Shown: positions 1 through 64,000 of the stretch, piece by piece
How positions within the stretch are numbered: the stretch's first letter is position 1
How the letters are laid out: each line of letters begins with the position of its first letter
NCBI RefSeq assembly: GCF_048403405.1
Contig: NZ_CP183129.1
DNA from: Escherichia coli
GTDB lineage: Bacteria > Pseudomonadota > Gammaproteobacteria > Enterobacterales > Enterobacteriaceae
Reading direction: 5' to 3' (one strand)
Length of the DNA: 64,000 nt
Notes under the pieces: model-generated
Database searches by the model: none
What the model saw: only the letters and a program-made list of their open reading frames with translations
Told to the model about the DNA's origin: nothing
Made by a program: the position numbers and the translations under genes

Positions 1-321
1 AAATCCCTATCTTGCGTTCTTCCACGTTCTGATTGCCATCAACCATCAATGACTCAGGTAACCAAAAATGGATAAAACTTCGTTTCCGCTCCACGGTTTT
101 ATCCTCTTCCTGCACCGTATAAAGCTCGGTCACAGGAATAGCGATGAGCGGCCCAACGAGTTTTTGCGGCCCGCTGGTACTTTGGCGAATCGCATCTTCC
201 ACATCGCTACGGTAATCAGCACGTTCGACAATCACCTGCCGAATCAGCATTATCGGAATCAACAACAGCAATACTGCACCAAACAGGGTGGTCATTTTCC
301 AGAACAGGGGGGATTTCAACA
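1..321 (-). CDS. creD: CreD inner-membrane protein, 5' part only (about 107 codons; gene runs off the window start)
   Basis: ATG at 321 on minus strand preceded by AAGGAGA; translation MLKSPLFWKMTTLFGAVLLLLIPIML... matches CreD N-terminus; open to window edge so absent from ORF track. Confidence 0.8.
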
Positions 322-379
322 TAGTCTTCTCCTTTGCAATGGCAGCAGGATACGAAGGCTATGTGGGAAGAATTTGAAG

Positions 380-1804
380 CTATGTGAAGTGACGGTGAAG
401 TCGAAGCGAAGCCAGCACGCCACCTTCCTGCACGTTGCGCAGCGTGACTTCGCCGTTAAACAAACGGGCGACCTCACTGACGAACGCCAACCCCAGACCG
501 CTGCTTTTTTGACCATTTGCACGAGGCAAAGAGTAAAAGCGTTCAAAAATACGTGAAAGCGCGTAGTCAGGAATACCACTACCGGTATCCAGCACCTTAA
601 GCGTGACGTGTTCCTGATCCACTTCGGCGCTTAGCGTGATGCAACCGCTCTCGGGGGTAAAATCGATGGCGTTATCCAGTAAATTTCCCAGCGCCTGCTC
701 CAGTAACGCCGGTTCAGCAGCAACGTTAACCTCGGTGGGCGTAACATGCAGAGTGATTTTTTTTTCTGCCAACTGCACGGTGCGCGCTTCGCTGACGCGG
801 CGGAATAATGCCGCCACATCAACAGCAGTCAGAACGACTTCCTGACGATTCTCCAGTCTTGCCTGGCGTAGTAACGTTTCTACCAATGCCTGCATACGCG
901 CATTTTGCGTCAGAATGTTGTCAGTAAAACGAGCCACCACTTCCGGCGGCGGACCTTCGCGTAAAATTTCCGCCGCTCCACGAATCGCCGCCAGTGGGCT
1001 TTTTAGCTCATGAGTTAATGCGTAAACATACTGCTCAATATAGTTTTTCCCTTCCAGCTTCACGCGCATACTTTCCAGCGCCTGCGCGAGTTTACGCAGC
1101 TCGCTACTACCGAGATCGGGAAGAGGAACGGGCTTATTGTCAGTGACGGAATCAGCATAGCGAGTGAGCCGGGCAATGGAGCGGTTGATCCACCAAACCA
1201 TGCCTGCGCCAATCACCAGTGCAATCCCCAACAAAATGGCGCTGGCCCATAAAATTCGCCGCTCGCTGCGTTTAATGACCGGAGCCATCGCCGCGTTCGG
1301 TTTGCCTACGCTCAAAACGCCAATAAGCCGCGAGCCGTCCATAATCGGCGCGGCAACATACATCACCGAACTTTCGGGATCGGCAGGATTTTGCAACGTG
1401 CTGCGCGCACCATACTGACCACGCAACGTTAGCCAGACGTCATTCCAGCGCGAATAATCCTGTCCAACGGCTTTATTTGCCGAATCGAACAATACTTTGC
1501 CCTGCGCATCGGTCATATAGACATGATATTCATTGCGCACTTTGTTAATGCCACCGATATTGGCGCGAAACGGGCGATGCTGTAGCTGATTAAACGCCTG
1601 CGCCAGTTGCCCATGCGTTGGGTCCCCAGAGAGCAAATCGGGACGCGCCAGCTCCGCCAGCAACGTTGCGGTGTCGATCAACGTCCCCTCCGTTGCTCTT
1701 CGCACGCCCGGTTTAACTTCTTTGACAAAAATAGCCAGTACGAACCAGGCCGCCACCGCCACCAGTAAAAAATAGCCCAGCAGCAACCGCATGCCGATAC
1801 GCAT
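380..1804 (-). CDS. creC: two-component sensor histidine kinase CreC
   Basis: 474 aa ORF with two TM segments, HAMP and HisKA/HATPase motifs; synteny creA-creB-creC-creD. Confidence 0.93.
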   Translation of the reverse strand: MRIGMRLLLGYFLLVAVAAWFVLAIFVKEVKPGVRRATEGTLIDTATLLAELARPDLLSGDPTHGQLAQAFNQLQHRPFRANIGGINKVRNEYHVYMTDAQGKVLFDSANKAVGQDYSRWNDVWLTLRGQYGARSTLQNPADPESSVMYVAAPIMDGSRLIGVLSVGKPNAAMAPVIKRSERRILWASAILLGIALVIGAGMVWWINRSIARLTRYADSVTDNKPVPLPDLGSSELRKLAQALESMRVKLEGKNYIEQYVYALTHELKSPLAAIRGAAEILREGPPPEVVARFTDNILTQNARMQALVETLLRQARLENRQEVVLTAVDVAALFRRVSEARTVQLAEKKITLHVTPTEVNVAAEPALLEQALGNLLDNAIDFTPESGCITLSAEVDQEHVTLKVLDTGSGIPDYALSRIFERFYSLPRANGQKSSGLGLAFVSEVARLFNGEVTLRNVQEGGVLASLRLHRHFT

Positions 1805-2493
1805 TACAGGCCCCTCAGGCTATATCCCATGCTGCGATGAGTATTAATCGGTGAAAGATCGGGGTTGATGGCGCGCAGCTTGGCACGCAGCGTTTTAATG
1901 TGGGTATCGACGGTGCGATCGTAGGTGTCCTGCGCATCTTCCCACACGCTATCCATCAGTTGCTGGCGGGACCAGACGCGGCCCGGTGACTTGAGTAACG
2001 TCTTCAGCAATAAAAACTCATACCGCGTCAGCGCTAATGGCGTGTCAAACCAGCAGATCTGCGCCGCGGGTTCATTCAATTCAAAATGTCCAATACGGAT
2101 GACGGGAGACGGCGTCGAGAACTTCTTCACCCGACGCAGTAAGGTGCGCACCCTGGCGCACACTTCGCGGGGTGAAAACGGTTTAGCCACATAGTCGTCA
2201 GCGCCAATTTCCAGCCCAAGCAGGCGATCGACCTCTTCACTTCGGGCCGTCAGGAACAGTACAGGTAACGCCGGATGGAGCGCCAGTAACTGGCGGCACA
2301 ATTCAAAGCCGCTAATATCCGGCAGACCAACATCGAGAATCATGACGTCGGGTACCTGCTGGCGAGCTTTATCCAGCACCGGCAAGCCTCGCTCAAAGAC
2401 CTCGACGGCAAAACCTTCCTGCTGCAACATGTAGACCAGCGTGTCGGCTATCCCTTGCTCATCTTCCACTAACCAGACCGTTTCCCGTTGCAT
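1804..2493 (-). CDS. creB: response regulator CreB (OmpR family)
   Basis: 229 aa, receiver domain plus winged-helix; overlaps creC start by 1 nt. Confidence 0.93.
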   Translation of the reverse strand: MQRETVWLVEDEQGIADTLVYMLQQEGFAVEVFERGLPVLDKARQQVPDVMILDVGLPDISGFELCRQLLALHPALPVLFLTARSEEVDRLLGLEIGADDYVAKPFSPREVCARVRTLLRRVKKFSTPSPVIRIGHFELNEPAAQICWFDTPLALTRYEFLLLKTLLKSPGRVWSRQQLMDSVWEDAQDTYDRTVDTHIKTLRAKLRAINPDLSPINTHRSMGYSLRGL

Positions 2494-2505
2494 AAATCGC
2501 CTCTG

Positions 2506-2979
2506 TTATTGCCGCCACGGCATGACAGGAACCGCGCTAATCGCGTTTTTCGGCGAACCTTCTACAACTTTGTCGGAGTAAGCCAGATAAGCGAGCGCGT
2601 TGCGTTTGGCATCATAAAAGCGCACGACCTGTAACGACTTAAAGACCAGGGACGTGCGTTTTTTGAATACTACCTCGCCCTGAGCTTTGCCGTTTTTAAT
2701 ACGATCCGACAGTTCAATCGGCCCGACTTGCTGACAAGAAATGGCCGCATCGGAGGTATCTTCTGCCAGGCCCAATCCCCCTTTAATACCACCGGTTTTC
2801 GCCCGGCTCACATAACAGGTGACATTTTTCACATCGGGATCGTCAAAGGCTTCCACAACAATTTTGTGATCCGGGCCGATCATTTTAAATACGGTGTCGA
2901 CCGAACCAATCTCTTCTGCATGAGCCAATGGCCCCAGCATTATCAGGCTTAAAGACAGGATCAAATGCTTGTATTTCAT
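2506..2979 (-). CDS. creA: CreA periplasmic protein
   Basis: 157 aa with signal peptide [21 protein letters not shown]; first gene of cre operon. Confidence 0.9.
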
Positions 2980-3189
2980 ATTGTTACCATTTTTATCTAT
3001 TACACGAGCAATTAGTTCGTCACGGTAAATAACATATTGATTAAGAACAAAATCTCAATACTTTTATTTCCGTCAAGTCCTAAAACATACTCTACTAAGA
3101 AAAAAACACTGAATGCTAAAACAGCAAAAAATGCTATTATCCAATTACCTGATGTCAGGTGCTCGTTGTTGAAAGGATGAGGATATTTT

Positions 3190-4059
3190 ATGGATCAGGC
3201 CGGCATTATTCGCGACCTTTTAATCTGGCTGGAAGGTCATCTGGATCAGCCCCTGTCGCTCGACAATGTAGCGGCGAAAGCAGGTTATTCCAAGTGGCAC
3301 TTACAGAGAATGTTTAAAGATGTCACTGGCCATGCTATTGGCGCGTATATTCGTGCTCGTCGTTTGTCGAAATCGGCGGTCGCACTACGCCTGACTGCGC
3401 GTCCGATTCTGGACATCGCGCTGCAATACCGCTTCGACTCTCAACAGACATTTACCCGCGCATTCAAGAAGCAGTTTGCCCAGACTCCTGCACTTTACCG
3501 CCGTTCTCCTGAATGGAGCGCCTTTGGTATTCGCCCGCCGCTACGCCTGGGTGAATTCACTATGCCAGAGCACAAATTTGTCACCCTGGAAGATACGCCG
3601 CTGATTGGTGTTACCCAGAGCTACTCCTGTTCGCTGGAGCAAATCTCTGATTTCCGCCATGAAATGCGTTATCAGTTCTGGCACGATTTTCTCGGCAACG
3701 CGCCGACCATTCCGCCGGTGCTCTACGGCCTGAATGAAACGCGTCCGAGTCAGGATAAAGACGACGAACAAGAGGTATTCTATACCACCGCGTTAGCCCA
3801 GGATCAGGCAGATGGCTATGTACTGACGGGGCATCCGGTGATGCTGCAGGGCGGCGAATATGTGATGTTTACCTATGAAGGTCTGGGAACCGGCGTGCAG
3901 GAGTTTATCCTGACGGTATACGGGACGTGCATGCCAATGCTCAACCTGACGCGCCGTAAAGATCAGGATATTGAGCGATACTACCCGGCAGAAGATGCCA
4001 AAGCGGGAGATCGCCCAATTAATCTGCGCTGTGAACTGCTGATTCCGATCCGTCGTTAA
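3190..4059 (+). CDS. rob: AraC/XylS-family transcriptional regulator Rob
   Basis: 289 aa, N-terminal AraC HTH and C-terminal GyrI-like domain; conserved position next to creA. Confidence 0.93.
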   Translation: MDQAGIIRDLLIWLEGHLDQPLSLDNVAAKAGYSKWHLQRMFKDVTGHAIGAYIRARRLSKSAVALRLTARPILDIALQYRFDSQQTFTRAFKKQFAQTPALYRRSPEWSAFGIRPPLRLGEFTMPEHKFVTLEDTPLIGVTQSYSCSLEQISDFRHEMRYQFWHDFLGNAPTIPPVLYGLNETRPSQDKDDEQEVFYTTALAQDQADGYVLTGHPVMLQGGEYVMFTYEGLGTGVQEFILTVYGTCMPMLNLTRRKDQDIERYYPAEDAKAGDRPINLRCELLIPIRR

Positions 4060-4703
4060 CGCTGCAGCTCATCTAATGCAGGGGCGTCCAGATGCGAGAT
4101 GTCCCCTGCGGTTTCAACGACCCAGCCAGACGCCAGCCACAGGCTTTCCTGATAATCCACGCGCGAAATAGAACAGTTACGCAGACGTAAGCGGCGCTCT
4201 GCCCATGCTGGTAATCCGAGAATCGTACTCACCAGGCATCCCAGTGCAATACCATGGCTCACCAGCAGCGGTCGGCTTCCCTGCGGTAAGTCCCGGCAAG
4301 ATTCCAGTGCCGCATTGACGCGATCGCTGAGCTCCTGCATTGACTCGCCTTCAGGAATACGCCCGTCAACGGTGCCATTGACCAGCTGCCGACGCCAGTT
4401 CTCTTCTTCTTCGGTCAGAGAATCGATATGTCTTTTTTCCAGCACACCCATGTTTAATTCACGCAGGCGAGAATCAAAGATGATGTCACAGCCGCAGGCC
4501 TGGGCGATGATTTCCGCCGTACGCCGGGTGCGTCCTAAATCGCTACTGATGATATGCGTAATGCCAAGCTCTTTGGCACGGGTTGCCACCTGCATCGCCT
4601 GTTGCTCACCTTTGGCGGTCAGCGGGCTGTCAGACTGGCCCTGAATACGTCGCTCGGCGTTCCACTGCGTTTCACCGTGGCGGACTAGGTATACCTGTAA
4701 CAT
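4056..4703 (-). CDS. gpmB: probable phosphoglycerate mutase GpmB (histidine phosphatase family)
   Basis: 215 aa, RHGETQWN catalytic motif at N-terminus. Confidence 0.92.
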   Translation of the reverse strand: MLQVYLVRHGETQWNAERRIQGQSDSPLTAKGEQQAMQVATRAKELGITHIISSDLGRTRRTAEIIAQACGCDIIFDSRLRELNMGVLEKRHIDSLTEEEENWRRQLVNGTVDGRIPEGESMQELSDRVNAALESCRDLPQGSRPLLVSHGIALGCLVSTILGLPAWAERRLRLRNCSISRVDYQESLWLASGWVVETAGDISHLDAPALDELQR

Positions 4704-4742
4704 GCTTTTTTTCCGTATACTGCTGTAACGTTAATTTTCTGA

Positions 4743-5605
<863 letters not shown>

Positions 5606-5635
5606 TTAGCGGGGGAAGCAAAATGCCTCCCCCGG

Positions 5636-5653
5636 TGTACTCGCTAAAGAGTA
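5636..5653. promoter_or_regulatory. trp operator palindrome in trpR promoter (autoregulation site)
   Basis: GTACTCGCTAAAGAGTAC dyad 46-63 bp upstream of trpR start; matches the known TrpR operator half-sites GTACT/AGTAC. Confidence 0.75.
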
Positions 5654-5678
5654 CGATAGCATATCATAAACGTGCGGA

Positions 5679-7616
5679 TCAGTAACGACGTCCCCATTCC
5701 GTGGCGCTCATCAATGTCGGTTTATCCCCCATGAAATAGCGGTAGTAAGCGTCATAAGCCAGCACGTTCTTCACATAACCGCGCGTCTCGGAAAACGGAA
5801 TACTCTCGACGAATGCCACTGCGTCGATACGCCCGGCGCTGTTGCCAAGCCAGGTTCGCACCCGGCCTGGTCCGGCGTTATAAGCTGCTGAGGAGAAAAT
5901 ACGGTTATTACCAAACTGCTGATAAACATATTGCAGGTAACTGGTGCCAATGTTGATGTTCGTTTCCGGATCCAGCAATTGTCCTGGGCTGCTATAACCA
6001 GGAATAGAGAACATCTTCACCGTATGGGTCGCCGTGCCCGGCATAATCTGCATCAGGCCGCTGGCCCCTACCGGTGATTTCACTTTCGGATTCCAGGCGC
6101 TCTCCTGACGGGCAATCGCCATCGCATAGCTTTGCGGGATCTCCTTCCCACTGGTGTAACGTTTGAAAAGATCGTTGTAAGCCAGCGGGAATCGCTCTTC
6201 CAGATGATCCCATAGCTTCCCGGCGATCGTTGCCTGAACGCTAAGATCCCACCATTGGTTATTGAAAGCATACCGAGCCAGTTGCGCCTGCTCTGTTTTT
6301 GACTTGCTCTTCACCAGATTGGCCCACTCGCTACGCGCGGTGTTATCGAGATTCCAGTACATCAACTCGCGCACGCGCGCCATCTCCGGCCCCTGAGTCA
6401 GCGTGCTGTCAACATTCTGCGGCGCTTTATCAATCTTCAGCTCATACTCTTCTCCGATGCGTTGTGCTGCAACCATTGGGTAGAAACCACGCTGTTGCAT
6501 GAGTTGATGCAAAATCTCTTTCGCTTCAGCTTCACGTCCGCGTTCCAGCAGTAAATCCGCCTGCCAGTAACGCCATTCATCTTTCTCTTTCGCCTCCATC
6601 GGCAAACGCGCCAGCCAGGTATTCAGGCCGCGACGATCGCCGGTGCCAAGCGCCATTCGCACACGGCGTTCAATAAGCGAAGTAGATTGCGAACGCATAA
6701 TGGCGTCATCACGCCATTTCGCCTGCTCGTCGGTGACATCGTTGCCCATCAAACGCCAGGCGACGATATCGCGCAGCTCCTGAATCTGATCTTCATTAAG
6801 CTGCTGCGCCTGGGCAAGCGACGGGATCATCAGCCGTGCATTTTCAGCATCCTGCCGCGCCACACTGGCAAACGCCACCGCCGCCATTTGACGGGTAAAA
6901 TCGGTCGCTCCGGTTGTACGCGCGAAGGTCAGTACCGTATTAGGGTTGTTCGCCAGTGAAATGATTGCCGAGGCGATAGTCTGGTAATCGGCAGGCATCT
7001 GCCCTGCCAGCACTGTTACCAGGCCAGTGTTACCCGCTTTCATCGCCAGACGGATACGCTCTAAATACGCCAGCGGATCTTGTTTACCTGACGCACGCCA
7101 GACGCTAAATAACTTGTCACAGGCGTTAGGCTGGCTCTTGCCGGTTAGCCACAGCTCTTTCGCCCCTTGCCAGGCTTCTTCACTCTGCCCGGTGTTCCAT
7201 TTCGCATAGTAGTAATTACATTGCGCTTCGGTAGTTCCGGGCTTTTCCGGGCTAAAGGCTAACAAGCCACGCCAGTCTTCACGCCGCGCCAGTTCATTGA
7301 CGAAACGAGATTGCAGCGTGCGAGCGGGAGGAAGCGTGGGGTTAGCGCGAACAAAGTTAGTGACCGTCACCGCCGGTTGATTCATCAGGTCATCGGTGAT
7401 CTGACGGTATTCCAGGTAGGGATAAAGCGGATAATCCTTCAGTCCAGGCATCATTTGTTCGACCACATCCATTTGTCGATTATCCCAGGCCTGCTTGATT
7501 TGGGCGTAGCGGCTACGCTGCTCATCCAGTGAGTCGGCTCGCGCCACGCTGCTGACCGTCAGCAGACAGACACCGGCAGCCAACAGCCGCCAGGTAACTT
7601 GTTTGGCTTTTTCCAC
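5679..7616 (-). CDS. slt: soluble lytic murein transglycosylase Slt70
   Basis: 645 aa from a GTG start (ORF track extends to 7646); signal peptide then superhelical and lysozyme-like domains. Confidence 0.92.
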   Translation of the reverse strand: MEKAKQVTWRLLAAGVCLLTVSSVARADSLDEQRSRYAQIKQAWDNRQMDVVEQMMPGLKDYPLYPYLEYRQITDDLMNQPAVTVTNFVRANPTLPPARTLQSRFVNELARREDWRGLLAFSPEKPGTTEAQCNYYYAKWNTGQSEEAWQGAKELWLTGKSQPNACDKLFSVWRASGKQDPLAYLERIRLAMKAGNTGLVTVLAGQMPADYQTIASAIISLANNPNTVLTFARTTGATDFTRQMAAVAFASVARQDAENARLMIPSLAQAQQLNEDQIQELRDIVAWRLMGNDVTDEQAKWRDDAIMRSQSTSLIERRVRMALGTGDRRGLNTWLARLPMEAKEKDEWRYWQADLLLERGREAEAKEILHQLMQQRGFYPMVAAQRIGEEYELKIDKAPQNVDSTLTQGPEMARVRELMYWNLDNTARSEWANLVKSKSKTEQAQLARYAFNNQWWDLSVQATIAGKLWDHLEERFPLAYNDLFKRYTSGKEIPQSYAMAIARQESAWNPKVKSPVGASGLMQIMPGTATHTVKMFSIPGYSSPGQLLDPETNINIGTSYLQYVYQQFGNNRIFSSAAYNAGPGRVRTWLGNSAGRIDAVAFVESIPFSETRGYVKNVLAYDAYYRYFMGDKPTLMSATEWGRRY

Positions 7617-7826
7617 AAGCGCATCCTCTAAGTGTAAATACATCAATGCAGCGTCATGCCGCGTAATAGATTTATGCTAACCAGTCATTGCCGTTTACGC
7701 CACGTTACGGACACTTTTTTACTTTTACTGCGAGGGTGATCGACCGGCTGGGATTAGATAAGGAAACAGGCTACACTTCGCCTTTGAAAACTCATCATCA
7801 CGATAAACATAGAGGCGAAGTCCAAC

Positions 7827-9494
7827 GTGGCTCAATTCGTTTATACCATGCATCGTGTCGGCAAAGTTGTTCCGACGAAACGTCATATTTTGAAAAACAT
7901 CTCTCTGAGTTTCTTCCCTGGGGCAAAAATTGGTGTCCTGGGTCTGAACGGCGCGGGTAAGTCCACCCTGCTGCGCATTATGGCGGGCATTGATAAAGAC
8001 ATCGAAGGCGAAGCGCGTCCGCAACCGGATATCAAGATTGGTTATCTGCCGCAGGAACCGCAGCTGAACCCGGAACACACCGTGCGTGAGTCCATTGAAG
8101 AAGCGGTTTCTGAAGTGGTTAACGCCCTGAAACGCCTGGATGAAGTGTATGCGCTGTACGCCGATCCGGATGCCGATTTTGACAAGCTGGCCGCTGAACA
8201 AGGCCGTCTGGAAGAGATCATTCAGGCTCACGACGGTCACAACCTGAACGTTCAGCTGGAGCGTGCGGCGGATGCGCTGCGTCTGCCGGACTGGGACGCG
8301 AAAATCGCTAACCTCTCCGGTGGTGAGCGTCGTCGCGTGGCGTTGTGCCGCCTGCTGCTGGAAAAACCAGACATGCTGCTGCTCGACGAACCGACGAACC
8401 ACCTGGATGCCGAATCCGTGGCGTGGCTGGAACGCTTCCTGCACGACTTCGAAGGCACCGTTGTGGCGATTACCCACGACCGTTACTTCCTCGATAACGT
8501 GGCGGGCTGGATCCTCGAACTGGACCGTGGTGAAGGTATTCCGTGGGAAGGTAACTACTCCTCCTGGCTGGAGCAGAAAGATCAACGTCTGGCGCAGGAA
8601 GCTTCACAAGAAGCTGCGCGTCGTAAGTCGATTGAGAAAGAGCTGGAGTGGGTACGTCAGGGGACTAAAGGCCGTCAGTCGAAAGGTAAAGCACGTCTGG
8701 CGCGTTTTGAAGAGCTGAACAGCACCGAATATCAGAAACGTAACGAAACCAACGAACTGTTTATTCCACCGGGACCGCGTCTTGGCGATAAAGTGCTGGA
8801 AGTCAACAACCTGCGTAAATCCTACGGTGATCGCCTGCTGATTGATGACCTGAGCTTCTCGATCCCGAAAGGGGCAATCGTCGGGATCATCGGTCCGAAC
8901 GGCGCGGGTAAATCGACCCTGTTCCGTATGATCTCTGGTCAGGAACAGCCGGACAGTGGCACCATCACTTTAGGTGAAACGGTGAAACTGGCATCGGTTG
9001 ATCAGTTCCGTGACTCAATGGATAACAGCAAAACCGTTTGGGAAGAAGTTTCCGGCGGGCTGGATATCATGAAAATCGGCAACACCGAGATGCCAAGCCG
9101 CGCCTACGTTGGCCGCTTTAACTTTAAAGGGGTTGATCAGGGTAAACGCGTTGGTGAACTCTCCGGCGGTGAGCGCGGTCGTCTGCATCTGGCGAAGCTG
9201 CTGCAAGTTGGCGGCAACATGCTGCTGCTCGACGAACCAACCAACGACCTGGATATCGAAACCCTGCGCGCGCTGGAAAACGCCCTGCTGGAGTTCCCGG
9301 GCTGCGCGATGGTTATCTCGCACGACCGTTGGTTCCTCGACCGTATCGCCACGCACATCCTGGACTACCAGGATGAAGGTAAAGTTGAGTTCTTCGAAGG
9401 TAACTTTACCGAGTACGAAGAGTACAAGAAACGTACGCTGGGCGCAGACGCGCTGGAGCCGAAGCGTATCAAGTACAAGCGTATTGCGAAGTAA
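7827..9494 (+). CDS. ettA: energy-dependent translational throttle EttA (ABC-F ATPase)
   Basis: 555 aa with two ABC cassettes (Walker A GLNGAGKST and GPNGAGKST, two LSGGER signatures). Confidence 0.95.
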   Translation: MAQFVYTMHRVGKVVPTKRHILKNISLSFFPGAKIGVLGLNGAGKSTLLRIMAGIDKDIEGEARPQPDIKIGYLPQEPQLNPEHTVRESIEEAVSEVVNALKRLDEVYALYADPDADFDKLAAEQGRLEEIIQAHDGHNLNVQLERAADALRLPDWDAKIANLSGGERRRVALCRLLLEKPDMLLLDEPTNHLDAESVAWLERFLHDFEGTVVAITHDRYFLDNVAGWILELDRGEGIPWEGNYSSWLEQKDQRLAQEASQEAARRKSIEKELEWVRQGTKGRQSKGKARLARFEELNSTEYQKRNETNELFIPPGPRLGDKVLEVNNLRKSYGDRLLIDDLSFSIPKGAIVGIIGPNGAGKSTLFRMISGQEQPDSGTITLGETVKLASVDQFRDSMDNSKTVWEEVSGGLDIMKIGNTEMPSRAYVGRFNFKGVDQGKRVGELSGGERGRLHLAKLLQVGGNMLLLDEPTNDLDIETLRALENALLEFPGCAMVISHDRWFLDRIATHILDYQDEGKVEFFEGNFTEYEEYKKRTLGADALEPKRIKYKRIAK

Positions 9495-9503
9495 TGCGTA
9501 AAA

Positions 9504-9538
9504 TGCCGGATGCGGCGCGCCAGCATCGCATCCGGTAT
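9504..9538. repeat. REP (repetitive extragenic palindromic) element
   Basis: GCCGGATGCGGCGCGCCAGCATCGCATCCGGT, typical E. coli REP consensus, downstream of ettA. Confidence 0.8.
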
Positions 9539-9617
9539 TAGTTAAATGATTAGTCCCCGGAAAAGGCAGAATTTTCTTTAAGCGTATTAGCTCAGATGCG
9601 GACTGACATCTCAAATC

Positions 9618-9650
9618 AAGCGGGAACTCATGGTTCCCGCTTAACGTTTT
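9618..9650. terminator. perfect hairpin between convergent ettA and the LysR-family gene
   Basis: AAGCGGGAAC-tcatg-GTTCCCGCTT followed by AACGTTTT. Confidence 0.55.
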
Positions 9651-10536
9651 ATTCACCGCGCAGGATCTGGCGGAAATGGGAAACCAGCGGACGTTGGTTG
9701 GCTTTATGCCAGGCTGCCCATAATTGCGTTGAATAATTCATCCACGGCAATTCACGTAATACCACCCCTTCCGGCGCATTATGACGAAGACTATGTTGAA
9801 TTAAGGCCAGACCTAATCCCGCAGCGACCAGACCTAATGCCGTGAGGGGTTCACCAGCTTCCAGGCGAATATCAGGATTAAACCCGGCATTAACACAGGC
9901 GGCGACAAAATGATCGCGAGAATGCGCATCGTCGTTATGAATCACCGCAATCCACTGCTCATCGCCAAGTTGTGACGCGACAAGGTTTTCCTCCTGCGCC
10001 AGAGGATGATTTTGCGGTAAGGCCAACAACATTCGATCATCCAGAACCTGAATATATTCCAGATCCTGCTCGCTGTCGGTGGGCGGCGTATCGACCAGAG
10101 AAAAATCGAGACTGCGCTGGCGAAGGCCTTCAATCTGGGTCGCCGGTGGTTGGCTGTAAAGTGCGATATGCACATTCGGACGCGATACACGTAACGTACG
10201 TAGCGCCGTAGAAAGCACACCGGAATGCATGGCGTTTTCGATATAGCCAATACACAAGCCACCATCTTCCCCCCGTCCCAGGCGTTTGCCTAACGACTCC
10301 AGGCGGTTGGCGTGTGTCAGCAACGAACGTGTTTCGGCAAGGAATGTCTGTCCATCAGCGGTCAGGCGAATGCGCTGCTGATTACGCTCAAACAGCGTCA
10401 GCCCCAGCCGTTCTTCCAGTTGCGCAATCTGGCGGCTCAGCGGTGATTGCGAGATATGTAATCGCTCGGCTGCGCGTCCCACGTGCTCTTCTTCTGCGAC
10501 CACCACGAAGTACTTCAGTTGGCGTAAATCAATCAT
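9649..10536 (-). CDS. LysR-family transcriptional regulator (island gene)
   Basis: N-terminal HTH MIDLRQLKYFVVVAEEEHVGRAAERLHISQSPLSRQI; ORF track start 10665 is likely an upstream extension; divergent from the AKR gene. Confidence 0.8.
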   Translation of the reverse strand: MIDLRQLKYFVVVAEEEHVGRAAERLHISQSPLSRQIAQLEERLGLTLFERNQQRIRLTADGQTFLAETRSLLTHANRLESLGKRLGRGEDGGLCIGYIENAMHSGVLSTALRTLRVSRPNVHIALYSQPPATQIEGLRQRSLDFSLVDTPPTDSEQDLEYIQVLDDRMLLALPQNHPLAQEENLVASQLGDEQWIAVIHNDDAHSRDHFVAACVNAGFNPDIRLEAGEPLTALGLVAAGLGLALIQHSLRHNAPEGVVLRELPWMNYSTQLWAAWHKANQRPLVSHFRQILRGE

Positions 10537-10668
10537 GTTAGACCTCAAAGGACTTAAGTCAGACAAATTATGTCCTATCAAGTCATAACCTCGCAAGGTA
10601 TTGTGATCCACGTCACAGGGCAATAGCAAAAAACGCCCGAACCCAAACCGAATAATTGAGGACATCTT

Positions 10669-11679
10669 ATGAGCATCAAAAATTTACTTCCCGGCAAAAT
10701 TGGCTTAGGCGGCGCACCACTCGGCAACATGTTCCGTGCCATTCCGGAAGAAGAGGCCCACGCCACCGTGAGCGAAGCCTGGAACCTGGGTGTGCGTTAC
10801 TTTGATACCGCGCCGCTGTACGGCTCTGGCCTTTCTGAAATCCGCATGGGTGAAGCGCTGTCTCAGTATCCACGCGATGAATACGTTCTGAGTAGCAAAG
10901 TCGGTCGCATCATGCTGGACGAAATGGAAGATCCGGCAAAACGGGATTTCGGTGAAAAAGGTGGCCTGTTCGAACACGGCCTGAAAAACAAAATTCTGAA
11001 TGACTACTCTGCTGACGCCACGCTGCGCTCGATTGAAGACAGCCTGAAACGCCTGAAAACAGATCGTCTGGATATTGTCTGGATCCACGACCCGGCGCAG
11101 GACTTCTACGGTGACAGCTGGCTGGAACAGTTCAACATAGCCCGTACCGGTGCGTTTCGTGCGCTGACGCGTTTGCGTGACGAAGGTGTGATTAAAGCCT
11201 GGGGACTGGGTGTGAATCGCGTCGAACCTTGCGAACTGACGCTGGCGCTGGACGAACCGAAGCCGGATGCGTTCCTGCTGGCGGGGCGTTATTCCCTGCT
11301 GGATCACGAACGTGCGCTGCAACGCCTGATGCCAGAAGCACTGGAACAGAACGTGGATATTGTTGTGGGCGGTCCGTACAGCTCTGGCGTACTGGCAGGC
11401 GGCGAGCACTTTGAATATCAGAAAGCTTCTGCGGCCATCCAGCAGAAAGTGGCGCAAATTAACGCCATTGCCACACGTTTCAATGTGAACGTTAAAGCAG
11501 CTGCGCTGCAGTTCGCGCTGGCAAACCCGGCCGTTGCAGCGGTTATTCCTGGCTCCAGCCGTCCTGGCCGTATGGCAGAAGATCTGGCTGCACTGAATGC
11601 GCCTGTTCCGGCTGAATTCTGGGCAGAAATGCGCCGTCAAAATCTGGTTGCGGAAAACGCTCCGCTGCCGACCCGTTAA
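10669..11679 (+). CDS. aldo-keto reductase family oxidoreductase
   Basis: 336 aa, AKR fold motifs (GGAPLGN, YFDTAPLYG, LDIVWIHDP). Confidence 0.8.
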   Translation: MSIKNLLPGKIGLGGAPLGNMFRAIPEEEAHATVSEAWNLGVRYFDTAPLYGSGLSEIRMGEALSQYPRDEYVLSSKVGRIMLDEMEDPAKRDFGEKGGLFEHGLKNKILNDYSADATLRSIEDSLKRLKTDRLDIVWIHDPAQDFYGDSWLEQFNIARTGAFRALTRLRDEGVIKAWGLGVNRVEPCELTLALDEPKPDAFLLAGRYSLLDHERALQRLMPEALEQNVDIVVGGPYSSGVLAGGEHFEYQKASAAIQQKVAQINAIATRFNVNVKAAALQFALANPAVAAVIPGSSRPGRMAEDLAALNAPVPAEFWAEMRRQNLVAENAPLPTR

Positions 11680-11698
11680 TCAACCTGGTGAGAAAACG

Positions 11699-12496
11699 AT
11701 GAAACTGGATCTGACAGGTAAAGTCGCGGTGGTCAGCGGCTCAACCTCCGGCATTGGGCAGGGTATCGCCGCCGGACTGGCAAAAGCAGGCGCAACGGTG
11801 GTTGTCGTCGGCCGTAAACAGCGCGGCGTTGATGATGCCATGGCTGCGATTGCGGCACAAACTCCCACGGCGTCACTGCGTGGCGTGGTGGCCGATCTCA
11901 GCACCGAAGACGGCGTGGCTGCGCTGATCGCTGCAGTCCCAACGGCTGATGTGCTGGTCAATAATCTGGGCATTTTTAACGATAAAGATTTCTTTAGCGT
12001 TCCGGATGATGAGTGGATGCACTTCTATAACGTCAACGTCCTCTCCGGCGTTCGTCTGGCGCGTCACTATGCGCCAGGCATGACGGAACAGGGCTGGGGG
12101 CGGATTATCTTTGTCTCGTCCGAATCCGGCGTGGCAATTCCTGGCGACATGATCAACTACGGCGTCACCAAAGCTGCGAATCTGGCGGTCTCTCATGGTC
12201 TGGCGAAACGACTGGCGGGGACCGGTGTGACCGTCAACGCCATTCTGCCAGGGCCAACCTTTACCGATGGCCTGAAAGAGATGCTGGCGGATGCCGCTGC
12301 ACAATCGGGACGCAGTGCGCGTGAACAGGCCGATGAGTTTGTTAAAACCTCACGTCCGAGCTCCATCATCCAGCGTGCGGCAGAGGTGGAAGAAGTGGCG
12401 AATCTGGCGGTTTATCTCGCGTCACCGCTTTCCTCGGCAACCACAGGGGCAGCCCTGCGCGTCGATGGCGGCGTCGTCGACACCCTGACAATGTAA
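11699..12496 (+). CDS. short-chain dehydrogenase/reductase (SDR)
   Basis: Rossmann motif VVSGSTSGIGQG near N-terminus and NNLGI motif; start chosen at MKLDLTGK (ORF track extends upstream to 11597). Confidence 0.8.
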   Translation: MKLDLTGKVAVVSGSTSGIGQGIAAGLAKAGATVVVVGRKQRGVDDAMAAIAAQTPTASLRGVVADLSTEDGVAALIAAVPTADVLVNNLGIFNDKDFFSVPDDEWMHFYNVNVLSGVRLARHYAPGMTEQGWGRIIFVSSESGVAIPGDMINYGVTKAANLAVSHGLAKRLAGTGVTVNAILPGPTFTDGLKEMLADAAAQSGRSAREQADEFVKTSRPSSIIQRAAEVEEVANLAVYLASPLSSATTGAALRVDGGVVDTLTM

Positions 12497-12521
12497 CCCT
12501 ATAAATTAAGAGAAAATTATC

Positions 12522-12938
12522 ATGGCTAAAACAACTGTATCGATCGAAATTCCGGCTTCTGCCGACGCCGTATGGCAATTGATGGGCGGCTTTGATGCGC
12601 TGCCTGACTGGCTGCCGTTCATCCCGAAAAGCGTAGTGACAGAAGGAGGTCGCGTTCGTTCGCTGACAACCTCTGACGGCGGCACTGTGGTTGAACGTCT
12701 GGAAGCGTTTGATAACCGTCAACGCAGTTATACCTATTCCATTATTCAGGCACCGTTCCCGGTGGTGGATTACCTCTCCACCATTACCGTTCATGAAACC
12801 GCCGACAGCCAGGTTTCCCGTGTGGAATGGTTCGGTGAATTCACCCCGGTGAATGTGACGAACGAAGAGGCCGAAGCGCTGTTTACCGGCATCTATCGGG
12901 ATGGTCTCAAGGCGCTAAAGGACAACTTTGTTGCCTGA
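12522..12938 (+). CDS. SRPBCC-superfamily (polyketide cyclase/Bet v1-like) small protein
   Basis: 138 aa, tight spacing after SDR gene suggests same operon; family assignment by recalled similarity only. Confidence 0.6.
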   Translation: MAKTTVSIEIPASADAVWQLMGGFDALPDWLPFIPKSVVTEGGRVRSLTTSDGGTVVERLEAFDNRQRSYTYSIIQAPFPVVDYLSTITVHETADSQVSRVEWFGEFTPVNVTNEEAEALFTGIYRDGLKALKDNFVA

Positions 12939-13095
12939 TGCGATCGACAGGCGTCGGAACGTCCGGCGTCTGATTATTAACAAAAACAGAATAGTCTATT
13001 GCCATTTGTATCATTTATGTTATCAGGCAGCAGGCGTATTCTCTCCCCATCGCGTTAATAAACGCCAAACAATTAAGACACTCTGGAATATAAAC

Positions 13096-13308
13096 ATGAA
13101 AACGATCATCGCAATTTTTACAGCTTCTCTTTTCTCTGTCGCGGCGTTTAACGCATCGGCACAAAGCGTGACAGCAACCGGTACAACACTGGATTCTGCG
13201 GAAGCGGTTATTGCGCAGAAAGCGAAAGAGATGAACGCCTCTGAATATAAAATTACCAGCGCTCGCATGGGCAATACCGTCACCATGAGCGCCGAACTGT
13301 ACAAATAA
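13096..13308 (+). CDS. small secreted DUF1471 (YhcN/BhsA-like) stress protein
   Basis: 70 aa from MKTIIAIFTASLFSVAAFNASA signal peptide; C-terminal ...KITSARMGNTVTMSAELYK typical of the family. Confidence 0.65.
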   Translation: MKTIIAIFTASLFSVAAFNASAQSVTATGTTLDSAEAVIAQKAKEMNASEYKITSARMGNTVTMSAELYK

Positions 13309-13356
13309 CCGCGCGAGGGACCCATTACGTAATTTGCTAAATATGCGCTGAATGCG

Positions 13357-13548
13357 TTGCCATTAAAAAACCGTATTGTAATGCCACCGATGACACGTTC
13401 TCGCGCGGGTGCGGGTGACGTTGCGATTGACATGATGGCGGAGTATTACGCGCAGCGCGCCAGTGCAGGACTTATCATCAGCGAAGGTACGCAAATCAGC
13501 AGAAGCGCTGCGCATAATTTTCCATGGCACGCTGATTTACTCCGGTAA
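13357..13548 (+). pseudogene. remnant of an Old-Yellow-Enzyme type NADH:flavin oxidoreductase (N-terminal ~60 codons only)
   Basis: LKNRIVMPPMTRSRAGAGDVAIDMMAEYYAQRASAGLIISEGTQIS matches OYE/NemA N-terminus; ORF truncates after 63 aa. Confidence 0.6.
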
Positions 13549-13774
13549 ATACACCAAAGCGCGCGCCGAAGCGGACTGTCAGATTTGATTGCATTTTGGC
13601 TACGCAACCGGTCAGTTGGAGTATGAAGTTGCTCACGAATAGCCTTAGCATCCGCAATTTCGTAGTGGGTCACCCGTGCAGGTTCTTTCTAATCTCAACA
13701 GCCTCTTCCAGAGAGGTTTTCAACTCATCAAAAAAACTCAATTTATACCTCGCCTTTGAGCCGTTTCGTCACGG

Positions 13775-15007
13775 TTATCTTTGCTCCCCCATCATCTCCC
13801 GCACAAGTTCCACGCAGCGCAGGAAACGGCTGTCGTAATCGTCCTCTTCAACCCGCACGAATTCGATATTGTTCTCTTCCAGCATCTCCACCAGCAAGTT
13901 CTGGAACTCTTTGCGATCCACCGAACTGCCGAGGCTGCGTAAACCATCCGCCACCCAAGGGGTGTTGTTCTCCAGCAAGATAACCAGATCAAAACGGTAT
14001 TCATCGATCAGCGCCTGCACGAACGGATGCTCCCGCCCTTCGTACTTTTTGCAGAACGCCTGGGTAGTGACAAAATCAGTGTCGATAAACGCCACTTTAT
14101 TGGCGTATTTCACTGCAAAATCAATATATTGCGCGTGTCCTAGCGCGATTTTATCGTAGTCGGAATACTGCAATGCGATCTCATCACCGCCAAGGTGTGA
14201 AAAGACATAATCGCGACCATATTCCCACGCACTGGTGGTATTGAAGATATTGGCAAGTTTGTTTACCAGGGTGGATTTACCGCTCGACTCGCCGCCAAGG
14301 ATCGCCACGGTACGCACAAAGAACGGCTTCACTTCGGTGGGAATATATTCCCAGTAGCGGAACGGGTTTTCGCGGATCTGCGCACCGCTGATACTCATAA
14401 AGGTGCGTTTCGGATCGACCAGCACCGTTTCGATCCCCAGATGTTCCATATACTGTGGCGCATCGGCTTCTTCCGAGGTGTAGATCAGGTCCGGCTGGAT
14501 CCCCTTTTCAGCCATAAACTTTTTGATGCCGTTGCTCCATACATCCCAGCCGTGCGGATATGGCTCCATGCCCTCTTCATTGAAAGCATGAATACGGATA
14601 TTTTTCTGATATTTAAAGGTTTGCAATAACCAGCGCAGACGATCCGGCACGGTGGGCTGCTGCGACATGGCGCTGTCTTCAAACAACGCGCGGTCGCGGG
14701 TATCGTCAAACCCCATAATGATATGCAGCTCGTCAACCTGGCTACAGGCGCGCTGGATAAGGTAGATATGTCCGGTATGCAGCGGGTAGAACTTACCGAA
14801 TACCACACCGATCGTTTTCTTCTGCCGGGGAAACTCAAGCCCTAAAAAACGGTGCAACGCCTCCAGCTTTTGCGCGCTGGGGCTTTTAATTTTGGCATTC
14901 AGTAACTGGCTTAAATACCCTTTGGTCATACCGCTGGCATCAGCTACCTGCTGTAGCGTGCAGCCCTGTTGCTTGATGGCAGTTTTCAGGTAATCAAATG
15001 ACGACAT
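13775..15007 (-). CDS. nadR: bifunctional NMN adenylyltransferase / NAD regulator NadR
   Basis: 410 aa from MSSFDYLKTAIKQ; HTH, nucleotidyltransferase HTGH motif and Walker A GGESSGKST. Confidence 0.93.
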   Translation of the reverse strand: MSSFDYLKTAIKQQGCTLQQVADASGMTKGYLSQLLNAKIKSPSAQKLEALHRFLGLEFPRQKKTIGVVFGKFYPLHTGHIYLIQRACSQVDELHIIMGFDDTRDRALFEDSAMSQQPTVPDRLRWLLQTFKYQKNIRIHAFNEEGMEPYPHGWDVWSNGIKKFMAEKGIQPDLIYTSEEADAPQYMEHLGIETVLVDPKRTFMSISGAQIRENPFRYWEYIPTEVKPFFVRTVAILGGESSGKSTLVNKLANIFNTTSAWEYGRDYVFSHLGGDEIALQYSDYDKIALGHAQYIDFAVKYANKVAFIDTDFVTTQAFCKKYEGREHPFVQALIDEYRFDLVILLENNTPWVADGLRSLGSSVDRKEFQNLLVEMLEENNIEFVRVEEDDYDSRFLRCVELVREMMGEQR

Positions 15008-15027
15008 ATCTCCCTCCGTATTTCTCA

Positions 15028-16410
15028 TTATAAGTCGTCGAACACGCTAAGCGCGTCGGAGAGTTTTTTAACGCCAAAAATCTGCATCCCTTCCGGCGCT
15101 TTTTTCGGTACGTTAGCCGCCGGAACAATCGCCCGGCGAAAACCGTGTTTCGCCGCTTCAGAGATTCGTTCCTGACCGCTGGGCACCGGGCGGATCTCCC
15201 CTGCCAGCCCGACTTCACCAAACACCACCAGATCCTGCGGTAGCGGTCTGTCACGCAGGCTGGAAACCATCGCCAGCAGTAACGCTAAGTCGGCGCTGGT
15301 TTCGGTTACCTTCACGCCGCCGACCACGTTCACAAACACATCCTGATCGGCCATTTGCAGACCACCGTGACGGTGCAAGACAGCCAGCAGGATTGCCAGA
15401 CGGTTTTGTTCCAGCCCCACTGCCACGCGGCGCGGATTCGCCATCATCGAGTGATCGACCAGCGCCTGAATCTCCACCAGCAACGGACGCGTTCCTTCCC
15501 ACACCACCATCACGGAGCTGCCGGAGGTCACTTCATCTCCGCGACTTAAGAAAATTGCCGAAGGGTTGCTGACTTCACGCAGCCCCTGTTCGGTCATCGC
15601 GAAGACGCCCAGCTCATTCACCGCGCCGAAGCGGTTTTTATGGCTGCGCAAGGTGCGAAAACGGGAGTCGGCATCGCCATCCAAAAGCACCGAACAGTCG
15701 ATACAGTGTTCCAGCACTTTCGGGCCAGCCAGCGAACCATCTTTGGTTACGTGCCCCACCATGACAATCGCCACACCGCGCGTTTTGGCGAAGCGTGTCA
15801 AATAAGCCGCCGTTTCACGCACCTGCGCCACGCTGCCAGGCGATGATTGTACATCCGCCATATGCATCACCTGAATGGAGTCAATTACCATCAGCTTCGG
15901 TTGCTCTTCTTCGGCAATCAGGCAGATTTGCTCGATGCTGGTTTCCGACAACATATTGAGATTGTCAGTCGGCAGGCCAAGGCGATGAGCGCGCATTGCC
16001 ACCTGTTGCAGCGACTCTTCGCCGGTGACATACAGCGTTTTCATCTGCTGGGCCAGTTTGCACAGCGTTTGCAACAGCAGCGTGGATTTCCCCGCGCCTG
16101 GGTTACCGCCAATCAGAATGGCGCTTCCCGGCACCACCCCGCCGCCTAATACGCGGTCGAACTCTTTAAATCCGGTAGAAAAACGCGGCAGCTCCTCAAG
16201 GCTGATGTCGGAGAGTTTCTGGACTTTTGCCACTCCGGCGCTACCGGCATAGCCACTAAGACGCTCGTTACGCGCCACCGTTGGCGACGCAGCAAGACGC
16301 ACCTCGGTGATGGTGTTCCAGGCATGACAGGCACTGCACTGCCCCTGCCAGCGCGGATAATCGGCCCCGCATTCATTACAAACAAAGGCGCGTTTTGGAG
16401 CTTTTGCCAC
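15028..16410 (-). CDS. radA: DNA repair protein RadA (Sms)
   Basis: 460 aa from GTG start; C4 zinc finger, RecA-like Walker A GNPGAGKST, Lon-like C-terminus. Confidence 0.93.
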   Translation of the reverse strand: MAKAPKRAFVCNECGADYPRWQGQCSACHAWNTITEVRLAASPTVARNERLSGYAGSAGVAKVQKLSDISLEELPRFSTGFKEFDRVLGGGVVPGSAILIGGNPGAGKSTLLLQTLCKLAQQMKTLYVTGEESLQQVAMRAHRLGLPTDNLNMLSETSIEQICLIAEEEQPKLMVIDSIQVMHMADVQSSPGSVAQVRETAAYLTRFAKTRGVAIVMVGHVTKDGSLAGPKVLEHCIDCSVLLDGDADSRFRTLRSHKNRFGAVNELGVFAMTEQGLREVSNPSAIFLSRGDEVTSGSSVMVVWEGTRPLLVEIQALVDHSMMANPRRVAVGLEQNRLAILLAVLHRHGGLQMADQDVFVNVVGGVKVTETSADLALLLAMVSSLRDRPLPQDLVVFGEVGLAGEIRPVPSGQERISEAAKHGFRRAIVPAANVPKKAPEGMQIFGVKKLSDALSVFDDL

Positions 16411-16458
16411 GGTGTACCTCGTTAATGCTGTGCCGCCCGCAGGATGACGGGCAGGCAA

Positions 16459-17427
16459 TTACTTCTGATTCAGGCTGCCAGAGAGGATGCAGAATACCCC
16501 CATCAGGTCAGCGTGACGGATGGTGACTTCCGTCTTTTCATTCACTTTTGGCTTGGCATGGTAGGCAATCCCCAGCCCTGCCGCTTTGATCATCGGCAGG
16601 TCATTGGCTCCATCACCAATCGCCACGGTCTGCGCCAGCGGGATTTCATACTCCTGCGCGAGGCGAGTCAGAGTTTTCGCTTTGTACTGCGCGTCTACGA
16701 TGTCGCCGATCACATTGCCGGTAAATTTACCGTCCATGATCTCCAGTTCATTGGCTACCACGGCTGTCAGGCGCAGCTTGTCGCGCAGGTATTCAGCAAA
16801 GAAAGTAAAGCCGCCGGAGGCAATCGCCACTTTCCAGCCCAGCGTTTCCAGCTTGAGCACCAGTTGCGTTAAGCCTGGCATCAGCGGCAGATTTTCACGC
16901 ACCTGTTGCAGAATATTGGCGTCAGCGCCTTTCAGCGTCGCCACGCGGCTGCGCAGGCTGGCGGTAAAATCGAGTTCGCCGCGCATCGCCCGTTCGGTTA
17001 CCTCCGCCACCATCTCGCCCGTTCCGGCCAGTTTGGCAATTTCATCAATACATTCAATCTGGATGGCGGTGGAATCCATGTCCATCACCAGCAAACCCGG
17101 CGTGCGCAGGTGCGGGATTTTCCCCAGCGGCGCGACATCCAGCTGCGCTTCGTGGGCCAGGCGCGTAGCCCGCGCGGTGAGTGAACCTGCCAGACGAATC
17201 ACCTGATAATCTTCCACGCACCAGGCGGCAACAATCACCATCGCAGCGCCCAGTTTGCTCTGGTATTGGGTCAGACGTTGTTTATCCAGCCCACGACCAT
17301 ACAGCAGCCAGCCGCTACGACCTGCGTGGTAATCCAGTGGCATCACTTCATCACCACTTAATGAAAGAGGCAGACCCGGCCATAAAGAGACATCTTCAGG
17401 CAGGTCGCACCAGGTAATGTTAGGCAT
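16459..17427 (-). CDS. serB: phosphoserine phosphatase SerB
   Basis: 322 aa from MPNITWCDLPEDVSLW; HAD motif DMDSTAI; ORF track extends upstream into IS150-flanking DNA. Confidence 0.92.
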   Translation of the reverse strand: MPNITWCDLPEDVSLWPGLPLSLSGDEVMPLDYHAGRSGWLLYGRGLDKQRLTQYQSKLGAAMVIVAAWCVEDYQVIRLAGSLTARATRLAHEAQLDVAPLGKIPHLRTPGLLVMDMDSTAIQIECIDEIAKLAGTGEMVAEVTERAMRGELDFTASLRSRVATLKGADANILQQVRENLPLMPGLTQLVLKLETLGWKVAIASGGFTFFAEYLRDKLRLTAVVANELEIMDGKFTGNVIGDIVDAQYKAKTLTRLAQEYEIPLAQTVAIGDGANDLPMIKAAGLGIAYHAKPKVNEKTEVTIRHADLMGVFCILSGSLNQK

Positions 17428-17542
17428 TAAGGCTCCTGTAAAATCGTTCGAAGCAGGGAAAATAACGCATGAGGCTACCTTGTATCCATTGCTTCTGGCA
17501 ACATTAAGTCTCAAATTGTACTGACCCCAAAAAGTTGGACAG

Positions 17543-18394
17543 TTAAACACGAGGCATATAGGTCTGATTCCGATATTCAATTGGAGTCAGACCTTTTAAT
17601 TTCAGGCTAATTCTTCTGCTGTTGTAGTATTCAATATATTCCGTAACAGCATCCTTCAGTTCGCTTATATTACTGAACTCATCAAGATAAAAACACTCCG
17701 ACTTTAAGGTTCCAAAGAAACACTCCACCACAGCATTATCCAGACAATTGCCTTTTCTGGACATGCTTTGTTTAATACCATGTTCTTTAAGGATATTTTG
17801 ATATCTTCTCATACGATACTGCCATCCCTGGTCAGAGTGCAGAACAGGATGCTCGTGAGGATTAAGCTTTTTGAATGCCTGATCGAGCATATTCTCAACC
17901 ATGTTCATCACTGGTCTTTCCGAAAGGCTGTAAGAAATAACTTCGTTGTTGAAGAGATCTATTACTGGAGACAAATACAGCTTGCGCCCATTGACTACAA
18001 ATTCAGTAACATCGGTAACCCACTTCTCGTTTGGCCGCGTAGCCTTGAAATCTCTTTGGAGAACATTAGGGGCGGTTTGCCCTACCTCTCCTCTGTAAGA
18101 GCGGTATCGCTTGACCTTAATCGCTGCTTTAAGTGAGAGGGTTCCCATCAGGCGCTGAACAGCTTTATGGTTAATCTGTTTCCCTTCTCGATGAAGAGAC
18201 AGCGTTACCCTACGGTATCCGTATCGGCCTCTATTCTCGTGATAAATCTCACCAATACGCTTTTTAACGTCCGCATACTTGTCAGGCTTGCTGAGAGCCT
18301 TTAGATGGTAATAAAACGTACTGCGCGGTATCTCCGCAGCCCTGAGAAGCTCATCAAGAGGATAAAACTGCCTTAGCTCGTTGAGTACTTTTAC
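17543..18394 (-). CDS. insK: IS150 transposase orfB (InsK), expressed by -1 frameshift from orfA
   Basis: DDE-type integrase core (ORF track shows 201 aa C-terminal part from internal Met); upstream extent approximate. Confidence 0.8.
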
Positions 18395-18912
18395 TTTTTC
18401 GTGGGATGAGCTAAGGCTTTCAGCTTTTTTAGATACATAAGCCGCGTTTCAAGAAATCGAACTTGCCTTTCAAGATCCTCAATGCGTCGGTCTTTTGACA
18501 GCTCCAATGCTGATGCCGCTTTTTCTGGATCAACTGATATTGCAATGTTTCTTTTGGTGCCAATCTTGAGCGCGCGTAAACCAGCTTCTCCGCGCTCTTC
18601 ATAGACCTTCAGCCACCTGGCTACAGAACCACTACCAGCAAGCATAAAGTGAGCAGCAGCCTGATTAAGGGACATGTGCTGCTCGATCACAGCTTTCACG
18701 ACCTTAATACGCAACTCTGGATCAGCACTAACGCCTTTAGGTTTGGGAATTAAACCTTTTTCTCCATGTTTTTCATAGAGGGCAACCCATGTCCTGACCT
18801 GGGTTCGGGGGACACCAAAACGTGCCGAGATGATCCTGTAACCATCATCAGTTGTGAAGTAGTGATTCACGACTTCAAGGCGCTTTTCAAAAGGGTATTT
18901 TGGCTTTGACAT
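18391..18912 (-). CDS. insJ: IS150 transposase orfA (InsJ), HTH protein
   Basis: 173 aa MSKPKYPFEKRLEVVNHYFTTDDGYRIISARFGVPRTQVRTWVALYEKHG... Confidence 0.88.
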   Translation of the reverse strand: MSKPKYPFEKRLEVVNHYFTTDDGYRIISARFGVPRTQVRTWVALYEKHGEKGLIPKPKGVSADPELRIKVVKAVIEQHMSLNQAAAHFMLAGSGSVARWLKVYEERGEAGLRALKIGTKRNIAISVDPEKAASALELSKDRRIEDLERQVRFLETRLMYLKKLKALAHPTKK

Positions 18913-18978
18913 ATTAGGGGCTATTCCATTTCATCGTCCAACAAAATGGGTGCAGTACAAATTTTCAAAGGGTGGAAG

Positions 18979-19623
18979 ATGGCTCGCACAAAACTGAAAT
19001 TCCGGCTGCATCGGGCAGTGATTGTCCTGTTCTGTCTTGCCTTGTTAGTGGCGCTGATGCAGGGGGCGTCATGGTTTAGTCAAAACCACCAGCGTCAGCG
19101 TAATCCACAGCTGGAAGAACTGGCCCGCACCCTGGCGCGTCAGGTGACGCTGAACGTTGCACCGCTGATGCGTACCGACTCACCGGATGAAAAACGCATT
19201 CAGGCGATCCTCGATCAGTTAACGGATGAAAGCCGTATCCTCGACGCGGGCGTGTATGACGAACAAGGCGATCTTATCGCCCGTGCTGGCGAAAGCGTCG
19301 AAGTGCGCGACCGGTTGGCGCTCGACGGCAAAAAAGCGGGCGGCTATTTTAACCAGCAGATTGTCGAACCAATTGCGGGTAAAAACGGACCGCTCGGCTA
19401 TCTGCGCCTGACGCTCGACACCCATACGCTCGCTACCGAAGCCCAACAGGTGGATAACACCACTAACATTTTACGCCTGATGTTGCTGCTCTCACTGGCA
19501 ATCGGCGTAGTGCTGACCCGCACGCTGCTACAGGGTAAACGCACCCGCTGGCAGCAATCGCCCTTCCTGTTAACCGCCAGCAAACCGGTGCCGGAAGAGG
19601 AAGAAAGCGAGAAAAAAGAGTGA
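18979..19623 (+). CDS. ytjB: membrane protein YtjB (Smp)
   Basis: 214 aa from MARTKLKFRLHRAVIVLFCLALLVA; start lies 19 bp after the IS150 terminus. Confidence 0.88.
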   Translation: MARTKLKFRLHRAVIVLFCLALLVALMQGASWFSQNHQRQRNPQLEELARTLARQVTLNVAPLMRTDSPDEKRIQAILDQLTDESRILDAGVYDEQGDLIARAGESVEVRDRLALDGKKAGGYFNQQIVEPIAGKNGPLGYLRLTLDTHTLATEAQQVDNTTNILRLMLLLSLAIGVVLTRTLLQGKRTRWQQSPFLLTASKPVPEEEESEKKE

Positions 19624-19650
19624 CCCATTACTACAAGAAAGGAAATCGTT

Positions 19651-20667
19651 ATGTCCACATTACGCCTGCTCATTTCTGACTCTTACGACCCGTGGTTTAA
19701 CCTGGCGGTGGAGGAGTGTATTTTTCGCCAGATGCCCGCCACGCAGCGCGTTCTGTTTCTCTGGCGCAATGCCGACACGGTAGTGATTGGTCGCGCACAG
19801 AACCCGTGGAAAGAGTGTAATACCCGGCGGATGGAAGAAGATAACGTCCGCCTGGCGCGGCGCAGTAGCGGTGGCGGCGCGGTGTTCCACGATCTCGGTA
19901 ATACCTGCTTTACCTTTATGGCTGGCAAGCCGGAGTACGATAAAACTATCTCCACGTCGATTGTGCTTAATGCGCTGAACGCGCTCGGCGTCAGCGCCGA
20001 AGCGTCCGGACGTAACGATCTGGTGGTGAAAACCGCCGAAGGCGACCGCAAAGTCTCAGGCTCGGCCTATCGCGAAACCAAAGATCGCGGCTTCCACCAC
20101 GGCACCTTGCTGCTCAATGCCGACCTTAGCCGCCTGGCAAACTATCTCAATCCGGATAAAAAGAAACTGGCGGCGAAAGGCATTACGTCGGTACGTTCCC
20201 GAGTGACCAACCTCACCGAGCTGCTGCCGGGGATCACCCATGAGCAGGTTTGCGAGGCCATAACCGAGGCCTTTTTCGCCCATTATGGCGAGCGCGTGGA
20301 AGCAGAAATCATCTCCCCGGACAAAACGCCAGACTTGCCAAACTTCGCCGAAACCTTTGCCCGCCAGAGTAGCTGGGAATGGAACTTCGGTCAGGCTCCG
20401 GCATTCTCGCATCTGCTGGATGAACGCTTTACCTGGGGCGGTGTGGAACTGCATTTCGACGTTGAAAAAGGCCATATCACCCGCACCCAGGTGTTTACCG
20501 ACAGCCTCAACCCCGCGCCGCTGGAAGCCCTCGCCGGACGACTGCAAGGCTGCCTGTACCGCGCTGACATGCTGCAACAGGAGTGTGAAGCGCTGTTGGT
20601 TGACTTCCCGGAACAGGAAAAAGAGCTACGGGAGTTATCGGCATGGATAGCGGGGGCGGTACGGTAA
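19651..20667 (+). CDS. lplA: lipoate-protein ligase A
   Basis: 338 aa [22 protein letters not shown]... Confidence 0.95.
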
Positions 20668-20698
20668 CTCGCTCATTAAAATATCCAGGGAAGGAAAT

Positions 20699-20926
20699 AT
20701 GATCGATCTGGAGAGTCAGGAGCGGGAGGTTATCAATTTAATGTTCAGCCAGGGTATATCCTGGCTAGCCGCCGTGCGTATCAGGCATAAATTATCGCTT
20801 GCTGAAGTAAGTAAAATGTTAGGTATCTCGATTAATTCTCTAAAACGGATCGAAAAGACGGAACGGCTTAGCTCAAACATCAAAAGAAAATGGCAGGAAT
20901 TTATGGTTGTCCACCAGAGTTGCTGA
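20699..20926 (+). CDS. 75-codon XRE-type HTH ORF at the position K-12 yjjJ occupies; possible remnant
   Basis: HTH-like segment LSLAEVSKMLGISINSLKRIE; only 183 bp separate its stop from the deoD stop, so no room for a full yjjJ. Confidence 0.4.
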   Translation: MIDLESQEREVINLMFSQGISWLAAVRIRHKLSLAEVSKMLGISINSLKRIEKTERLSSNIKRKWQEFMVVHQSC

Positions 20927-21109
20927 TATACCCTTACTGGATGACGGCTGAACATAAATGAATAGATTCATGAATGGATTTTATTTTCTATCCATATGAA
21001 AAATAATAGTAAATCTATAAATCAGTCGCTATTGATGAATAGATACTAAAAAGCCGGAGCAGTCTCCCGTTCCGGCTTCACAAGGCAATCGCCTTTCAGC
21101 GAAACACAA

Positions 21110-21829
21110 TTACTCTTTATCGCCCAGCAGAACGGATTCCAGCGCGATTTTGATCATGTCGTTGAAGGTGGTCTGACGCTCTTCAGCAGTGGTCTGCTCG
21201 TGAGTACGGATATGGTCAGACACGGTGCAGATAGCCAGTGCTTTCGCACCAAACTCTGCAGCCACGCCGTAGATACCAGCCGCTTCCATTTCCACGCCGA
21301 GGATGCCGTATTTTTCCATCACGTCGAACATTTCGCCGTCCGGAGAGTAGAACAGGTCAGCGGAGAACAGGTTACCCACGCGAGCATCAACGCCCAGTGC
21401 TTTAGCCGCGTCTACCGCGTTACGCACCATGTCAAAGTCAGCGATAGCGGCAAAGTCATGGTCTTTAAAACGGATGCGGTTAACTTTGGAATCGGTGCAG
21501 GCACCCATACCGATAACGACGTCGCGCAGTTTTACGTGTGGCAGAACAGCGCCACAGGAACCCACGCGGATAATTTTCTTCACGCCGAAATCGGTGATCA
21601 GTTCTTTGGTGTAGATGGAGCAGGACGGGATACCCATACCGTGACCCATTACGGAAATTTTGCGGCCTTTGTAAGTACCGGTGAAGCCCAGCATACCGCG
21701 AACGTTGTTCACTTCACGGGCATCTTCAAGGAAAGTTTCAGCAATATACTTCGCACGCAGCGGGTCGCCTGGCATCAAAACTACGTCAGCGAAATCGCCC
21801 ATTTCTGCATTAATGTGTGGGGTAGCCAT
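21110..21829 (-). CDS. deoD: purine nucleoside phosphorylase DeoD
   Basis: 239 aa [34 protein letters not shown]... Confidence 0.95.
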
Positions 21830-21845
21830 TGTTTTATCCTTATCA

Positions 21846-21900
21846 ACATGTTTTCACCCTCTCCCTGTGGGAGAGGGCCGGGGTGAGGGCATCAAGCCGC
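21846..21900. repeat. GC-rich palindromic intergenic element between deoB and deoD
   Basis: CACCCTCTCCCTGTGGGAGAGGGCCGGGGTGAGGGC forms a strong hairpin; resembles E. coli intergenic repeat families. Confidence 0.5.
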
Positions 21901-21908
21901 ACCCATTA

Positions 21909-23153
<1,245 letters not shown>

Positions 23154-23183
23154 TCAAATTTAAATGATCAGACCAGTATACCG

Positions 23184-24506
23184 TTATTCACTGATACGAC
23201 GATAGACAGTTGGTGTGCTTTCCGGTGCTTTATCGGCAAGTTTAATTGCCGCTTTCACCGCTTTAGCCGCTTCCTGCCAGCTGTTTTCGTCTTTCGCGTG
23301 GATAACCGCCAGCGGACGCTGACCGTCTACCTGGTCGCCCAGACGCGCCATATCAGTAAAGCCGACGCTGTAATCGATGGTGTCAGATGCCTGACGGCGT
23401 CCGCCGCCCATTGCCACCACTGCCATCCCCAGCGCACGGGTATCCATTTCACTGACAAAACCTTCGGTATCAGCATAGACTGCTTTCGTCAGCATCGCTG
23501 TCGGTAGATACTTCGCGTAGTTCTCAACGAAGTCAGTCGGGCCTTTTTGTGCCGCTACCATACGACCAAAGACTTCTGCCGCTTTACCGTTGTCCAGCAC
23601 CGCCTGCAATTTCGCGCGCGCTTCGGCGTCATCTTTCGCCAGTTTACCGGAGATAAGCATCTCTACGCACAGCGCCATCGTGACATCAAACAGACGCGGG
23701 TTACGATACTCACCCGTCAGGAACTGCACCGCTTCACGAACTTCAACCGCGTTACCTGCACTGGAGGCCAGTACCTGATTCATATCGGTGAGCAGCGCGG
23801 TGGTACGCACGCCAGCGCCGTTAGCTACGCCAACAATCGCTTCGGCAAGGGCTTCAGAAAGTTCGTACGTCGGCATAAACGCGCCGCTACCCACTTTCAC
23901 GTCCATCACCAGCGCATCCAGACCTTCCGCCAGTTTCTTCGCCAGGATCGAGGCAGTGATCAGCGGGATGGAATCCACGGTTGCGGTAATATCACGGGTC
24001 GCGTAGAAACGTTTATCCGCCGGAGCCAGTGAGCTGGTCTGACCGATAATCGCCACGCCGACGTCTTTAATAATTTCGCGGAAACGGTTGTCATCCGGGA
24101 AAATGTCGAAGCCAGGGATGGATTCCAGTTTGTCGAGCGTACCGCCAGTATGACCGAGGCCGCGACCGGAGATCATCGGAATATAGCCGCCGCAGGCAGC
24201 AACCATCGGCCCCAACATCAGCGAAGTGACATCGCCGACGCCGCCGGTGGAATGTTTATCAACAATCGGGCCATTCAGATGCAGGCTTTTCCAGTCGAGA
24301 ACGGTTCCTGAATCTCGCATCGCCATGGTCAGCGAGACACGCTCAGGCATTGTCATATCGTGGAAGAAAATGGTCATCGCGAGGGCGGCAATCTGCCCTT
24401 CGGAGATAGTGTTGTCGCGAATACCGTTGATAAAGAAACGAATTTCTTCATCGCTCAGCGCATGACCATCACGTTTTTTACGAATAATTTCTTGTGCGAG
24501 AAACAA
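23184..24506 (-). CDS. deoA: thymidine phosphorylase DeoA
   Basis: 440 aa from a TTG start ([21 protein letters not shown]...); ORF track extends to 24575. Confidence 0.93.
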
Positions 24507-24583
24507 GGTAACCTCCCGTGGAAAAGAGACGAGGTAATCGGGGAACCGGATGAGCATCGCTGCGTCATCCGGCAAATCAAGCC

Positions 24584-25363
24584 TTAGTAGCTGCTGGCGC
24601 TCTTACCGTCGCCGTGGCCCAGAGCCTTCAGCAGGCTTGCCAGCAGGCTGGAAGCGCCAAAGCGGTAGTGGCGCGCATCGGCCCAGTCAGCGCCGAACAG
24701 TTCATCGGCGATGGCGAGATATTTCTGCGCATCTTCCGCAGTACGCACGCCGCCTGCCGGTTTGAAACCAACGGTTTTTTCTACGCCCATATCACGGATC
24801 ACTTCCATCATGATGCGCGCGCTTTCCGGCGTCGCGTTCACTGCCACTTTACCGGTAGAGGTTTTGATGAAGTCAGCACCCGCTTTGATGGAGATTTCAG
24901 ACGCTTTGCGGATCAGCGCTTCGTCTTTTAGTTCGCCGGTTTCGATGATCACTTTCAGCAGTACATTCGCTGCCGCGCAAGCCTCTTTACAGGCTTTCAC
25001 CAGGTCAAAACCAACCTGCTCGTTACCCGCCATCAGCGCGCGGTACGGGAACACAACGTCAACTTCATCAGCACCGTAGGCGATTGCCGCACGGGTTTCT
25101 GCCAGCGCGATTTCGATGTCGTCGTTACCGTGTGGGAAGTTGGTTACCGTAGCGATACGGATTTCCGGGGTACCCTGCTCTTTCAGCGTTTTGCGAGCAA
25201 TTGGGATAAAGCGAGGATAGATACAGATAGCGGCGGTATTGCCGACCGGAGTTTTGGCCTGATGACACAGAGCAATTACTTTCTCGTCGGTGTCGTCGTC
25301 ATTCAGGGTGGTCAGGTCCATCAATTTCAGTGCACGCAGGCTGCTTGCTTTCAGATCAGTCAT
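24584..25363 (-). CDS. deoC: deoxyribose-phosphate aldolase DeoC
   Basis: 259 aa from [29 protein letters not shown]. Confidence 0.95.
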
Positions 25364-25407
25364 TTCATTCTCCTGGCTTGTAGCCAATAAAATTCACCTT
25401 GCGAGTT

Positions 25408-25423
25408 TGTTAGTATTCTAACA
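25408..25423. promoter_or_regulatory. DeoR operator (promoter-proximal, deoP2)
   Basis: TGTTAGTATTCTAACA near-perfect 16-bp palindrome, 45 bp upstream of deoC start. Confidence 0.75.
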
Positions 25424-25620
25424 TCTACTCCGCAACACACTTCGATATACATCACAATTAAGGAAATCTACTTACAAGTTTGCATCACTGTAATGCGATC
25501 TGGTTCAAATAATTCACTTTCAAATGAATGCGTCAGTGGTGGCAAACGCATCAGGATCAAAGTGAACTTCACGAAACTTCTTACAATGGCGCATCACCTT
25601 CGGCATAAAAGGAAAAGAAG

Positions 25621-27171
25621 ATGCCCACTTCTCATGAAAATGCACTGCAACAACGTTGCCAGCAAATTGTCACCAGCCCGGTGCTTAGCCCGGAGCAGAA
25701 GCGCCATTTTCTGGCGCTGGAAGCAGAAAACAATCTGCCTTATCCGCAGCTTCCTGCCGAAGCCCGCCACGCGCTGGATGAGGGTGTAATCTGCGATATG
25801 CTTGAAGGTCATGCGCCGTACAAACCGCGCTATGTCTTACCCGATTACGCCCGTTTTCTGGCGAACGGTTCCGAATGGCTGGAGCTGGAAGGCGCGAAAG
25901 ATCTTGATGACGCACTCTCTCTGCTGACCATTCTTTACCACCACGTACCGTCGGTCACATCGATGCCGGTCTACCTGGGGCAACTGGATGCGTTGTTGCA
26001 ACCGTATGTTAGAATTCTAACACAAGACGAGATCGATATTCGAATAAAACGTTTCTGGCGTTACCTCGACAGAACCCTGCCAGACGCCTTTATGCACGCC
26101 AATATCGGCCCGTCTGATTCGCCCATTACCCGCGCGATCTTACGTGCAGACGCAGAGTTGAAGCAGGTTTCACCGAACCTGACCTTTATCTACGATCCTG
26201 AAATCACCCCTGATGACCTACTGCTGGAAGTGGCGAAGAACATCTGTGAATGTAGCAAACCGCACATCGCCAACGGTCCGGTGCATGATAAAATTTTCAC
26301 AAAAGGGGGCTACGGGATTGTGAGCTGTTACAACTCACTGCCGCTGGCGGGTGGTGGCAGCACGCTGGTACGCCTTAACCTGAAAGCCATTGCCGAGCGC
26401 AGCGAATCGCTGGATGACTTCTTTGCGCGCACTCTACCGCACTACTGCCAGCAGCAGATCGCCATCATCGATGCGCGGTGTGAATTCCTCTATCAACAAT
26501 CACACTTCTTTGAGAATAGCTTCCTGGTGAAAGAAGGGCTGATTAACCCTGAACGTTTTGTGCCAATGTTTGGCATGTATGGGCTGGCGGAAGCGGTTAA
26601 CTTGCTGTGTGAGAAAGAAGGGATTGCCGCGCGCTACGGTAAAGAAGCCGCCGCAAATGAAGTGGGTTATCGCATCAGCGCGCAACTGGCGGAGTTTGTC
26701 GCCAATACCCCCGTGAAATATGGCTGGCAAAAACGCGCCATGTTACACGCACAGTCGGGGATAAGTTCCGATATCGGCACCACGCCGGGCGCACGTTTGC
26801 CGTATGGCGATGAGCCAGATCCGATCACCCATCTGCAAACTGTCGCCCCGCATCATGCTTATTATTATTCCGGCATCAGCGACATTCTGACACTCGACGA
26901 AACCATCAAACGAAATCCGCAGGCGCTGGTACAGCTTTGCCTCGGTGCCTTTAAAGCCGGAATGCGTGAATTTACCGCCAATGTCAGCGGTAACGATCTG
27001 GTTCGCGTTACTGGTTATATGGTGCGTTTGTCGGATCTGGAAAAATATCGTGCCGAAGGCTCACGTACCAACACCACCTGGCTGGGCGAAGAGGCCGCAC
27101 GCAACACTCGTATTCTGGAACGCCAGCCGCGCGTGATAAGCCATGAACAGCAGATGCGCTTTAGTCAGTAA
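25621..27171 (+). CDS. yjjI: YjjI glycine-radical-enzyme-like protein
   Basis: 516 aa [20 protein letters not shown]...; divergent from deoC; paired with activase gene downstream. Confidence 0.9.
26007..26022. promoter_or_regulatory. DeoR operator (deoP1), lying inside the yjjI coding sequence
   Basis: Perfect palindrome TGTTAGAATTCTAACA; centre-to-centre distance to the 25408 site is 599 bp, matching the recalled O1-O2 spacing. Confidence 0.75.
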
Positions 27172-28006
27172 GATTATCCCCTTCTCCTGCGTTGACGGGC
27201 CAGGCAGTCGTCTGGCTCTGTTTTTGCAGGGCTGCAATCTGCGCTGCAAAAACTGTCACAATCCGTGGACGATGGGACGTTGCAATGACTGCGGGGAGTG
27301 CGTGCCACAGTGTCCGCATCAGGCGTTGCAGATTGTTGACGGCAAAGTGGTGTGGAACGCTGTGGTCTGCGAGCAATGTGATACCTGCCTGAAGATGTGT
27401 CCGCAACATGCCACGCCAATGGCGCAGTCCATGAGCGTGGATGAGATGCTTAGCCATATCCGCAAAGCAGTGCTGTTTATCGAAGGGATAACGGTAAGCG
27501 GCGGCGAAGCCACGACCCAGCTACCGTTTGTGGTGGCGCTGTTTACTGCTATCAAAAATGATCCGCAACTGTGCCATCTCACCTGTCTGGTGGACAGTAA
27601 CGGTATGTTGAGCGAAACCGGCTGGGAAAAATTGCTCCCGGTGTGCGACGGCGCGATGCTCGATCTCAAAGCGTGGGGTAGCGAATGTCATCAACAGTTA
27701 ACCGGACGCGATAATCAGCAGATTAAGCGCAGCATCTATTTGCTGGCAGAGCGCGGCAAGCTGGCGGAACTGCGTTTGCTGGTAATCCCTGGCCAGGTGG
27801 ATTATTTGCAACACATCGAAGAACTGGCGGCGTTTATCAAGGGACTTGGCGATGTTCCGGTACGCCTGAACGCGTTTCATGCCCACGGCGTGTATGGCGA
27901 AGCGCAAAGCTGGCCGAGCGCCACACCGGAAGATGTTGAGCAGTTGGCTGATGCGTTAAAGGTGCGCGGGGTGAGCCGGTTGATATTTCCGGCGCTGTAT
28001 TTGTGA
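27143..28006 (+). CDS. yjjW: glycyl-radical enzyme activating protein YjjW (radical SAM)
   Basis: 287 aa; cysteine-rich ferredoxin-like stretch [15 protein letters not shown] and [12 protein letters not shown]; overlaps yjjI end. Confidence 0.88.
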
Positions 28007-28048
28007 CATGCCGGATGTGGCGTAAACGCCTTGTCCGGCCTACGGCAC
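28007..28048. repeat. REP element
   Basis: CATGCCGGATGTGGCGTAAACGCCTTGTCCGGCCTACG between convergent yjjW and yjjV. Confidence 0.7.
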
Positions 28049-28819
28049 GTTAAACAACGTATACGTGTTATTAAGCAACACTTCGGCAATTTCATCCGCG
28101 GGTTCCGGGCGTAACTCGCAAAGCACGGCAAACACCCGCGCGGCCTGTTCCGGGCGATTAGGCTGCCCCTGAAAACCGTTGAGCGGCATATCCGGCGCGT
28201 CGGTTTCCAGCAACAACGATGCCAGCGGTAATTTTGCGATGACATCGCGGGTTTTACTGGCGCGTGGATAGGTGATAGTACCGCCTACGCCGATTTTGTA
28301 GCCCAGCTGTACAAACCGCTCGGCCTGTTGCAGGCTGCCGGAAAAACCGTGAACCACGCCAGTGCGCGATAAATCGTGGCGTTTAAGATGCATCGCCAGT
28401 TTGTCGTGCGTGCGCCGTGAATGCAGGATCACCGGCAGATCGTAGCGTTTCGCCAGTTTCAGTTGTTCGTCGAGTAACCACTGCTGCCTCTCAAATTGCG
28501 GATCGTCGCCGAAGAGATCCAGACCGATCTCCCCCACTGCCACCACCTTCGCCGGACGCCTTTCCAGCGCCTGCTGTAGCTGATCAAGAGACACATCGCT
28601 ATGTTTTTCTAACATCCCCGGATGCAACCCTAACGAGGCATACAGCGGTTGATAATTTTCCGCTAATGCCAACACACGGGCAAAATTTTCCGCCTCTGTC
28701 GCCGGAACAATGATCTTGCCTACGCCCGCTTGTGCCGCGCATTGCAGGCTGGCCTCTTCATCGCCACTAAACGGCGGAAAATCAAAATGGCAGTGGGTGT
28801 CGATAAAACGGCAAATCAA
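28040..28819 (-). CDS. yjjV: TatD-family metal-dependent hydrolase/DNase YjjV
   Basis: 259 aa, MICRFIDTHCHFDFPPF motif. Confidence 0.9.
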   Translation of the reverse strand: MICRFIDTHCHFDFPPFSGDEEASLQCAAQAGVGKIIVPATEAENFARVLALAENYQPLYASLGLHPGMLEKHSDVSLDQLQQALERRPAKVVAVGEIGLDLFGDDPQFERQQWLLDEQLKLAKRYDLPVILHSRRTHDKLAMHLKRHDLSRTGVVHGFSGSLQQAERFVQLGYKIGVGGTITYPRASKTRDVIAKLPLASLLLETDAPDMPLNGFQGQPNRPEQAARVFAVLCELRPEPADEIAEVLLNNTYTLFNVP

Positions 28820-29925
28820 GCCAGATCCTCATTGTTAAATGTCGGGTCGTTCGCCTGCGGAGCGTCGCTCACTTCGGCAACCAGCGTATCGTTGGCGACT
28901 GGCGCAGGCGGAATGACAATCGATTCCGGCGTCACCACTGGCACCAGATGGCGGGTTAGCGGCGCTTTTTCAGTTAATAGCTTGCCAACCGTTGCCAGGA
29001 AATAACGACCGCATAAACGCCCAAGTTTATAGTCTTCACGCAGCGCCGGAATCCGACTGCCAAGCGCGATACTATGCAATGGCTTCGGCGGATAAATTTC
29101 GAATATCCGCAGTTTGCCCGGTGGTTTCTCAATAAATTGCTGAATGTCACGATAGCTGGTTTCATGATGCTGCACCAGATTGACCAGCGGCTGCAGGCTA
29201 CTGTCACCCAGCCAGCGTTCCATGCGTTTGAACCACTGCGGCGTGTAGTACATTTGCGACGGCACGGTGCGAATGACGACCAACGTTTTAGCGCCCTGCC
29301 TTGCCGCCTCTTTAACCGGAATCGCATCACTGATCCCACCATCCAGGTAGTTAATGCCTTCCAGCGACACTCCGCTACGATAAAAGCCAGGTATCGCACT
29401 GGAGGCGCGAATCACATCCAGCCAGTTTTGTTTGGTTGGTAAAAAGTAATTCGGCGCATAGTCATCCTGACGACAGGCGCACATATAAAACGATTTGCCG
29501 CTGTCAAACAACCGCGCGGCGGTATCCATTTGCAACGGCATCTGGCTTGCGGTGGCCTCCACCAGCCAGTCGAGATCGATAAGATTTCCTCCACGGACAA
29601 AGCGCAATGGATCGAAAAATTCGCGTTTTGTGGTATAGCGCATGATGACTTTGCGCGCGTAACCGGGCTGATTGCAGATATACGCCGAGAGGTTCTGCGC
29701 CCCGGCAGATGTGCCGAGATAAAGATCGAAAGGATTAAACTGCGCGCGCATAAACTCATCCAGCACGCCAGCCGTGAAAATTCCACGCTGTCCGCCGCCT
29801 TCGCACACCAGAGCTATTCGTCCAGGCTGGAACGGCCTTAGCGACAACGGCGCAATATTACCAAGCGTTACAGGTATTCGCTGCCCCACCTCTGCCTTCC
29901 TGTTTTTGTTGTGAAAGAATGACAA
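28816..29925 (-). CDS. yjjU: patatin-like phospholipase YjjU (true start probably internal, around 29889)
   Basis: GGGQRG oxyanion motif and GTSAG serine lipase motif. Confidence 0.85.
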   Translation of the reverse strand: MSFFHNKNRKAEVGQRIPVTLGNIAPLSLRPFQPGRIALVCEGGGQRGIFTAGVLDEFMRAQFNPFDLYLGTSAGAQNLSAYICNQPGYARKVIMRYTTKREFFDPLRFVRGGNLIDLDWLVEATASQMPLQMDTAARLFDSGKSFYMCACRQDDYAPNYFLPTKQNWLDVIRASSAIPGFYRSGVSLEGINYLDGGISDAIPVKEAARQGAKTLVVIRTVPSQMYYTPQWFKRMERWLGDSSLQPLVNLVQHHETSYRDIQQFIEKPPGKLRIFEIYPPKPLHSIALGSRIPALREDYKLGRLCGRYFLATVGKLLTEKAPLTRHLVPVVTPESIVIPPAPVANDTLVAEVSDAPQANDPTFNNEDLA

Positions 29926-30010
29926 AGTAACGCAATTTATTATTCGCTAAAACCGCAAAAGCCAGTCCGCTGGACTGGCTTTGGATAAAATTTTCTTAAT
30001 GGTCTGAAAT

Positions 30011-30172
30011 CTAGGGTCGTTTTCGGCCCATGAACAAACTCACCAGGAACAGAATAATCCCGACGACAAAGACAATTTTAGCTGCGCCTGCAGCGGTACC
30101 GGCCAGACCACCAAACCCAAGTGCGGCGGCGATTAACGCGATAACCAGAAATATGATGCCCCAACGAAACAT
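30011..30172 (-). CDS. ytjA: small membrane protein YtjA (DUF1328)
   Basis: 53 aa [22 protein letters not shown]... Confidence 0.85.
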
Positions 30173-30298
30173 AAGCGTCTCCTTTACCATAGTTAATGTC
30201 ACCGCTTGATATGAGCGTGAAAATCACACAATGCGATATTTTTAGTGTGGTGCACATCGCGCCTCCCGACAAAGTTCGGGAGGACGAATTACGACGAA

Positions 30299-30904
30299 TT
30301 ACTTAGTTTTCAGATCATTTTTAACGCTTTTCACACCATCTACCGCTTTGGCGATACTTTCAGCACGGTCGCTCTGTGCCTGGGAATCGACGGTACCGGA
30401 GAGCTGAACCACGCCGTCGGTGGTTTCAACTTTCACATGACGGGAAGGGACGATATCGTCCGCCAGCAGTTTGGCTTTGATTTCACTGGTGGTGGCGGTG
30501 TCACCCGCGTAGCCCTTCACAGAGCCTTCTTTAGCGTCGCGAACGTGCAGTTTGTCGCTGACAGAGGTCACCCCTTCAACGCCTTTCGCCACTTTCACTG
30601 CCTCTTCGGCCTGGGCCTGGCTTTCAACGAAACCGCTCAGGGTCACGACTTTTTGATCGGTTTTGACAGAGATATCGGTGCTCTTGATGTTGTCATGATC
30701 CACCAGGGCCGCCTTCACTTTCGCGGTGATGGCGCTGTCATCCATGAAATTACCGACTTTATTCATAGAGCTATCGACTTTTTGCCCTGCGCTTTCATTG
30801 GTAGTCTGCGCGTTGTTTTCCGCGTAGGCAGAGCCGGTCGCGACGGCAGAGGTCAACATTACAGCCAGCAGAGTTTTCGAAATCTTCAGTCTTGTCATAG
30901 TCAT
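30299..30904 (-). CDS. osmY: osmotically inducible periplasmic protein OsmY
   Basis: 201 aa from [28 protein letters not shown] signal; two BON domains. Confidence 0.92.
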
Positions 30905-31296
30905 CGATTTATTCCTGTATGTTTGCTCGTAATTTGAGCCTGGCAACACGAGGTTGCATTGCTGAATAGGGAGAGACTTCACCCTCTACAGAAGTCAATG
31001 GTCGCCATCACAAAAGCGATGGGTGATGAATAACGACCATTACAGCCTCTGAATCAGTTATTAATATCGGTAGAATGACAATCGACGGCTTTAGATACTG
31101 ATATCTACGCATTGAACGGTATTTAACGCCGTCAGAAATGTCATTACTTTGTTAAATATAGATCACAATTTTGAAACCGCTCGGGATATCAGCTAAAACA
31201 TAAGCAAAAGTGAATGTTTTAAGAACATTCCGTAAGCGGCTAATAAGGAAGGGAAATTGACAGGGCGCAGCGGCTACCGCGCCCTGGAGGCAAGAA

Positions 31297-32883
31297 TTAA
31301 TGCTCGCGGGTCTGGTGGAACTGAACGTCCGGATAACGTTCCTGCGCCAGGCGCAGGTTGACCATGCTGGTAGCGATGTAAGCGAGGTTATCGCCGCCAT
31401 CAAGCGCCAGTTGGCTTTCGTTCTTACGCTTGAACTCTTCGAATTTCTTCGCGTCCGCACATTCTACCCAGCGGGCAGTGGCAACGTTGACTGACTCATA
31501 CACTGCTTCAACGTTGTATTCGCTCTTCAGACGCGCTACCACCACATCAAACTGCAGCACACCAACCGCACCAACGATCAGATCGTTGTTGGAGATCGGA
31601 CGGAACACCTGCACTGCGCCCTCTTCGGAAAGCTGTACCAGCCCTTTAAGCAGCTGTTTTTGCTTCAGCGGATCTTTCAGGCGGATACGACGGAACAGTT
31701 CCGGCGCGAAGTTCGGAATACCGGTGAACTTCATCATCTCACCCTGGGTAAAGGTGTCGCCGATCTGAATAGTGCCGTGGTTATGCAGGCCGAGGATATC
31801 GCCCGGATACGCTTCTTCAACGTGCGAACGGTCACCCGCCATAAAGGTCAGCGCGTCGGAGATCACCACATCTTTCGCAGTACGCACCTGGCGCAGCTTC
31901 ATGCCTTTTTCATATTTACCGGACACCACACGCATAAACGCCACGCGGTCGCGGTGTTTCGGGTCCATGTTGGCCTGAATTTTAAATACGAAGCCTGTAA
32001 ATTTGTCTTCGCTCGCCTCTACGGTACGGGTATCAGTCTGACGCGGCATCGGCGCAGGTGCCCACTCCACCAGACCATCCAGCATATGATCGACGCCGAA
32101 GTTACCCAGCGCAGTACCAAAGAATACCGGAGTGATTTCGCCCGCAAGGAACAATTCTTTGTCGAACTCGTTAGACGCGCCTTTCACCAGCTCCAGTTCA
32201 TCACGCAGCTGCTGCGCCAGATCTTCACCAACCGCAGCGTCGAGATCCGGGTTATTCAGCCCTTTAACAATACGGACTTCCTGAATGGTGTGGCCTTTAC
32301 CGCTCTGATAAAGATAGGTTTCATCTTTATAAAGGTGGTAAACGCCTTTAAACAGCTTGCCGCAGCCAATCGGCCAGGTGATCGGTGCGCAGCCGATTTT
32401 CAGCTCGTTCTCAACTTCATCGAGCAGTTCCATCGGGTCGCGGATATCACGGTCAAGTTTGTTCATAAAGGTGAGGATCGGCGTATCGCGCAGACGGGTA
32501 ACTTCCATCAGCTTGCGGGTACGATCTTCAACACCTTTTGCGGCGTCGATAACCATCAGGCAGCAGTCCACCGCCGTCAGGGTACGATAGGTATCTTCCG
32601 AGAAGTCTTCGTGCCCCGGGGTGTCGAGCAGGTTAACCAGGCAATCGTGATACGGAAACTGCATCACAGACGTAGTAATGGAGATCCCACGCTGCTTTTC
32701 CATCTCCATCCAGTCCGACTTAGCGTGCTGGTTGGAACCACGGCCTTTTACTGTACCGGCGGTCTGAATGGCCTGTCCGAACAGCAGCACCTTCTCGGTG
32801 ATGGTAGTCTTACCGGCGTCTGGGTGAGAAATAATTGCAAAGGTTCTTCTTTTCGCTACCTCTGCGGCCAAAAGGCTTGTCAT
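31297..32883 (-). CDS. prfC: peptide chain release factor 3 (GTPase)
   Basis: 528 aa, G1 motif [20 protein letters not shown]; start at [15 protein letters not shown]. Confidence 0.93.
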
Positions 32884-33038
32884 AATTGTTGTCTCTTTGA
32901 TTATGTACAATCATATGTACAAAGAAAAATTCATGCCGCTGATTGTACATTTTGGAGGTATCAGAGCATAGCAGAACATGATCAGTAGGTGTATTTGTAG
33001 CCAAAGAACATTTGTACATGCAGCAATCTTTGTTCCAT

Positions 33039-33067
33039 TGACACTGTTTATTCATACAGTTAAAAAT
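33039..33067 (+). promoter_or_regulatory. sigma70-like promoter for the dinI-like gene
   Basis: TTGACA (33039-33044), 17-bp spacer, AAAAAT (33062-33067). Confidence 0.5.
33045..33060. promoter_or_regulatory. LexA box 1 (SOS box)
   Basis: CTGTTTATTCATACAG fits CTGT-N8-ACAG; lies in promoter spacer. Confidence 0.65.
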
Positions 33068-33071
33068 AACA

Positions 33072-33087
33072 CTGTATACAAACACAG
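33072..33087. promoter_or_regulatory. LexA box 2 (SOS box)
   Basis: CTGTATACAAACACAG fits CTGT-N8-ACAG; 16 bp upstream of dinI-like ATG. Confidence 0.7.
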
Positions 33088-33102
33088 TGTAGAGGGATTT
33101 TT

Positions 33103-33351
33103 ATGCGTATTGAGATCTGCATAGCCAAAGAGAAAATGACTAAAATGCCAAACGGTGCTGTGGATGCGTTAAAGGAAGAATTAACTCGACGCATCAGTAA
33201 GCGTTATGACGATGTAGAGGTGATCGTAAAAGCCACCAGCAACGATGGCCTTTCTGTTACGCGCACCGCCGATAAAGATTCAGCTAAAACTTTTGTTCAG
33301 GAAACTCTGAAAGATACCTGGGAGTCTGCTGACGAGTGGTTTGTTCACTAA
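33103..33351 (+). CDS. DinI-family protein (prophage-borne DinI homologue)
   Basis: 82 aa [31 protein letters not shown]...[11 protein letters not shown]; C-terminal WESADxWF motif as in DinI. Confidence 0.85.
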
Positions 33352-33417
33352 TTAACACGTAAAATCGGTAACGGCTGGAAATCATTCAATACTCGCACTA
33401 TCGGAAGTTCACCAGCC

Positions 33418-33460
33418 AACCGCAGCACGTTCTTGCATACGACGTGTCTGCGGTTTTTCA
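33418..33460 (+). terminator. probable intrinsic terminator after dinI-like gene
   Basis: Imperfect stem CCGCAGCACGT...ACGTGTCTGCGG followed by TTTTTC. Confidence 0.5.
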
Positions 33461-33777
33461 ACCATTCAGATACAGCACTCTCATCACATTCATTCTTCCG
33501 CATTAAAGTATATATGACCATATCACCTTAATATTTTTCTTCTTCAGATAAAAATTGTTATCTATGTATACTTTTAAACCGAATCCGTGTAGAGTCTCTA
33601 CCTAAGTTAGTTCACAGCTACCCCTTCAGTTTGCGCCATTAACTTCCTGACTTTTGCCGCTATCTGTAAGCATTCCTGTATACCTGAAACTACAGGGTTC
33701 ATCTACGAACTTTAAGAACACCCAGGATAAAAATTGTCAACTATATTATATATAACACCATACTAATTCGAGGCTAT

Positions 33778-33891
33778 ATGGACAGCATACTGATAATCAC
33801 TTCACTACTTATCATATTCAGCATTTTTAGTCATGCTCTAATAAAATTAGGGGTTGGCATATCCAATAACCCGGACAAAACCGATGTATAA
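33778..33891 (+). CDS. unlisted 37-codon ORF encoding a hydrophobic peptide (hypothetical small membrane protein)
   Basis: GAGG 4 nt upstream of ATG; [37 protein letters not shown]: one predicted TM helix plus polar tail; too short for the ORF track. Confidence 0.35.
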
Positions 33892-33959
33892 GTCAACATA
33901 TCCTGAATCAGACATACAATATTGCAATGAAAACCAATAATATTTTAAGGAATATCTTC

Positions 33960-34193
33960 ATGAAATCAAATGACACCCTAAAGTGGTTCCCCGCGCAGCT
34001 TCCTGAAGTCAGAATTATCCTGGGAGATGCTGTCGTGGAAGTGGCAAAACAGGGAAGACCTATCAATACCAGAACATTGCTTGATTACATTGAAGGAAAC
34101 ATAAAGAAAAAGTCATGGCTGGATAACAAAGAATTATTACAAACAGCGATATCAGTTCTTAAAGACAACCAAAATTTAAATGGTAAAGTGTAA
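33960..34193 (+). CDS. YdfK/YnaE-like prophage protein (so-called cold-shock-induced family; function unknown)
   Basis: 77 aa from MKSNDTLKWFPAQLPEVRIILG..., AAGGA RBS; recalled similarity to Rac/Qin ynaE/ydfK, which sit beside pin genes. Confidence 0.6.
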   Translation: MKSNDTLKWFPAQLPEVRIILGDAVVEVAKQGRPINTRTLLDYIEGNIKKKSWLDNKELLQTAISVLKDNQNLNGKV

Positions 34194-34573
34194 TAAACAC
34201 CCCCTGAAAAATAATTTTTCAATGCATTAAAAAATATCAACAACTACGTTATTCCGCAACAACCTACTTTTTTTACCATTTTTCCACTTTAACAACTTTT
34301 TGCTCCACTTTTCCAAGACCAAACAAATTGAAATCTGGCTAAAACAACATACAACACTATTATTCGTCTTTCTCGAGTCCGCCCGGAGTTCGAAAAACAA
34401 ACCGAGTTAAAGCCATTTTTCAAAAAATCGATTTTAGGTTACACCAAAATTACGGGACTGCATCCAAATTTGTTTATTTTCGAACGTATACATACAAATA
34501 TGTGCAATAATAAGCGAAATAATTTTTGGATATGCATTATGATATGTACACCAATTTCGTATAGAGTCTCACT

Positions 34574-35164
34574 ATGTCTCGAATTTTTGCTTACTGTCGG
34601 ATATCAACTCTGGATCAGACCACCGAAAATCAACGCCGGGAAATCGAAAGTGCAGGCTTTAAAATCAAACCTCAGCAAATAATCGAAGAACACATTAGCG
34701 GCTCAGCAGCAACCAGTGAGCGTCCTGGTTTTAACCGGTTGCTTGCTCGCCTGAAATGTGGTGATCAATTGATTGTGACAAAACTGGATCGCCTTGGTTG
34801 TAATGCAATGGATATCAGGAAAACAGTGGAACAACTGACCGAAACAGGTATCAGAGTGCATTGCTTAGCATTGGGGGGCATTGACCTGACCAGTCCAACA
34901 GGAAAAATGATGATGCAAGTAATTTCAGCAGTCGCTGAATTTGAACGAGACCTTTTACTTGAACGCACTCATTCCGGGATAGTAAGAGCCCGGGGCGCAG
35001 GGAAACGTTTTGGTCGACCACCTGTGTTAAATGAAGAACAGAAACAGGTGGTATTCGAACGAATTAAGTCAGGTGTAAGTATAAGTGCCATTGCCCGGGA
35101 ATTCAAAACCTCGCGGCAAACCATTTTAAGAGCCAAAGCAAAACTTCAGACACCTGACATATAA
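34574..35164 (+). CDS. pin: serine recombinase, Pin-type DNA invertase (PinR/PinQ-like)
   Basis: 196 aa; catalytic Ser region [15 protein letters not shown] motif, C-terminal HTH. Confidence 0.88.
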
Positions 35165-35391
35165 AAAATAATCTCGGTGTGAGATGCTTTACGTCTTCCA
35201 AGCCCCCTTCCTTGCCGTAAATGGAAAGATACATCTAATTATAGAATTTATATGTTTTACCCTACGGCAGTGCTGGCCATTCAATATCCTGTGCAGTTGA
35301 CGTATCAACACGGTTCAGCAACACCCGATACTTTTTCCAGGCTTCCAGCAACGGGGTTTCTTCCTCCGTTGCATATACAGCTCACCTTTTT

Positions 35392-35688
35392 TCACCCACG
35401 ATTAACCAACAGCCAGACCAGCAGACACGCCACCACCGGCACAGCAAAATCCATCAGGCTTGCCACATCCCACACGCGCGGATCAAAACCGCCCCACCAC
35501 GGCATGTTAATCCTCTTGCCATGCCCAAACATTTCAATCCAGCGATATTCCGCCTGGGTGTGTTCACGCGCAATGAAGAACGTACAACCGGCTATCGCCC
35601 CGTAAGCCCAGTTCCCGGTAAAAAGACCAACCAGTAGCTGCGCAGCCACAGCACAAAGCGCATGAAGGAAAGGTGTTATATCCATTTT
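35392..35688 (-). CDS. small 3-TM inner-membrane protein of unknown function (prophage accessory)
   Basis: MKMDITPFLHALCAVAAQLLVGLFTG...; three hydrophobic helices; between tail-fibre module and pin. Confidence 0.55.
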   Translation of the reverse strand, partial: KMDITPFLHALCAVAAQLLVGLFTGNWAYGAIAGCTFFIAREHTQAEYRWIEMFGHGKRINMPWWGGFDPRVWDVASLMDFAVPVVACLLVWLLVNRG

Positions 35689-35727
35689 CATCCTACCCAA
35701 TAAAACGGGGCGCTCGGCCCCTTGATA

Positions 35728-36768
35728 TTATTTAGACGCAAGCGCCGCCTCAATTGCAGATAATCTTTGTCTTAATTCTGCGTTTTCTTCTTCCAGTGCT
35801 GTTATTCTGTCGTCTGACTCTCTGGCTACCTGAACAAGCAAGCCAGTAACACCAGAATAATCTACTGTGTAATAACGTTCACCTTCTTCACCTTCCGATC
35901 CGCTTGCGCCGTCCTGATATTTCATTGCGGAACCTACAACTTCTGGGATTGCTTCCAGAGCTTCCTGTGCAATGACACCAGCATAGGGCATACCGTTTTC
36001 TTTAAGCGTGTATGTATAGCCGTTCATTTTACGGATGCGGTCGGTTGCATTATCGATCACCTGAATGTTGTCTTTCAGATCCCGGTCGGAATGCTGGTTA
36101 AATGCGGTGGCATGACATGCACCATTAACGCTTAACATATAGGTGTTATCGGTATTTTTTTGCGCATAGAACATATAAGCGCCACCATCAACACCGACTT
36201 CATAAACAACAGGACGGCTGGAGTTGCCCCACAATTGAGCAGTAACACCAGCATAAGCGGTTCCCTGTGTGTTTAATGTCATGGTTGACCCATGATTGGC
36301 ATATTTGATCTGTAATGTGTCGGTGTAATCAAATTTAATAAGCGCGTTACTTCCACGCTTGCTGTATGACATAAGGCAGTTACCCATTTTGAGGTATCCG
36401 CTGTCACCGGGAAAAATCATCGTACCGCCATAAAGGTTGGTAAAGTCCCAGCAAATGTTTGTCCCGTTATCGTTCAGGTTAAGGCGCGCCATTGCGTTAC
36501 CTGGACTGTCTATCCATTTTTTGAGGTATAGTTCGCAATACGCATCCTCAACACCTGCCGTCCTGTGAGTTGAGCGGAGTTTTCTCCCAAATATAGCTCC
36601 GCTAGTTGGCAATACCTGCTGATACCATGAAGCAGACCAGTCACCAACGATTTCATCTTTGCTGTCTACATATAATTTTGTTGCGTAGCTTCCTTGATCG
36701 TTTTTTAATTTGCTAACGTCGGATTTTAGCGTTTTGATGTCATCAGGAATTACTGTCGATGTAGCCAT
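35728..36768 (-). CDS. tail-fibre/tail-spike tip protein with C-terminal intramolecular chaperone (peptidase S74-like) domain
   Basis: 346 aa; C-terminus DLKDNIQVIDNATDRIRKMNGYTYTLKENGMPYAGVIAQEALEAIPEVV... typical of auto-cleaving chaperone domains of endosialidase and T5 pb1 type fibres. Confidence 0.7.
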   Translation of the reverse strand: MATSTVIPDDIKTLKSDVSKLKNDQGSYATKLYVDSKDEIVGDWSASWYQQVLPTSGAIFGRKLRSTHRTAGVEDAYCELYLKKWIDSPGNAMARLNLNDNGTNICWDFTNLYGGTMIFPGDSGYLKMGNCLMSYSKRGSNALIKFDYTDTLQIKYANHGSTMTLNTQGTAYAGVTAQLWGNSSRPVVYEVGVDGGAYMFYAQKNTDNTYMLSVNGACHATAFNQHSDRDLKDNIQVIDNATDRIRKMNGYTYTLKENGMPYAGVIAQEALEAIPEVVGSAMKYQDGASGSEGEEGERYYTVDYSGVTGLLVQVARESDDRITALEEENAELRQRLSAIEAALASK

Positions 36769-36777
36769 TTTTCTTCC

Positions 36778-37059
36778 TCACATCCAGCCACGAAGTTGAT
36801 GCTCAACAGCAACCACGTATTCATCGAATAATGACGATATTTGCGAATCATTAATGATGCGCACGTTTACAAAATATCCGTCTTCCTTAACACATACCGG
36901 TTCGCCATCTTCAGTCAGTTCTCCGGTTTCTTTGTACACGTTACCTATCACGTCAATAAGAATATCATCCTGCATCAACTCGTCATCATAATAGCCAATG
37001 CTCTCCATAAAGGCCGAAAAGTCGGCCCTGTCGGGAAATTTGAGTGTTAAATCTTTCAT
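36778..37059 (-). CDS. hypothetical 93-aa acidic protein between fibre genes (possible fibre assembly/adaptor)
   Basis: ORF with 1-nt overlap (ATGA) with stf stop; no recognised motif. Confidence 0.45.
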   Translation of the reverse strand: MKDLTLKFPDRADFSAFMESIGYYDDELMQDDILIDVIGNVYKETGELTEDGEPVCVKEDGYFVNVRIINDSQISSLFDEYVVAVEHQLRGWM

Positions 37060-39434
37060 TAGATTGACTCCCCCACCTGAGCATCAGTCAATGCCTTGTG
37101 CCATATTCTGAAATTCCTTACATGACCAAATAAATGACGTAACCCGGCTGTAGTCTGGCCTCCAATACGGATAATTGCGGTGTTCTGAATACAGGACCAT
37201 GTGGTTTTTGTTTCGCTGGATATACGCCCGTTACTTACTGCGCATGTAGACTGATCAGACTTTACACGCATCCCCATAACCATTTTTTCAAGTGATGCAT
37301 TTTCGTTTATCCGTCTGTTAGACCCACCAATATCGCAATAAGGAAATCCGTCGTAATCTGCTGAAGAACCGAAGCCAAGAATAATAGCCGCTCCGGTTTG
37401 ATGACCGCCGGTATCAAAAACACGCGGTGCTGCATTTGGCGTTTTATACCAGTTCTTATGTACCTCACAAAGAACCGTAAAAGGAAGATTATAAAGATTA
37501 TTCTTAATGGGAACTGTGACTATATCGCTTGCGCGGGTCGCCGCCGTCGTTCCTGATATAATAAAAGATGATACACAAGGCCCATTTTCTACTTGTGGGG
37601 TGGCCAGATAAATATAGTCACCAGATACGGTTGCCCCGCCCTGCTTAGGAGAATACTGTATCTGAGAACCTATTTTTAACTCCCCATCAATTGCCTGAAT
37701 TGTTGCCTCTGCAAAAATCCATCCGATAACTTCGTCCTTTCTGACTCTCGCTGTAATCCTTGAGGCAGCGCCGCCTGTCATATTAATTTCAAGCGTTTGT
37801 GTATCAATATACACATCACCAAGAAAAGTTGTTGCGCTACCGTCATATTTATCAAATCGGATACGCAACCTTACCTGCAGTTCTGTTTTAAAACGACATG
37901 AGGTTGTCACGTATTTATTATCGCCTGAGACATCAACTGACTTTGTTGCAGCAATTGATGCCATATTAATGGCTGAGGTTTGCCCAATCAGAGAATCGTT
38001 ACAGACAAACTTTCCATAGGTAAAACCAAAACTATCCGTCCCGGTTTCGGGAACATCCATATTTGACGATCGCCCCCAACTGGCAGGGCTTTCCGAATTG
38101 AGCATGTAGTTCGTTCTTTGCCCCTCAATAAGCAGGCCATCACGTTCAAACCGTGGCTCGTCAATGGCAGCCTCTGTCAGCACACCAGATTTATTAATAT
38201 AGGTTGCTTTCGATGCGCGTTTAAACTTAACAACCTTGTCGCCAGGCATCGTTATTTCATCATCACCAATAACAATCTTTTTATATGACGGCGAAAAGCC
38301 CGTAATCATATCCAGCGAATCGTTAAATGGTATCCACACATCAGGCAGCGGCTGTAAGACATATTTATACGGCTCCGCAGCCTGGCTTGCGTACTCTCTG
38401 GCTGCATCTTCGCTTGCTTTAGCTGCCGTCTGGCTTGCTGCCGATGCTTTCGCTGAGTTCGCAGCCGCTGTTTCGCTCACCTTTGCGTTGGTTTCACTGG
38501 TTTTTGCTGCTTTTTGACTGTTAGCTGATGCAGTGGCAGAAGCAGCAGCCGCGCTTGCAGAACCAGCTGCAGCACTCTCGCTTTCGGCTGCTGCATCCTG
38601 ACTGCTTTTCGCCGCAGTTTCGCTGGCTTTGGCATTCGTTTCGCTGGTCTTCGCTGCCGTCTGGCTGGACTTTGCGTTAGTTTCACTCGTCTTCGCTGCT
38701 TTCTGACTGTTAGCCGCAGCAGTTGCTGATCCAGCAGCTGAAGTCGCAGAACCGGCTGCCGCGCTCTCGCTTTCGGCTGCTGCATCCTGACTGCTTTTCG
38801 CCGCAGTTTCACTGGCTTTGGCATTCGTTTCGCTGGTTTTCGCTGCCGTCTGGCTGGACTTTGCGTTGGTTTCGCTCGTCTTTGCGGCTGTCTCGCTATT
38901 TTTCGCGTTGGTTTCTGATTTTTTGGCTGCTGTCGCGGAGTTTTCTGATGCAGTCTGTGAGGTCGCTGCCGCCTGTGCACTATTAGCTGCATTCGTTTCT
39001 GAGGTTTTCGCCGCGTTCTTCGATGATGCCGCTGCAGTTTCGGATTTCTTTGCCGCCGCTGCGCTCTGAGAGGCGGCTTCGGCGTTGCGTGCCGCTTCTT
39101 CCACCATTTCCTCAAAACGACGCAATGCCTCCGGCATGACATCATCTTCCGTCATGGCACCGAGAAAATCATTCAGCGTACCTGGTCTGGAACCTTCATA
39201 GACGGTAATGGTTCCGGCATGTGAAGGCGGAAAACCTTCAACAAGCAGGATAACGCTGTACTGGCCATACTCAACATCCATGCTGTAACGCCCGGCTTCA
39301 TCCGGATTTTCAGAGGCCACCGTGTTCACCAGTACCGTGGTGCTGTTACGCTTTGCCTTCAGTTGAATAGTGCAGTTCTGTATTGGTTTTCCCGCACCAT
39401 CTTTCAGCACACCTGAGATTTTTACTGCTGCCAT
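37059..39434 (-). CDS. stf: side tail fibre protein Stf (lambda-type N-terminus, divergent C-terminal receptor-binding part)
   Basis: N-terminus MAAVKISGVLKDGAGKPIQNCTIQLKAKRNSTTV... matches lambda Stf; Ala/Ser/Thr/Lys-rich repeats; C-terminal part resembles a lectin/LamG-like domain. Confidence 0.85.
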   Translation of the reverse strand: MAAVKISGVLKDGAGKPIQNCTIQLKAKRNSTTVLVNTVASENPDEAGRYSMDVEYGQYSVILLVEGFPPSHAGTITVYEGSRPGTLNDFLGAMTEDDVMPEALRRFEEMVEEAARNAEAASQSAAAAKKSETAAASSKNAAKTSETNAANSAQAAATSQTASENSATAAKKSETNAKNSETAAKTSETNAKSSQTAAKTSETNAKASETAAKSSQDAAAESESAAAGSATSAAGSATAAANSQKAAKTSETNAKSSQTAAKTSETNAKASETAAKSSQDAAAESESAAAGSASAAAASATASANSQKAAKTSETNAKVSETAAANSAKASAASQTAAKASEDAAREYASQAAEPYKYVLQPLPDVWIPFNDSLDMITGFSPSYKKIVIGDDEITMPGDKVVKFKRASKATYINKSGVLTEAAIDEPRFERDGLLIEGQRTNYMLNSESPASWGRSSNMDVPETGTDSFGFTYGKFVCNDSLIGQTSAINMASIAATKSVDVSGDNKYVTTSCRFKTELQVRLRIRFDKYDGSATTFLGDVYIDTQTLEINMTGGAASRITARVRKDEVIGWIFAEATIQAIDGELKIGSQIQYSPKQGGATVSGDYIYLATPQVENGPCVSSFIISGTTAATRASDIVTVPIKNNLYNLPFTVLCEVHKNWYKTPNAAPRVFDTGGHQTGAAIILGFGSSADYDGFPYCDIGGSNRRINENASLEKMVMGMRVKSDQSTCAVSNGRISSETKTTWSCIQNTAIIRIGGQTTAGLRHLFGHVRNFRIWHKALTDAQVGESI
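38560..38890. repeat. tandem duplication (about 186-bp unit) inside stf coding region
   Basis: Near-identical DNA blocks ...CTCGCTTTCGGCTGCTGCATCCTGACTGCTTTTCGCCGCAGTTTC... at about 38562-38700 and 38748-38890; protein repeat SETNAKSSQTAAKTSETNAKASETAAKSSQDAAAESESAAAGSA occurs twice. Confidence 0.8.
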
Positions 39435-39498
39435 ATCCACTCCACAAAAAAGCCCGCCTGAACCGGCGGGCTGTCATAACACTGTGTTACCTGGCTAA

Positions 39499-40098
39499 TC
39501 AGAATTTATAACCGACACCCACGATGAAACCGTCAGTGCGCCAGTCACCACTGCCGGAACCTTCATAAGCAAGGTCAATGGCCACGGATTCGGTCGGGTT
39601 AAACTGCACGCCAGCCCCCCACGCCAGAGACGTGTTGCTGTGGCGACCGTCATCACTTCCGGTCAGCACATCGTGCGTTTTCCCCTTGTTGTCAGTTACG
39701 CGGAGATAATCCCCGGAGAAGGTCGACACACGGCTGTAAGCCATACCCGCCATCGCATAAGCACTGAACCATTCATTCACGCGTACAGATGGCCCCGCCA
39801 TCATGCTGAACCAGCGGTTACGCACGGAATCTTCATGCCAGCGGGTATCGCTGTAATGCGTTTTTTGCTCATCTTTGGCATTGGCATAACTGAATGACGT
39901 CACCAGCCCCAGCGTGTCCGTAAATTCATAACGGTATTTCACGTTAATGCCCTTCAGGTCATCACTGCCTGGCATATCAGTATGGGTCTGAAGATACCCG
40001 GCGCTTAGTGTGGACTGATGCTCTGCTGCGCTCGCTGGCGTACCAGCGGCAACCAGCCAGACTACTGCGGACAGAATAACAGCACATAATTTACGCAT
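39499..40098 (-). CDS. lom: Lom outer-membrane protein (Ail/Lom family)
   Basis: 199 aa, signal peptide, beta-barrel ending ...GFIVGVGYKF; position between J and stf as in lambda. Confidence 0.88.
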   Translation of the reverse strand: MRKLCAVILSAVVWLVAAGTPASAAEHQSTLSAGYLQTHTDMPGSDDLKGINVKYRYEFTDTLGLVTSFSYANAKDEQKTHYSDTRWHEDSVRNRWFSMMAGPSVRVNEWFSAYAMAGMAYSRVSTFSGDYLRVTDNKGKTHDVLTGSDDGRHSNTSLAWGAGVQFNPTESVAIDLAYEGSGSGDWRTDGFIVGVGYKF

Positions 40099-40165
40099 AA
40101 TTACCTCTCGCTTTTCTGCAATAAAAAAGGCGTCATTTCTGACGCCCGTATTGGGGTTATAAAAT

Positions 40166-43100
40166 TCAGCTGATACTGATGCCTGCGGTGGCTTTCTTCA
40201 TCACCACAACCAGCAAATCGCTGATACTTGCTGTGGGATACCAGTCATTTACCAGCCATGCTGACACCGAAAACTCCAGCGTCATGTGACCGTGACCGGC
40301 AGGCATATCAATAACGCCACTGTAAATCAGCGTATTATCCAGCGCGGTACGGTTATAAATTTCAGCACCGTTTTTCCGCACTATCAGACGGCATGAGGAG
40401 TAAATATCAGTATGCTCTCTCTCATGTTTAGCGCCGCTGAATGCCACCGCCGGAATAACAATCTGCCGGTCAAACGGCTGATCGTCATAAATCCTGACGG
40501 TAATGGTCCCTGATGGCCACCGTTCCGGTGCACGGGAGTCCCGGGGGAAAGCTTTGCCCACTGTTTTAACGAGATCGCCTTCAATCTGGTTCGCGGACAG
40601 TTTTCCCAGAACCCGGCAGTTCTCGTTAATCGTGACGTTGTTGAGCGTCCCGGAGTTCGCATTCACGTTACCGCTGATATCGGCATTTTTCGCCGTCAGC
40701 CGCCCGTCCGGTGTCAGGGAAAATGCCGGAGGATTACCGCCGCTGGTAATGGTGGGAGCCGTCAGATATTTCAGGAACACTTCATTCATAAATATCTGAT
40801 CGCCCTGACCAACAAACATCGGCTTTGTGTTGCCATTCGCAGGATTAACCATCGCAATCCTGTCCGCCGCCAGCAGCACCTGACTCTGCATACCGTCAGG
40901 AGTATTCTCAATACCGGCACCAATACCCGCGATATAAAGGCGTCCGTCCTGCATCTGCTGCAGCTTCACAGCCCACATGCTGTTCAGGTTATTATTTGTA
41001 TCAACCTGAACCTTCTGTATCTGCTGAATTACCGCACTCTGGTCTTCCAGTTTATTATTGACGGTCTGCGTGATTTCATTGCTGACATCCGTAATGGACG
41101 TCCTGATTTCAGCCAGGTCAGGCGCAAGCTGACCGTTATCAATCTGCGTCCACAGCTCCTGAGCCAGATGGCTTTTCCCTATCTCGCCTTTGAAAAAATC
41201 CAGATAGCCGGATGCATCATCACTCGGCTGGCCAACAGCCTCCACAAATGCCGATTTGCCAACGGTGTTCACACTGCGGATGTAAAAATAATAATCATGG
41301 CCCGGTTTGATATTGATACTGGTGGCTATCCAGTACAGCGCCGTGCCAAGATAGCGGGCTGTGGTTTCAACCTGCCTGATATCGGTAATCCGCGTTTCCG
41401 AGAACCAGAACTCAAACTGTACCGTCGGATCATAAACCGCAAGATGCGGCGTGGCAGTTATCTGAAAATAGCCCGGCGTCAGCTCAATCCGCGACGGCGC
41501 TGCCGGTGCGGCAATCCGGAACGATACCGATGCCGGATCGCCCTGCTGTCCCCACGCATTTACCGCCCGGACCGTCAGCGTGTAACGCCCCAGCGCCAGT
41601 TGCCTGAAGCGGTATGTGGTTTCCGTCGTCCTGGCCGTGCTGACCAGCCGCTCACTGCCGTCGTCCGCTGCCACGGTCAGGCGAAGCAGGAAGCTCACGC
41701 CCTTCACCACCTTCGGCGTGTCCCAGCGGGCCAGTACCTGATACTCCCCGCTGTCTGCGGTGACTTCGGCAGTCAGGTGCTGCACCGCTGGCGGCGTGAC
41801 ACCATTCACCGTGCCGCTCTGGTCACCGTCAAAGTGCGCCCCGTTATCCACGATGGCTTCTTTCTCCGGTACATGCTGCACGGCGGTGATGGCATACGTG
41901 CCATCGTCGTTCTCACGGATACTCACACAGCGGAACAGGCGCTGGCGCAGCGTCGGCAGCTTCAGCCCCCATACGCTGTATTCAGCAACACTGTCAGGAA
42001 CACGGCTCACTTTTACCTTCACGCCGTCGGTGACGGACTGAACCTCCACGCTGACCGGATTGCCACTTCCGTCAACCAGGCTTATCAGCGTGGTACCGGA
42101 GGATGGCAGCGTGATTTCACGGTCGAGCGTCAGCGTCCGGGTCTGGCTGTTCACCGCCAGTACACGACCACCGGTGCTGATACCGGCATAGTCATCATCA
42201 CAGATTTCAATAACATCGCCCGGTACATGGCGAAGCCCTTCTGCGCCGACGCTGAAATCCACGGTCTGCGTTTCCAGCAGTTCCGTTTTAATCAGCCACA
42301 GCCCGGCGCGGTGTGCCTGCCCCCGGCTGGTACAGCCAAAGGCATCCATCTTCGTGACGTTACGACCGTAACGGGCAATGGCCTGCGTGTCCTCCACAAG
42401 CTCTGTCGCCGTCTCCCAGCCGTTGTTCGGGTCAATCCAGTTCACCTCAACGGCATTATGGCGGTCCTTCAGGGCGCTGAAGCTGTAGCGGAACGGCGCG
42501 CCATCATCCGGCATCACCACATTACTGCGGTTATAGGTCCACACCTTATCCGACGGTCGGTCCTGCACGAATGTCAGCGTCTGCCCGTTCCATACCGGCA
42601 TACAGCGCATCGCCGAGCAGAAATCACTGAGCACATCCCACGCCTTGCGCTGTGTGGCCAGGTACGCATTACAGGTGATGCGCGGCTCCGTGCCGCCAAA
42701 ACCATCCGGCACCGACTGGTCGCAATACTGGCTGATGACATACAGCGCCCATTTATCCACATCTGCCGCACCAAGACGTTTCCCCATGCCGTAGCGCGGA
42801 TGGGTCAGCATATCCCACAGACACCAGGCCATGTTGTTGCTGTATGCTGGCTTAAACGTTCCGTCCCAGATACCGCTGTATTGCCGCGTCTGCGGGTTAT
42901 AGTTCGACGGCACCTGCAGAATGCGCCCGCGAAGATGATAATTACGGCTCACCTGCTGGCTGCCGAACTGCTCCGAATCCACCTGCACGCCGACCAGTGC
43001 CGTGTTCGGGTAGCACTGTTTCACATCGATGATTTCGGTGTATGACGACCAGAGCGTTTTGTTCTGCAGCTGGTCTGTGGTGCTGTCCGGCGTCATTCTG

Positions 43101-43645
43101 CGCATCCGGATATTAAACGGGCGCGGCGGCAGGTTATCCACCACCACCGAGGCCAGATACTGTGAGGTGGTTTTGCCCTTAATGGTGATGTCTTTTTCCG
43201 TCACCCAGCCACCATTACGCTGTATCTGAACCAGCAGGCGAACTTCCGACAGATTCCGGTCCCCCTTTGAGGTGGTTTCCACCAGTGCCTGCACACCGAA
43301 GGTAAAGCGCAGACGGTCGATGTTTGCAGACGTGATGGTCCGGGTAATCGGCGTGTCGTACTTCACTTCCGTACCCAGCACCGTCTCGGAGCCGGAGGAT
43401 TCAAATCCCTCCGGCGGTGTCTGCTCCTGCTCACCTGCCCGGAACACCACCGTGACACCGGAGATATTGGTATTCCCCTCACTGTCCAGCACTGGCGTAC
43501 TGTTCAGCAGCACACTTTTTAATCCGTCCACCGGACCTTCAACCGGCCCTTCACTGATGGCGTCTATCACGCTCAGCATCTGGGATGATTTCAGGTTGTC
43601 CTTCGCTTCGCGCGGGGTATGCCCCTTACTGCTGCCTTTACCCAT
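40166..43645 (-). CDS. J: tail tip/host-specificity protein J
   Basis: 1159 aa, N-terminus [20 protein letters not shown]... as lambda J; C-terminal ~150 aa appears divergent from my recollection of lambda. Confidence 0.92.
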
Positions 43646-43705
43646 TCGTCATGATCCATAAACGATAAAACCGCCCGGAGGCGGTTTCACATAAAACATT
43701 TTGCA

Positions 43706-44377
43706 TCAGCGACCAATCACCACAACCTGACCACCATCCCCTTCGTCTGCCGTGCTGATCTCCTGAGAAATCACGCGTGACCCCACGCGCATTTCACCGT
43801 ACAGAACGGGCAGAACATTCCCCTGGGCAACCATGTTATCCAGTGAGGAGAAATAGGTGTTCTGCTTACCGTTATCCGTTGTCTGTGTGCGGGGAGTTCT
43901 GGCTTTCGGTGCCAGCATCTGAGCCACACCACCGAGCACCATACTGGCACCGAGAGAAAACAGAATGCCGGTCATACCACCGGCACCAATGGCTGCCCCC
44001 CATGCTGCAAGGGTGGCTCCGGCGGTAAAGAATGATCCGGCAATGGCGGCTGCTCCCAGGACAATCTGGAATACACCACCTGACTTGGCCCCGGCGACTC
44101 TGGGAACAATATGAATCACAGCGCCATCAGGCAGAGTCTCATGTAACTGCGCCGTTAATCCGGACGTGCTGACGTCCCGCCCGGCAATCCGTACCTGATA
44201 CCAGCCGTCGCTCAGTTTCTGACGAAACGCCGGGAGCTGTGTGGCCAGTGCGCGGATGGCTTCAGCCCCCGTTTTCACACGAAGGTCGATGCGGCGGCCA
44301 AATCGTTGCAAATCCCCGTAAAGGCAGATGCGTGCCATTCCCGGTGACGCCAGAGGGAGTGTGTGCGTCGCTGCCAT
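43706..44377 (-). CDS. I: tail assembly protein I
   Basis: 223 aa MAATHTLPLASPGMARICLYGDLQRFGRRIDL... Confidence 0.9.
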   Translation of the reverse strand: MAATHTLPLASPGMARICLYGDLQRFGRRIDLRVKTGAEAIRALATQLPAFRQKLSDGWYQVRIAGRDVSTSGLTAQLHETLPDGAVIHIVPRVAGAKSGGVFQIVLGAAAIAGSFFTAGATLAAWGAAIGAGGMTGILFSLGASMVLGGVAQMLAPKARTPRTQTTDNGKQNTYFSSLDNMVAQGNVLPVLYGEMRVGSRVISQEISTADEGDGGQVVVIGR

Positions 44378-45018
44378 TTGTCGGTATACCTCTCTCGTTT
44401 GCTCAGTTGTTCAGGAATATGGTGCAGCAGCTCGCCGTCACCACAGTAAATGGCGGCATGATTCGGCACCGATGAACCAAAGCAGCACAGCAGCACGTCG
44501 CCAGGCTGCGCCTCTGTCAGTGCGACACGGTAAAAACCAGTCGCCTCCATATTGTCAAGATAGAGATTCTGACCGTTACGCCACCAGTCATCCCCGCGAT
44601 GAAAATCCGGCATCTCAATCCCCGCCAGATGATAAGCATCCCGGAACAGCGTGTAACAGTCCGTCACCCCGTGCTCAAAGCGACGCCCGGTGAGATGCGG
44701 CACACAGCGGAACTTGTGAATCGCCCCCCGGCAGACCAGCCACCACGGCAAATCACTCTGCACCTGCAGCCGCCGGTCAGCCTCACTCAGCCAGGGCAGA
44801 CCACCGGGATGACTGTGGACCAGTGCCACAATCTCACCCTGCATCTCTGCCTGCAGCCAGTCCTCCGGAGCCATCCGGAAATAATCCTCCGGCTCACCGG
44901 AGATATTCACGCAGGGAAAATATCTTTCCCCCTCCGGCGTGCTTACCACGAAGCCGCACGACTCCGCTGGCGCACATCGCCGGGCGTGCGCCAGAATCGC
45001 TGATTCTGTCTCTGTCAT
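44275..45018 (-). CDS. K: tail assembly protein K (NlpC/P60-JAB-like); start approximate
   Basis: MTETESAILAHARRCAPAESCGFVV...HSHPGG motif; overlaps I. Confidence 0.85.
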   Translation of the reverse strand: MTETESAILAHARRCAPAESCGFVVSTPEGERYFPCVNISGEPEDYFRMAPEDWLQAEMQGEIVALVHSHPGGLPWLSEADRRLQVQSDLPWWLVCRGAIHKFRCVPHLTGRRFEHGVTDCYTLFRDAYHLAGIEMPDFHRGDDWWRNGQNLYLDNMEATGFYRVALTEAQPGDVLLCCFGSSVPNHAAIYCGDGELLHHIPEQLSKRERYTDKWQRRTHSLWRHREWHASAFTGICNDLAAASTFV

Positions 45019-45022
45019 GGGA

Positions 45023-45721
45023 TTACTGCGAAAGTTTGTTAATGGAAAGGAAGCCGCCAAAGTTGCCGACGTTATTGCGGAACTTACAGCCACTCAGGCA
45101 TTTGCTGCATTTATCCTTCGTGATATCGAACGTCGGCTGGTCATATTCATCCGCGACCGCCGGACCGCTATAACCGCACTCATCACCGCGATAGGTCCAG
45201 GTGCAGGTGTTGGCCAGCATGATGCGCCCCGGAAAAACAGCACCATCCGTTTCCGTCGGCGTGGACAACACAAAGGAGGCACTGACCGCGCTCAGTTCGC
45301 TGCACTGCTCGACGCGCCAGCGGCTGATCACCTCCTGCTCCGGATCGGCATCGCTGTTTCCGTTGACGAAATTCACCGCATCCAGAAAACGGGCGTAAAC
45401 CTTACGCCTGACCACCGTTCCGCCGACCAGACTCTGCAGATCTTCCACCATCCCGGTGACCATACCGTACAGGTTAGAAACCGTCAGCGTGGGGCGCGTA
45501 CTGGCGCCTTTGCCATTCAGTTCAAAACCGCTCCCCTGAATGGGATACGGCTGATACTGTCGCCCCTGCCAGGTGACCGGCTCACCTTTTTCGTTCTGCT
45601 CATTACAGAAAAAATAACGCTCTCCACCGACCTCTGTCAGATCGATTTCCCAGAGCACCACGCTGGCCGACTGCTCCGCACGGGTGCATTCATTCAGTGT
45701 TTCCTGTTGGATATCCTGCAT
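45023..45721 (-). CDS. L: minor tail protein L
   Basis: 232 aa, lambda L-like, Cys-rich C-terminus. Confidence 0.9.
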   Translation of the reverse strand: MQDIQQETLNECTRAEQSASVVLWEIDLTEVGGERYFFCNEQNEKGEPVTWQGRQYQPYPIQGSGFELNGKGASTRPTLTVSNLYGMVTGMVEDLQSLVGGTVVRRKVYARFLDAVNFVNGNSDADPEQEVISRWRVEQCSELSAVSASFVLSTPTETDGAVFPGRIMLANTCTWTYRGDECGYSGPAVADEYDQPTFDITKDKCSKCLSGCKFRNNVGNFGGFLSINKLSQ

Positions 45722-46050
45722 CAGTTCACCACCTGTTCAAACTCTGCGCTGAACTCAACACGCAACATACTGACCCGCGACGACCATTTTGCGCAGGTCA
45801 CCTTTATCTGCCGGTAGCCATAAGGCGGCGTCCACAGAAAGGCCTTCCAGCCCCCGTGCTCAGCCAGAAACGACTCCAGCGCCGCGGCCTCCCAACGGGG
45901 AACAGAAAGCGTCACGCTGTACGTTTTCAGGTCAGTGTTCAGCCCGGCAGGCGCTCGCTGGGAATAGCCATCACCAAAGCGCACCTTTCTTACGGAAGGG
46001 GCCGAAGCCACATCCATACCGGGTTTCACTTTCCAGCGGAAGGTTTTCAT
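45721..46050 (-). CDS. M: minor tail protein M
   Basis: 109 aa MKTFRWKVKPGMDVASAPSVRKVRFGDGYSQRAPAGLN... Confidence 0.9.
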   Translation of the reverse strand: MKTFRWKVKPGMDVASAPSVRKVRFGDGYSQRAPAGLNTDLKTYSVTLSVPRWEAAALESFLAEHGGWKAFLWTPPYGYRQIKVTCAKWSSRVSMLRVEFSAEFEQVVN

Positions 46051-48608
46051 CGTCCACCTCCGGAGAACAGACCACCATCGCGCATCTGCCCGGTCACAAC
46101 ATCCATTGCCGCCTTACGGGCTACGTCATAAACAGCCTTCAGCGCCTGTGGCCCTATCTGACCGTTCGTGCCGTCGTTGTTAATCACCACATGGTTATTC
46201 TGCTCAAACGTCCCGGACGCCTGCGACCGGCTGTCCGCCATGCTGCCCGGTGTACCGACATAACCACCGGTGGCATAGCCGCGCATCAGCCGGTAGAGAT
46301 TCCCCACGCCAATCCGGCTGGTTGCCTCCTTCGTGAAGACAAATTCACCACGGTGAACAATCCCCGCAGGCTCATATTTGCCGCCGGTTCCCGTAAATCC
46401 CCCGGTCGCAAAATGGAATTTCGCCGCAGCTGCCTGAATGGCTGTACCGCCTGACGCTGATGCGTCACCACCGACAGCACCGCCAATGACACTGCCCACA
46501 CTCCCGACGATCCCCACCATTGCCTGCTTAAGCAGAATTTCTGTCATCATGGACAGCACGGAACGGGTGAAGCTGCGCCAGTTCTGCTCACTGCCGGTCA
46601 GCATCGCCGCCATATTCTGCGCAATACCATCAAAGGTCTGCGTGGCTGCACTTTTAACCTGCGACATACTGTCCGTGGCACTCTCTTTCCACTCGCTCCA
46701 GCCGGACCTGAGGCCTGCCATCCAGTTCCCGCGAAGCAGGTCTTCAGCCGCCCAGGTCTTTTTCTGCTCTGACATGACGTTATTCAGCGCCAGAGGATTA
46801 TCGCCATACTGTTCCTTCAGGCGCTGTTCTGTGGCTTCCCGTTCTGCCTGCCGGTCAGTCAGCCCCCGGCTTTTCGCATCAATGGCGGCCCGTTTTGCCC
46901 GTTGCTGCTGTGCGAATTTATCCGCCTGCTGCGCCAGCGCGTTCAGGCGCTCCTGATACGTAACCTTGTCGCCAAGTGCAGCAAGCTGGCGTTTGTACTC
47001 CAGCGTCTCATCTTTATGCGCCAGCAGGGATTTCTCCTGTGCAGACAGCTGGCGACGTTGCGCCGCCTCCTCCAGTACCGCGAACTGACTCTCCGCCTTC
47101 CACAAATCCCGGCGCTGCTGGCTGATTTTCTCATTTGCTCCGGCATGCTTCTCCAGCGTCCGGAGTTCTGCCTGAAGCGTCAGCAGGGCAGCATGAGCAC
47201 TGTCTTCCTGACGATCGCCCGCAGACACCTTCACGCCGGACTGTTTCGGCTTTTTCAGCGTCGCTTCATAATCCTTTTTCGCCGCCGCCATCAGCGTGTT
47301 GTAATCCGCCTGCAGGATTTTCCCGTCTTTCAGTGCCTTGTTCAGTTCTTCCTGACGGGCGGTATATTTCTCCAGCGGCGTCTGCAGCCGTTCGTAAGCC
47401 TTCTGCGCCTCTTCGGTATATTTCAGCCGTGACGCTTCGGTATCGCTCTGCTGCTGCGCATTTTTGTCCTGTTGAGTCTGCTGCTCAGCCTTCTTTCGGG
47501 CGGCTTCAAGCGCAAGACGGGCCTTTTCACGATCATCCCAGTAACGCGCCCGCGCTTCATCGTTAACAAAATAATCATCCTTGCGCAGATTCCAGATGTC
47601 GTCTGCTTTCTTAAACGCAGCCTCTGCCTTAATCAGCATCTCCTGCGCGGTATCAGGACGACCAATATCCAGCACCGCATCCCACATGGATTTGAATGCC
47701 CGCGCAGTCCTGTCTGCCCAGGTCTCCAGCGTGCCCATGTTCTCTTTCAGGCGGCGGGTCTGGTCATCAAACCCTTTCGTTGCGGCCTCGTTCGCCGCCT
47801 GCAATGCCCCGGCTTCATCGCCGGAACGCTGCAACTGAGCAACATACGCAATCTGCTCCGCCGTCACGTTATGGAACTGGCGTGCCATCGCCGTCAGCCC
47901 CGACGTCGGGTCTGTGGTCAGCTTCCCGAAGGCTTCAGCGACCTTGTCCACCTCCACGCCGGATGCAGAGGAGAAACGCGCCACACTCTGGCTGATGGAC
48001 GCAATCTGAGCCTCACCGCTTACCCCCGCCTTAACCAGTGCGCTGAGTGACTCGCTGGTCTGGTTAAACGTCAGCCCTGCCGCCTGCCCGGCTCTGGACA
48101 GGACCAGCATACGATCTGCCGTCAGTCCCGCCTGATTGCCGGAAAGGACCAGCGTTTTGTTGAAATCGGACAGGGTTGAGTTGCCCTGATACCAGGCATA
48201 CGCCAGTGCACCGGTCGCCACCGCCAGCGAGGTGGCCCCCACCATCGGCAGGGTGATCGCACCGGCAAGCCCCCTGAACATGGGGATCATCCCGCCGAAG
48301 GAGTCCTTCACCTGCCCCCCCTGTTGCAGCAGGATGAGCCACGGATTCTGCCCCCCTGCAAGCTGCGTGGCCACGTCGGTGAACTGTGCAGGCAGCATAC
48401 GCATGGCGGCTTTATACTGCCCGACGGAAATCCCCGCTTTCTGTGCAGCCAGCGCCTGTCGGCTCAGCGACTGTTCAACGACTGCCGCTGTTTTTTTCGC
48501 ATCACTTTCCGTACCGGAAAAATGACGCCTGACTCTGGCCATCTGCTCGTCAAATCTGGCCGCATCCAGACTCAAATCAACGACCAGATCGCCTACCGGT
48601 TCAGCCAT
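46047..48608 (-). CDS. H: tail tape measure protein H
   Basis: 853 aa, coiled-coil rich, lambda H-like. Confidence 0.92.
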   Translation of the reverse strand: MAEPVGDLVVDLSLDAARFDEQMARVRRHFSGTESDAKKTAAVVEQSLSRQALAAQKAGISVGQYKAAMRMLPAQFTDVATQLAGGQNPWLILLQQGGQVKDSFGGMIPMFRGLAGAITLPMVGATSLAVATGALAYAWYQGNSTLSDFNKTLVLSGNQAGLTADRMLVLSRAGQAAGLTFNQTSESLSALVKAGVSGEAQIASISQSVARFSSASGVEVDKVAEAFGKLTTDPTSGLTAMARQFHNVTAEQIAYVAQLQRSGDEAGALQAANEAATKGFDDQTRRLKENMGTLETWADRTARAFKSMWDAVLDIGRPDTAQEMLIKAEAAFKKADDIWNLRKDDYFVNDEARARYWDDREKARLALEAARKKAEQQTQQDKNAQQQSDTEASRLKYTEEAQKAYERLQTPLEKYTARQEELNKALKDGKILQADYNTLMAAAKKDYEATLKKPKQSGVKVSAGDRQEDSAHAALLTLQAELRTLEKHAGANEKISQQRRDLWKAESQFAVLEEAAQRRQLSAQEKSLLAHKDETLEYKRQLAALGDKVTYQERLNALAQQADKFAQQQRAKRAAIDAKSRGLTDRQAEREATEQRLKEQYGDNPLALNNVMSEQKKTWAAEDLLRGNWMAGLRSGWSEWKESATDSMSQVKSAATQTFDGIAQNMAAMLTGSEQNWRSFTRSVLSMMTEILLKQAMVGIVGSVGSVIGGAVGGDASASGGTAIQAAAAKFHFATGGFTGTGGKYEPAGIVHRGEFVFTKEATSRIGVGNLYRLMRGYATGGYVGTPGSMADSRSQASGTFEQNNHVVINNDGTNGQIGPQALKAVYDVARKAAMDVVTGQMRDGGLFSGGGR

Positions 48609-49035
48609 ACCGGACTCCTCCTGCGATCCCTTCTGATACTGTCATCAGCATTACGTCATCCTCCGTCATGTCCGCCACATCCGGGGAAGCGGAGATAACT
48701 TCATTCCCGTCCGGGCCAAAGCGGACACCTCCGGCAAGCCCTGCCGCTTTCTGCATCAGCACATCATCTTCAGGCTCTTCGTCAGCCTCGCGCCGGTTCA
48801 GCAGACTGAAATCCAGCGGATGCATATCCGGATCGCTGAAAAACAGGCTGAGCACGGTGTACGTCAGCCCGGAAAAGTGCATATCCAGCAGAACATCATG
48901 AAAATAATGGGTACTGTAAAAACGGTGCCAGTCGGCATACTCCGTGGATGACATCCCGGCAAGCATGGCACGCCAGTCGGGTCGCCCCATCTCACGCGCC
49001 AGTTTCAGGGCAAAACTCAGCTCACCGTCGAACAC
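48601..49035 (-). CDS. T: tail assembly chaperone T segment (expressed as G-T fusion by -1 frameshift)
   Basis: 144 aa ORF overlapping G end; slippery heptamer GGGAAAG on minus strand at 49034-49040. Confidence 0.85.
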   Translation of the reverse strand: MFDGELSFALKLAREMGRPDWRAMLAGMSSTEYADWHRFYSTHYFHDVLLDMHFSGLTYTVLSLFFSDPDMHPLDFSLLNRREADEEPEDDVLMQKAAGLAGGVRFGPDGNEVISASPDVADMTEDDVMLMTVSEGIAGGVRYG

Positions 49036-49439
49036 TTTCCCGCAGAAACAGGCTCTGCGGGCCCGGCGTCCTCTGTCTGTTCAGGGGCATTATTCACAAC
49101 AAACTCATACATACCGGACAGCCGGTACACCACGTTTTCAGCATGAGAAATTGCCTCTGTAGGCCAGGTGGTAAGCACTTCCTGCTCAATCTGTTTAACG
49201 GCTTCATTCATGGAAGGCATCTGCGTCTTCTGCGGATGGTTATGCCACAGGGACATCGCTACCACAAAAGCACCGGTTCTGATGGCGTCTTCCACAGTAA
49301 ACTTCCGGTTGCTGTCTGACTCCGCCTGTTCTGCCTGCCGTTTCATCAGGGCGAGATGCTCAATACGCTGCAGGGCTGACAGTTCAGAAAGCGTGACGGT
49401 CACACCGTTATGTTCAAATGATTCGGTTTTCAGGAACAT
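49017..49439 (-). CDS. G: tail assembly chaperone G
   Basis: 140 aa MFLKTESFEHNGVTVTLSELSALQRIEHLALM... Confidence 0.9.
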   Translation of the reverse strand: MFLKTESFEHNGVTVTLSELSALQRIEHLALMKRQAEQAESDSNRKFTVEDAIRTGAFVVAMSLWHNHPQKTQMPSMNEAVKQIEQEVLTTWPTEAISHAENVVYRLSGMYEFVVNNAPEQTEDAGPAEPVSAGKCSTVS

Positions 49440-49454
49440 CTCTGACTCTCCGGA

Positions 49455-50195
49455 TTAACTGGCGGTGACGGTGATTTCTGCAACCGCAGCAAACTCACCA
49501 TTACCGGATACGACCGGAATGTTGACCTTACCTGCAGCAACGCCATTCACGGTGATGGTCATACCACTGACCGACACGGTGGCTTTTGTTTTATCCGCTG
49601 ACACCGCACGGAAGCTCTTGTCGGTTGCGCCTTCCGGCTGGAATGCCACGGTCAGCGTGGTGCTCTTCCCTTTCACTACGGAAGCGCTGGCTGGCGTCAC
49701 GGTCATACCGGTTGCCGCTGTTACCGTGCTGCGTTCTTCTGCCATCGACGGACGTCCCACATTGGTGACTTTCACCGTGCGGGTGATCACTTCCTTCGCC
49801 GTCACCGCCTTACCGATACTGCTGACCCAGCCACGGAACACATCGACCGTGCCGTTCGGGAAGCGGATTTTATAGGCACGGGTATCGCCTTCATTAAACC
49901 ACGCCAGCAGCGCCTGCTGCCCCTGCTCTCCGGGCATCCACGCCAGCGTGAAGCTGGTATCTCCGGCAGATTTCTGCCCCTGCCCGGTCGCGGTCCAGTC
50001 TGCATCTTCATCATCGAGATAGCTGTCGTCATAGGACTCAGCGGTCAGTTCGCCGGGCGTCAGGTCTTTAACTTTAGCCAGACGCGACCAGTCAACGTCT
50101 GAAAGCGGGTTCGCATAAGGGTCACCGTTCCCCTTATAAACCCACAGGGTGGTCCCGGCCCCTTTCACCGGCATTACTGGATTTGGTACAGGCAT
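49455..50195 (-). CDS. V: major tail protein V (with C-terminal Ig-like domain)
   Basis: 246 aa [36 protein letters not shown]..., near-identical to lambda V as recalled. Confidence 0.93.
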
Positions 50196-50267
50196 ATCGT
50201 CCTCACATTTCAGGTGATGCTGCCAACTTACTGATTTAGTGTATGATGGTGTTTTTGAGGTGCTCCA

Positions 50268-50543
50268 GTGGCTTCTGTTTCTATCAGCTGTCCCTCCTGT
50301 TCAGCTACTGACGGGGTGGTGCGTAACGGCAAAAGCACCGCCGGACATCAGCGCTATCTCTGCTCTCACTGCCGTAAAACATGGCAACTGCAGTTCACTT
50401 ACACCGCTTCTCAACCCGGTACGCACCAGAAAATCATTGATATGGCCATGAATGGCGTTGGATGCCGGGCAACCGCCCGCATTATGGGCGTTGGCCTCAA
50501 CACGATTTTCCGCCATTTAAAAAACTCAGGCCGCAGTCGGTAA
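50268..50543 (+). CDS. insA: IS1 InsA
   Basis: 91 aa [43 protein letters not shown]... Confidence 0.9.
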
Positions 50544-50965
50544 CCTCGCGCATACAGCCGGGCAGTGACGTCATCGTCTGCGCGGAAATGGACGAACAGT
50601 GGGGATACGTCGGGGCTAAATCGCGCCAGCGCTGGCTGTTTTACGCGTATGACAGGCTCCGGAAGACGGTTGTTGCGCACGTATTCGGTGAACGCACTCT
50701 GGCCACACTGGAGCGTCTTCTAAGCCTGCTGTCGGCCTTTGAGGTCGTGGTATGGATGACGGATGGCTGGCCGCTGTATGAATCCCGCCTGAAGGGAAAG
50801 CTGCACGTAATCAGCAAGCGTTACACTCAGCGAATTGAGCGGCATAACCTGAATCTGAGACAACATCTGGCAAGGCTGGGACGGAAGTCACTGTCGTTCT
50901 CAAAATCGGTGGAGCTGCATGACAAGGTCATCGGGCATTATCTGAACATAAAACACTATCAGTAA
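50462..50965 (+). CDS. insB: IS1 InsB (transposase, made as InsAB by frameshift)
   Basis: 167 aa ORF overlapping insA in -1 frame. Confidence 0.9.
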
Positions 50966-51375
50966 GTTGGAGTCATTACCCACATTTCATAGGTAATGAC
51001 ATAAGTCAGATCGGCTGAACTCCACAGGCCCGCATCATCGTCGCGCCGGTAGTCATAGCCGCTGGCCACCATACTGGTGATCAAATCTGACAGTGCCGGG
51101 ATATCACTCATCACCGGATAAATCCGGGACTCCATCCACTCATCCAGCTCTGAATCCGGCACCTGAGCAGGCAGGAAAACTTCGATATGCAGCTCCGCCT
51201 GCCAGGTATCGCTGTCCAGCTCTTCGCCCGTGTATTCAGCGCCGGTGAGATAAACGGCAACTGCCGGAAAATCCGCCTCATCAAAAACAGCGGGGCGACC
51301 ATCAAAAAACGTCGCCCCGGTGTCATGCTTCTCCAGTGCATCCAGTACGGCTGCACGGAGTTCAGTATGTTTCAT
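50959..51375 (-). CDS. U: tail terminator protein U; C-terminus altered by IS1 (7 extra codons read into IS1)
   Basis: 138 aa [31 protein letters not shown]...; ends ...ITYEM then WVMTPTY encoded by the IS1 end. Confidence 0.88.
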
Positions 51376-51950
51376 CGCTTTATTACCATTCTCAGTTGAT
51401 GCTGCAGCGCATAGCCCAGCTCTTTCGGAAGACGCTCACGCCGTATCCGCTCAATATTTTGTTTAAACGCCGTGGTCAGCGGCACCGCCATCGGGATTTT
51501 CACTACATCAATGGGGTAACGGTTTTTCCCGGCCACACGCTGCATGACATGCCAGCGGCCATTTTTCAGTTGCTGAATAAACGCGCCGGGAATACGACGG
51601 TTTCCCACCACAAGCACGCTGCCGCCACCTTTCAGGGCTGAACGCTGCCCCTTTTTACGACGCCTGCGTCGGGACAGGACAATCCGCGCGTTACCCAGCT
51701 TGATTACGGGCAAATCCCCCCGGTTAACCTTGATTCTGGCCTGCGGATTTTTAACCGTAGCCCTTTTCAGCCTGGCCCTTTCCTTTACCAGTTTCCGGCG
51801 TACCTTTGTCTCACGGGCAACCTGTGACGCCGACTGCGATATCGCGGATGAAGCAACGCGGTTAATGGCCATTGCGGCGGCACCAGGCACCGCCGTTTTG
51901 CTGATACGGCTGAGGTTTTCAACGGCCTGCTCAAGACCTTTTATGGCCAT
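51372..51950 (-). CDS. Z: tail completion protein Z
   Basis: 192 aa, lambda Z-like. Confidence 0.88.
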   Translation of the reverse strand: MAIKGLEQAVENLSRISKTAVPGAAAMAINRVASSAISQSASQVARETKVRRKLVKERARLKRATVKNPQARIKVNRGDLPVIKLGNARIVLSRRRRRKKGQRSALKGGGSVLVVGNRRIPGAFIQQLKNGRWHVMQRVAGKNRYPIDVVKIPMAVPLTTAFKQNIERIRRERLPKELGYALQHQLRMVIKR

Positions 51951-51961
51951 ACATCCCCCTT

Positions 51962-52315
51962 TCAGCGGCGACGGTTAACGGCAGGCGGTACGCCCCGCCC
52001 AAGCCAGAGATGACAGCTTCCGCCATCATCCGGCGAAACACGATCTATCCAGAAGTTTTCCTCACCGATGGTCAGCGTGTCTCCACGCCGCAGTTGCCGC
52101 ACATCATCAGTCCGGACAAACAGGGACGGGCTGGAGCCTTCAACGCGCACGCCCTGTCCGGCATAGCTGATATTTTCAGGGTCATCAAAAACACCACGTA
52201 TCACAGCACCGGACTGCTCACCGGATGTCATGGTGGCTGACGTTCCCATGTACCCGCGTATCGTTTCATCAGCGCGGGCAATGGCAGCATCGAACAGGTT
52301 ATCGAAATCAGCCAC
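51962..52315 (-). CDS. FII: head-tail connector protein FII
   Basis: 117 aa MADFDNLFDAAIARADETIRGYMG... Confidence 0.88.
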   Translation of the reverse strand: MADFDNLFDAAIARADETIRGYMGTSATMTSGEQSGAVIRGVFDDPENISYAGQGVRVEGSSPSLFVRTDDVRQLRRGDTLTIGEENFWIDRVSPDDGGSCHLWLGRGVPPAVNRRR

Positions 52316-52326
52316 AGCGCCTCCCG

Positions 52327-52725
52327 TTATTGCATTCTGGCCAGGCCACGTTCTGTCATTTCGGCTGCCACACCGGCAGAGACACGAAACGCCGTTCCCG
52401 GCAGCACAAATGCCACAGGTTTATCCCGCGTGGCGTGAAGTGCATCAGTATGCAGCGTCACCAGTGCCACGACCGTGACCAGTTCAGCCGTATCCTGAAT
52501 CACGGTATCCGGCTGCGCTGATACAGCCTCATTTTCATGCCCGGTCAGCACATTTTCCGGGCTGAGAGGGGTGTCCTGACCGGCAGTGTCACCCGTGTCA
52601 TCAAGCTCTTCTTCCAGCTCTGCCACACGGAGCGCCAGTTCTTCTTTCGTCCCCGTCAGGCTGACATCACGGTTCAGTTGTTCACCCAGCGAGCGGAGAC
52701 GGGCAATCAGTTCATCTTTCGTCAT
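52327..52725 (-). CDS. FI: DNA packaging protein FI
   Basis: 132 aa from MTKDELIARLRSLGEQLNRDV; ORF track start is 13 codons upstream. Confidence 0.85.
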   Translation of the reverse strand: MTKDELIARLRSLGEQLNRDVSLTGTKEELALRVAELEEELDDTGDTAGQDTPLSPENVLTGHENEAVSAQPDTVIQDTAELVTVVALVTLHTDALHATRDKPVAFVLPGTAFRVSAGVAAEMTERGLARMQ

Positions 52726-52766
52726 GGACTTCTCCACAGAGAGACAATGGCCCCGAAGGGCCATGA

Positions 52767-53792
52767 TTACGCCAGTTGTACGGACACGAACTCATCAGGA
52801 TCAGCCAGCAGCATCAGCGGTGCTGACTGAATCATGGTGAACTCACGCGCCGGATCGCCGGTGGTCACCCAGTTTTTCGGGTAACGGGCAGAGGCGTTAA
52901 TGCCTTCGCGCTGTGCGTCCGCATCCTGAATGCAGCCATAGGTGCGCAGACCGCGAGCCTGAGTGTTCCCCAGCACCATCGTGTTGTCCGGCAGGAAGTT
53001 CTTTTTGACGCCGTTTTCCACGTACTGTCCGGAATACACGACGATGGCCACATCGCCATACATTCCCTTATAGGACACCGCTTTGCCCAGGTCTTTTACC
53101 GCTGTCTCCAGCTCGGAATGAGAGCCGCGACGGGTATCCAGCTTCTCCTTGACGGCTTTGAAGGAACGGAACAGCGCCCAGCCTTTCGGGTCAAACACGA
53201 TGATATTCACCACACCGCTGGCGTTCAGCGCGTAGGCTTCGATATCGTCGGTCGGGTCATACGTGGACTTGTCACGCTTGCTCCACTCCGTGCCGCCGGA
53301 CTGCGTGATGTTATTCGCCTCACTGCGGCCCATATCCACCTCAACCGGATCGAAGGCTTCACCGGTCATGGTATATTTGCCCTTAAGCACGGCAGAAACT
53401 GCCTGCATCTCTTCGACCTGGGCAATCGCCAGATTTTCATCCAGCATATTCTGCCGAATAATACGGCGACGACGGTAAGCCGGGTCAGCCAGGTTCTGCG
53501 GATCTTCATCCGGCAGGCGACGCAGGGTCATCTGCGGATTCACCTCATGCTTGGGTTTGACATAACCCGGCGTAAATTCAGAGGTGGAGCCGCCACGGGA
53601 TCGGATAACCTCACCGGAAACAATCGGCGAAACGTACAGCGCCATGTTTACCAGTCCCGGAATTTGTGAGAGATAGACTTTTTCCGTGGTGAAAGGATAG
53701 GTTTCACGGAAAAACAGGCGCAGAAACAGCGGATCGAACTTAAAGTGATGCTGGGTCGATGCCAGTAATTCTGCAGTTGTATATACAGACAT
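52767..53792 (-). CDS. E: major capsid protein E
   Basis: 341 aa MSVYTTAELLASTQHHFKFDPLFLRLFFRE..., lambda E. Confidence 0.95.
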   Translation of the reverse strand: MSVYTTAELLASTQHHFKFDPLFLRLFFRETYPFTTEKVYLSQIPGLVNMALYVSPIVSGEVIRSRGGSTSEFTPGYVKPKHEVNPQMTLRRLPDEDPQNLADPAYRRRRIIRQNMLDENLAIAQVEEMQAVSAVLKGKYTMTGEAFDPVEVDMGRSEANNITQSGGTEWSKRDKSTYDPTDDIEAYALNASGVVNIIVFDPKGWALFRSFKAVKEKLDTRRGSHSELETAVKDLGKAVSYKGMYGDVAIVVYSGQYVENGVKKNFLPDNTMVLGNTQARGLRTYGCIQDADAQREGINASARYPKNWVTTGDPAREFTMIQSAPLMLLADPDEFVSVQLA

Positions 53793-53847
53793 AAATTATT
53801 TCCATAAAAAAAGCCGCACAGGCGGCCTTTGTTGATGAAGGGGAAGA

Positions 53848-54180
53848 TTAAACGATGCTGATTGCCGTTCCGGCAAACGCGGTCCGTTTTTTCGTCTCGT
53901 CGCTGGCAGCCTCCGGCCAGAGCACATCCTCATAACGGAACGTGCCGGACTTGTAGAACGTCAGTGTGGTGCTGGTCTGGTCAACAGCAACCGCCAGAAT
54001 GCCAACGGCTGCACCGTCGGTGGTGCCATCCCACACAACCAGCTTACGGGTAGTGCCATCCAGCATCAGTGGGGTCATTGCAGGCGTTTTCGCACTCAAT
54101 CCGCCAGGCGCAATTGCTGTATGAGCCGGATCACTGTTACCCAGCGGCTGGTAATGGTTAAACTCTTCTTTTGTCGCCAT
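53848..54180 (-). CDS. D: head decoration protein D
   Basis: 110 aa [27 protein letters not shown]... Confidence 0.93.
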
Positions 54181-54189
54181 AACTGCCTC

Positions 54190-55501
54190 TTATACCGGTA
54201 AAGCTTCAGGTGTATTAAGTAATTCTTTATTGGTATCAGATGCCAGGTTACCTGCAGCCAGCGGTGCCGCTGCACCCTGCATCAGACGATCCAGCGCAGT
54301 GTCACTGCGCGCCTGTGCACTCTGTGGTGCTGCGGCCAGAATGCGGCGGGCCGTTTCCACGGTCATTCCGGGGGTTTCTGCCAGAACGCGCGCCTGTTCT
54401 TCGCGTCCGTGAGCCTCCTCACAGTTGAGGATCCCCATAATGCGGCTGTTTTCTGCCGCAACCGCTGCGGTGATCTGTGCGTTCACATCCGGCTGCGCCG
54501 CGCTGGCGTTTTCGCCCTCCTTCGCAGGCTCCACGGTGGTGATGTCAGCCTGCGAAGCAGTGGCTGAAACAGTTGTTGATTGAGTCTCTTTGGTCATTCG
54601 CCCTCCTGAGAGACGGGATTTACGTGCATCCAGTGCATCACGCATGACGGTGATCGCATCGGTGCTGTTAACAAGTTCATCAGCCAGTCCGGCATCAATG
54701 GCCTCCTGACCGCTGTACACTGCAGCCTCGGTATCCAGCACAGCCTGCACAGACAGGCCGGTATATGCCGACACCTTCTGCGCAAACATCTGGCGGGTTG
54801 CATCCATCCGGGACTGCAGTGTTTCCCGGACGTCATCCGGAAGATGGCTGTAGGGGTTGCCATCCACCTTATGGCTGCCGCTGTAAATCAGCGTGATTTC
54901 CACGCCCTGTTTCTCCAGCGCAGCACCGTAATTGCTGTGAGCCATCATGACGCCGATGGAGCCTGTCCGGGCGGTCTGCGTGACCAGGCGCCGGGAAGCG
55001 GCACTGGCAAGCAACTGACCTGCACTGCAGTTCATGTCGTTGGCAAGCGCCCATACCGGTTTTATGTCACGCACACGGGCGATGATGTCAGCGCAGTCAA
55101 ATGCCCCCGCCACCATCCCGCCGGGCGTGTCCATATCGAGCAGAATGCCGTCCACCATCGGATCGCTGGCAGCCTGTTGCAGACGGGCGATAATGCCGTT
55201 GTAACCGGTCATCCCCGAATACGGCTGCAGCGCCCGCGTCCGGCTGACCAGCGTGCCGGAAACCGGCAGCACGGCGATGCCGTTCATGACCTGATAACTG
55301 CGGGCCTGTCGTGGCCCGCCATCATCACCGGATAACGCCAGCGTCGCGGGTGCCTCTCCGGCAGCCAAGCTGTCACCGGACACCGCATCCGTCAGGCGGC
55401 TGATCCCAAGCTGACCTGCAAGTGCACAAAAGAAAACCCGCGCATAGGCGGGTTCAAGCATCAGCGGCTCATTAAAGGCCATGCTGGCAATATGCGGGAG
55501 A

Positions 55502-55509
<8 letters not shown>
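54190..55509 (-). CDS. C: prohead protease/scaffold C (with nested Nu3 scaffold frame)
   Basis: 439 aa from GTG start (VTAELRNLPHIASMAFNEPLM...); S49/ClpP-like protease core. Confidence 0.9.
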
Positions 55510-59202
<3,693 letters not shown>

Positions 59203-59228
<26 letters not shown>

Positions 59229-59748
59229 TCAGCAACCCCGGTATCAGTTCATCCAGCGCGGCTGCTTTGTTCATGGCTTTGATGATATCCCGTTTCAGGA
59301 AATCAACATGTCGGTTTTCCAGTTCCGGAAAACGCCGCTGCACCGACAGGGGGATCCCGTCGAGAATACTGGCAATTTCACCTGCGATCCGCGACAGCAC
59401 GAAAGTACAGAATGCGGTTTCCACCACTTCAGCGGAGTCTCTGGCATTTTTCAGCTCCTGTGCGTCGGCCTGCGCACGCGTAAGTCGATGGCGTTCGTAC
59501 TCAATAGTCCCTGGCTGGAGATCTGTCTCGCTGGCCTGCCGCAGTTCTTCAACTTCCCGGCGCAGCTTTTCGTTCTCAATTTCAGCATCCCTTTCGGCAT
59601 ACCATTTTATGACGGCGGCAGAGTCATAAAGCACCTCATTACCCTTGCCACCGCCTCGCAGAACGGGCATTCCCTGTTCCTGCCAGTTCTGAATGGTACG
59701 GATACTCGCACCGAAAATGTCAGCCAGCTGCTTTTTGTTGACTTCCAT
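59203..59748 (-). CDS. Nu1: terminase small subunit Nu1
   Basis: 181 aa MEVNKKQLADIFGASIRTIQNWQEQGMPVLRGGGKGNEVLYD... Confidence 0.95.
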
Positions 59749-59849
59749 TGTTCATTCCACGGACAAAAACAGAGAAAGGAAACGACAGAGGCCAAAAAGC
59801 TCGCTTTCAGCACCTGTCGTTTCCTTTCTTTTCAGAGGGTATTTTAAAT

Positions 59850-59960
59850 AAAAACATTAAGTTATGACGAAGAAGAACGGAAACGCCTTAAACCGGAAAA
59901 TTTTCATAAATAGCGAAAACCCGCGAGGTCGCCGCCCCGTAACCTGTCGGATCGCCGGAA
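59850..59960 (-). other. lambda cos site (cosB-cosN-cosQ); 12-nt cohesive end at 59926-59937
   Basis: Minus strand reads ...CCGACAGGTTACG-GGGCGGCGACCT-CGCGGGTTTTCGCTATTTATGAAAATTTTCCGG...; cosN lies 189 bp from Nu1 start as in lambda. Confidence 0.9.
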
Positions 59961-60136
59961 AGGACCCGAAAAATGATAATAATTATCATCTACATATCAC
60001 AACGTGCGTGTACGCCATCAAACCACGTCAAATAATCAATTATGACGCAGGTATCGTATTAATTGATCCGCATCAACTTAACGTAAAAACAACTTCAGAC
60101 AATACAAATCAGCAACACAGAATACGGGACAACCTC

Positions 60137-60331
60137 ATGTCAACGAAGAACAGAACCCGCAGAACAACAACCCGCAACATCCGCTTTCCTAACCAAATGA
60201 TTGAACAAATTAACATCGCTCTTGATCAAAAAGGGTCCGGGAATTTCTCAGCCTGGGTCATTGAAGCCTGCCGTCGGAGACTAACGTCAGAAAAGAGAGC
60301 ATATACATCAATCAAAAGTGATGAAGAATGA
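60137..60331 (+). CDS. small basic protein, lambda right-end ORF (possible ribbon-helix-helix DNA-binding fold)
   Basis: 64 aa MSTKNRTRRTTTRNIRFPNQMIEQINIALDQKGSGNFSAWVIEACRRRL...; the 155-aa ORF-track call spans cos and is probably an over-extension. Confidence 0.55.
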   Translation: MSTKNRTRRTTTRNIRFPNQMIEQINIALDQKGSGNFSAWVIEACRRRLTSEKRAYTSIKSDEE

Positions 60332-60581
60332 ATATCCCGGTTTCTTTACCTCCCCTCCCACCCCGCACAGGACTGGCGAGCGTGTGGGACAAATATGTGA
60401 GTCATAAACGCCTTATCCTCAGAAATGCAGTTGGCATCCGAACAGGACGATATTGTAAATTCACCTAATTACGAGGCATTGCAGTAGTTGAATTGTAGTT
60501 CTGTATTAGCCTGACAGTGACAGAATGCGATATTGACTCTGTCACAGGTGAAATAGTTTGAATGGTTAGCAGTTATGGTGA

Positions 60582-60788
60582 TCAGTCAACCACCAAGGAA
60601 TAATCCTTCGAATTCTTATCGTGCTTCACCAACGCTGCCTCAATTGCCCTGAATGCTTCCAGAGACACTTGATGTTCTATACATGCAATTACAACATCCG
60701 GGTAACCCATCGAAATGGTGCTATTAAGCATAGTTTTTACACGAATCTGCTCCTGGGAGGGGGCATCAGTGTATTGATCTTTATGCAT
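60582..60788 (-). CDS. hypothetical 68-aa phage protein (lambda right-arm accessory ORF)
   Basis: [57 protein letters not shown]... Confidence 0.5.
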
Positions 60789-61083
60789 TTTGTCGCTCCA
60801 TGCGTTTGCTCTTCACTTGCGGCTAAAAATATAACGTCAAATCACTCAGCATGAAAGAGTGAAAGTTTCAGCGCGTTTCCCTTACATAATCTGTCATTTG
60901 TATTCTCTTCAGGCATACCGGAAAGACTAGGTATTGTCACACAACCAATACCATCGACAATCGAGATTTATATCTATTCGGTAATGTTTAAATATAACAA
61001 AACCCCGTAAAAACGAGGTTTATGGGTAATTTGTATTGTTGAATAGCATCTGATGAGAAATTGATGCTAATACTATAAACATA

Positions 61084-61257
61084 CTAGATTAAATCAATCT
61101 TGATATCATAGCTTTCAAGACCAGTCATTTTTTCCCGTGCAGTAAACTGGATACTGGTAACTTCTTTCCCGGTCTTTTTCTTAAGCTCAATGATTTTTTT
61201 TGTTATATATTCAGAAATATCTGCTTCTGTTTTTGTTTTTAACTCTTCAATGTTCAT
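61084..61257 (-). CDS. GnsA/GnsB-family small protein
   Basis: 57 aa from MMNIEELKTKTEADISEYITKKIIELKKKTGKEVTSIQFTAREKMTGLESYDIKIDLI; recalled similarity to GnsB of Qin. Confidence 0.7.
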   Translation of the reverse strand: MNIEELKTKTEADISEYITKKIIELKKKTGKEVTSIQFTAREKMTGLESYDIKIDLI

Positions 61258-61429
61258 CATTTCCTCTTTTAGTCTGTTATGACTTTCCTGGTACACAGTA
61301 GTGTCAATTATATGGAGCAAACGTATAAAAGATAAGATGAAACATCGCAATAATCAACATACGACGGTCTAAATTTCACACAAACAGATAAAGATGATTA
61401 TCATTTATTATCAATGCATTAGAATCAAA

Positions 61430-61660
61430 TCAATTCAAGAGTCTCATTGCTGCTTCCAGAATTTCTTCTGAAGTTACATGTCGATCCGCTGCTACATAAA
61501 TGACTTTATGATCTCCGGTCAGAGATGGAAACCCTGCAGCCATTACAGTGAGGTGTGTTGTTTCGCCATTTGGATATTCACGCATGATGGTGTTAACTCC
61601 GGTCATCACTGGCACTACCATTGCTGGTTCAGAGTTAAAAAAAACTATTATTTTTTTCAT
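61430..61660 (-). CDS. hypothetical 76-aa protein (prophage moron region)
   Basis: From MKKIIVFFNSEPAMVVPVMTGVNTIMREYPNGETTHL...; no recognised motif. Confidence 0.45.
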   Translation of the reverse strand: MKKIIVFFNSEPAMVVPVMTGVNTIMREYPNGETTHLTVMAAGFPSLTGDHKVIYVAADRHVTSEEILEAAMRLLN

Positions 61661-61931
61661 AATGTTACCGTAATATGTGAGTATCCATCGACTAGACACT
61701 AAGCAAAAAAGCTCCCGAAGGAGCCTTCATTTTCACTTTCTTAAATCTAACGACAGACGGCTAACATTTAAGTATTGTGAAATATTATCAAATGTAATCA
61801 TCATTGATTTACAAAAGATACATTTTGCCCCGAAAGGATTCCTGTCAGAAACATCAAAAGATGATGTTCTATACTGAGAACCATGGCAACACGGGCATCT
61901 AAAGTGAATATGGTTTGTAATATTTTCTACC

Positions 61932-62144
61932 TCAAAGTGCCACTACATGAACAGCCGCGGGGCCTTTAGGTCCGTTCTCAATACCAAATTCGACTTCCTG
62001 ATTCTCAGTTAACGTTTTGAAATCGTTGCTCTGAATAGCTGAGAAATGGACAAACACATCTTTGCTACCATCTTTCGGCGTGATGAAACCAAAACCTTTT
62101 TCAGGGTTAAACCATTTCACTAAACCAGTCATTTTGTTAGACAT
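61932..62144 (-). CDS. cold-shock-domain protein (CspA family; CspI/CspB-like prophage copy)
   Basis: [38 protein letters not shown]... with RNP1 motif KGFGFI. Confidence 0.9.
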
Positions 62145-62147
62145 CAT

Positions 62148-62508
62148 TATTACCTTTTGAAGAAGTTAGCCCTTGGGCAGAATGGTCCGAAAAAAAAATA
62201 TCAGAGAGAAAAACCAACAAGGAAATCTCAAGAGGTACAAATAATAAATTTATAACAATGACTGCTTCAGATAATTTTGTAACAAACCAGAACACCATTA
62301 ACGCATGATTAACCAACCATAGCAAGGATTACTTTTGTAAAGAAAAACACACGAATGAAACAATAGCTTTATTTATTAATAAAACGTGTCATTCTGTCTA
62401 ATGACCTTTTATCTTACCCTTAAGATTTCAAGGATTTTGACTCATGGAAGAGTCCTTTTTATTTAAATTTCACATTCAGCGCTAAAAATAATCCGATTTA
62501 ATATTAAT
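62148..62508 (-). promoter_or_regulatory. long AT-rich 5' leader of the csp gene
   Basis: About 360 bp non-coding AT-rich region upstream of the csp start, as typical for CspA-family mRNAs. Confidence 0.45.
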
Positions 62509-63536
<1,028 letters not shown>

Positions 63537-63643
63537 GGATATTTATCAGGATTTATCGGCTTCAAATCCCTGGATATGTTAAATCTTACCTCACCAGTGA
63601 TGGGCACTGGCGGGAGGAGGATGTCAATCTGATAAACACAGAG

Positions 63644-63910
63644 GTGACTATGGATTACACAAATCTACCAAAACAAACTTTTGCTGATTTAATCGCACTC
63701 AGGCAAGCAGTCGTAGCCCTAATCAACTTGTTGCCGGAGAAGGAAAAGGAATTAGTTAAAGCGCTTCTTAACAGAACTGCCGCCGATTTTTCATCATATC
63801 CACTGACAGATGACCTTGCGGACCTTCCTGAATTAATTGCAGCGTCCGCCATTAAGCTTACTGAAGAGATTTACCCTCCTCAAAAATCTTCACAAAATTC
63901 CTGCGAGTAA
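63644..63910 (+). CDS. hypothetical 88-aa acidic protein between endolysin and the expected holin position
   Basis: ORF followed by hairpin terminator; opposite strand to lysis genes. Confidence 0.4.
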   Translation: MTMDYTNLPKQTFADLIALRQAVVALINLLPEKEKELVKALLNRTAADFSSYPLTDDLADLPELIAASAIKLTEEIYPPQKSSQNSCE

Positions 63911-63924
63911 CTTCAATGCAATAA

Positions 63925-63960
63925 TCGTAAAACGCCGCAAACTGCTCATCGCGGCGTTTT
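63925..63960. terminator. hairpin terminator
   Basis: ACGCCGC-aaactgctcat-GCGGCGT followed by TTTTTTTTC. Confidence 0.6.
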
Positions 63961-64000
63961 TTTTCATCTTCAGAAGGAATCAGCACCGACAATTTTTTAT

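Follow-up and report, generated by a model that had tools for sequence, protein, structure and literature searches.

The window, a stretch of 64,000 nucleotides of Escherichia coli DNA analysed as a whole, holds 4,280 bp between the core genes ettA (7827–9494, plus strand) and nadR (13775–15007, minus strand), compared with ~300 bp in K-12; both genes were placed from the open reading frame list and PGAP annotation, for ettA that of an identical record. An earlier note on this DNA had described a strain-variable island of ~4 kb at 9500–13770, with a divergent LysR regulator and genes for AKR, SDR, SRPBCC and DUF1471 proteins. Genome comparisons bear out the island, and open reading frames and family matches agree with the gene list; the interval itself holds the insert but also reaches beyond it. 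Its outer parts are fragments of a resident gene, nadS, and the ettA terminator or REP-like hairpin (9502–9538, plus strand; fold of −27.5 kcal/mol), which is common to island-free strains and through which homology to K-12, SF-173 and SCU-124 extends. The inserted DNA proper spans 9586–13626. It begins with a filler (9586–9617) matching neither nadS-bearing loci nor the cassette of E69 and E. whittamii. Directly past the lysR stop lies a hairpin (9618–9642; RNA fold, and a terminator-like site in the scan), the left cassette end common to all three Escherichia insertion sites (the window, L005 and L006).

The LysR-type regulator (295 aa; 9649–10536, minus strand) has full-length NCBIfam matches to AlsR, HcaR, GltC, CatM and BenM, and orthologs at least 99% identical carry PF00126 and PF03466, the winged HTH (N-terminal) and substrate-binding domain (C-terminal) of LysR-type regulators of ~300 aa. 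All of these matches fall far below the equivalog cut-offs, and the protein is therefore no ortholog of AlsR, HcaR, CatM or BenM. Between lysR and the operon lies a divergent regulatory region of 132 bp at 10537–10668, where it had been placed before. Alignment of 79 such intergenic regions, from Escherichia to Pseudomonas, reveals a conserved block of ~55 bp (~10540–10600), a candidate operator and promoter. Within it, the motif GGACTTAAGT-N7-ATTATGTC at 10550–10574 occurs once in the 64-kb window, against 0 occurrences expected by chance. The block overlaps a lysR promoter-like site found by promoter scan (TTGCGA-18-CATAAT, minus strand, 10596–10567), and a ribosome-binding site for akr, GAGGA, is present near 10658.

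Three plus-strand genes follow. The first encodes an aldo-keto reductase (AKR; 336 aa; 10669–11679), placed in the superfamily by family matches, PF00248 on orthologs and the tetrad D46, Y51, K77 and H140 in the motifs FDTA, PLYG, SSKVG and WIHDP, the residue roles being assigned from motif context only. The second, a classical SDR (265 aa; 11699–12496), displays G14xxxG18xG20, N88NLG, S141 and Y154xxxK158, more than 200 SDR family matches in NCBIfam and PDB matches to 8g9m (E 5.5e-138) and 3t4x (E 7e-71); R39 and K40 after strand beta-2 are basic residues typical of NADP(H) preference. The third encodes a small ligand-binding protein of the SRPBCC superfamily (Polyketide_cyc2; 138 aa; 12522–12938) that has no signal peptide, is matched over its full length by PDB entries 3cnw, 'XoxI' (E 4e-52), and 3f08 (E 1e-50), and has relatives 97% identical that carry PF10604, ligand binding being a prediction from the family. 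A stem-loop after this gene (12948–12972, plus strand; RNA fold) is a possible operon terminator, a weak one since it escaped the scan for consensus terminators. Further downstream, a 70-aa protein of the DUF1471 (YdgH-BhsA-McbA) family (13096–13308, plus strand) is predicted to be periplasmic: inspection reveals a Sec signal ending in ASA, followed by QS, and the assignment follows PF07338 on orthologs, the PGAP name and weak NCBIfam matches to BhsA, RclB and YhcN. PADLOC models gave no match to the five island proteins, which are thus not recognized as anti-phage defence.

Insertion into nadS and selection on the insert

The island sits within nadS and is flanked by fragments of it. The 3' fragment (minus strand, 9541–9585; ~codons 79–94, with an 11-bp deletion) was found by alignment and tblastn: window positions 9300–9581 align to 2401–2694 of the SF-173 locus (L003), nadS 3' end included, and at 9585–9562 TIKENPAF is matched to TLKENSAF. 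The 5' fragment (minus strand, 13627–13741; codons 1 to ~42, with a 10-bp deletion and ATG changed to TTG) was found by alignment and is labelled by PGAP 'NadS family protein, frameshifted, incomplete'. Beyond it remain the last ~29 bp of a RelE/ParE-type toxin gene (13742–13771, minus strand), the span 13627–13771 aligning to 2811–2965 of L003; the same junction is found in K-12.

In strains with an intact toxin–antitoxin pair the toxin gene precedes nadS; 674 of the 5,426 complete genomes, SF-173 among them, have the pair intact. Of the pair, the window retains mere fragments, 45 bp and 115 bp from nadS and 29 bp from the toxin gene, and no type II module. The NadS protein is matched by the NadS family model and by HTH models of MqsA-type antitoxins, and K-12 carries nadS at this site as a small orphan antitoxin-like HTH gene of 55 codons. 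Since nadS lies between them, ettA and nadR are not strictly adjacent in K-12: the earlier note was right that the island is missing there, but not that nothing intervenes. The RelE/ParE-NadS (HigBA-like) pair is the resident element of the locus that the island disrupted, and the island itself encodes no toxin–antitoxin function. Deletion of the toxin gene left nadS an orphan where the 3' ends of ettA and nadR converge, and the cassette landed inside it.

We found the island interior (9560–13560) in 482 of 5,426 complete E. coli genomes (~9%) at 98–100% identity, always as a single chromosomal copy and never on a plasmid; E. coli TUM14771 is 100% identical to the window. Some carriers bear IS element insertions. 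K-12 MG1655, BL21, EDL933 and most other E. coli lack the island. Because it splits a gene that is intact in island-free strains such as IAI39 and strain 200112, the island is an insertion rather than an ancestral segment. The opposite history, with the segment present in the E. coli ancestor and later lost by deletion from K-12 and the majority of lineages, would fit the several deletion variants at the site and the synonymous divergence among carriers (dS 0.04–0.14), nearly as high as that of ettA and nadR (0.07–0.19). It would also demand a deletion precise enough to restore an intact nadS, which is implausible; 91% of genomes are without the island, and other Escherichia lineages hold the cassette at different loci. 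The split gene largely refutes this reading, which we consider very improbable.

Purifying selection on all five intact genes is strong, with dN/dS of 0–0.2 (0–0.05 for LysR). Pairs of AKR alleles differ by 13–20 synonymous and 0–3 non-synonymous substitutions; against the E69 and E. whittamii alleles there are 18–20 differences, all synonymous, and within E. coli the DUF1471 differences are synonymous without exception. Synonymous divergence similar to that in the core genes on either side, together with purifying selection, marks the island as an old resident of E. coli and not recent junk. The comparison of GC and codon usage with the flanks, proposed in the earlier note as a check, finds the island barely different (GC 0.536 versus 0.524 for the window). 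No tRNA gene was found within 5000–18000, no recombinase or integrase among the open reading frames and no terminal or flanking repeats at the island ends, so that the element lacks the marks of a classical genomic island and is better called an islet or cassette.

The eroded right end and the spread of the cassette

Gene remnants close the right end, as had been noted. Downstream of the DUF1471 gene lies a pseudogene of a NemA-like OYE alkene reductase (13327–13574, plus strand), recognized by the NCBIfam N-ethylmaleimide reductase model and by comparison with E69 (L005), where the gene is intact at 365 aa. It comprises an N-terminal part (aa ~1–60) reaching to 13500 and a 74-bp internal piece (aa ~287–311) at 13501–13574, the result of a 686-bp internal deletion and a 3' truncation; the window thus holds no complete PF00724 TIM-barrel frame of ~365 aa. 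The identical lesion is present in 482 of 482 E. coli carriers. E69, Yokenella and Citrobacter retain the gene intact; E. coli and E. whittamii lost it independently, which makes ene-reduction dispensable for whatever keeps the other genes.

The residue at 13567–13626 derives from a longer form of the island (KE21 type) with a GNAT gene, a form present in 20 of 5,426 genomes; relative to one such locus (L087) the right end shows a 726-bp deletion with CGAA microhomology. The right junction is 82–85% identical over 58–68 nt to the Z-region 'right inverted repeat' annotated in phage P2-EC67 (GenBank AJ512685). Similar repeat copies adjoin cargo genes in P2-type prophage remnants. Cargo cassettes in the Z region of P2-like phages are bounded by inverted repeats, whereas the island has one recognisable repeat only: no partner above chance was found, the left filler (9586–9617) resembles the P2 repeat core no more than shuffled controls do, and no phage genes occur in or near the island.

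The description of the island as partly decayed holds for this right end—the OYE gene, the GNAT cassette and nadS—and does not extend to the regulator, the three-gene operon and the DUF1471 gene. Two or three pseudogenes at one end, along with the IS insertions, might suggest that the whole island is decaying, non-functional cargo. Five open reading frames intact in sampled carriers, their low dN/dS, retention of at least 80% of the island in all 482 carriers and a conserved regulatory block contradict this reading, to which we give hardly any credence. The original cassette comprised six genes (lysR, akr, sdr, srpbcc, duf1471 and oye), beside which one E. coli form also has a GNAT cassette; the right end has since eroded in E. 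coli, while selection has kept the regulator, the operon and duf1471 intact.

Escherichia carries the cassette at three loci—in nadS, downstream of yhiN, and between glyS and ghrB—with 94–97.5% identity in three lineages. Further loci are occupied in Klebsiella (beside crl-frsA), Citrobacter, Serratia and others; the distribution is patchy across Enterobacterales, and the cassette is widespread in fluorescent Pseudomonas. The proposal of horizontal acquisition fits this pattern: the comparisons are consistent with a 4.0-kb cassette that was acquired horizontally and has been stably inherited since. Hosts of the core of LysR, AKR and SRPBCC genes range from Pseudomonas to Streptomyces, and Bacillus too has the AKR-SRPBCC pair.

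Predicted role of the reductase operon

The most probable role of the cassette, judged from its protein families, is to reduce a hydrophobic carbonyl or electrophile with NADPH, upon induction. Bound to the conserved operator within the 132 bp between the divergent genes, the regulator would repress its own promoter, and once it has taken up a small-molecule inducer it would activate akr-sdr-srpbcc. The AKR and the NADP(H)-type SDR may then act as carbonyl reductases on a hydrophobic substrate, be it an aldehyde, a ketone or a quinone-like electrophile, with the SRPBCC protein, the invariant AKR partner across phyla, binding or presenting the hydrophobic ligand. For the OYE, which E. coli has lost, the expected reaction is reduction of alpha,beta-unsaturated carbonyls at the C=C bond, and the DUF1471 product may be a co-carried periplasmic stress-family protein with its own transcript. 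Taken jointly, this anatomy, history and mechanism—a horizontally acquired cassette inside nadS with LysR-controlled reduction of a hydrophobic carbonyl or electrophile—has in our estimate a probability of about 0.55. A literature search found no publication on the cassette and no experimental or expression evidence for any of its genes.

The earlier suggestion that a carbonyl or aromatic compound is detoxified or catabolised would agree with protein family and gene context; a catabolic pathway, however, is disfavoured by the lack of any transporter and of catabolic enzymes for later steps. The substrate is not transferable by homology, since every NCBIfam match of the island proteins is far below the equivalog cut-offs. 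The AKR is, however, 73% identical to its Bacillus and 70% to its Streptomyces homolog, without gaps, which suggests a specific conserved substrate and not broad detoxification. The AKR and SRPBCC proteins, with the SDR optional, might accordingly be dedicated to one widely met metabolite sensed by LysR, for instance a hydrophobic signal from plants or microbes or a damage product arising in the cell itself. The SRPBCC protein is 64% identical to its Bacillus partner and distantly similar to PYR/PYL hormone receptors; the two genes are adjacent in Bacillus, Streptomyces and Burkholderiales even without the SDR, while SDR, DUF1471 and OYE genes come and go; and the operator block is conserved from enterics to Pseudomonas. 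Against this, the pair is accompanied by no transporter and no further pathway enzymes, and in Enterobacterales its companions are a NemA-like OYE and a DUF1471 protein of a stress family, an association that fits stress or detoxification. We regard such a dedicated system as rather unlikely. It is more speculative still, and a long shot, that AKR and SRPBCC form a dedicated cross-phyla two-protein system, one catalysing and the other capturing or delivering a single hydrophobic carbonyl metabolite, and that the Escherichia cassette (4.8 kb) moves between chromosomal sites with precise ends, independently of a recombinase or in trans, by a mechanism possibly related to the inverted-repeat cargo cassettes of P2-like phages.

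Source annotations name the AKR 'D-threo-aldose 1-dehydrogenase', and its closest characterised relatives with solved structures are plant L-galactose dehydrogenases; the SDR resembles sorbose reductase and 3-hydroxybutyrate dehydrogenases (~1e-34). The operon could on these grounds be a fragment of sugar oxidation, in which the AKR would serve as aldose 1-dehydrogenase (D-threo-aldose, L-fucose or L-galactose type) and the SDR as a second dehydrogenase, for a sugar or sugar acid. Membership in an AKR family is taken as ~40% identity or more to a characterised member, and the similarity to the plant L-galactose and bacterial D-threo-aldose enzymes behind the automatic name is distant and confined to short, partial stretches (E 2e-29 to 1e-23 in PDB). 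Transporter, lactonase, dehydratase, kinase and aldolase genes are missing in and next to the cassette across ~80 loci, the basic residues of the SDR are typical of NADPH-dependent, reductive enzymes, and an SRPBCC protein for hydrophobic ligands has no obvious role with sugars. Sugar oxidation is accordingly improbable. Other names help little: 'XoxI' and 'MxaD' stem from periplasmic accessory proteins of methanol dehydrogenase, whereas the island SRPBCC has neither a signal peptide nor a methanol-dehydrogenase context, and the structural-genomics entries 3cnw and 3f08 (SRPBCC proteins of the Bacillus cereus group) and the SDRs 8g9m and 3t4x are close in sequence but bear names that give no function.

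Inducible carbonyl reduction, the reading we prefer, has parallels in E. coli. The stand-alone chromosomal modules nemR-nemA-gloA and yqhC-yqhD-dkgA protect against reactive carbonyls and electrophiles, and place a dedicated regulator beside NAD(P)H-dependent reductases that include an OYE (NemA, N-ethylmaleimide reductase) and an AKR (DkgA). The ancestral cassette likewise carries a NemA-like OYE and an AKR; its regulator, however, is of the LysR type and not of the TetR or AraC type, its AKR is no more than a remote relative of DkgA, DkgB and YdjG, and it adds an SRPBCC partner and an SDR. In layout it resembles the divergent LysR units BenM/CatM-ben/cat, HcaR-hca and AlsR-alsSD, with a conserved putative operator overlapping the regulator's own predicted promoter; these regulators are the best family matches of the island LysR without being its orthologs, and their target enzymes are unrelated to akr-sdr-srpbcc. 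The island is a real yet fairly ordinary accessory element of E. coli.

An accessory cassette inside nadS

The window matches the E. coli TUM14771 chromosome at 100% identity, and its ettA and nadR genes are spaced by 4,280 bp, compared with approximately 300 bp in K-12. From ettA on the left flank (7827-9494, plus strand), the region comprises a gene for a LysR-type regulator on the minus strand (9649-10536; assigned by NCBIfam and by Pfam on orthologs), a divergent aldo-keto reductase (AKR) gene (10669-11679), and genes for a short-chain dehydrogenase/reductase (SDR, 11699-12496) and a small ligand-binding-type SRPBCC protein (12522-12938). These are followed, after a 157-bp gap, by a gene for a DUF1471/YdgH-BhsA family protein with a signal peptide (13096-13308); the genes from AKR to DUF1471 all lie on the plus strand. 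Gene remnants occupy the right end, and nadR (13775-15007, minus strand) forms the right flank. This is the set of open reading frames listed in the earlier note. Family calls draw on NCBIfam, searches of solved structures and precomputed Pfam matches on orthologs of at least 99% identity. The AKR has the catalytic motif residues D46, Y51, K77 and H140. The SDR has the GxxxGxG, NNLG and S-Y154xxxK158 motifs and an Arg/Lys after strand beta-2, which in SDRs suggests NADP(H) preference.

Alignment to the intact locus of a toxin-antitoxin pair identifies window positions 9541-9585 as the 3' end of nadS, 13627-13741 as its 5' end, and 13742-13771 as what is left of the toxin gene, its final 29 bp. 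Window and K-12 have an identical toxin-deletion junction. The island (9586-13626) thus took the place of approximately 110 bp from the central part of an orphan nadS of full length. Because the island splits this gene, the insertion is the derived state, which excludes an ancestral segment deleted from other strains. The 55-aa nadS of K-12 and the full-length 94-aa NadS have only their first 38 codons in common, the remainder of the K-12 gene being 136 bp of unrelated sequence (locus L002 of K-12, 2620-2869, against locus L003 of strain SF-173, 2651-2935). The expressed K-12 protein is therefore a truncated antitoxin-like stump without most of the helix-turn-helix. The locus also shows nadS, recently annotated in K-12, to be what remains of a toxin-antitoxin pair. 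For this small K-12 protein, expression evidence only is available (PMC12350097).

Strain distribution, selection and decay

The island interior was matched in 482 of 5,426 complete E. coli genomes (8.9%), each carrying a single chromosomal copy at 98-100% identity and never below 80% coverage. Carriers include O145:H28 strains, and the island is missing from K-12, BL21, O157:H7 EDL933 and most other strains. This presence/absence comparison bears out the strain variability proposed earlier, and the island genes have no counterpart at the K-12 site. The earlier note's placing of ettA and nadR as neighbours in K-12 was correct as to the absence of the island genes and incorrect as to strict adjacency, since the truncated nadS lies in between. 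As a presence/absence marker the ettA-nadR locus is clean, and it has at least five states: a RelE/ParE-type toxin with the 94-aa, helix-turn-helix, antitoxin-like NadS (SF-173; 674 genomes), an orphan full-length nadS (IAI39 and strain 200112), the truncated nadS of 55 codons (K-12), an empty site with no nadS-like sequence (SCU-124; 464 genomes without any match), and the island with or without a GNAT acetyltransferase gene (the window; 482 genomes). Insertion sequences occur at the locus as well: strain 405 has IS1397 between ettA and lysR (L086 4561-5909), and EC556 has an IS200C-family element inside the island (hit H59).

Other strain differences are visible in the window. A small helix-turn-helix gene beside lplA (~19253-19515) is annotated as frameshifted here, and is intact in O145:H28, strain 405 and IAI39. 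The complete hpa cluster for 4-hydroxyphenylacetate catabolism, from hpaR to hpaBC, is annotated at ~49258-60378; we take it to be absent from K-12 and to be another known strain-variable segment.

Comparison of the window with alleles from other E. coli, E69, E. whittamii, Trabulsiella and Yokenella gave dN/dS values of 0-0.22 for the LysR, AKR, SDR, SRPBCC and DUF1471 genes. Against the alleles of E69 and E. whittamii the AKR gene shows 18-20 substitutions, every one of them synonymous. Between E. coli carriers dS is 0.04-0.14, against 0.07-0.19 for ettA and nadR, the core genes on either side. The low dN/dS, and dS near that of the flanks, point to an old, functional resident of E. coli that is under selection, with decay confined to the right end. 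The partial decay suggested by the earlier note thus applies to the remnants and does not extend to the five genes under constraint. Base composition, also proposed as a check, proved not to be diagnostic, because the GC content of the island (0.536 versus 0.524) and its GC3 are only mildly off the flanks.

The right-end remnants can be traced through related copies. Downstream of duf1471, 'E. coli' E69 (L005), Yokenella and Citrobacter have an intact gene for a 365-aa NemA-like alkene reductase (OYE); the window's version has lost 686 bp internally and is truncated at its 3' end, a lesion common to all 482 carriers. The form represented by strain KE21 (L087; 20 of 5,426 genomes) keeps 726 bp more, including a gene for a 182-aa GNAT acetyltransferase (L087 10162-10710) that lies after the OYE remnant and before nadS. 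Citrobacter also has a GNAT gene after OYE, and the two are not homologous. The window form arose from the KE21 form when a segment was deleted at a CGAA microhomology. The E. whittamii gene lacks a different internal part (aa 43-253), indicating that OYE was discarded twice while the rest of the cassette was kept.

Related loci and movement of the cassette

Among the best 80 related loci, the LysR/AKR/SDR/SRPBCC module is present in every one that is long enough, including those of Trabulsiella, Yokenella, Yersinia, Raoultella, Serratia, Providencia, Acinetobacter and many fluorescent Pseudomonas, and in none of these 80 does ettA or nadR lie beside it. In Klebsiella pneumoniae the five-gene unit adjoins crl-frsA-gpt and occurs on thousands of contigs, and Citrobacter carries the cassette at yet another locus with OYE intact. 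Within Escherichia, cassettes 94-97.5% identical occupy three sites: nadS in E. coli, a position downstream of yhiN in E69 and similar strains, and the glyS-ghrB interval in E. whittamii. Such similar cassettes at three Escherichia loci, with other loci in Klebsiella and Citrobacter, fit the horizontal acquisition proposed earlier. The three Escherichia copies (window, hairpin at 9618-9642; L005 6951-11761; L006, from E. whittamii, 6951-11116) have a common left end at the base of a hairpin after the lysR stop, and the two intact copies have the same right end, 5 bp past the OYE stop. After the cassette, E69 carries a large gene with a match to ProA, an anti-phage Hhe-like helicase (L005 12523-16971), which makes the yhiN-side site a variable hotspot too. 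A defence role for the island itself was rejected, its proteins having no PADLOC match.

We found no tRNA at the island site, no integrase, transposase or recombinase gene in the window's island, and no terminal direct or inverted repeats; with composition near that of the flanks, this does not describe a classical genomic island. The only plasmid carrier of the full module is a 331-kb Ewingella megaplasmid (72% identity), and no enteric conjugative plasmid carries it. A phage vector was also rejected, as no phage has the cassette genes and the sole match is a 58-nt repeat. One lead on cassette movement may lie in this repeat: a stretch of 58-68 nt (window 13569-13626; L087 10725-10792; L104 1255-1345), which separates the GNAT gene from the 5' fragment of nadS and abuts that fragment in the island, resembles at 82-85% identity a repeat bordering a cargo gene in the Z-region of phage P2-EC67, where it is annotated as 'right inverted repeat'. 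Approximately 770 further E. coli genomes contain 1-3 similar copies. Such copies occur in P2-type prophage remnants, and in two genomes that were examined the copy has P2-type int or ogr genes and cargo genes as neighbours. No inverted partner was found in the KE21 form, and the candidate partner at the left junction did not exceed shuffled controls.

Regulation and function of the conserved core

Of the 132-bp divergent region, the half nearer lysR is conserved in 79 loci from Escherichia to Pseudomonas, with the consensus AGACCT-N4-GGACTyAAGT-N7-ATTATGTC...GTC...GCAA. Within the 64-kb window the core motif has a single occurrence (0 expected by chance), and it overlaps a minus-strand lysR promoter that is sigma-70-like (TTGCGA-18-CATAAT). 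Autoregulated LysR-type activators usually have this layout, and we infer that the regulator binds here. An RNA fold places a stem-loop 3' of the SRPBCC gene, so duf1471 is probably a separate transcript; Rfam gave no match at E 0.1 or better.

No cassette protein reaches an NCBIfam equivalog cut-off. Close solved relatives of the SDR (8g9m, 3t4x) and SRPBCC protein (3cnw, 3f08) have no functional name, and a literature search for the gene combination, ettA/nadR islands, 'XoxI' and D-threo-aldose dehydrogenase produced nothing of relevance. Across phyla the AKR and SRPBCC genes form the invariant core, usually together with a LysR gene. A Bacillus megaplasmid (L102 2962-4406) has adjacent genes for a 336-aa AKR (73% identity, gap-free) and a 138-aa SRPBCC protein (64%), and a Streptomyces linear plasmid (L103 1903-4423) has LysR/AKR/SRPBCC with an AKR 70% identical. 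Burkholderiales replicons match over the LysR, AKR and SRPBCC portions, one annotated record having these three genes and no SDR. Conserved Pseudomonas neighbours, a convergent two-component system and unrelated genes, reflect lineage synteny rather than shared function and do not extend the operon.

The best reading of these gene families is inducible NADPH-dependent carbonyl reduction of a hydrophobic substrate bound by SRPBCC, a unit that in Enterobacterales would have been joined by a NemA-like ene-reductase and a periplasmic stress-family protein. Detoxification or catabolism, as the earlier note proposed, is a reasonable candidate role. The proteins of the AKR-SRPBCC pair keep their lengths across phyla and align gap-free at 64-73% identity. 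So high a value is unusual for a putative detoxification enzyme and suggests either inter-phylum transfer or a very constrained function. This conservation keeps a specific substrate, rather than broad detoxification, as the main rival. The AKR and SDR could also be sugar dehydrogenases, given that plant L-galactose dehydrogenases are the nearest characterised AKRs (only E 2e-29), but the lack of a transporter or downstream enzyme weakens this proposal. The L-galactonate genes lgoD, lgoR and lgoT (~43775-47426) lie ~30 kb from the AKR gene; their proximity is probably coincidental, and no linkage was found.

The cassette is an uncharacterised member of a familiar kind, a small horizontally acquired unit of regulator and oxidoreductases. 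Such accessory redox operons are common in E. coli, and nothing here is surprising in kind; the identical cassette ends at three sites and the very conserved AKR-SRPBCC pair are mildly unusual. The unit of regulator, reductase and ligand-binding protein is under selection in E. coli, Klebsiella, Citrobacter and fluorescent Pseudomonas, and its inducer and substrate, if found, would give a function to proteins that have family names only in many genomes.

Follow-up and report, generated by a model that had tools for sequence, protein, structure and literature searches.

An IS150 element recently inserted between serB and ytjB in an Escherichia coli strain probably separates ytjB from its promoter

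A complete IS150 between two divergent genes

We analyzed a window of 64,000 nucleotides of Escherichia coli DNA (assembly GCF_048403405.1, contig NZ_CP183129.1), in which the divergent genes serB and ytjB are separated by a mobile element. The phosphoserine phosphatase gene serB is intact and lies on the minus strand (16459..17427); it is recognized by its Pfam HAD domain and is annotated in strains MS 69-1 and MG1655. On the plus strand, ytjB (also named smp) encodes a YtjB family periplasmic protein (18979..19623; NCBIfam NF008419, 424 bits), and its intact coding sequence shows 0 mismatches to that of MS 69-1. According to the annotation of MS 69-1 and MG1655, the native intergenic region between the two genes measures 105 bp. 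In the window, this region is interrupted by a complete IS150 of 1,443 bp on the minus strand (17517-18959), with the transposase reading from right to left in window coordinates. The element starts exactly at position 17517 with TGTACTGACCCC..., which is the right terminal inverted repeat (IRR) as read on the plus strand, and it ends at position 18959 with ...GGGTGCAGTACA, the left terminal inverted repeat (IRL). The first-pass annotation of this DNA had assigned the interval 17517-18978 to the insertion. Its start is exact, but its end is not: position 18978 directly precedes the ATG of ytjB, and the interval had taken in the 19-bp native leader of ytjB, consisting of one AAT copy and 16 bp. 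The distances given there agree with our measurements: the ATG of ytjB (18979) is 19 bp away and that of serB (17427, minus strand) 89 bp.

The earlier assignment to IS150 is confirmed by sequence comparison. Many complete E. coli genomes contain copies, annotated as 'IS3-like element IS150 family transposase', that match the element at 100% identity over its full length. We also compared it to the annotated IS150 of K-12 MG1655 (mobile_genetic_element; IS3 family, IS150 subgroup; insJ/insK, hokA-sokA), with which it shares the length, the repeats, the orfA/orfB layout and an A AAA AAG site followed by a stem-loop. The two copies differ by four substitutions, one of them a GTG to GTA change, and 0 indels (1,439/1,443 bases identical), and they occupy different chromosomal sites. 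The terminal repeats (TGTACTG... and ...CAGTACA), which had been described as intact, are the natural imperfect repeats of IS150. Alignment of both ends places IRL at 18929..18959 on the ytjB side and IRR at 17517..17547 facing serB (both minus strand), with 22 of 31 positions complementary, the same as in the K-12 copy. The left-end (IRL) sequence has a single occurrence within the window. Of the 5,426 complete E. coli genomes, 2,864 contain IS150, at a median of 2 places each and at no more than 14.

The coding part of the element consists of orfA (InsA/insJ; 18391..18912, minus strand), which encodes a helix-turn-helix protein of 173 aa (Pfam HTH_28), and of the orfB frame (InsB/insK; 17543..18394, minus strand), which contains the DDE integrase core (Pfam rve, rve_2 and HTH_21) and would be expressed as an InsAB fusion. 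A slippery heptamer for programmed -1 frameshifting, A AAA AAG, is located at 18424..18430 on the minus strand, in X XXY YYZ register relative to orfA. It is followed after 6 nt by a stem-loop with a 10-bp perfect stem (18370..18417, minus strand), detected both as an inverted repeat and by RNA folding (-18.3 kcal/mol, z = -3.8). Fused by the -1 frameshift, the two frames form an uninterrupted reading frame of 456 aa that contains the Pfam domains HTH_28 (10-60), HTH_21 (216-269), rve (292-390, full length) and rve_2; the fusion scores 413 bits against NCBIfam NF033516 'IS3 family transposase' (cut-off 160). The allele carries GTA at 18392-18394 (IS150 position 566-568), where K-12 has GTG as the annotated start of insK (InsB), and consequently the open reading frame list of the window shows only a 201-aa piece of orfB. 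A separate InsB could not start at this GTA, and the InsAB fusion is predicted to be unaffected. The GTA-for-GTG allele is found in identical form in many natural isolates. With orfA, the orfB frame, the frameshift site with its stem-loop and the fused transposase all intact, the element looks functional. In all defining features that can be tested in a sequence, it is IS150 proper and not a variant.

Target site, age and possible origin of the insertion

The first-pass annotation had reported a 3-bp AAT target duplication, and an AAT triplet indeed stands on both sides of the element (left copy, 17514..17516; right copy, 18960..18962). We rebuilt the empty site by deleting the IS together with one AAT, and compared the resulting 455 nt with complete E. 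coli genomes. The reconstruction is 100% identical over 455 nt to 9 genomes among the matches listed, and the serB-ytjB site is uninterrupted in 5,424 of the 5,426 complete genomes. Because removing one AAT along with the IS restores an exact match to the empty site, the duplication is real and not a chance 3-mer. In K-12 coordinates, the duplicated triplet corresponds to 4,624,806-4,624,808. Target duplications of IS150 are usually 3-4 bp long. The insertion would have been made by the usual IS3-type transposition, yielding the 3-bp AAT duplication.

We next consider the age of the insertion, which had been called relatively recent and which proves to be so in comparison with IS-free strains. 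In the closest relatives, MS 69-1 and isolate 68 (OX030728.1), both flanks are 100% identical to those in the window and the site is empty. To the right of the IS, window and MS 69-1 show 0 mismatches over 32,024 bp. Searched with a query that covered both junctions, the 5,426 complete E. coli genomes gave no case of the IS at this site (0 matched 80% or more of the query), and the left junction and the right junction each had 0 matches in metagenome contigs. Identical flanks around an empty site indicate that the insertion postdates the split from these near-identical sequenced relatives. A copy that is new with respect to near-identical genomes is indirect evidence that IS150 transposes, or did so until recently, in this lineage. 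An ancestral insertion lost elsewhere by precise excision has a vanishingly small probability: nothing speaks specifically for it, the uninterrupted site with a single AAT is the state of those 5,424 genomes and of other genera as well, and the IS is missing from the near-identical relatives. IS3-family elements rarely excise precisely. The distribution across genomes effectively refutes an ancestral origin.

The uniqueness of the insertion could also be explained by an assembly artefact, in which a multi-copy IS150 had been misplaced into the serB-ytjB region. Such an error would be consistent with the number of IS150 copies in related genomes (median 2, up to 14 places), and with an insertion that is seen nowhere else, neither in the 5,426 complete genomes nor in metagenome contigs. 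However, the junctions are base-precise, with an exact 3-bp duplication that would not arise by misassembly, and the duplication flanking the IS150 in OX030728.1 is also 3 bp long. We therefore regard an artefact as highly improbable and treat the insertion as genuine and recent.

A possible donor is found in the near-identical relative OX030728.1, whose hokA/sokA locus contains an exact copy (1,443/1,443) of the same IS150 allele, flanked by a 3-bp CTT duplication. This copy could have been the source of the element at serB-ytjB. The hokA/sokA insertions themselves differ between strains: the left flanks of the IS150 copies in OX030728.1 (locus L033, 1511-2953) and in MG1655 (locus L003, 1134-2576) are unrelated, and their right flanks are offset by 1-2 nt. 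These junction differences suggest independent insertions or a rearrangement at the known hok/sok hotspot.

Predicted effects on ytjB and serB

We then asked what the insertion may mean for the two adjacent genes. Promoter positions discussed below are predictions. A standard promoter scan returned no more sites than were found in shuffled controls, and none at the IS junctions. We therefore used a more permissive, heuristic position weight matrix (PWM) of our own in combination with conservation, and treated its output as leads only. No experimental start sites for serB or ytjB (smp) were found in the Cappable-seq and SMRT-Cappable-seq supplements, nor in the supplements of Kim et al. 2012 and Mendoza-Vargas et al. 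2009, in the text covered. A full-text literature search returned nothing relevant on the serB promoter, on serB together with smp, or on IS150 together with serB. An Rfam scan of positions 17200-19300 gave only a chance match to a miRNA model, far below its gathering score, and no known RNA element in the intergenic region or the IS. Mechanically called open reading frames run in frame into both IS ends, with ytjB extended to an ATG at 18946 and serB to a TTG at 17580. These extensions (18946-18978 and 17428-17580, respectively) have no ribosome-binding site, are not in frame with orfB, and are probably meaningless.

The first-pass annotation had proposed that the native ytjB promoter is displaced, and the geometry of the locus bears this out. 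Only 19 native bp are left upstream of the ytjB ATG (18960..18978, plus strand), and this leader contains the Shine-Dalgarno sequence GGTGGAAG only. With no more native DNA than this, the ytjB promoter must be displaced, and an intergenic promoter, wherever it is placed, is now at least 1.45 kb distant. We aligned the serB-ytjB region of 27 sequences from Escherichia, Citrobacter and Salmonella, and found that the IS splits a block, GAAAATTTGAGrCTTAATGTTGCCAGAAG, that is invariant in the 27 sequences from the three genera. It is thus likely that functional control DNA has been interrupted. On inspection by eye, we rejected the conserved block as a sigma-54 or sigma-E promoter, because neither spacing nor motifs fit. 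TTGCTT-17-CAAATT is a weak candidate for the ytjB promoter: Citrobacter and Salmonella do not conserve its -35, and transcription from it would be predicted to start within the Shine-Dalgarno sequence.

RNA made from the displaced promoter of ytjB would run into the IS in antisense orientation and would meet, within ~80 nt, a terminator-like hairpin. This structure is located at 17560..17594 on the plus strand, antisense to the transposase, and consists of a 15-bp stem followed by TTTTAATTT (RNA fold -24.6 kcal/mol, z = -5.9); its function as a terminator is proposed from the fold. The hairpin may also shield the element from transcription entering past its right end, and we found no description of a hairpin on the antisense strand of the IS150 3' end in the papers examined. 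Expression of ytjB would then be reduced to the weak transcription, if any, that leads out of the left end of the IS. Our best estimate from these features is that ytjB is strongly down-regulated.

The insertion could instead be neutral for expression, with ytjB transcribed from an outward promoter in the left end of the IS and serB from its retained native promoter. A suitable candidate, TTGACA-17-TTTCAT, is located at 18906..18934 on the plus strand and faces ytjB, with a predicted start ~38 nt upstream of the ytjB ATG. By chance, a PWM score as high as its 9.09 is expected less than once per kb, and the TTGACA -35 could keep ytjB expressed; a candidate serB promoter is retained as well (see below). 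The -35 is perfect, but the -10 lacks the near-invariant A at position 2. In addition, wild-type 150-bp ends of IS150, the left end included, show no detectable promoter activity on either strand in a reporter assay, and it was for this reason that Fuqua and Wagner picked them (PMC12095673). We thus consider a neutral insertion unlikely, and favor a loss of most ytjB expression. The gene just downstream, lplA, need not share the fate of ytjB, because an RpoD-binding site of its own is listed in the lplA-ytjB spacer (PMC3946193).

On the serB side, 89 bp of native upstream DNA are retained (17428..17516, minus strand). By heuristic PWM and conservation, the best core promoter candidate in this segment is TTGCCA-18-TAGCCT (17501-17472), no part of which extends beyond the retained DNA. 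In the 27 sequences from three genera, the two hexamers do not change whereas the spacer does, as would be expected of a real promoter. As this candidate is retained, the insertion is less likely to disable serB than ytjB. A conserved A/T-rich stretch just upstream of the candidate -35 is cut by the IS, and an upstream promoter element or regulator site of serB may thus be lost. The serB leader of Escherichia (17428-17470) is ~12 nt shorter than that of Citrobacter and Salmonella, the difference being located between the conserved TTTTCC and CGAACGATTTTACAGGAG. Elsewhere, the 105-bp intergenic region is nearly invariant across the three genera.

Transcription from the element may also act on serB. 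The 3' end of IS150 faces serB, and we found no terminator-like site on the minus strand between orfB and serB; outward or read-through transcription from the IS 3' end may hence reach the gene. Published reports on outward promoters of IS150 disagree. In one study the 3' end contains a modest outward-facing promoter, and 12 of 55 downstream regions were significantly up (PMC11101190); in the other, no activity was seen from 150-bp ends (PMC12095673). At the junction itself, the IS end TACA and the target bases AT form the hexamer TACAAT (17515..17520, minus strand), which we regard as a speculative hybrid -10 toward serB. The corresponding promoter match, CTGTCC-16-TACAAT, scores 7.56, a value that occurs ~1-2 times per kb per strand by chance, and its -35 is poor. 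From the retained sequence, serB is probably still expressed, and a modest change either way is possible. The altered serB expression raised in the first-pass annotation may thus be a reasonable reading.

It could be argued that the insertion is adaptive, either because a hybrid promoter (TACAAT, or TTGGGG with TAATGT) or read-through raises serB (and radA), or because silencing of ytjB was selected. The junction match at 7.56, a second combination of an IRR -35 with flanking DNA (TTGGGG-18-TAATGT, score 5.76), the missing terminator-like site between orfB and serB, and the modest downstream transcription from IS150 3' ends (PMC11101190) would all be consistent with such an effect. However, comparable scores arise 1-3 times per kb by chance and the -35 partners are poor, the reported outward effects of IS150 are modest and inconsistent (PMC11101190, PMC12095673), and the insertion is found in one genome only, so that there is no parallelism to suggest selection. 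We consider an adaptive change decidedly unlikely. The specific case of a selected rewiring, in which the TACAAT promoter or read-through raises serB-radA expression while ytjB is silenced, seems very unlikely; if true, it would provide a natural ytjB knock-down for finding the function of ytjB.

Taken together, our findings make us highly confident that a recent, standard and apparently transposition-competent IS150 interrupts the 105 bp of divergent control DNA that serB and ytjB share, is missing from this site in every genome it was compared with, and probably cuts ytjB off from its promoter.

Related insertions and other features of the window

We compared the serB-ytjB insertion to other IS150 insertions for which effects have been reported. 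Copies that arose in the Lenski long-term evolution experiment (upstream of mraZ, and in 'proto-gene' cases) are likewise located in intergenic or promoter DNA, and they either separate a gene from its promoter or provide modest transcription from the 3' end (PMC4301190, PMC11101190). Those cases come from E. coli B and are accompanied by expression data and population frequencies, whereas ours is a single copy in a natural lineage, known by its sequence. Hybrid and outward promoters, in which an IS supplies the -35 and the target the -10, have been reviewed (PMC12095673). The right end of our element resembles them in facing serB, in its -35-like hexamers and in the TACAAT junction. This likeness consists of consensus matches with modest scores, and wild-type IS150 ends are inactive in the reporter (PMC12095673).

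Insertion of IS150 into promoter regions is already a well-documented class of mutation. What is new here is the insertion site alone, for which the 5,426 complete genomes show no counterpart. The insertion is an ordinary strain-specific IS polymorphism, of little significance beyond strain-level annotation. It provides a clean marker that distinguishes the strain from MS 69-1, isolate 68 (OX030728.1) and TUM1226, the sequenced strains closest to it, and it probably makes the strain a natural hypomorph for ytjB, a conserved gene whose function is not known. The insertion is also relevant to work in this strain on serine or lipoate physiology, or on the expression of serB-radA and ytjB-lplA.

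Several other features were observed in the window. Between lplA and deoD, a short helix-turn-helix gene (20,699-~20,960) is annotated as 'frameshifted' in MS 69-1, and in several other strains the lplA-deoD region contains the HipA-family toxin gene yjjJ. Beyond prfC, a lambdoid prophage extends over ~33,100-64,000, with tail genes, gpJ and a tape-measure protein followed by head and terminase genes, and it carries an IS1 at ~50,214-50,981. Identity with MS 69-1 extends to the end of this IS1 (50,981); there, the IS1 of MS 69-1 adjoins a truncated integrase and lacks the head and terminase DNA found next to it in the window. The difference looks like an IS1-adjacent deletion. TUM1226 retains the whole prophage region at 100% identity. 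Finally, the prophage tail-fibre gene contains a repeated stretch of 224 bp (38,481-38,893), with 88% identity between the repeats and an offset of 189 bp.

Follow-up and report, generated by a model that had tools for sequence, protein, structure and literature searches.

In Escherichia coli K-12 the site between lplA and deoD is occupied by yjjJ (b4385), also named hipH, which encodes a kinase toxin of the HipA family that carries an N-terminal helix-turn-helix (HTH) and is encoded without an antitoxin (PMC8262856). The control of HipH has been described as unknown (PMC8262856), and its control by c-di-GMP has been placed only at the "promoter region" of the gene (PMC11452175). In K-12, yjjJ is 1332 bp long and lies on the deoD strand, with its stop codon abutting that of lplA and the end encoding the N-terminal HTH pointing toward deoD.

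In the window, i.e. the whole 64-kb stretch of E. coli DNA that was analysed, the same site looks different. The genes lplA (lipoate-protein ligase A, 338-aa ORF, 19651–20667, plus strand) and deoD (purine nucleoside phosphorylase, 239-aa ORF, 21110–21829, minus strand), both annotated in TUM14771 and in K-12, are separated by exactly 442 bp (20668–21109) according to the ORF list of the window, and the 442 bp of TUM14771 are 100% identical. The sole ORF in the gap with homologues consists of 75 codons on the plus strand (20699–20926). Its ATG is preceded by the purine-rich, Shine-Dalgarno-like sequence GGGAAGGA (20688–20695, plus strand), which is kept in all alleles of the HTH type, that is, those with this gene in the place of yjjJ. 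No kinase-sized ORF is present within the gap, and a Pfam search of the 75-aa ORF gave no HipA_C kinase domain (PF07804). The initial annotation had described a 442-bp gap between lplA and deoD with one short HTH ORF, which the coordinates confirm, and had stated that K-12 carries yjjJ at this position and that YjjJ is a HipA-like kinase toxin with an N-terminal HTH, in agreement with the K-12 annotation and with PMC8262856, respectively. Its further proposal, that a deletion removed the kinase and kept a DNA-binding piece of YjjJ, stands in one half only; yjjJ is ancestral here and has been lost, but the ORF is not a part of YjjJ that was left behind.

Alignment to the O157 allele revealed a 1-bp deletion, AAAAG[C]AAAATGG, at 20886/20887, which shifts the frame of an 87-codon gene at codon 63 and thereby accounts for the length of 75 codons; codons 1–62 are read as in an 87-aa HTH protein of the XRE family and codons 63–75 are out of frame. 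The full span of the pseudogene in its ancestral 87-codon frame is 263 bp (20699–20961, plus strand, with the stop codon TGA at 20959–20961), and after repair this span gives the 87-aa orthologue. The same 263 bp are labelled by PGAP in TUM14771 as "helix-turn-helix domain-containing protein, frameshifted". The intact allele of O157:H7 is 264 bp long and encodes the 87-aa protein WP_000566150.1, present in E. coli, Shigella and other Escherichia; the window thus carries the same gene at the same position but with 1 bp deleted, residues 63–75 out of frame and 12 residues fewer, and residues 1–62 show four differences to the O157 protein. The frameshift is real and fixed in its lineage, and not an error, since 140 of the 5426 complete E. 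coli genomes contain an exact copy of a 61-mer spanning the frameshift site, and 249 contigs are on record with precisely the 75-aa product. Because of this record, and because the dN/dS of intact orthologues is about 0.2–0.45, the ORF is evidently not a chance ORF either.

When the 75-aa ORF was analysed with Pfam all matches were weak, and all were to HTH families. Sigma70_r4 gave 24.9 bits and HTH_3 gave 22.6 bits, the latter covering profile positions 1–31 only and falling below the cut-off of 23 since the domain is truncated. The N-terminal helix and helices 1–3 are kept, so the helix-turn-helix proper is intact, with helix 4 scrambled and helix 5 absent. In other E. coli lineages independently frameshifted or truncated variants of 93, 101, 73 and 65 aa (P0040, P0029, P0026 and P0028) were found, which suggests a recurrent decay of the HTH gene.

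The comparison with YjjJ gave no sign of common descent. The ORF of the window is encoded on the same strand as lplA and near that gene's end of the gap, whereas the deoD strand carries yjjJ in K-12, Salmonella, Citrobacter and Kosakonia. BLASTP against K-12 YjjJ, including its N-terminus, where the initial annotation had expected the similarity, gave chance matches only (E 3.4 for the 75-aa product and 0.21 for the 87-aa form), and these were short and situated outside the YjjJ N-terminus. When the cassette was searched with blastn-short (word size 7) against yjjJ regions from K-12, Salmonella, Citrobacter and the enterobacterium of locus L008, nothing was found within the ORF, the only meaningful match being a 12-mer at the junction, and tblastn against the same four orthologues gave E values of at least 1. 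The 75-codon ORF is thus, judging from position, strand and sequence, not derived from YjjJ; compared to K-12 it shares the site between lplA and deoD, but it is on the opposite strand and lacks both sequence similarity and a HipA_C domain. What persists in the window is the first three codons of yjjJ together with an array of repeats from its upstream region.

Both endpoints of the replaced segment could be defined when the locus was compared across strains. To the left, homology between the two haplotypes ends at the stop codon of lplA. Directly after this stop codon follows the 12-mer CTCGCTCATTAA (20668–20679, minus strand), the reverse complement of TTA ATG AGC GAG, which is an exact match to K-12 (L001 3901–3912) and corresponds to codons 1–3 of yjjJ and three upstream bases. 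To the right, homology restarts at 20953 with CAT AAA TGAATAGAT, corresponding to the start codon of yjjJ, a spacer of 3 nt and the first repeat. The 12-mer sits exactly at both breakpoints, and we estimate the chance of such a match at around 1e-6, counting the few relevant placements, which makes a coincidence very unlikely. Its last bases, CATTAA, and the CATAAA at 20953–20958, which aligns with the yjjJ start codon and the 3-nt spacer, are the left and right copies of an imperfect direct repeat of 6 bp. In the O157, E. marmotae-type, E1V33 and L016 alleles the remnant matches in 11 of 12 positions (CTCGCTGATTAA). Between the two copies lies the HTH cassette (20680–20952, plus strand, 273 bp), which takes the place of yjjJ in K-12 and has no similarity to the K-12 yjjJ segment; its GC content of 42.9% is lower than that of the window (52.4%), lplA (57.6%) and yjjJ (53.8%).

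The gap was further compared with 5426 complete E. coli genomes. Its 442 bp match 4564 of them, in 4057 cases with at least 80% query coverage, and the feature under those 4057 matches is annotated as "helix-turn-helix domain-containing protein"; a gene other than yjjJ, without similarity to it, is hence found at this position in 4057 of the 5426 genomes, against the expectation of the initial annotation. The gene yjjJ itself is found in 1347. A chimeric query combining the 5' end of yjjJ with the HTH gene gave, at 80% coverage or more, none among 5421 matching genomes with both genes adjacent, showing that yjjJ and the HTH gene never co-occur in the complete E. coli genomes. K-12 and APEC IMT5155 are of the yjjJ type, and BL21, E. 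coli C, E2348/69, a Nissle derivative and an O25:H4 strain of the HTH type. K-12, BL21 and E. coli C share one phylogroup, as do IMT5155, E2348/69, the Nissle derivative and the O25:H4 strain, and strains from the same phylogroup on both sides suggest that the haplotypes have spread via recombination in the flanking core genes. Several of the "plasmids" in PLSDB that contain the HTH gene are 0.4–4.9 Mb in size and appear to be chromosomes or chromosome fragments.

Outside E. coli, the order deoD-yjjJ-lplA is found in Salmonella enterica, Citrobacter freundii, Kosakonia cowanii and the L008 enterobacterium, and in Erwinia tasmaniensis yjjJ follows directly after deoD; homologues of YjjJ are widespread in Enterobacterales. 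Since yjjJ follows deoD in all these genera, gene order shows yjjJ (hipH) to be the ancestral occupant of the site, transcribed toward lplA. The L008 locus has a deoD-yjjJ spacer of ~1.1 kb (2856–4000) with a 163-aa ORF (3332–3823) and several REP-like palindromic repeats, and its LplA is 92% identical to that of E. coli. The 163-aa ORF seems to resemble REP-associated tyrosine transposases.

Among named sequences the HTH gene is restricted to Escherichia and Shigella, with a single exception, and the HTH-type haplotype includes E. marmotae-type and E1V33 (L015) alleles. The exception, L012, is a short contig from another genus in which a 44%-identical orthologue is located between lplA and deoD, the LplA being 90.6% identical to that of E. 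coli, and in which no recognisable remnant of yjjJ was found. An exhaustive search of representative sequences gave no close family outside the locus; the 38 matches with an E value of 1e-3 or less were mostly fragments, the one 44% orthologue and generic XRE proteins. A profile search of genome contigs with the HTH alignment, using narrow peptide patterns, gave two Escherichia loci only. A seeming homologue of 72% identity, P0033 (loci L013 and L014), was rejected as an artefact. Its loci do not translate to P0033, all of its differences are C-to-T-type changes (R to W/C, S to F/L, A to V and P to L), and it looks like bisulfite-converted E. coli reads that have entered a public assembly.

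To our knowledge no function is on record for the intact 87-aa protein. Pfam gave HTH_3 (PF01381) at 29.4 bits for this form, above the gathering cut-off of 23 bits, covering profile positions 1–55 and residues 23–76. An AlphaFold model (pLDDT 89.7) has helices at residues 4–18, 22–29, 34–41, 45–54, 59–69, 73–76 and 80–86, and when this model was searched with Foldseek the best matches were CylR2, C.BclI, P22 c2 and SinR, the top ones all being XRE repressors with a probability of 1.00. According to both programs the intact form has the five-helix Cro/C1 fold, with a TM-score to target of 0.7–0.77 and an rmsd of 1.5–2.1 Å over 53–60 columns for the best of CylR2, P22 c2, SinR-N and C.BclI. The likeness to the Cro/C1 (XRE) repressors is generic and at the level of the fold only (Foldseek E ~0.02), and unlike these the 87-aa protein has an extra N-terminal helix (residues 4–18). 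A sequence search of the PDB with phmmer gave only a weak match to CylR2 (E 0.45). The dN/dS of the intact alleles, 0.2–0.45 within Escherichia and ~0.23 when compared with the 44% orthologue (~0.05 for lplA), indicates that they are under moderate purifying selection.

Outside the locus, the 87-aa protein is most closely related to the C-terminal HTH_3 domain of certain proteins of 118–124 aa, sharing 36–38% identity over residues 3–77, with pairwise E values of 3e-14 and 4e-15. These proteins are carried by Pasteurella phage Pmp14, Leclercia plasmid pZ96-1_2 and Enterobacteria phage PPyecE_EH1910, and each of them is encoded just downstream of a gene that scores above the threshold for ParE_toxin (PF05016); their N-termini are weakly RelB-like. 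With such antitoxins linked to ParE/RelE the 87-aa protein has the helix preceding the HTH and the whole HTH_3 domain in common, and in the alignment it starts ~45–55 residues into them. In contrast to them it is without the N-terminal RelB-like domain of ~50 residues, presumed to be the toxin-neutralising part, has a unique C-terminal tail of ~10 residues, and occupies one fixed locus on the chromosome. No ParE/RelE-like ORF was found in the gap, and the gene is flanked by lplA (31 nt upstream) and by deoD. From this comparison the 87-aa protein is not classed as an antitoxin, because two of the three testable defining features, an adjacent toxin and the N-terminal domain, are missing.

When analysing the remaining part of the gap, downstream of the cassette, an array of 9-bp repeats appeared. 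Copy 1 (TGAATAGAT, 20959–20967, plus strand) overlaps the ancestral stop codon of the HTH gene, copy 3 (TGAATGGAT) is situated at 20971–20979 (plus strand) and copy 4 (TGAATAGAT) at 21036–21044 (plus strand), 65 bp after copy 3, a spacing that is the same upstream of yjjJ in other genera. Copy 2 (TGAATAGATACT) has been lost through a 12-bp deletion at 20970/20971, as seen in the alignment to O157, and is also missing in E1V33 (L015) and L016; in the E. marmotae-type allele, copies 2 and 4 carry point changes. The motif TGAATRGAT occurs three times in the 64-kb window, all in this gap, with ~1.1 occurrences per window expected by chance. On the yjjJ strand it reads ATCTATTCA, with three tandem copies spaced by 12 bp (positions of approximately -36, -24 and -12 relative to the ATG of yjjJ) and another copy near -100, the tandem array ending 2–3 nt before the ATG. 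This layout is the same in K-12 (L001 3913–4010), Salmonella, Citrobacter, Kosakonia, Erwinia and L008, the array being located upstream of yjjJ in loci L007, L010, L008, L020 and L021, and the HTH-type haplotype keeps it 3' of the HTH stop codon. A layout conserved among these genera, with intervening DNA that is not conserved, marks the array as a cis-regulatory element of hipH, and we infer a candidate hipH operator, most plausibly one for the HTH of HipH itself. Between the yjjJ and HTH haplotypes the motifs and their 3-nt spacers are nearly identical and the 55 bp between copies 3 and 4 about half identical. In L012 (1128–1340) a single degenerate copy of the motif (TGAACAGAC) is left of the array, at the stop codon of the HTH gene, and the rest of the spacer consists of REP-like elements.

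We found no description of the array in PMC8262856, PMC9948734 or PMC11452175, and a literature search for the motif string gave unrelated primer sequences only. A consensus promoter scan gave a single, weak promoter-like site, which overlaps the start codon. Next to copy 4, at 21046–21079 (minus strand), lies the intrinsic terminator of deoD, a GC-rich hairpin followed by a U-run, with a folding energy of -25.6 kcal/mol (z = -2.7) and shared with K-12; it was missed by the consensus terminator scan, since its loop is longer than 8 nt, and was recovered by folding.

Elsewhere in the window, an IS150 element is inserted between serB and ytjB (~17504–18960, minus strand, InsJ ORF 18391–18912). 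IS150 was absent from this site in all 5426 complete E. coli genomes, with no place matching at least 80% of a query that spans both junctions, so the insertion is specific to the strain or to a narrow lineage.

Taken together, the gap is very probably a decayed haplotype of the HTH type, in which yjjJ has been lost, an XRE-family HTH cassette lies in its place and the cassette has been frameshifted in this lineage. A cassette of ~270 bp and low GC content would have been inserted just 5' of the yjjJ start codon, leaving the CATTAA/CATAAA flanks as a short duplication or as microhomology. It would have coded for an 87-aa XRE-family HTH protein akin to the DNA-binding C-terminal domain of ParE/RelE-linked antitoxins. 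Codons 4–443 of yjjJ would then have been deleted flush with the stop codon of lplA, leaving the 12-bp 5' remnant and the orphaned motif array. As no intermediate with both yjjJ and the cassette was found, this order of insertion and deletion is proposed by inference only. The intact 87-aa protein is predicted to be a small dimeric DNA-binding regulator of the Cro/C1 type, and its gene is probably co-transcribed with lplA, considering the 31-nt gap, the Shine-Dalgarno sequence and the lack of a terminator in between. In the lineage of the window the 1-bp deletion would have rendered the pseudogene product non-functional, which would leave this genome without hipH and without a working replacement. 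Some observations sit less well with this scenario. Most HTH-type alleles match the remnant in 11 positions and not in all 12, and the stretch from copy 3 to copy 4 is a mosaic, with 55 bp of only about half-identical sequence between near-identical motifs. In L012, from another genus, the orthologue lies at this site and no remnant is recognisable, so the event may be old or the cassette may have moved between genera, and a 44% orthologue at such a site accords poorly with the well-preserved array of the E. coli type.

The other explanations were weighed against the same evidence. An internal deletion in yjjJ that took the kinase domain and left the N-terminal HTH as the 75-aa ORF would agree with the lack of yjjJ at a site that ancestrally carried it, with the 12 bp left of its 5' end, and with the N-terminal HTH that YjjJ does have (PMC8262856). 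The ORF is, however, on the other strand and proximal to lplA, whereas the N-terminus of YjjJ is proximal to deoD, and with no protein similarity to YjjJ (E 0.21 and 3.4), no DNA or tblastn similarity to four yjjJ orthologues, and clear homologues elsewhere in the HTH domains of ParE-linked antitoxins, such an origin is extremely unlikely. The reverse course of events, with the HTH arrangement being ancestral and yjjJ gained in K-12-like strains where it displaced the HTH gene, draws on the HTH type being the majority in E. coli (4057 of 5426) and present also in E. marmotae-type and E1V33 alleles and in another genus. Against this, yjjJ is found after deoD with the same array from Erwinia to Salmonella, the HTH allele holds both the remnant of the yjjJ start and the array, K-12 is without any remnant of the HTH gene, and the cassette is foreign in composition, all of which makes a late gain of yjjJ highly improbable.

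With a decayed HTH-type haplotype as the preferred reading, the state of the gene in the window remains to be considered. That the 75-aa product could serve as a shortened but functional HTH regulator finds some support in the intact Shine-Dalgarno sequence and helices 1–3, including the recognition helix, and in the fixation of the allele in a lineage that counts 140 complete genomes or more; we consider it unlikely, since residues 63–75 are replaced, helix 5 and half of helix 4 are gone from the five-helix fold, HTH_3 is covered at positions 1–31 only with a score under the cut-off, PGAP flags the gene as frameshifted and the truncated or frameshifted variants found elsewhere (93, 101, 73 and 65 aa) suggest that the gene is dispensable. 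A sequencing or assembly error in an intact gene might be suspected for a single-base indel in an A-rich stretch, but the deleted base is a C outside any homopolymer run, the identical 61-mer is found in 140 independent complete genomes and the 75-aa product comes from 249 contigs of several sources, and the probability of an error is next to negligible. A more far-reaching proposal concerns the array: ATCTATTCA might be the long-sought control element of the antitoxin-less HipH, with the N-terminal HTH of HipH as the likeliest binder, and in the haplotype lacking hipH it might have persisted through use by the antitoxin-derived 87-aa HTH protein or another factor, the toxin kinase and the orphan antitoxin-like regulator then being old and exclusive alternatives on one operator array, kept by selection and not by chance. 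In this complete form the proposal is speculative and we regard it as unlikely.

For E. coli, the locus represents ordinary strain polymorphism of a kind that is already known, and the allele in the window is an annotated, lineage-specific pseudogene of a common uncharacterised gene of the XRE family. K-12 is the minority state at this locus, since yjjJ is normally absent from E. coli (~75% of complete genomes). To read the short HTH ORF as a remnant of HipH, or as evidence that a toxin has shed a domain, would be a mistake. From the perspective of toxin-antitoxin systems the interest is modest, in that the site of an antitoxin-less toxin of the HipA family has been taken by a solo HTH domain of the antitoxin type. 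The array upstream of hipH is a concrete candidate for its operator and the only element here worth following up.

Follow-up and report, generated by a model that had tools for sequence, protein, structure and literature searches.

What is a strong GC-rich hairpin doing between two co-transcribed genes of the deo operon, and does it set the ratio of deoB to deoD expression? The question arises from a 64-kb stretch of Escherichia coli DNA (hereafter the window, meaning the whole stretch that was analysed), in which the first-pass annotation described an intergenic palindrome between deoB and deoD and proposed that it acts as a partial terminator or an mRNA stabiliser. The palindrome is present as described, intergenic and inside the deo operon (Table 1). 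The minus strand of the window carries the gene order deoC-deoA-deoB-deoD, and 1 kb of the sequence has 100% identity to several E. coli chromosomes in which deoB and deoD are annotated. Because the true terminator of the operon lies past deoD, the element is transcribed within deoCABD. K-12 homology ends ~60 nt past this terminator, and the kinase-toxin gene hipH (yjjJ), which in MG1655 lies between deoD and lplA, is absent downstream of deoD (~20700-21050). In strain IAI1, the arrangement downstream of deoD is as in the window, with a short HTH pseudogene remnant.

Table 1. Features of the deoB-deoD region, in coordinates of the window.
Feature	Position	Strand	Basis and remarks
deoB (phosphopentomutase), upstream gene in the transcript	21909..23132	-	ORF list; RefSeq annotation of 100% identical E. 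coli matches
deoD (purine-nucleoside phosphorylase), downstream gene	21110..21829	-	ORF list; RefSeq annotation of identical E. coli matches
deoB-deoD spacer, 79 nt (BoxC allele)	21830..21908	-	Wholly contains the core; the K-12 allele is 56 nt
TMECO/PIT triplex-motif core (the GC-rich palindrome), type B: CCCTCTCCC TGT GGGAGAGGG CCG GGGTGAGGG C	21857..21890	+	Exact consensus match
Full BoxC repeat unit, ~54 bp	21849..21902	+	Alignment of 15 copies; matches at other loci
Predicted RNA hairpin, 10-bp stem, 3-nt loop: GCCCUCUCCC-ACA-GGGAGAGGGU	21856..21878	-	Fold; -18.8 kcal/mol alone
Predicted weaker upstream helix, GGGUG.CGG...CCG..CACCC, including the third block CCCUCACCC	21881..21904	-	Fold
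deoD Shine-Dalgarno sequence, AAGGA	21837..21841	-	Free of base pairs in the MFE structure; the hairpin lies ~15 nt 5' of it; conserved in both alleles
Canonical intrinsic terminator of the operon, after deoD: AAGCCGGA...UCCGGCUUUUU	21045..21079	-	

The element is an ordinary, catalogued copy of the BoxC/PIT/TMECO type B repeat and not a deo-specific control element. The BoxC family was described in the 1990s and re-studied between 2000 and 2015; the survey by Bachellier et al. and the work of Hoyne & Maher reportedly treat it as the BoxC or PIT element of E. coli. TMECO, formerly the BoxC or PIT element, has the consensus CCCTCNCCC N3-6 GGGNGAGGG N3 GGGNGAGGG (Holder et al. 2015, PMC4666352), and its subtypes are set by the second loop, which is TTA in type A and CCG in type B (PMC4666352). 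This consensus is matched exactly at 21857-21889 on the plus strand of the window, where the three blocks are CCCTCTCCC (21857-21865), GGGAGAGGG (21869-21877), and GGGTGAGGG (21881-21889); as the second loop is CCG, the copy is of type B. No match to the consensus occurred in 100 shuffles, and the palindrome pattern, which has one match in the 64-kb window, had none in 100 dinucleotide shuffles. Pattern and similarity searches found no further BoxC copy elsewhere in the 64-kb window, and when 20500-23500 was searched against Rfam with a permissive E-value, only chance-level matches far below the gathering scores came up (mir-320, E = 0.86).

When the 79-nt spacer was compared by blast with 5426 complete E. 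coli genomes, it matched 27,495 places in 4518 of them (median 6 and up to 14 per genome). Most of these places are at other loci, such as the ilvC-ppiC spacer, which makes the element a dispersed repeat. In mRNA sense, the full unit reads GGGTGCGGCTTGATG-CCCTCACCC-CGG-CCCTCTCCC-ACA-GGGAGAGGG-TGAAAAC. Copies at other loci (e.g., ilvC-ppiC) align to spacer positions 7-60, a homology of ~54 bp, and an alignment of 15 copies has GTGCG..CTGATG in common at the left and GAGAAAAC at the right. This length agrees with the 56 and 50 bp given for BoxC in the literature (PMC2267715), and the interval originally picked out (21846-21900) is nearly equal to the full unit. MG1655 carries an identical 34-mer at 164547 and 289246, in the hrpB-mrcB and xynR-argF spacers; these copies are TMECO nos. 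1 and 4 of Table S8 (PMC4666352). IAI1 has an identical 79-nt spacer between the end of deoB at 4679529 and the start of deoD at 4679609. From these gene positions, the motif was predicted at 4679581-4679548, exactly where Table S8 lists TMECO no. 226, and the locus has therefore already been catalogued (Holder 2015). TMECO copy number varies very widely among E. coli strains: IAI1 and W have 29-30 copies, IHE3034 and JJ1886 a single one (PMC4666352 supplement). What stands of the initial description is thus a stable, intergenic, transcribed hairpin; what falls is its standing as a locus-specific deo element, as it is one copy of a dispersed repeat. The window copy shares with the family the exact consensus with a CCG second loop, the ~54-bp length, the intergenic position, the multiplicity of copies, and variability between strains. 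Nothing structural sets it apart; the difference lies in its position inside an operon, between co-transcribed genes, where it replaces a terminator-like hairpin.

RNA fold prediction bears out the structural part of the earlier claim. The transcript strand, in which the mRNA carries the C-rich strand of BoxC, is predicted to form a stable structure (-32.1 kcal/mol over 82 nt, z = -3.1), and only 1 of 200 shuffles folds as well. From the predicted hairpin it is 31 nt back to the deoB stop codon and ~15 nt on to the deoD ribosome-binding site, which is unpaired in the MFE structure.

Two alleles of the spacer are found within E. coli. The 79-nt BoxC allele is present in 2489 of the 5426 complete genomes (~46%) and a 56-nt K-12-type hairpin allele in 2934 (54%); 5423 of the 5426 carry one or the other. 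In MG1655, BoxC is absent, and the spacer holds the hairpin GGGCGGAG-CGUUGA-CUCCGCC followed by UUUGUUAU (positions 4835-4865 of locus L001); its 56 nt fold with -19.9 kcal/mol (z = -3.6). The K-12 hairpin is terminator-like, with an 8-bp GC stem followed by CUUUGUUAU, and, judging from this sequence, it might act weakly as a terminator or attenuator within the operon; no report on the function of the K-12-type deoB-deoD hairpin was found in the literature. The hairpin allele is carried by K-12, O157:H7, and the O18:H1 strain CFSAN067215 (as a loop and T-run variant), and, since E. albertii also carries it, it is probably ancestral in Escherichia. When the alleles are aligned, BoxC (GTGCGG...GAAAAC) is found where the other allele has its hairpin and T-run (GCGGAGCGTTGACTCCGCCTTTGTT), and past the swapped stretch the two sequences continue alike with ATGT. 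Within either allele, the sampled strains vary in loops and flanks, and the stems are unchanged.

Import of the BoxC allele by recombination was considered and rejected: the flanking coding DNA has only 0-3 mismatches per 100 nt against K-12, right up to the spacer, and this ordinary divergence gives no sign of a large foreign import. BoxC was also rejected as a general replacer of terminator hairpins. In the ilvC-ppiC spacer, the allele without BoxC carries an unrelated 14-nt non-hairpin stretch, and the adjacent bidirectional terminator is retained in both alleles; from this comparison, replacement of terminator hairpins by BoxC is not general.

The history of the site was followed in deoD loci from 80 Enterobacterales species, whose deoB-deoD spacers were extracted, folded, and crudely classified. 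The fold z-score is below -2 in 70% of the 80 species, and a stem-loop of one type or another (simple hairpin, REP, ERIC, or BoxC) is present in 65 of the 80 spacers; the deoB-deoD site has therefore long harboured stem-loops. A simple GC-rich hairpin, in many cases followed by a T-run, is found in 38 species, with clear terminator shapes in Rahnella, Edwardsiella, Hafnia, and Xenorhabdus. REP/BIME elements occur in 11 species, ERIC in 10 (including Citrobacter, Kluyvera, Buttiauxella, Dickeya, and Rahnella), and BoxC in six (loci L011, L015, L021, L032, L039, and L041, of which L015 was counted by eye, the script having classed it as a simple hairpin); 15 species have no stable stem-loop. All three small repeats of enterobacteria, REP/BIME, ERIC, and BoxC, thus turn over at this spacer. 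The BoxC loci of the six species and the window copy have one orientation and a similar left junction.

Several observations in these loci deserve mention in their own right. Some spacers hold paired elements: BoxC with REP in L039, ERIC with REP in L006, L008, and L010, and 1.5 copies of BoxC in L041. Hairpins of the form GGGCGG..CCGCCC, similar to the K-12 allele, are found in Kluyvera, Kosakonia, and Buttiauxella. The spacer of Pseudocitrobacter faecalis (L021, 1420-1500) is nearly identical to the BoxC allele of the window, including the non-repeat right flank TGAAAACAAATTGATAAGGATAAAAC; to judge from the sequence, this likeness could reflect an orthologous old insertion or a lateral exchange of alleles between genera. 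BoxC/TMECO elements also lie right after the deoD stop codon in Buttiauxella (L017, 2227-2395), Pseudocitrobacter (L021, 2282-2314), Enterobacter asburiae (L030, 2236-2268), and Pantoea (L050, 2233-2495), and two of these four loci are inverted pairs of type A and type B. Relatives of Buttiauxella have a simple terminator in that position. The comparison of filled and empty sites downstream of deoD in Enterobacter and Buttiauxella is confounded, as synteny breaks there.

Like BoxC, REP/BIME elements are dispersed GC-rich palindromic intergenic repeats, often lie in operons, and can form stable RNA stem-loops; they share the deoB-deoD spacer across species and, in the window, occupy the deoC-deoA spacer. 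Their consensus is different, however, and REP identity was rejected for the deoB-deoD element: the pattern search (GCCGGAT...ATCCGG, of the GCCGGAT...ATCCGGC type) finds REP at 9505-9535 and 24546-24573, and the motif is absent from the deoB-deoD spacer. The palindrome at 9505-9535, on the plus strand, reads GCCGGATGCGGCGCGCCAGCATCGCATCCGG. The one in the deoC-deoA spacer, on the minus strand, is a single REP element (GCCGGATGACGCAGCGATGCTCATCCGG); the same spacer in MG1655 holds a two-REP BIME and is ~54 nt longer, a second repeat polymorphism in the deo operon. REP elements have a demonstrated role as mRNA 3' stabilisers; to our knowledge, such a role has never been demonstrated for BoxC, and we know of no RAYT-type transposase linked to it. 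ERIC (IRU) is likewise a transcribed, structured intergenic repeat of enterobacteria that occurs in the same spacer, but it is ~127 bp long and unrelated to BoxC in sequence.

The reading that we favour, with a probability of roughly 70%, is that this copy of the repeat is tolerated and that its RNA hairpin acts passively, if at all. Identity, structural potential, polymorphism, and comparative context are direct observations; for the rest, we infer that the element is most likely selfish or neutral. BoxC is a dispersed, GC-rich intergenic repeat of ~54 bp that consists of three 9-nt blocks, and blocks one and two make up a perfect hairpin. At deoB-deoD, it sits where K-12 and E. albertii still have an older, terminator-like hairpin. 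In the deo mRNA, a 10-bp stem-loop of very high stability should separate the deoB stop codon from the deoD ribosome-binding site, and transcription would not be expected to terminate there. The sole probable effect would be passive: the stem-loop, as any stable 3' stem-loop could, may slow 3'-to-5' exonucleases, and the part of the mRNA that contains deoB may be slightly protected after cleavage downstream of the stem-loop. Such an exonuclease-barrier role is plausible for BoxC by analogy with REP elements, for which it is established.

A stronger version of this idea takes the hairpin as a REP-like mRNA stabiliser or processing barrier that creates differential decay of the deoB and deoD parts of the message and in this way sets their ratio. 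This proposal, which was the second half of the initial suggestion, seems to us rather unlikely. It draws on the very high predicted stability of the hairpin, on the frequency of well-folded spacers and stem-loop elements among the 80 species, and on the invariance of the stem among sampled E. coli variants; however, a recent spread of the repeat predicts stem invariance equally well. BoxC copies are generic, found in all kinds of contexts and without orientation bias (PMC4666352), and more than half of E. coli (54%) do without BoxC at deoB-deoD. Literature searches for later functional work on TMECO/BoxC, and for expression, 3'-end, or Term-seq data at deoB-deoD, found nothing relevant.

Holder et al. 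have proposed that the repeat acts as DNA. According to this explanation, the G-rich strand would fold transiently into an intrastrand purine-motif triplex, at which replication or repair would stall, the locus would be a hotspot of small rearrangements, and its 'function' would be genomic instability. A type B oligonucleotide does form an intrastrand purine-motif triplex in vitro, as seen by CD and NMR, and TMECO loci vary more from strain to strain; on the other hand, TMECO in duplex form showed no sign of a triplex, nor did DMS footprinting reveal one in vivo (PMC4666352). The deoB-deoD locus itself is dimorphic within E. coli and turns over between species, as the explanation would have it, but the flanking coding DNA is only 1-3% divergent from K-12, which is ordinary. 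Moreover, REP and ERIC turn over at the same site, and the variability is therefore not specific to the triplex motif. The GC skew of the plus strand of the window is uniformly negative; the G-rich strand is the transcription template here and, going by the skew, probably also the leading-strand template, and it would therefore be the less exposed strand. For this locus, triplex-driven instability is an improbable account.

A further possibility is that the spacer needs a stem-loop and that BoxC took over the job of the ancestral hairpin in ~46% of E. coli. Most Enterobacterales keep a stem-loop here and the alternative allele is terminator-like, which suggests that the site may matter; in particular, the recurrence of stem-loops in 65 of 80 species hints at a selected structure, for which BoxC could be a functional substitute and not a neutral one. 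Since the BoxC stem is stronger and has no U-tract, the two alleles would in that case be a natural regulatory polymorphism, with more read-through into deoD and a different stability of the deoB mRNA 3' end in BoxC carriers. If true, this would be the first demonstrated RNA-level function for BoxC. We consider it quite improbable. The orientation and left junction shared by the BoxC copies are not what purely random insertion predicts; as a side reading, their recurrence across genera might point to targeted insertion and offer a clue to the mobility mechanism of BoxC.

Partial intrinsic termination, the other half of the initial suggestion, would make the hairpin an attenuator that lowers transcription of deoD relative to deoB. 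The element resembles intrinsic terminators and intra-operon attenuators in its perfect GC-rich stem, its short loop, and its position immediately after a stop codon within an operon; moreover, the K-12 allele is terminator-like, and in many further species a hairpin with a T-run is found at this site. Unlike in a terminator, no U-tract stands 3' of the BoxC stem (GAAAACAUG; the tail reads GAAAACAUGUUG), and the true terminator lies past deoD. A scan for promoters and terminators found no site at the element or in the spacer on either strand. In published reporter tests, to the extent that they are summarised in PMC4666352, PIT elements acted neither as promoters nor as terminators and left RNA polymerase unaffected. 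Given the missing U-tract and these negative assays as summarised there, intrinsic termination at BoxC is very improbable, and the terminator claim finds no support.

The idea of a chance or deo-specific palindrome outside any repeat family, which could appeal only to the single copy in the 64-kb window, is refuted by the near-identical copies at other loci, which number in the thousands across E. coli genomes, by the identical 34-mers elsewhere in MG1655, and by the catalogue entry for the locus itself (IAI1 no. 226).

As a discovery, the BoxC copy carries little weight: the family is known, and the locus is in a published catalogue. Its practical consequence is for annotation, where the element should be labelled BoxC/TMECO and not a deo-specific attenuator. 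Mildly novel is that E. coli is divided, at a ratio of ~46:54, between BoxC and a terminator-like hairpin at a position within an operon that holds some stem-loop in most relatives. This split offers a natural experiment on whether repeats of this kind alter the stoichiometry of an operon.

Follow-up and report, generated by a model that had tools for sequence, protein, structure and literature searches.

Operators inside genes that cooperate by looping with an operator at the promoter are familiar from lac, where O2 lies inside lacZ, and from gal, where OI lies inside galE. The deo control region of Escherichia coli resembles both in coupling an operator in coding sequence to a promoter operator through a DNA loop (looping is reviewed in PMC4217526 and PMC8053113), and differs from them in the gene that is used. 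In lac and gal the intragenic operator lies downstream of the promoter, in a gene that belongs to the regulated operon, whereas at deo it is yjjI, a neighbouring gene of opposite orientation and unrelated function, that contains a full promoter together with its primary operator (P1/O1) and, in addition, the auxiliary operator OE.

In the published description 599 bp separate the promoters deoP1 and deoP2, which DeoR locks together by looping (PMC3334521); O1 and O2 at these tandem promoters are separated by ~600 bp, with OE ~300 bp further upstream (PMC8053113). The DeoR palindromes are quoted as TGTTAGAA-TACTAACA and TGTTAGAA-TTCTAACA, and the same repressor acts on sites of the same palindrome family at nupG and tsx, two loci outside the DNA analysed here (PMC5326754). 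DeoR loops have been seen by electron microscopy, a looping of ~72% in vivo is predicted for the natural spacing, and looping is tolerant of distance (PMC8053113); natural looping reaches ~900 bp (PMC4217526). At deoP2, CytR binds between two CRP sites in a CRP-CytR-CRP architecture (PMC3454398). Here we compare with this system a 64,000-nucleotide stretch of E. coli chromosome, referred to as the window.

The deoC-yjjI region

The window carries deoD, deoB, deoA and deoC, all annotated by RefSeq on the minus strand, followed by the divergent gene yjjI and its overlapping neighbour yjjW (Table 1). Of 5426 complete E. coli genomes, 5423 contain a match to the interval 25300-26400 at an identity of ≥95%. 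Compared with K-12 MG1655, the region has the same operator sequences, the same 599- and 279-bp spacings, the same position relative to deoC and yjjI and the same tandem CRP sites; the two differ by 13 single-base changes in 1101 bp, none of which falls in any operator (in MG1655, O2 is at 4617263-278, O1 at 4616664-679 and OE at 4616385-400). We therefore consider, with a probability of about 0.95, that this is the regulatory region of E. coli deoCABD with the DeoR operators O1, O2 and OE, an assignment that draws on sequence, position, identity with the published sites and conservation. The system is an already known one, and the locus is a strain-level variant of that in K-12. The repressor gene itself, deoR, maps near 0.88 Mb in K-12 and is hence not expected in the window (PMC8053113). 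An Rfam search of 24000-28000 at E ≤ 1 gave no match.

Table 1. Features of the deo-yjjI region, in window coordinates
Feature	Position	Strand	Sequence or basis
deoB	21909-23132	-	RefSeq annotation
deoA	23184-24506	-	RefSeq annotation
deoC	24584-25363	-	First gene of deoCABD; RefSeq annotation; Pfam DeoC, E = 5e-49
DeoR operator O2 at deoP2	25408-25423	-	TGTTAGTATTCTAACA; deo strand TGTTAGAATACTAACA; one mismatch to a perfect palindrome
deoP2 putative extended -10	25415-25423	-	TG-t-TAGAAT within O2; from sequence
deoP2 CRP site 1	25441-25456	-	TGTGATGTATATCGAA on the deo strand; two mismatches to the CRP core; conserved across genera
deoP2 CRP site 2	25494-25509	-	CRP-like; centre 53 bp from that of site 1
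yjjI	25621-27171	+	YjjI-like glycyl radical enzyme; Pfam PF11230, E = 8e-220; host frame of O1 and OE
deoP1 leader, part antisense to yjjI codons 1-129	25621-26007	-	Predicted transcript; geometry
DeoR operator O1 at deoP1	26007-26022	-	TGTTAGAATTCTAACA; perfect 16-bp palindrome, no mismatches
deoP1 putative extended -10	26014-26022	-	TG-t-TAGAAT within O1; from sequence
DeoR operator OE	26286-26301	-	TGATAAAATTTTCACA; 12 of 16 matches; yjjI codons 222-227 (caT GAT AAA ATT TTC ACA)
yjjW	27143-28006	+	Radical-SAM activase (Pfam); start overlaps yjjI

Operators O1 and O2

The initial annotation had described two DeoR operator palindromes 599 bp apart, in the classical O2/O1 spacing, with the distal one 386 bp inside the yjjI frame. 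All of this is borne out. The start-to-start distance is 599 bp (26007 minus 25408), as published for the promoters, and the layout is that of the published maps. TGTTAGAA-TACTAACA is the O2 of the window read on the deo strand and TGTTAGAA-TTCTAACA is O1, in each case letter for letter. With the RefSeq yjjI annotation, O1 begins 386 nt after the ATG and comprises codons 129-134 (tAT GTT AGA ATT CTA ACA, encoding YVRILT). The Pfam YjjI-like domain covers residues 22-504 of YjjI, so that O1 lies within conserved protein whatever start codon is chosen.

A scan of the whole window for sites with up to three mismatches to the palindrome returned O1 and O2 only, against a mean of 0.18 in shuffled sequence. 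For sites with at most one mismatch, simple arithmetic gives an expectation of ~7e-4 per 64 kb; two are observed, and at this specific spacing, which excludes chance for the O1/O2 pair.

A third operator within yjjI

When the number of allowed mismatches was raised to four, the only further site in the window was OE, which the initial annotation does not mention. It lies 279 bp beyond O1 and 878 bp from O2. We take 279 bp beyond O1 to be the classical OE position. This compares with the approximate ~300 bp given in the literature (PMC8053113), and the 878 bp to O2 fits the natural looping range of ~900 bp (PMC4217526). Shuffled sequence yields on average 1.7 sites with up to four mismatches per 64 kb, and OE taken alone is not significant; since a four-mismatch site is in itself unremarkable, the case for OE is carried by its position and its conservation.

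Promoters and CRP sites

Read on the deo strand, O1 and O2 both start with TGTTAGAAT, which contains an extended -10 element (TG-t-TAGAAT). The control region would thus comprise two tandem promoters reading leftward on the minus strand, deoP1 with its -10 within O1 and deoP2 with its -10 within O2. Transcription from P2 is predicted to start near 25408, if the CRP-like centres upstream of O2, at 25448.5 and 25501.5, are placed at -40.5 and -93.5, which we take to be the classical CRP positions at deoP2. By analogy with P2, and with the published 599-bp promoter spacing, P1 would start near 26007. This would give P1 a leader of ~644 nt, the first ~387 nt of which are antisense to codons 1-129 of yjjI. 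The initial annotation had called yjjI divergently transcribed, which holds for the deoC and yjjI genes and needs refinement for the promoter, as P1 transcription itself would converge on yjjI and be antisense to its first ~387 nt.

A generic sigma-70 promoter scan called neither P1 nor P2, as is expected for promoters that rely on an extended -10 or on CRP and have a weak -35. Its sole promoter-like match, at 26267-26294 on the plus strand (TCGCCA-16-TAAAAT with an upstream TG), overlaps OE in the sense direction of yjjI and is at chance level.

Just upstream of deoP1, at 26045-26060 (TAAAACGTTTCTGGCG, or CGCCAGAAACGTTTTA on the deo strand, ~-38 to -53 of P1), lies the most conserved 16-mer of yjjI, which contains the palindrome AAACGTTT. 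We considered this block as an UP element, a -35 or a PurR-like box and rejected these readings, since Proteus and Providencia, which have no deoC next to yjjI, conserve it almost as well; it therefore appears to reflect coding constraint on the RIKRFW motif.

Because each of these two operators overlaps the extended -10 of its promoter, DeoR bound there would occlude RNA polymerase and so exclude it from the promoter. On the binding and looping properties reported in the literature, one DeoR multimer would hold O1, O2 and OE together, looping out 599 bp and 279 bp, and this bridging would make repression of both promoters cooperative. Deoxyribose-5-phosphate is expected to release DeoR and so derepress the operon (PMC5326754, PMC8053113). 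As in the literature, deoP2 would have a second layer of control, with two CRP dimers as activators and CytR, bound between the dimers, as an anti-activator. In the window, the block between CRP sites 1 and 2 is conserved in the cross-genus alignment, and a CRP ChIP-seq study of ETEC reports the sequence of site 1 beneath its yjjI/deoC peak (PMC4287617).

The same ETEC data bear on whether the palindromes could be CRP sites, or FNR-type sites, instead of DeoR sites. All three operators match the CRP core TGTGA-N6-TCACA with two mismatches, and a CRP ChIP-seq peak falls within yjjI ~544 bp from the deoP2 CRP site, at ~25991, next to O1 (PMC4287617). The motif assigned to that peak by its authors, however, is a different weak site, CGTACCGTCGGTCACA at 25944-25959, the conserved TTAG/CTAA of the operators differ from the CRP consensus at the bases that are most critical to it, and the sequences are exactly those published as DeoR palindromes (PMC5326754). 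We regard a CRP identity as very improbable; the intragenic ETEC peak might be due to weak binding of CRP or to crosslinks formed through the DeoR loop. Elsewhere in the window, a perfect CRP core (TGTGATCCACGTCACA) is present at 10602-10617, inside ettA by coordinate mapping.

Conservation of the operators in yjjI

Since O1, OE and all of deoP1 lie inside yjjI on the opposite strand, the same bases would serve as codons and as operator or promoter. To follow both uses, YjjI loci were scanned in one genome per species (80 loci, Escherichia to Providencia). Conservation was measured in a set of 72 genomes spanning Escherichia to Edwardsiella, made up of 70 with an adjacent divergent deoC and two (L010 and L060) that end before the deoC side and were grouped with the 70, adjacency not being judgeable there.

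An O1-like site is found at exactly nt +386 of yjjI in 72 of 72 genomes, perfect in 52 and one or two nt off in the others. OE is present at nt +665 in all 72 (identical in 63), and all 69 deoC-adjacent loci examined have an O2-related site. O1 and OE are both missing in 9 genomes without an adjacent deoC (Proteus, Providencia and Xenophilus); there the homologous O1 codons read YVG(E/N/S)LT and their third positions vary freely. In Proteus mirabilis the syntenic radA-serB-ytjB abut yjjI directly. Strict conservation of the 599-bp O1-O2 spacing was rejected, as the distance differs between genera, from 567 to 675 bp (mode 601), a variability that is consistent with the published distance tolerance of DeoR looping (PMC8053113).

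The third-position entropy of yjjI was calculated over 511 six-codon windows in the 72 genomes (mean 1.137, S.D. 0.281). The two lowest values of the whole gene are those of O1 (0.048) and OE (0.077). The fourth-lowest window is a block that keeps its conservation in the absence of deoC, indicating protein-level constraint, and was used as a control. The third-lowest, codons 508-513, is the overlap with yjjW, which amounts to 29 nt (27143-27171); the low variation at this 3' end is consistent with a yjjW ribosome-binding and start region embedded in yjjI.

O1 also uses rare codons, containing one of the two AGA and one of the three CTA codons of yjjI. The least synonymous variation in the gene, together with the absence of the sites where deoC is not adjacent, therefore indicates that the operators constrain the yjjI sequence, including its rare AGA and CTA. 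These observations also weigh against the view that the palindromes have no regulatory function and arose by chance, from the choice of codons in yjjI and from the A+T-richness of the intergenic DNA. That view has in its favour solely the location of O1 and OE in a reading frame; it would have to explain two sites where ~7e-4 are expected, the choice of rare codons, the lowest synonymous variation of yjjI and the absence of the sites from orthologues not beside deoC, and we consider it refuted by these results.

In Hafnia and Edwardsiella the O1 region encodes an intermediate, YVGILT, which gives TGTTGGAATTCTAACA. We infer a path from YVG(E/N)LT, as in Proteus and Providencia, through YVGILT to the YVRILT of Enterobacteriaceae, in the course of which AGA and CTA would have been fixed. 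O1, OE and deoP1 would accordingly have been carved out of a pre-existing yjjI frame, and the sequence-constraint half of this proposal is supported by the data above.

That O1 and OE lie inside yjjI is real and already known, and the recovery from raw sequence of one of the founding examples of long-range repression by DNA looping has its value chiefly as a positive control. On dual-use sequence, the conservation analysis contributes the modest point that a promoter and two operators in the coding sequence of a neighbour coincide with the most constrained synonymous positions of yjjI across many genera. The locus is in this respect a clean natural example of regulatory code taking precedence over the choice of codons, and even of amino acids.

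Possible consequences for yjjI expression

The other half of the carving proposal is that the overlap may be functional, with DeoR loops and the head-on P1 modulating an FNR-activated yjjI-yjjW unit. FNR ChIP-seq data report direct activation of yjjI, with a peak upstream of the gene and without a known transcript start (PMC3688515), so that both units would be active under some conditions. Two blocks conserved across genera lie outside the deoP2 elements, one at 25554-25563 (GGATCAAAGT, with an ATCAA FNR-type half-site) and one at 25581-25587 (TTACAAT). Together they could form the yjjI promoter, TTACAAT being a possible -10, with transcription predicted to start near 25594. A search for the FNR consensus with up to two mismatches at the expected position of the yjjI promoter found none except a match that coincides with CRP site 1; in the window at large, a perfect FNR-type consensus (TTGATCCGCATCAA) occurs at 60063-60076.

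Any effect of P1 or DeoR on yjjI expression is suggested by the geometry. A functional overlap of this kind is a tentative proposal, and the two halves taken together we think rather improbable. Were the overlap functional, deoxynucleoside availability would be coupled to an anaerobic glycyl-radical enzyme without assigned function.

A stronger claim is that O1 and OE mainly regulate yjjI-yjjW, either by a DeoR roadblock or loop or by P1 collision and antisense silencing, and that control of deo is secondary. The same geometry speaks for it, as P1 is aimed head-on at yjjI and its leader would be antisense to codons 1-129 and the 5' end of the gene, and so does the FNR activation just described. 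Against it, each site carries a -10 element on the deo strand, the sites are found only where deoC is adjacent, and the literature assigns them to deo repression (PMC3334521, PMC5326754, PMC8053113), while no effect of DeoR on yjjI was found in the yjjI literature examined. We consider a principal role in yjjI regulation very unlikely, though less so than a CRP identity of the sites. With deo repression retained as the main role of O1 and OE, an influence of DeoR or P1 on yjjI as an added side effect is plausible from the arrangement of the elements. Control of yjjI-yjjW by DeoR or P1, if it occurred, would provide the first regulatory handle on this uncharacterised glycyl radical enzyme.

Variation within E. 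coli

Exact 30-mer counts across the 5426 E. coli genomes are confounded by flank polymorphism, as is evident in sampled genomes, and of these counts only that of the O157/O55:H7 variant is interpretable: in 326 of 5426 complete genomes, belonging to the O157:H7/O55:H7 lineage, O1 reads TGTTATAATTCTAACA, with the change at 26012. With this substitution Arg131 of YjjI becomes Ile, O1 is no longer a perfect palindrome, and the strand that is sense for yjjI gains a consensus extended -10 (TGtTATAAT). Among the loci of the TGTTATAATTCTAACA lineage, yjjI of strain Rafaela_II is annotated as frameshifted.

Three of the 5425 places that match the deoC-yjjI region are on records labelled plasmid. In K-12, hipH (yjjJ) lies downstream of deoD; the strain type of the window has in its place, between lplA and deoD (~20699-20961), a helix-turn-helix pseudogene with a frameshift.

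Follow-up and report, generated by a model that had tools for sequence, protein, structure and literature searches.

Introduction

Phage integration into prfC with an altered RF3 N-terminus is already known from Stx1 phages, the cdtI phage and the SXT/R391 elements. In an EHEC O103 strain, an Stx1 phage resides in prfC, and the passages on prfC in Ogura et al. (2007, PMC2323221) describe how its integration alters a short stretch at the N-terminus of RF3 and takes away the gene's own ribosome-binding site and promoter. Stx1a and Stx2c phages were found at prfC in CC119 (Nakamura et al. 2023), and the integrases of the cdtI phage and SXT were placed in one prfC-targeting cluster (Smyshlyaev 2021, PMC8138268). 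Bobay et al. listed prfC among the genes "disrupted" by prophages; our results suggest that this word is too strong for prfC. The SXT/R391 family (Hochhut & Waldor 1999), which is defined by a nearly identical Int, targets the 5' end of prfC and has a published 17-bp attP consensus, ATcATcTCtCACCCtGA, and SXT was reported to supply a promoter for the rebuilt target gene. The dusA-specific islands and the lepA phages of Salmonella likewise insert in the first codons of their targets and supply a new N-terminus, and the dusA islands also supply a promoter.

In this study, we analyzed the region upstream of prfC in a 64,000-nucleotide stretch of Escherichia coli DNA, referred to below as the window. 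To the known phenomenon the analysis adds the exact attachment core, evidence of selection on the phage-borne codons, the boundary of the neighboring module and an assignment for a group of TGTACA repeats.

Comparison with described elements

The element in the window is a member of the prfC-integrating lambdoid group and has the att-int type of the cdtI, 2H10 and Stx1a/Stx2c (CC119) phages. Its attP arm, over positions 32822–33102, was 98.9–99.6% identical to those of the cdtI phage (NC_009514), the O103 Stx1 phage, the CC119 phages (LC7278xx) and 2H10. These phages share the dinI-like neighbor and an integrase of 96–99.8% identity, and the published consequence, a changed RF3 N-terminus together with a lost ribosome-binding site and promoter, is the same. 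The element differed from them in cargo, which had neither stx nor cdt genes in the part seen, and in an IS1 copy carried in its tail region.

The SXT/R391 elements insert at the same position of prfC, and the 14-bp core of the present prophage overlaps their attP consensus ATcATcTCtCACCCtGA. In contrast to them, the element in the window is a tailed phage with head, tail and lysis genes and, in the annotated prophage, no transfer genes. We therefore rejected its identity as an SXT/R391 ICE, since it had neither the transfer backbone nor the nearly identical IntSXT that defines that family. The integrase has an N-terminal DUF4102 domain and a tyrosine recombinase catalytic domain, the combination that characterizes the IntSXT subgroup. 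Relatives at approximately 50–52% identity were found in a comparison that contained no authentic IntSXT sequence: none of the best 120 integrase homologues was IntSXT by name, and a tblastn search of plasmids with the integrase gave, apart from a mislabelled chromosome, matches of at most 28% identity. Because no IntSXT sequence was identified, the relationship between the two integrases rests on the literature (Smyshlyaev 2021, PMC8138268). The dusA-specific islands differ from the present element in their target gene.

Attachment core and breakpoint in prfC

We compared four sequences in prfC orientation: K-12 attB, attP of the free phage 2H10, the junction in the window and the yjjG-side junction of E. 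coli TUM1226. The block ATTATTTCTCACCC was the only one common to all four, and breakpoint and core could be read directly from the comparison. The host/phage boundary was thus a 14-bp core inside the prfC reading frame (Table 1). In the prfC sense, the window was equal to attP 5' of the core and to attB 3' of it, and the far junction was reciprocal. The core encodes I18-I19-S20-H21-P22 (partial), that is, codons 18–22 at the start of the GTPase P-loop, and lies 48 nt downstream of the prfC start codon. The initial annotation had recognized a prophage–chromosome boundary next to prfC, as the four-way comparison bore out, and had put the junction within 32884–33102. That interval, which is exactly the gap between the ATG of prfC (annotated at 32883) and the ATG of the dinI-like gene, turned out to be prophage DNA throughout, and the core lay 49 nt to its left. 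The arm in the window was identical to the attP arm of 2H10 at 280 of 281 positions, and attP of 2H10 is flanked by int and the dinI-like gene. The annotation's statement that the core was not identifiable held for a duplication within the window, and the external comparison defined the core exactly.

Table 1. Positions of the attachment site, the rebuilt prfC and neighboring features in the window
Feature	Position	Strand	Remarks
Host-derived part of prfC, P22 codon (third base; K-12 numbering) to stop	31297–32821	-	left of core; window equals attB
Lambda-like prophage	32822–64000		late genes on - strand, toward prfC; runs off the window end
Common core, 14 bp	32822–32835	-	ATTATTTCTCACCC in prfC sense, GGGTGAGAAATAAT on + strand; strand-exchange site
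Integrase-distal attachment arm (prophage attR arm)	32836–33037		98.9–99.6% identity across 33 phage records
Phage-borne replacement 5' end of prfC, ATG + 15 codons	32836–32883	-	identical in free-phage attP
Tandem pair TGTACA-N6-TGTACA	32904–32921	+	sites 32904–32909 and 32916–32921; 68 nt from core
Third TGTACA site	32944–32949	-	opposite orientation; AATGTACAAT on - strand
Fourth TGTACA site	33013–33018	-	opposite orientation; CATGTACAAA on - strand
Sigma-70-like dinI promoter	33038–33067	+	TTGACA, 18 nt spacer, AAAAAT
LexA box 1 (CTGT-N8-ACAG)	33044–33059		between -35 and -10 of dinI promoter
LexA box 2 (CTGT-N8-ACAG)	33072–33087		just downstream of -10
dinI-like gene, 82 aa	33103–33351	+	Pfam DinI (E = 1e-19); NCBIfam DNA damage-inducible protein I; RefSeq DinI-like

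The far junction was read in the near-identical genomes TUM1226 and MS 69-1, not in the window's own genome; in the regions compared, TUM1226 and the window shared 99.9–100% identity. In TUM1226 the prophage measured 48,235 bp from core to core, which placed the second core at a window coordinate of approximately 81,057–81,070, outside the window as the initial annotation had expected. The order of elements at this end was an intact yjjG, a sigma-70-like site, the native ATG with a 22-codon prfC stub, the core, a 230-bp arm and int, and the reciprocal junction with the cognate integrase was present in both TUM1226 and MS 69-1. In the empty site of K-12, yjjG is the gene upstream of prfC, as had been stated, at a distance of 90 bp, and there is no dinI-like gene at this position, in agreement with its reading as prophage cargo. 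The intact yjjG–prfC arrangement was found in 4717 of 5426 complete E. coli genomes (87%) and the prfC/dinI arrangement of the window in 475 (approximately 9%).

The initial annotation had proposed that the prophage integrated in the promoter-proximal region of prfC or in yjjG, a reading that would leave prfC itself untouched. The annotated prfC does look complete, and phage-like genes start approximately 220 bp upstream of it. However, the first 48 nt of the open reading frame and everything upstream of them were those of the free-phage attP and differed from K-12, and the native prfC ATG with 22 codons stood beside an intact yjjG at the other end of the prophage. Alignment to the prophage-free K-12 sequence, the check that the annotation had itself suggested, put breakpoint and core inside prfC and not upstream of it, which refutes an upstream insertion. 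We are instead confident, with some reserve, that 32822–33102 represents the integrase-distal end (attR) of a lambda-like prophage of approximately 48 kb in prfC and that the TGTACA repeats are arm-type Int sites. On this reading, a tyrosine integrase would have recombined the 14-bp core of the phage with its exact match in codons 18–22 of prfC.

Coding capacity of the rebuilt prfC

From the RefSeq annotation of the 100% identical MS 69-1 DNA, prfC was mapped to 31297–32883 on the minus strand, and its first 16 codons were phage DNA. With the gene cut internally, the phage arm carries a substitute ribosome-binding region, an ATG and 16 codons. The native N-terminal piece was one codon longer than the phage replacement. 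The hybrid gene encoded an in-frame RF3 of 528 amino acids with a changed N-terminus, which matched the prfC equivalog of NCBIfam along its entire length. Both the surrogate codons and their constraint were directly observed: over the nine shared codons encoding EVAKRRTFA (native codons 9–17), 8 of 27 nt differed, in six codons, and all differences were synonymous. None of 200,000 random variants with eight substitutions kept the EVAKRRTFA peptide (p < 5e-6). As judged from sequence, such synonymous-only divergence is a signature of long-term selection at the protein level on the phage-borne piece, which argues that the hybrid gene is under that selection.

Among the matches listed, prfC was annotated as intact in 30 of 30 lysogen genomes, including MS 69-1 with its half-deleted prophage, and an in-frame ATG and RRTFA were kept in 113 of 120 related junctions from other species. 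In approximately 9% of the complete E. coli genomes, prfC is a host–phage chimera, whose start codon, ribosome-binding site and any promoter are prophage DNA. A prophage boundary set at the prfC start would be off by approximately 50–60 bp, and counting such a prfC as "disrupted" would be wrong in kind. Separately, the cdtI phage annotation includes "orf31", a 67-aa open reading frame across attP; it uses a different frame from that of the prfC surrogate and is probably a spurious call, and we rejected it.

TGTACA repeats in attP

The initial annotation had mentioned several TGTACA repeats in the interval between the two start codons and offered no explanation for them; we counted four, starting at 32904, 32916, 32944 and 33013. 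An asymmetric extended form of the hexamer was ATGTACAA. An order-1 model gave a local expectation of 0.08–0.27 against the four copies observed in 115 bp, three or more copies were never reached when the interval was shuffled 20,000 times, and the Poisson bound for such a cluster over the whole window was approximately 4e-5. The whole-window count of 10 was equal to the expectation of 10.2, as would be seen if the cluster were a chance feature of AT-rich phage DNA. Against chance stand the local excess just described, the presence of four more clustered copies on the opposite arm and the conservation of the positions in six other genera, so that we give this explanation practically no weight.

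In attP, eight TGTACA hexamers lay within 221 bp on either side of the core, four per arm, and the four on the other arm sat beside int. A 23-bp paired element, TTATGTACAAnCATATGTACA, occurred once in each arm in the same orientation. The TGTACA copies are most likely candidate arm-type integrase sites, as far as their arrangement in the sequence allows one to judge. The copies on both arms would bind the N-terminal domain of the integrase, and the bound sites would hold the recombination complex at a constant spacing from the core. In the papers searched for prfC, the passages on that gene do not mention arm repeats.

This arrangement can be compared with the attP of phage lambda, with its sites P1, P2 and P'1–P'3. 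In lambda, too, the integrase is heterobivalent with an N-terminal arm-binding domain; in both systems a short repeat distinct from the core is found on both arms, in tandem at approximately 70–90 bp and with others at approximately 170–220 bp from the core, and in attP a 7-bp inverted repeat, AATTATT/AATAATT here, flanks the core region. The present attP differs from that of lambda in its motif, in an integrase of the subgroup with a DUF4102/P4-like arm domain, in an int that points away from attP and begins beside the arm, and in a search of attP with the IHF consensus WATCAANNNNTTR that gave no match; its arm sites are candidates. In attP of 2H10 (L003, 2985–3035), the inverted repeat flanks 9 bp of the core region, and either half may be a core-type Int site. 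Of the two, the window keeps just the right one, AATAATT (32830–32836).

The TGTACA motif in related elements

The distribution and conservation of the motif were likewise observed directly. TGTACA was kept by relatives whose integrases were 41–84% identical to that of the present prophage. The integrase homologues of Salmonella (84%), Xenorhabdus (65%) and Serratia (61%) lay beside a prfC stub next to rsmC-holD-rimI and had TGTACA at about -66, -54, -45 and -15 from the int ATG, while the rest of the arm had diverged. Homologues of Shewanella and Pseudomonas (51–52%) were also located at prfC, in unrelated neighborhoods; counted from the int ATG, they had a (T/C)GTACA pair at -70/-58 and one more site at -19. 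In the Moraxella phage Mcat19, whose integrase (41%) is not at prfC, TGTACATAATTGTGTACATAAT was found just before int.

We then scanned genomes, one per species, for TGTACA-N6-TGTACA followed, after a gap of 55–85 nt, by the core and P-loop codons. At least 120 species had this combination, among the Gamma- and Betaproteobacteria and some Alphaproteobacteria; as the scan required the tandem hexamers, it shows spread and spacing and is not an unbiased measure of hexamer conservation. In the 120 listed loci the gap between the pair and the core was 67–71 nt, although 55–85 nt had been allowed, and the consensus extended outside the imposed bases (tgTGTACAtA.ctgTGTACAtA). A tblastn search of these prfC-proximal loci with the integrase matched no more than two decayed fragments, which fits the end of an element that lies away from int, and a second core copy upstream was limited to two small remnants. 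In the two loci with such a core-like copy (L041 and L047), the copy is upstream and only 2.9 kb and 5.1 kb separate it from the junction in the hybrid prfC, which suggests very small or heavily decayed prfC elements in Budvicia and a Burkholderiales MAG.

The surrogate N-terminus MANQDFLNEINKRRTFA was common to many marine genera. In Shewanella, the MANQDFLNEINKRRTFA junction adjoins genes for a CI/S24-type repressor, a cro-like protein and a transglycosylase, and we infer that it corresponds to the right end of an SXT/R391 element. In this presumed SXT/R391 junction, TGTACA-N6-TGTACA lay 69 nt from the core. The surrogate N-terminus in the window differs from MANQDFLNEINKRRTFA, a contrast with SXT/R391 that holds if the Shewanella junction belongs to such an element.

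The Salmonella phage KK-2013 has an integrase of 46% identity, and its attP carries a lepA-like start, MKNIRNFSIIAHID (L131, 1193–1501). The arm geometry was the same as that of the prfC prophage, whereas the target gene and the hexamer were different: TGTCCA-N6-TGTCCA was located 68 nt from the P-loop codons and 44 nt from the ATG, and TGTCCA/TGGACA occurred three more times beside int. KK-2013 thus keeps the distance to the core and not that to the ATG, which favors arm-type Int sites over a promoter role.

This result bears on the alternative that the TGTACA pairs are mainly transcription signals, forming a promoter or operator of int and of the substitute prfC and possibly serving autoregulation by Int. 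The paired element, TGTACA-N6-TGTACATAAT, is indeed found upstream of int and of prfC, oriented alike in both cases, its 3' portion looks like a -10 box (CATAAT), the spacing between it and the int ATG is conserved, and in Acinetobacter species the pair is retained upstream of prfC with no obvious element nearby. However, no -35 or -10 sequence was conserved across 91 unique arms, promoter matrix (PWM) scores were below those of shuffled sequences, the hexamer changes along with the integrase, and the lepA-type relative keeps 68 nt to the core instead of the distance to the start codon (44 vs. approximately 20 nt). We consider a mainly transcriptional function unlikely, though it deserves consideration; the roles in transcription and in recombination are not exclusive and could overlap. 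Arm-type sites thus remain the preferred reading of the repeats.

In Acinetobacter (L011, L014, L018, L019 and approximately 20 more loci), TGTACA-N6-TGTACA stood 68–71 nt upstream of the prfC P-loop codons. The prfC N-termini of this genus were species-specific (MFKDELAREVKARR... and variants), and in L014 (7755–7869) the nearest upstream genes, for a GST and an oxidoreductase, were 1–2.7 kb away and looked ordinary, not mobile. The pair may have been left behind by an old insertion and become fixed, or it may be native there, with a role unrelated to a resident element.

Transcription of the hybrid prfC

The initial annotation had raised the possibility that transcription of prfC begins within the prophage. 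The native promoter-like site, TTGCCT with a 16-nt spacer and TAAAAT downstream of yjjG, scored 12.4 in the PWM and lies 48 kb away from the hybrid gene. The hybrid prfC must therefore, as we infer from this layout, be transcribed from prophage DNA, and to this extent the idea stood; the search for a convincing sigma-70 promoter there did not bear it out further. A consensus scan of 32700–33500 predicted no minus-strand promoter, and an approximate sigma-70 PWM found nothing above shuffled sequences upstream of the hybrid prfC: the best match, TTTTCT with a 17-nt spacer and CATAAT, ending at 32900, scored 7.6 against a median best of 9.5 for shuffles. A weak extended -10 candidate, TACACT with a 17-nt spacer and TG-n-TATTTT, was present at 33091–33063 between the LexA boxes and was not relied on.

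It might be supposed that the hybrid prfC is silent or crippled, the promoter having been removed and the non-essential RF3 simply lost in lysogens. The poor promoter prediction fits this explanation, as do the passages of Ogura et al. (2007, PMC2323221) that left transcription and translation open and called prfC non-essential, and the count of prfC among prophage-"disrupted" genes by Bobay et al. A silent gene is, however, at variance with surrogate codons that diverge by synonymous changes alone, with a frame and RRTFA motif kept in 113 of the 120 junctions listed across many phyla-level groups, and with a prfC annotated as intact in all 30 listed lysogens, one of which has a decayed prophage. 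A silent hybrid gene thus seems improbable to us. On the question of RF3 expression in lysogens that Ogura et al. (2007) left open, the constraint on the sequence argues for expression.

At the yjjG side of the lysogen (TUM1226; L004, 13026–13410), this promoter-like site of the native prfC reads toward int through a stub of 24 codons, and the equivalent of this junction lies at a window coordinate of approximately 80,800–81,200. This suggests host-driven transcription of int in the prophage state. Integration would accordingly exchange promoters: the native prfC promoter-like site would come to act through the stub on int, and the phage promoter that drives int in the circular form would drive the hybrid prfC in the lysogen.

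Together with this promoter swap, we put forward, as a tentative proposal with slightly less than an even chance of being correct, that the arm sites are shared by the whole clade of prfC-targeting integrases and by a lepA sister lineage. A tandem (T/C)GTACA-N6-TGTACA located 67–71 bp from the crossover, with further copies beside int, would be the signature of this clade, which would take in phages, ICEs of the SXT/R391 type and further elements from at least 120 species. The sister lineage would use the same geometry with TGTCCA on the P-loop codons of the paralogous GTPase gene lepA. Both the clade-wide signature and the promoter swap go beyond the literature that we found. The conserved geometry provides concrete candidate arm sites for a clade that also moves SXT/R391 resistance elements.

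The dinI cassette

To the right of the attachment arm, similarity to phages with other integrases started only at approximately 33038, so that the module boundary was directly visible in the comparison. From this position on, the window contained the promoter, the LexA boxes and the dinI-like gene listed in Table 1. The pattern CTGT-N8-ACAG had three matches in the 64-kb window, two of them at the dinI promoter. In phage mEp460, the corresponding sequence carries an annotation as promoter of a dinI-like gene and directly follows an Rci-type integrase gene, and the cassette also stood next to unrelated integrases in PhiR40_1, Lys8385Vzw and others. By sequence comparison, 33038–33351 is a portable cassette under predicted SOS control and not part of the attachment site. 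The attachment arm itself was present in 33 phage records, among them 2H10, PhiR63_1, cdtI and the Stx1a/Stx2c phages of CC119.

Prophage genes and rearrangements

RefSeq annotation of identical DNA included the virion and lysis genes J, tape measure, portal, terminase, lysozyme and others. By Pfam, the integrase comprised Arm-DNA-bind_3 (PF13356, DUF4102, E = 2e-16), Phage_int_M (PF22022) and Phage_integrase (PF00589) domains.

The IS1 copy in the tail-gene region occupied 50213–50980 and was flanked by a 9-bp target duplication, CACATTTCA (50204–50212 and 50981–50989). It was missing from related genomes (matches of 96% coverage). In MS 69-1, all DNA between an IS1 at the equivalent place and int had been deleted, and half of the prophage was gone. 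Nearer to prfC, a DNA-invertase gene of the recombinase family adjoined a truncated tail-fibre-assembly gene and tail-fibre genes (34574–35164 and 35252–35700), and this arrangement is probably the remnant of an invertible host-range switch.

Follow-up and report, generated by a model that had tools for sequence, protein, structure and literature searches.

The att-proximal end of a lambdoid prophage in Escherichia coli prfC is probably a mosaic of independent, known units

The stretch of Escherichia coli DNA analysed here (64,000 nucleotides of contig NZ_CP183129.1, assembly GCF_048403405.1; hereafter the window) carries, at 33039-35700, a group of small genes and associated signals at one end of a prophage (Table 1). 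An initial annotation had placed five accessory units here, with the tail fibres to one side and prfC to the other; this placement, at the att side, proved correct, and all five of the units were found at the positions given for them. Three of the genes are nearly identical to their E. coli K-12 counterparts, namely YnaM, YdfK, and PinR. The GC content is 33-41% over 32800-34600, compared with 50-52% over the membrane-protein gene.

Table 1. Features of the att-proximal prophage end, with their positions in the window.
Feature	Position	Strand	Remarks
Probable att core	32822..32863	.	found in phage attP as well as in host prfC (about codons 8-21)
Predicted SOS promoter of dinI	33038..33087	+	-35 TTGACA at 33038-33043; -10 at about 33061-33067
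DinI-like protein, 82 aa	33103..33351	+	RefSeq: DinI-like family protein
Predicted intrinsic terminator of dinI	33418..33460 (about)	+	GC-rich hairpin, then UUUUU
YnaM/YnfT-family small hydrophobic protein, 37 aa	33778..33891	+	NF041477; K-12 match
YdfK/YnaE cold-shock protein, 77 aa	33960..34193	+	RefSeq (PGAP) name ydfK
PinR/PinQ-type serine recombinase, 196 aa	34574..35164	+	identical to K-12 PinR
Vestige of tail-fibre assembly gene, last 36 codons of tfaR/tfaQ	35262..35372	-	RefSeq pseudogene
Membrane protein, 97 aa, three helices	35392..35685	-	UniProt name Ybl63; phrog_1443
Terminator-like GC hairpin	35707..35721	-	between fibre gene and membrane-protein gene
Distal tail-fibre protein, 346 aa	35728..36768	-	C-terminal Peptidase_S74 intramolecular chaperone domain

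Homology to the K-12 chromosome stops at 32863, inside prfC, while that to phage 2H10, in its attP region, begins at about 32822; the sequence shared by the two is the probable att core. To the right of this core, the phage provides a new 5' end for prfC. The earlier proposal that these genes occupy the position equivalent to the b region in a lambdoid prophage is supported.

The product of the first gene matches the NCBIfam DinI model NF007893 over residues 1-81 (E 3e-20) and phrog_189 (E 4e-31). The NF007893 score of 72.5 bits lies under the equivalog cut-off of 111, and the gene is therefore described as DinI-like and not as the chromosomal dinI. The profile match is full length and includes the acidic C-terminal helix, which places the protein in the DinI family. 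Two LexA boxes of the form CTGT-N8-ACAG are combined with a near-consensus promoter in front of this gene: the first (33044-33059) fills the spacer of the promoter and the second (33072-33087) covers its start region. The whole 64 kb contain only three sites of this form, where chance alone would give 0.69; two of these are 28 bp apart and directly upstream of dinI. The same promoter is also annotated in phage mEp460. Both boxes claimed by the initial annotation are real and, judged by its sequence, the promoter is typical of those repressed by LexA, in agreement with the proposed SOS control. The overlap of a box with the promoter argues for membership of dinI in the LexA regulon. DNA damage would lead to cleavage of LexA and to expression of dinI, whose product would be expected, from the function of its family, to bind RecA filaments and modulate the SOS response.

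The predicted terminator of dinI has an RNA fold z-score of -3.4, and the element is kept in the Rac and Qin prophages of K-12. In the Gifsy prophages of Salmonella, dinI belongs to LexA-controlled operons together with an antirepressor gene and irsA (PMC3121763). The prophage homologue of dinI comes first among the genes behind a LexA box in both cases. However, no antirepressor or irsA ORF follows dinI here: the terminator comes directly after the gene, and the largest ORFs on the plus strand of 33352-33777 have 32-33 aa. The gene also lies at the att end and not after the replication genes. An antisense ORF of 57 aa at 33348-33521, annotated in phage PhiR63_1, was judged spurious; it has no family match and contains stops in Rac and Qin.

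The next three genes, ynaM, ydfK, and pin, correspond closely to K-12 genes. The hydrophobic micro-ORF scores 60 bits with NF041477 (cut-off 35) and shares 35 of its 37 residues with K-12 YnaM/YnfT. YdfK, which had been recognised as YdfK-like, is identical to the K-12 protein at 75 of 77 residues and sits between ynaM and pin as it does there; it matches phrog_2718 (E 1e-46) and no Pfam family, and an 88-aa ORF from 33927 represents a longer alternative start of the same gene. The recombinase, with its catalytic Ser in a RIST motif and its HTH at the C-terminus, is identical to PinR over all 196 residues and to PinQ at 194 of 196, and matches the DNA invertase family phrog_125 (E 7e-69). Promoters other than that of dinI were assigned from consensus matches only or were taken from K-12 SELEX data (PMC3946193).

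Between pin and the membrane-protein gene lies a remnant of tfa that the initial annotation had overlooked; its translation matches the C-terminus of TfaQ/TfaR, and the homology to Rac and Qin ends at this vestige (BLAST end-point 35373). A partial Rfam match to IS009 overlaps the stub. Beyond it, the genes belong to a tail-fibre module. The distal fibre protein matches Pfam PF13884 (E 1.5e-13) and phrog_4563, and the membrane-protein gene is the terminal gene of this module, outside the Rac/Qin cassette. Its product had been described as a protein with three transmembrane segments, in line with the AlphaFold2 model, in which three helices are predicted with a mean pLDDT of 91.8. A 102-aa version of this ORF extends to 35700.

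Comparison with K-12 shows how much of this arrangement is shared. Positions 33335-35373 of the window are 90-91% identical to the ends of Qin and Rac, with the same order of ynaM/ynfT, ynaE/ydfK, and pinR/pinQ, the last convergent with tfa. Order and orientation are thus those of Rac (ynaM-ynaE-pinR / tfaR-stfR) and Qin (ynfT-ydfK-pinQ / tfaQ-stfQ), and the parts noted earlier as resembling Rac and Qin ends are in fact the same cassette at about 90% DNA identity. The window differs from both as follows: its dinI is intact, SOS promoter included, whereas Qin retains only a degenerate 3' trace of dinI and Rac none; 61 bp are inserted after ydfK; of tfa, no more than 36 codons are left; and stf-tfa is replaced by another fibre module together with the membrane-protein gene.

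Several phages carry parts of the same layout. PhiR63_1 (PV340573) aligns with the entire query (100%) at 98.2% identity and shares its genes as far as the fibre module. Phage 2H10 (NC_049950) has dinI-ydfK-pin-tfa beside attP and int, but keeps a full stf-tfa and lacks the membrane-protein gene. In phages HannyBb and Tritos the match starts at about position 33335 of the window, hence without dinI. Phage mEp460 has the same dinI and promoter without the ynaM-ydfK-pin cassette, dinI standing alone between int and stf. Among 5,426 complete E. coli genomes, 524 have at least 80% of the full 2.75 kb covered, and the junction of pin, truncated tfa, and membrane-protein gene is present in 458 genomes. 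With these counts, and with the layout of PhiR63_1, the initial impression of an unusual combination does not hold.

Most probably, an mEp460/Rac-like lambdoid prophage is inserted in the 5' end of prfC, and the region, its att-proximal, b-region-equivalent end, is a mosaic of independent known units rather than one system. The mosaic would consist of a monocistronic, LexA-repressed dinI-like gene; the Rac/Qin cassette ynaM-ydfK-pin, of which K-12 has two copies; the 36-codon tfa stub, which may mark an old recombination joint; and the 97-aa membrane-protein gene, which would close a fibre module made up of orf93, the S74 fibre, and the membrane protein. The genes are real, common, and annotated before, and represent separate add-ons and not a new system. 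The finding matters little in itself. It does place the much-copied K-12 prophage end ynaM-ydfK-pin in inducible wild phages that have an intact SOS-controlled dinI. The alternative allowed for at the outset, that each gene is an individually common, unlinked prophage moron, largely applies, except that ynaM-ydfK-pin is a conserved linked trio, for which a joint function is conceivable. The three genes occur together in every locus examined; roughly 10% of genomes have dinI linked to the cassette, and in Qin this linkage is ancestral.

The e14 inverted repeat (TTGGTTTGGGAGAAGG-like crossover sites) was not found in the 64-kb window at up to 3 mismatches, although the same search recovered the e14 inverted repeats in K-12 as a positive control, and the e14-type target was likewise not found in the Rac, Qin, 2H10, and PhiR63_1 loci. 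The 26-bp Din consensus scored no better in the window than in shuffled sequence, and the inverted repeats within 32900-41000 look like chance matches, with no crossover pair near pin. No alternative C-terminal fibre exons lie in the opposite orientation; there is only the tfa stub. The locus is similar to the e14 PinE/P segment and the Mu Gin/G segment in having a serine recombinase of the invertase family near tail-fibre genes, but it lacks their inverted crossover sites and alternative fibre C-termini, and pin is convergent with tfa, whereas the invertible segment of e14 lies just upstream of pinE. By these searches, the Pin locus does not qualify as an invertible switch of the Din family (Gin/Hin/Pin/Cin). 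The earlier description of an orphan invertase stands as far as the missing local substrate is concerned, and needs amending in that one vestige of a fibre gene, the tfa remnant, is present.

For PinQ and PinR, a substrate elsewhere in the genome has been reported. PinQ, PinR, and PinE, of which PinQ and PinE are only 38% identical, are reported to invert one and the same P segment in e14, and PinQ and PinR to act in trans and so block T2 adsorption (NAR 2025, PMC12529663). The gene in the window could accordingly correspond to this published recombinase-activated phage inhibition (Kirigo et al. 2025), in which a distant e14-type P segment is flipped and a chimeric fibre protein blocks adsorption of T2-like phages. 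We regard this as possible, although on the unlikely side. The recombinase is clearly of the PinQ/PinR type, being identical to PinR and two residues away from PinQ, the inversion of a common e14 segment by all three enzymes has been reported, and the repeats of that segment were recovered in K-12. Set against this are the missing target in the window and in the four related loci, and the distribution of the segment itself: only 284 of the 5,426 genomes cover the K-12-type P segment to at least 80%, many of those listed being laboratory strains, and about half of the genomes hold partial relatives of it. The published claim also stems from one research group only. Should the 2025 report hold, new hosts could have their e14-type fibre segments flipped by a recombinase identical to PinR that reaches them on mobile, functional phages.

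The tfa stub adjoining pin, together with the assignment of Pin to the invertase family, could also be taken as traces of an invertible switch for tail fibres, similar to Mu G or e14 P, which would have decayed recently, lost its alternative fibre exons, and left pin orphaned. This is improbable. In Rac, Qin, and 2H10, pin is convergent with a complete stf-tfa and has no inverted crossover sites, which indicates that the orphan state is the conserved state of the cassette. The stub, moreover, also accompanies the membrane-protein gene in prophages without pin.

The micro-ORF had been put forward as a candidate toxin-like peptide, and a type I toxin comparable to Hok, Ldr, or TisB would fit its short length and its single hydrophobic helix followed by a polar tail. 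We consider this very unlikely. The ORF is a member of the YnaM/YnfT family, and YnaM has been verified as a small protein whose tagged form reaches comparatively high levels in growing K-12 cells (PMC6001520; bioRxiv 10.1101/511675), and this build-up speaks against a toxin that needs repression. No antitoxin RNA was found with Rfam at E up to 1; the scan of 32800-36000 returned two meaningless matches, the partial IS009 over the tfa stub and CssrB (E 0.05). The putative leader of ynaM-ydfK shows no special RNA structure either, its fold being no better than that of shuffled sequence (z-score 0.01). None of this points to a toxin.

An undescribed accessory or defence function had also been suggested for the region. 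None of its eight proteins matched a PADLOC-DB v2 defence model at E up to 0.01, and the sole defence link, that of PinQ and PinR on e14, was already published. It is hardly credible that all five units belong to a single accessory or anti-phage module under SOS control, in which LexA derepression would switch on toxin-like peptide, regulator, recombinase, and membrane effector together. In favour of such a module are the adjacency and AT-richness of its parts, the genuine LexA boxes, and the published link of a Pin-type recombinase to defence. Against it, the units are modular: a terminator directly follows dinI, the membrane-protein gene is on the opposite strand and part of the fibre module, the units are found apart in other phages and strains, in K-12 the trio comes with neither dinI nor the membrane protein, and no PADLOC model recognises any of the proteins.

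Under the preferred reading of the region as a mosaic, the membrane protein Ybl63 is its sole uncharacterised part. It has no Pfam domain and no match among PDB sequences, Foldseek against AFDB50 returned its own family only plus weak matches to DUF2238 and DUF2784, and a literature search found no paper on "Ybl63". From Escherichia to Aeromonas and Comamonas, the family shows no variation in its central loop, AREHTQAEYRWI..FG.GKR.NMPWWGGFD; E41, H42, and D68 are among the invariant residues. Among the copies examined in prophages, which include siphovirus as well as myovirus types, the gene usually lies directly 3' of the distal tail-fibre gene or of its chaperone. A specific tie to S74 fibres was considered and then toned down. 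Of 16 loci compared across species, 2 have S74 as the upstream neighbour, 3 have DUF4376, and 2 have LamG, and some copies of the family are chromosomal and not of phage origin.

Small phage membrane proteins encoded beside receptor-binding genes block superinfection, as do T5 Llp, phi80/N15 Cor, HK97 gp15, and T4 Imm. By analogy, Ybl63 would resemble these in being small, membrane-embedded, and encoded directly after a fibre gene, behind a terminator-like hairpin. It differs from them in that no relation in sequence or fold was found and in that its family has non-phage chromosomal copies; the invariance of its central loop across genera further distinguishes it from receptor-specific exclusion proteins. 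A general fibre-linked function, either a superinfection block at the inner membrane or a change of an envelope receptor, or else a role as a fibre helper, is a speculative suggestion that we hold to be rather unlikely. The fibre-linked family is nevertheless widespread and wholly unstudied, which makes it a cheap candidate for work on superinfection exclusion. Other strains have a diguanylate cyclase gene or sitABCD after the fibre module and its tfa stub.

Comparison with sequenced phages and genomes shows that the prophage end at 33039-35700 is already known and widely distributed, and the evidence says that it is a mosaic of separate units, not one system. The five units of the initial annotation (a dinI-like gene, a micro-ORF, ydfK, pin and a membrane-protein gene) were found as described, and RefSeq annotation of identical genomes supplies names for all genes of the region. 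The combination itself proved not to be unusual. Positions 33335-35373 are 90-91% identical to the ends of the cryptic K-12 prophages Qin and Rac, where ynfT/ynaM, ydfK/ynaE and pinQ/pinR occur in this order, convergent with tfa-stf. Of 5,426 complete E. coli genomes, 524 have the whole 2.75 kb covered to at least 80% at a single place and 5,409 contain at least a piece of it, and the joint between pin, the tfa stub and the membrane-protein gene is found in 458. The layout is shared, with 98.2% identity, by the deposited phage PhiR63_1, and in phage 2H10 dinI-ydfK-pin adjoins attP and int. Qin and Rac both keep the dinI terminator, and the Qin alignment begins inside the final 16 nt of the gene, which indicates that dinI was attached to the cassette in an ancestor and later lost by the cryptic K-12 copies. 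Given this distribution, and with none of eight proteins matching the PADLOC defence models, the suggested unusual or undescribed module is not supported.

Features of the prophage end and its surroundings
Feature	Coordinates	Strand	Description
prfC	31297-32883	-	prophage integration site
LexA boxes (predicted)	33044-33059 and 33072-33087		2 of the window's 3 CTGT-N8-ACAG sites
dinI-like gene	33103-33351	+	82 aa; DinI profiles E 3e-20 and 4e-31
dinI terminator	~33418-33460		GC-rich hairpin then UUUUU; z = -3.4
YnaM/YnfT family ORF	33778-33891		37 aa; 60 bits vs cut-off 35
tfa pseudogene	35262-35372		last 36 codons of tfaR/tfaQ; RefSeq, identical genomes
Membrane protein	35392-35685	-	97 aa, 3 helices, mean pLDDT 91.8
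S74 fibre	35728-36768	-	tail gene
stf-N	37059-39434	-	tail gene

Several observations support the mosaic. The dinI-like gene has its own promoter and terminator, and phage mEp460 carries the same gene and promoter between int and stf, without the cassette. Conversely, matches to HannyBb and Tritos begin at ~33335, so that both phages have the cassette without dinI. The membrane-protein gene lies on the other strand, differs in GC content (50-52%, against 33-41% for 32800-34600) and has fibre-module neighbours, and in other strains it is sitABCD or a diguanylate cyclase gene, and not pin, that comes next to this module.

Homology to K-12 ends at 32863, 21 nt within prfC, and the match to the 2H10 attP region begins at ~32822, placing a lambdoid prophage in the 5' end of prfC. 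Since the phage attP has a prfC-like 5' end, prfC gains a new N-terminus in the lysogen, the prophage providing its first few codons and replacing its promoter too. RF3 expression in lysogens must come from phage-derived DNA, divergent to the dinI SOS promoter; no clear minus-strand promoter was detected in 32900-33100. With the tail genes J, lom, stf-N, orf93 and the S74 fibre on the minus strand, the region is bounded by the last tail gene on one side and att on the other, the position of the lambda b region, as originally proposed. The stretch that separates the att core from the dinI promoter (32900-33025) contains several TGTACA-bearing repeats (ATGTACAATCATATGTACAAAG, GATTGTACATTTTGG and ATTTGTACATGCAG), which also occur in the 2H10 attP region and are probably Int arm-type binding sites.

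As its score falls below the equivalog cut-off, the dinI-like product is classified as a prophage DinI-like protein and not as chromosomal dinI. The 64 kb contains three CTGT-N8-ACAG sites, where 0.69 would be expected. A perfect TTGACA (33038-33043) and an A/T-rich -10 flank the first LexA box, which fills their spacer, and the second box covers the start region; this predicted layout is typical of promoters under LexA repression. The terminator makes dinI monocistronic; the largest plus-strand ORFs before 33778 encode 32-33 aa, and a Gifsy-type antirepressor (cf. PMC3121763) was absent 3' of dinI.

Within the cassette, the 37-aa ORF matches K-12 YnaM/YnfT at 35/37 residues and the following gene matches YdfK at 75/77. 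YnaM expression has been confirmed by chromosomal tagging, and its good accumulation in K-12 argues against a tightly repressed toxin (PMC6001520; bioRxiv 10.1101/511675). A Fur site cluster has been predicted at ydfK and ynaE (PMC2189734), and K-12 SELEX placed RpoD promoters upstream of ydfK/ynaE and pinQ/pinR, with H-NS binding at some of these spacers (PMC3946193). A direct repeat resembling a Fur box, GATAAAAATTGT(T/C)A(T/A)CTAT, is present twice upstream of ynaM (33547-33565 and 33726-33744, 179 bp apart). Another direct repeat of ~24 nt, ending GT(G/A)TAGAGTCTC and kept in Rac and Qin, has one copy upstream of ynaM (33575-33598) and the other ending 3 nt before the pin ATG (34547-34570); it could be a promoter or regulatory element common to both sites. 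The pin mRNA would be nearly leaderless if TAGAGT is the -10. Relative to both Rac and Qin, an AT-rich 61-bp insertion with no obvious feature lies just 3' of the ydfK stop codon (34196-34256).

The recombinase is identical to K-12 PinR (196/196 residues), and no target for it lies close by. At up to 3 mismatches the window lacks the e14 inverted repeat TTGGTTTGGGAGAAGG, in a search that recovered both copies in K-12 e14 and found none in the Rac, Qin, 2H10 and PhiR63_1 loci; a 26-bp Din-family consensus scored no better than on shuffled sequence. The orphan pin is the conserved state of the ynaM-ydfK-pin cassette and not the result of a recent loss. PinQ is reported to invert the 1,797-bp e14 P segment in trans, yielding StfE2 and blocking T2 adsorption; PinR, 99% identical, was treated as equivalent, and phages 2H10, mEp460_ev081 and Tritos were named as carriers (PMC12529663, 2025). 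This published inversion is the sole defence link of the region, and it would apply here only if the genome carries a target at another place, outside the window. A K-12-type P segment is covered to at least 80% in only 284 of the 5,426 genomes, with partial relatives in about half.

The membrane protein is the single truly uncharacterised part of the region. Its three helices are modelled confidently, it has no Pfam domain or PDB relative, its Foldseek matches are confined to its own family (UniProt name Ybl63), and a literature search for this family returned no paper. Among 585 homologues, 32 sequences from several genera were aligned; the central loop AREHTQAEYRWI..FG.GKR.NMPWWGGFD is unchanged in all 32, while the helices vary. 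The gene lies 3' of the fibre gene, with a terminator-like hairpin between them, and in Aeromonas media and Leclercia P2/HP1-like prophages it begins right where an S74 tail-fibre gene ends. An ad hoc HMM was applied to the upstream ORF of 78 E. coli-type viral contigs and detected an S74-like domain in 64, and upstream neighbours at 16 species-level loci included S74 (2), DUF4376 (3) and LamG (2) domains. Family members lie directly 3' of tail-fibre genes or chaperones in prophages of several proteobacterial groups, and some copies in Aeromonas and sphingomonads are plain chromosomal genes. Our tentative best guess is that the protein might sit in the inner membrane and have a role linked to that of the fibre or receptor, for example in superinfection exclusion.

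In other strains, the block of orf93, S74 fibre, membrane-protein gene and tfa stub is followed by the diguanylate cyclase gene or sitABCD, without pin, which identifies the stub as an old joint of the fibre module. A partial match to Rfam IS009 overlies the stub (35296-35394, minus strand; E 5e-14, with 65.9 bits where the gathering score is 117); what the family model probably captures is the 3' part of tfa in K-12 prophages, not a genuine sRNA at this position. Across IMG/VR loci the module flanks, orf93 (36778-37059) and the membrane-protein gene, are conserved while the S74 gene between them is swapped, with two main types of ~346 aa and ~233 aa, or missing in some loci; this looks like a host-range cassette. 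The N-terminal stf gene contains nested tandem repeats at 38400-39020 (21/42-bp periodicity, with a 189-bp duplication at 85% identity), which are translated into SETNAK/TAAK-rich repeats and probably give rise to variation in fibre length.
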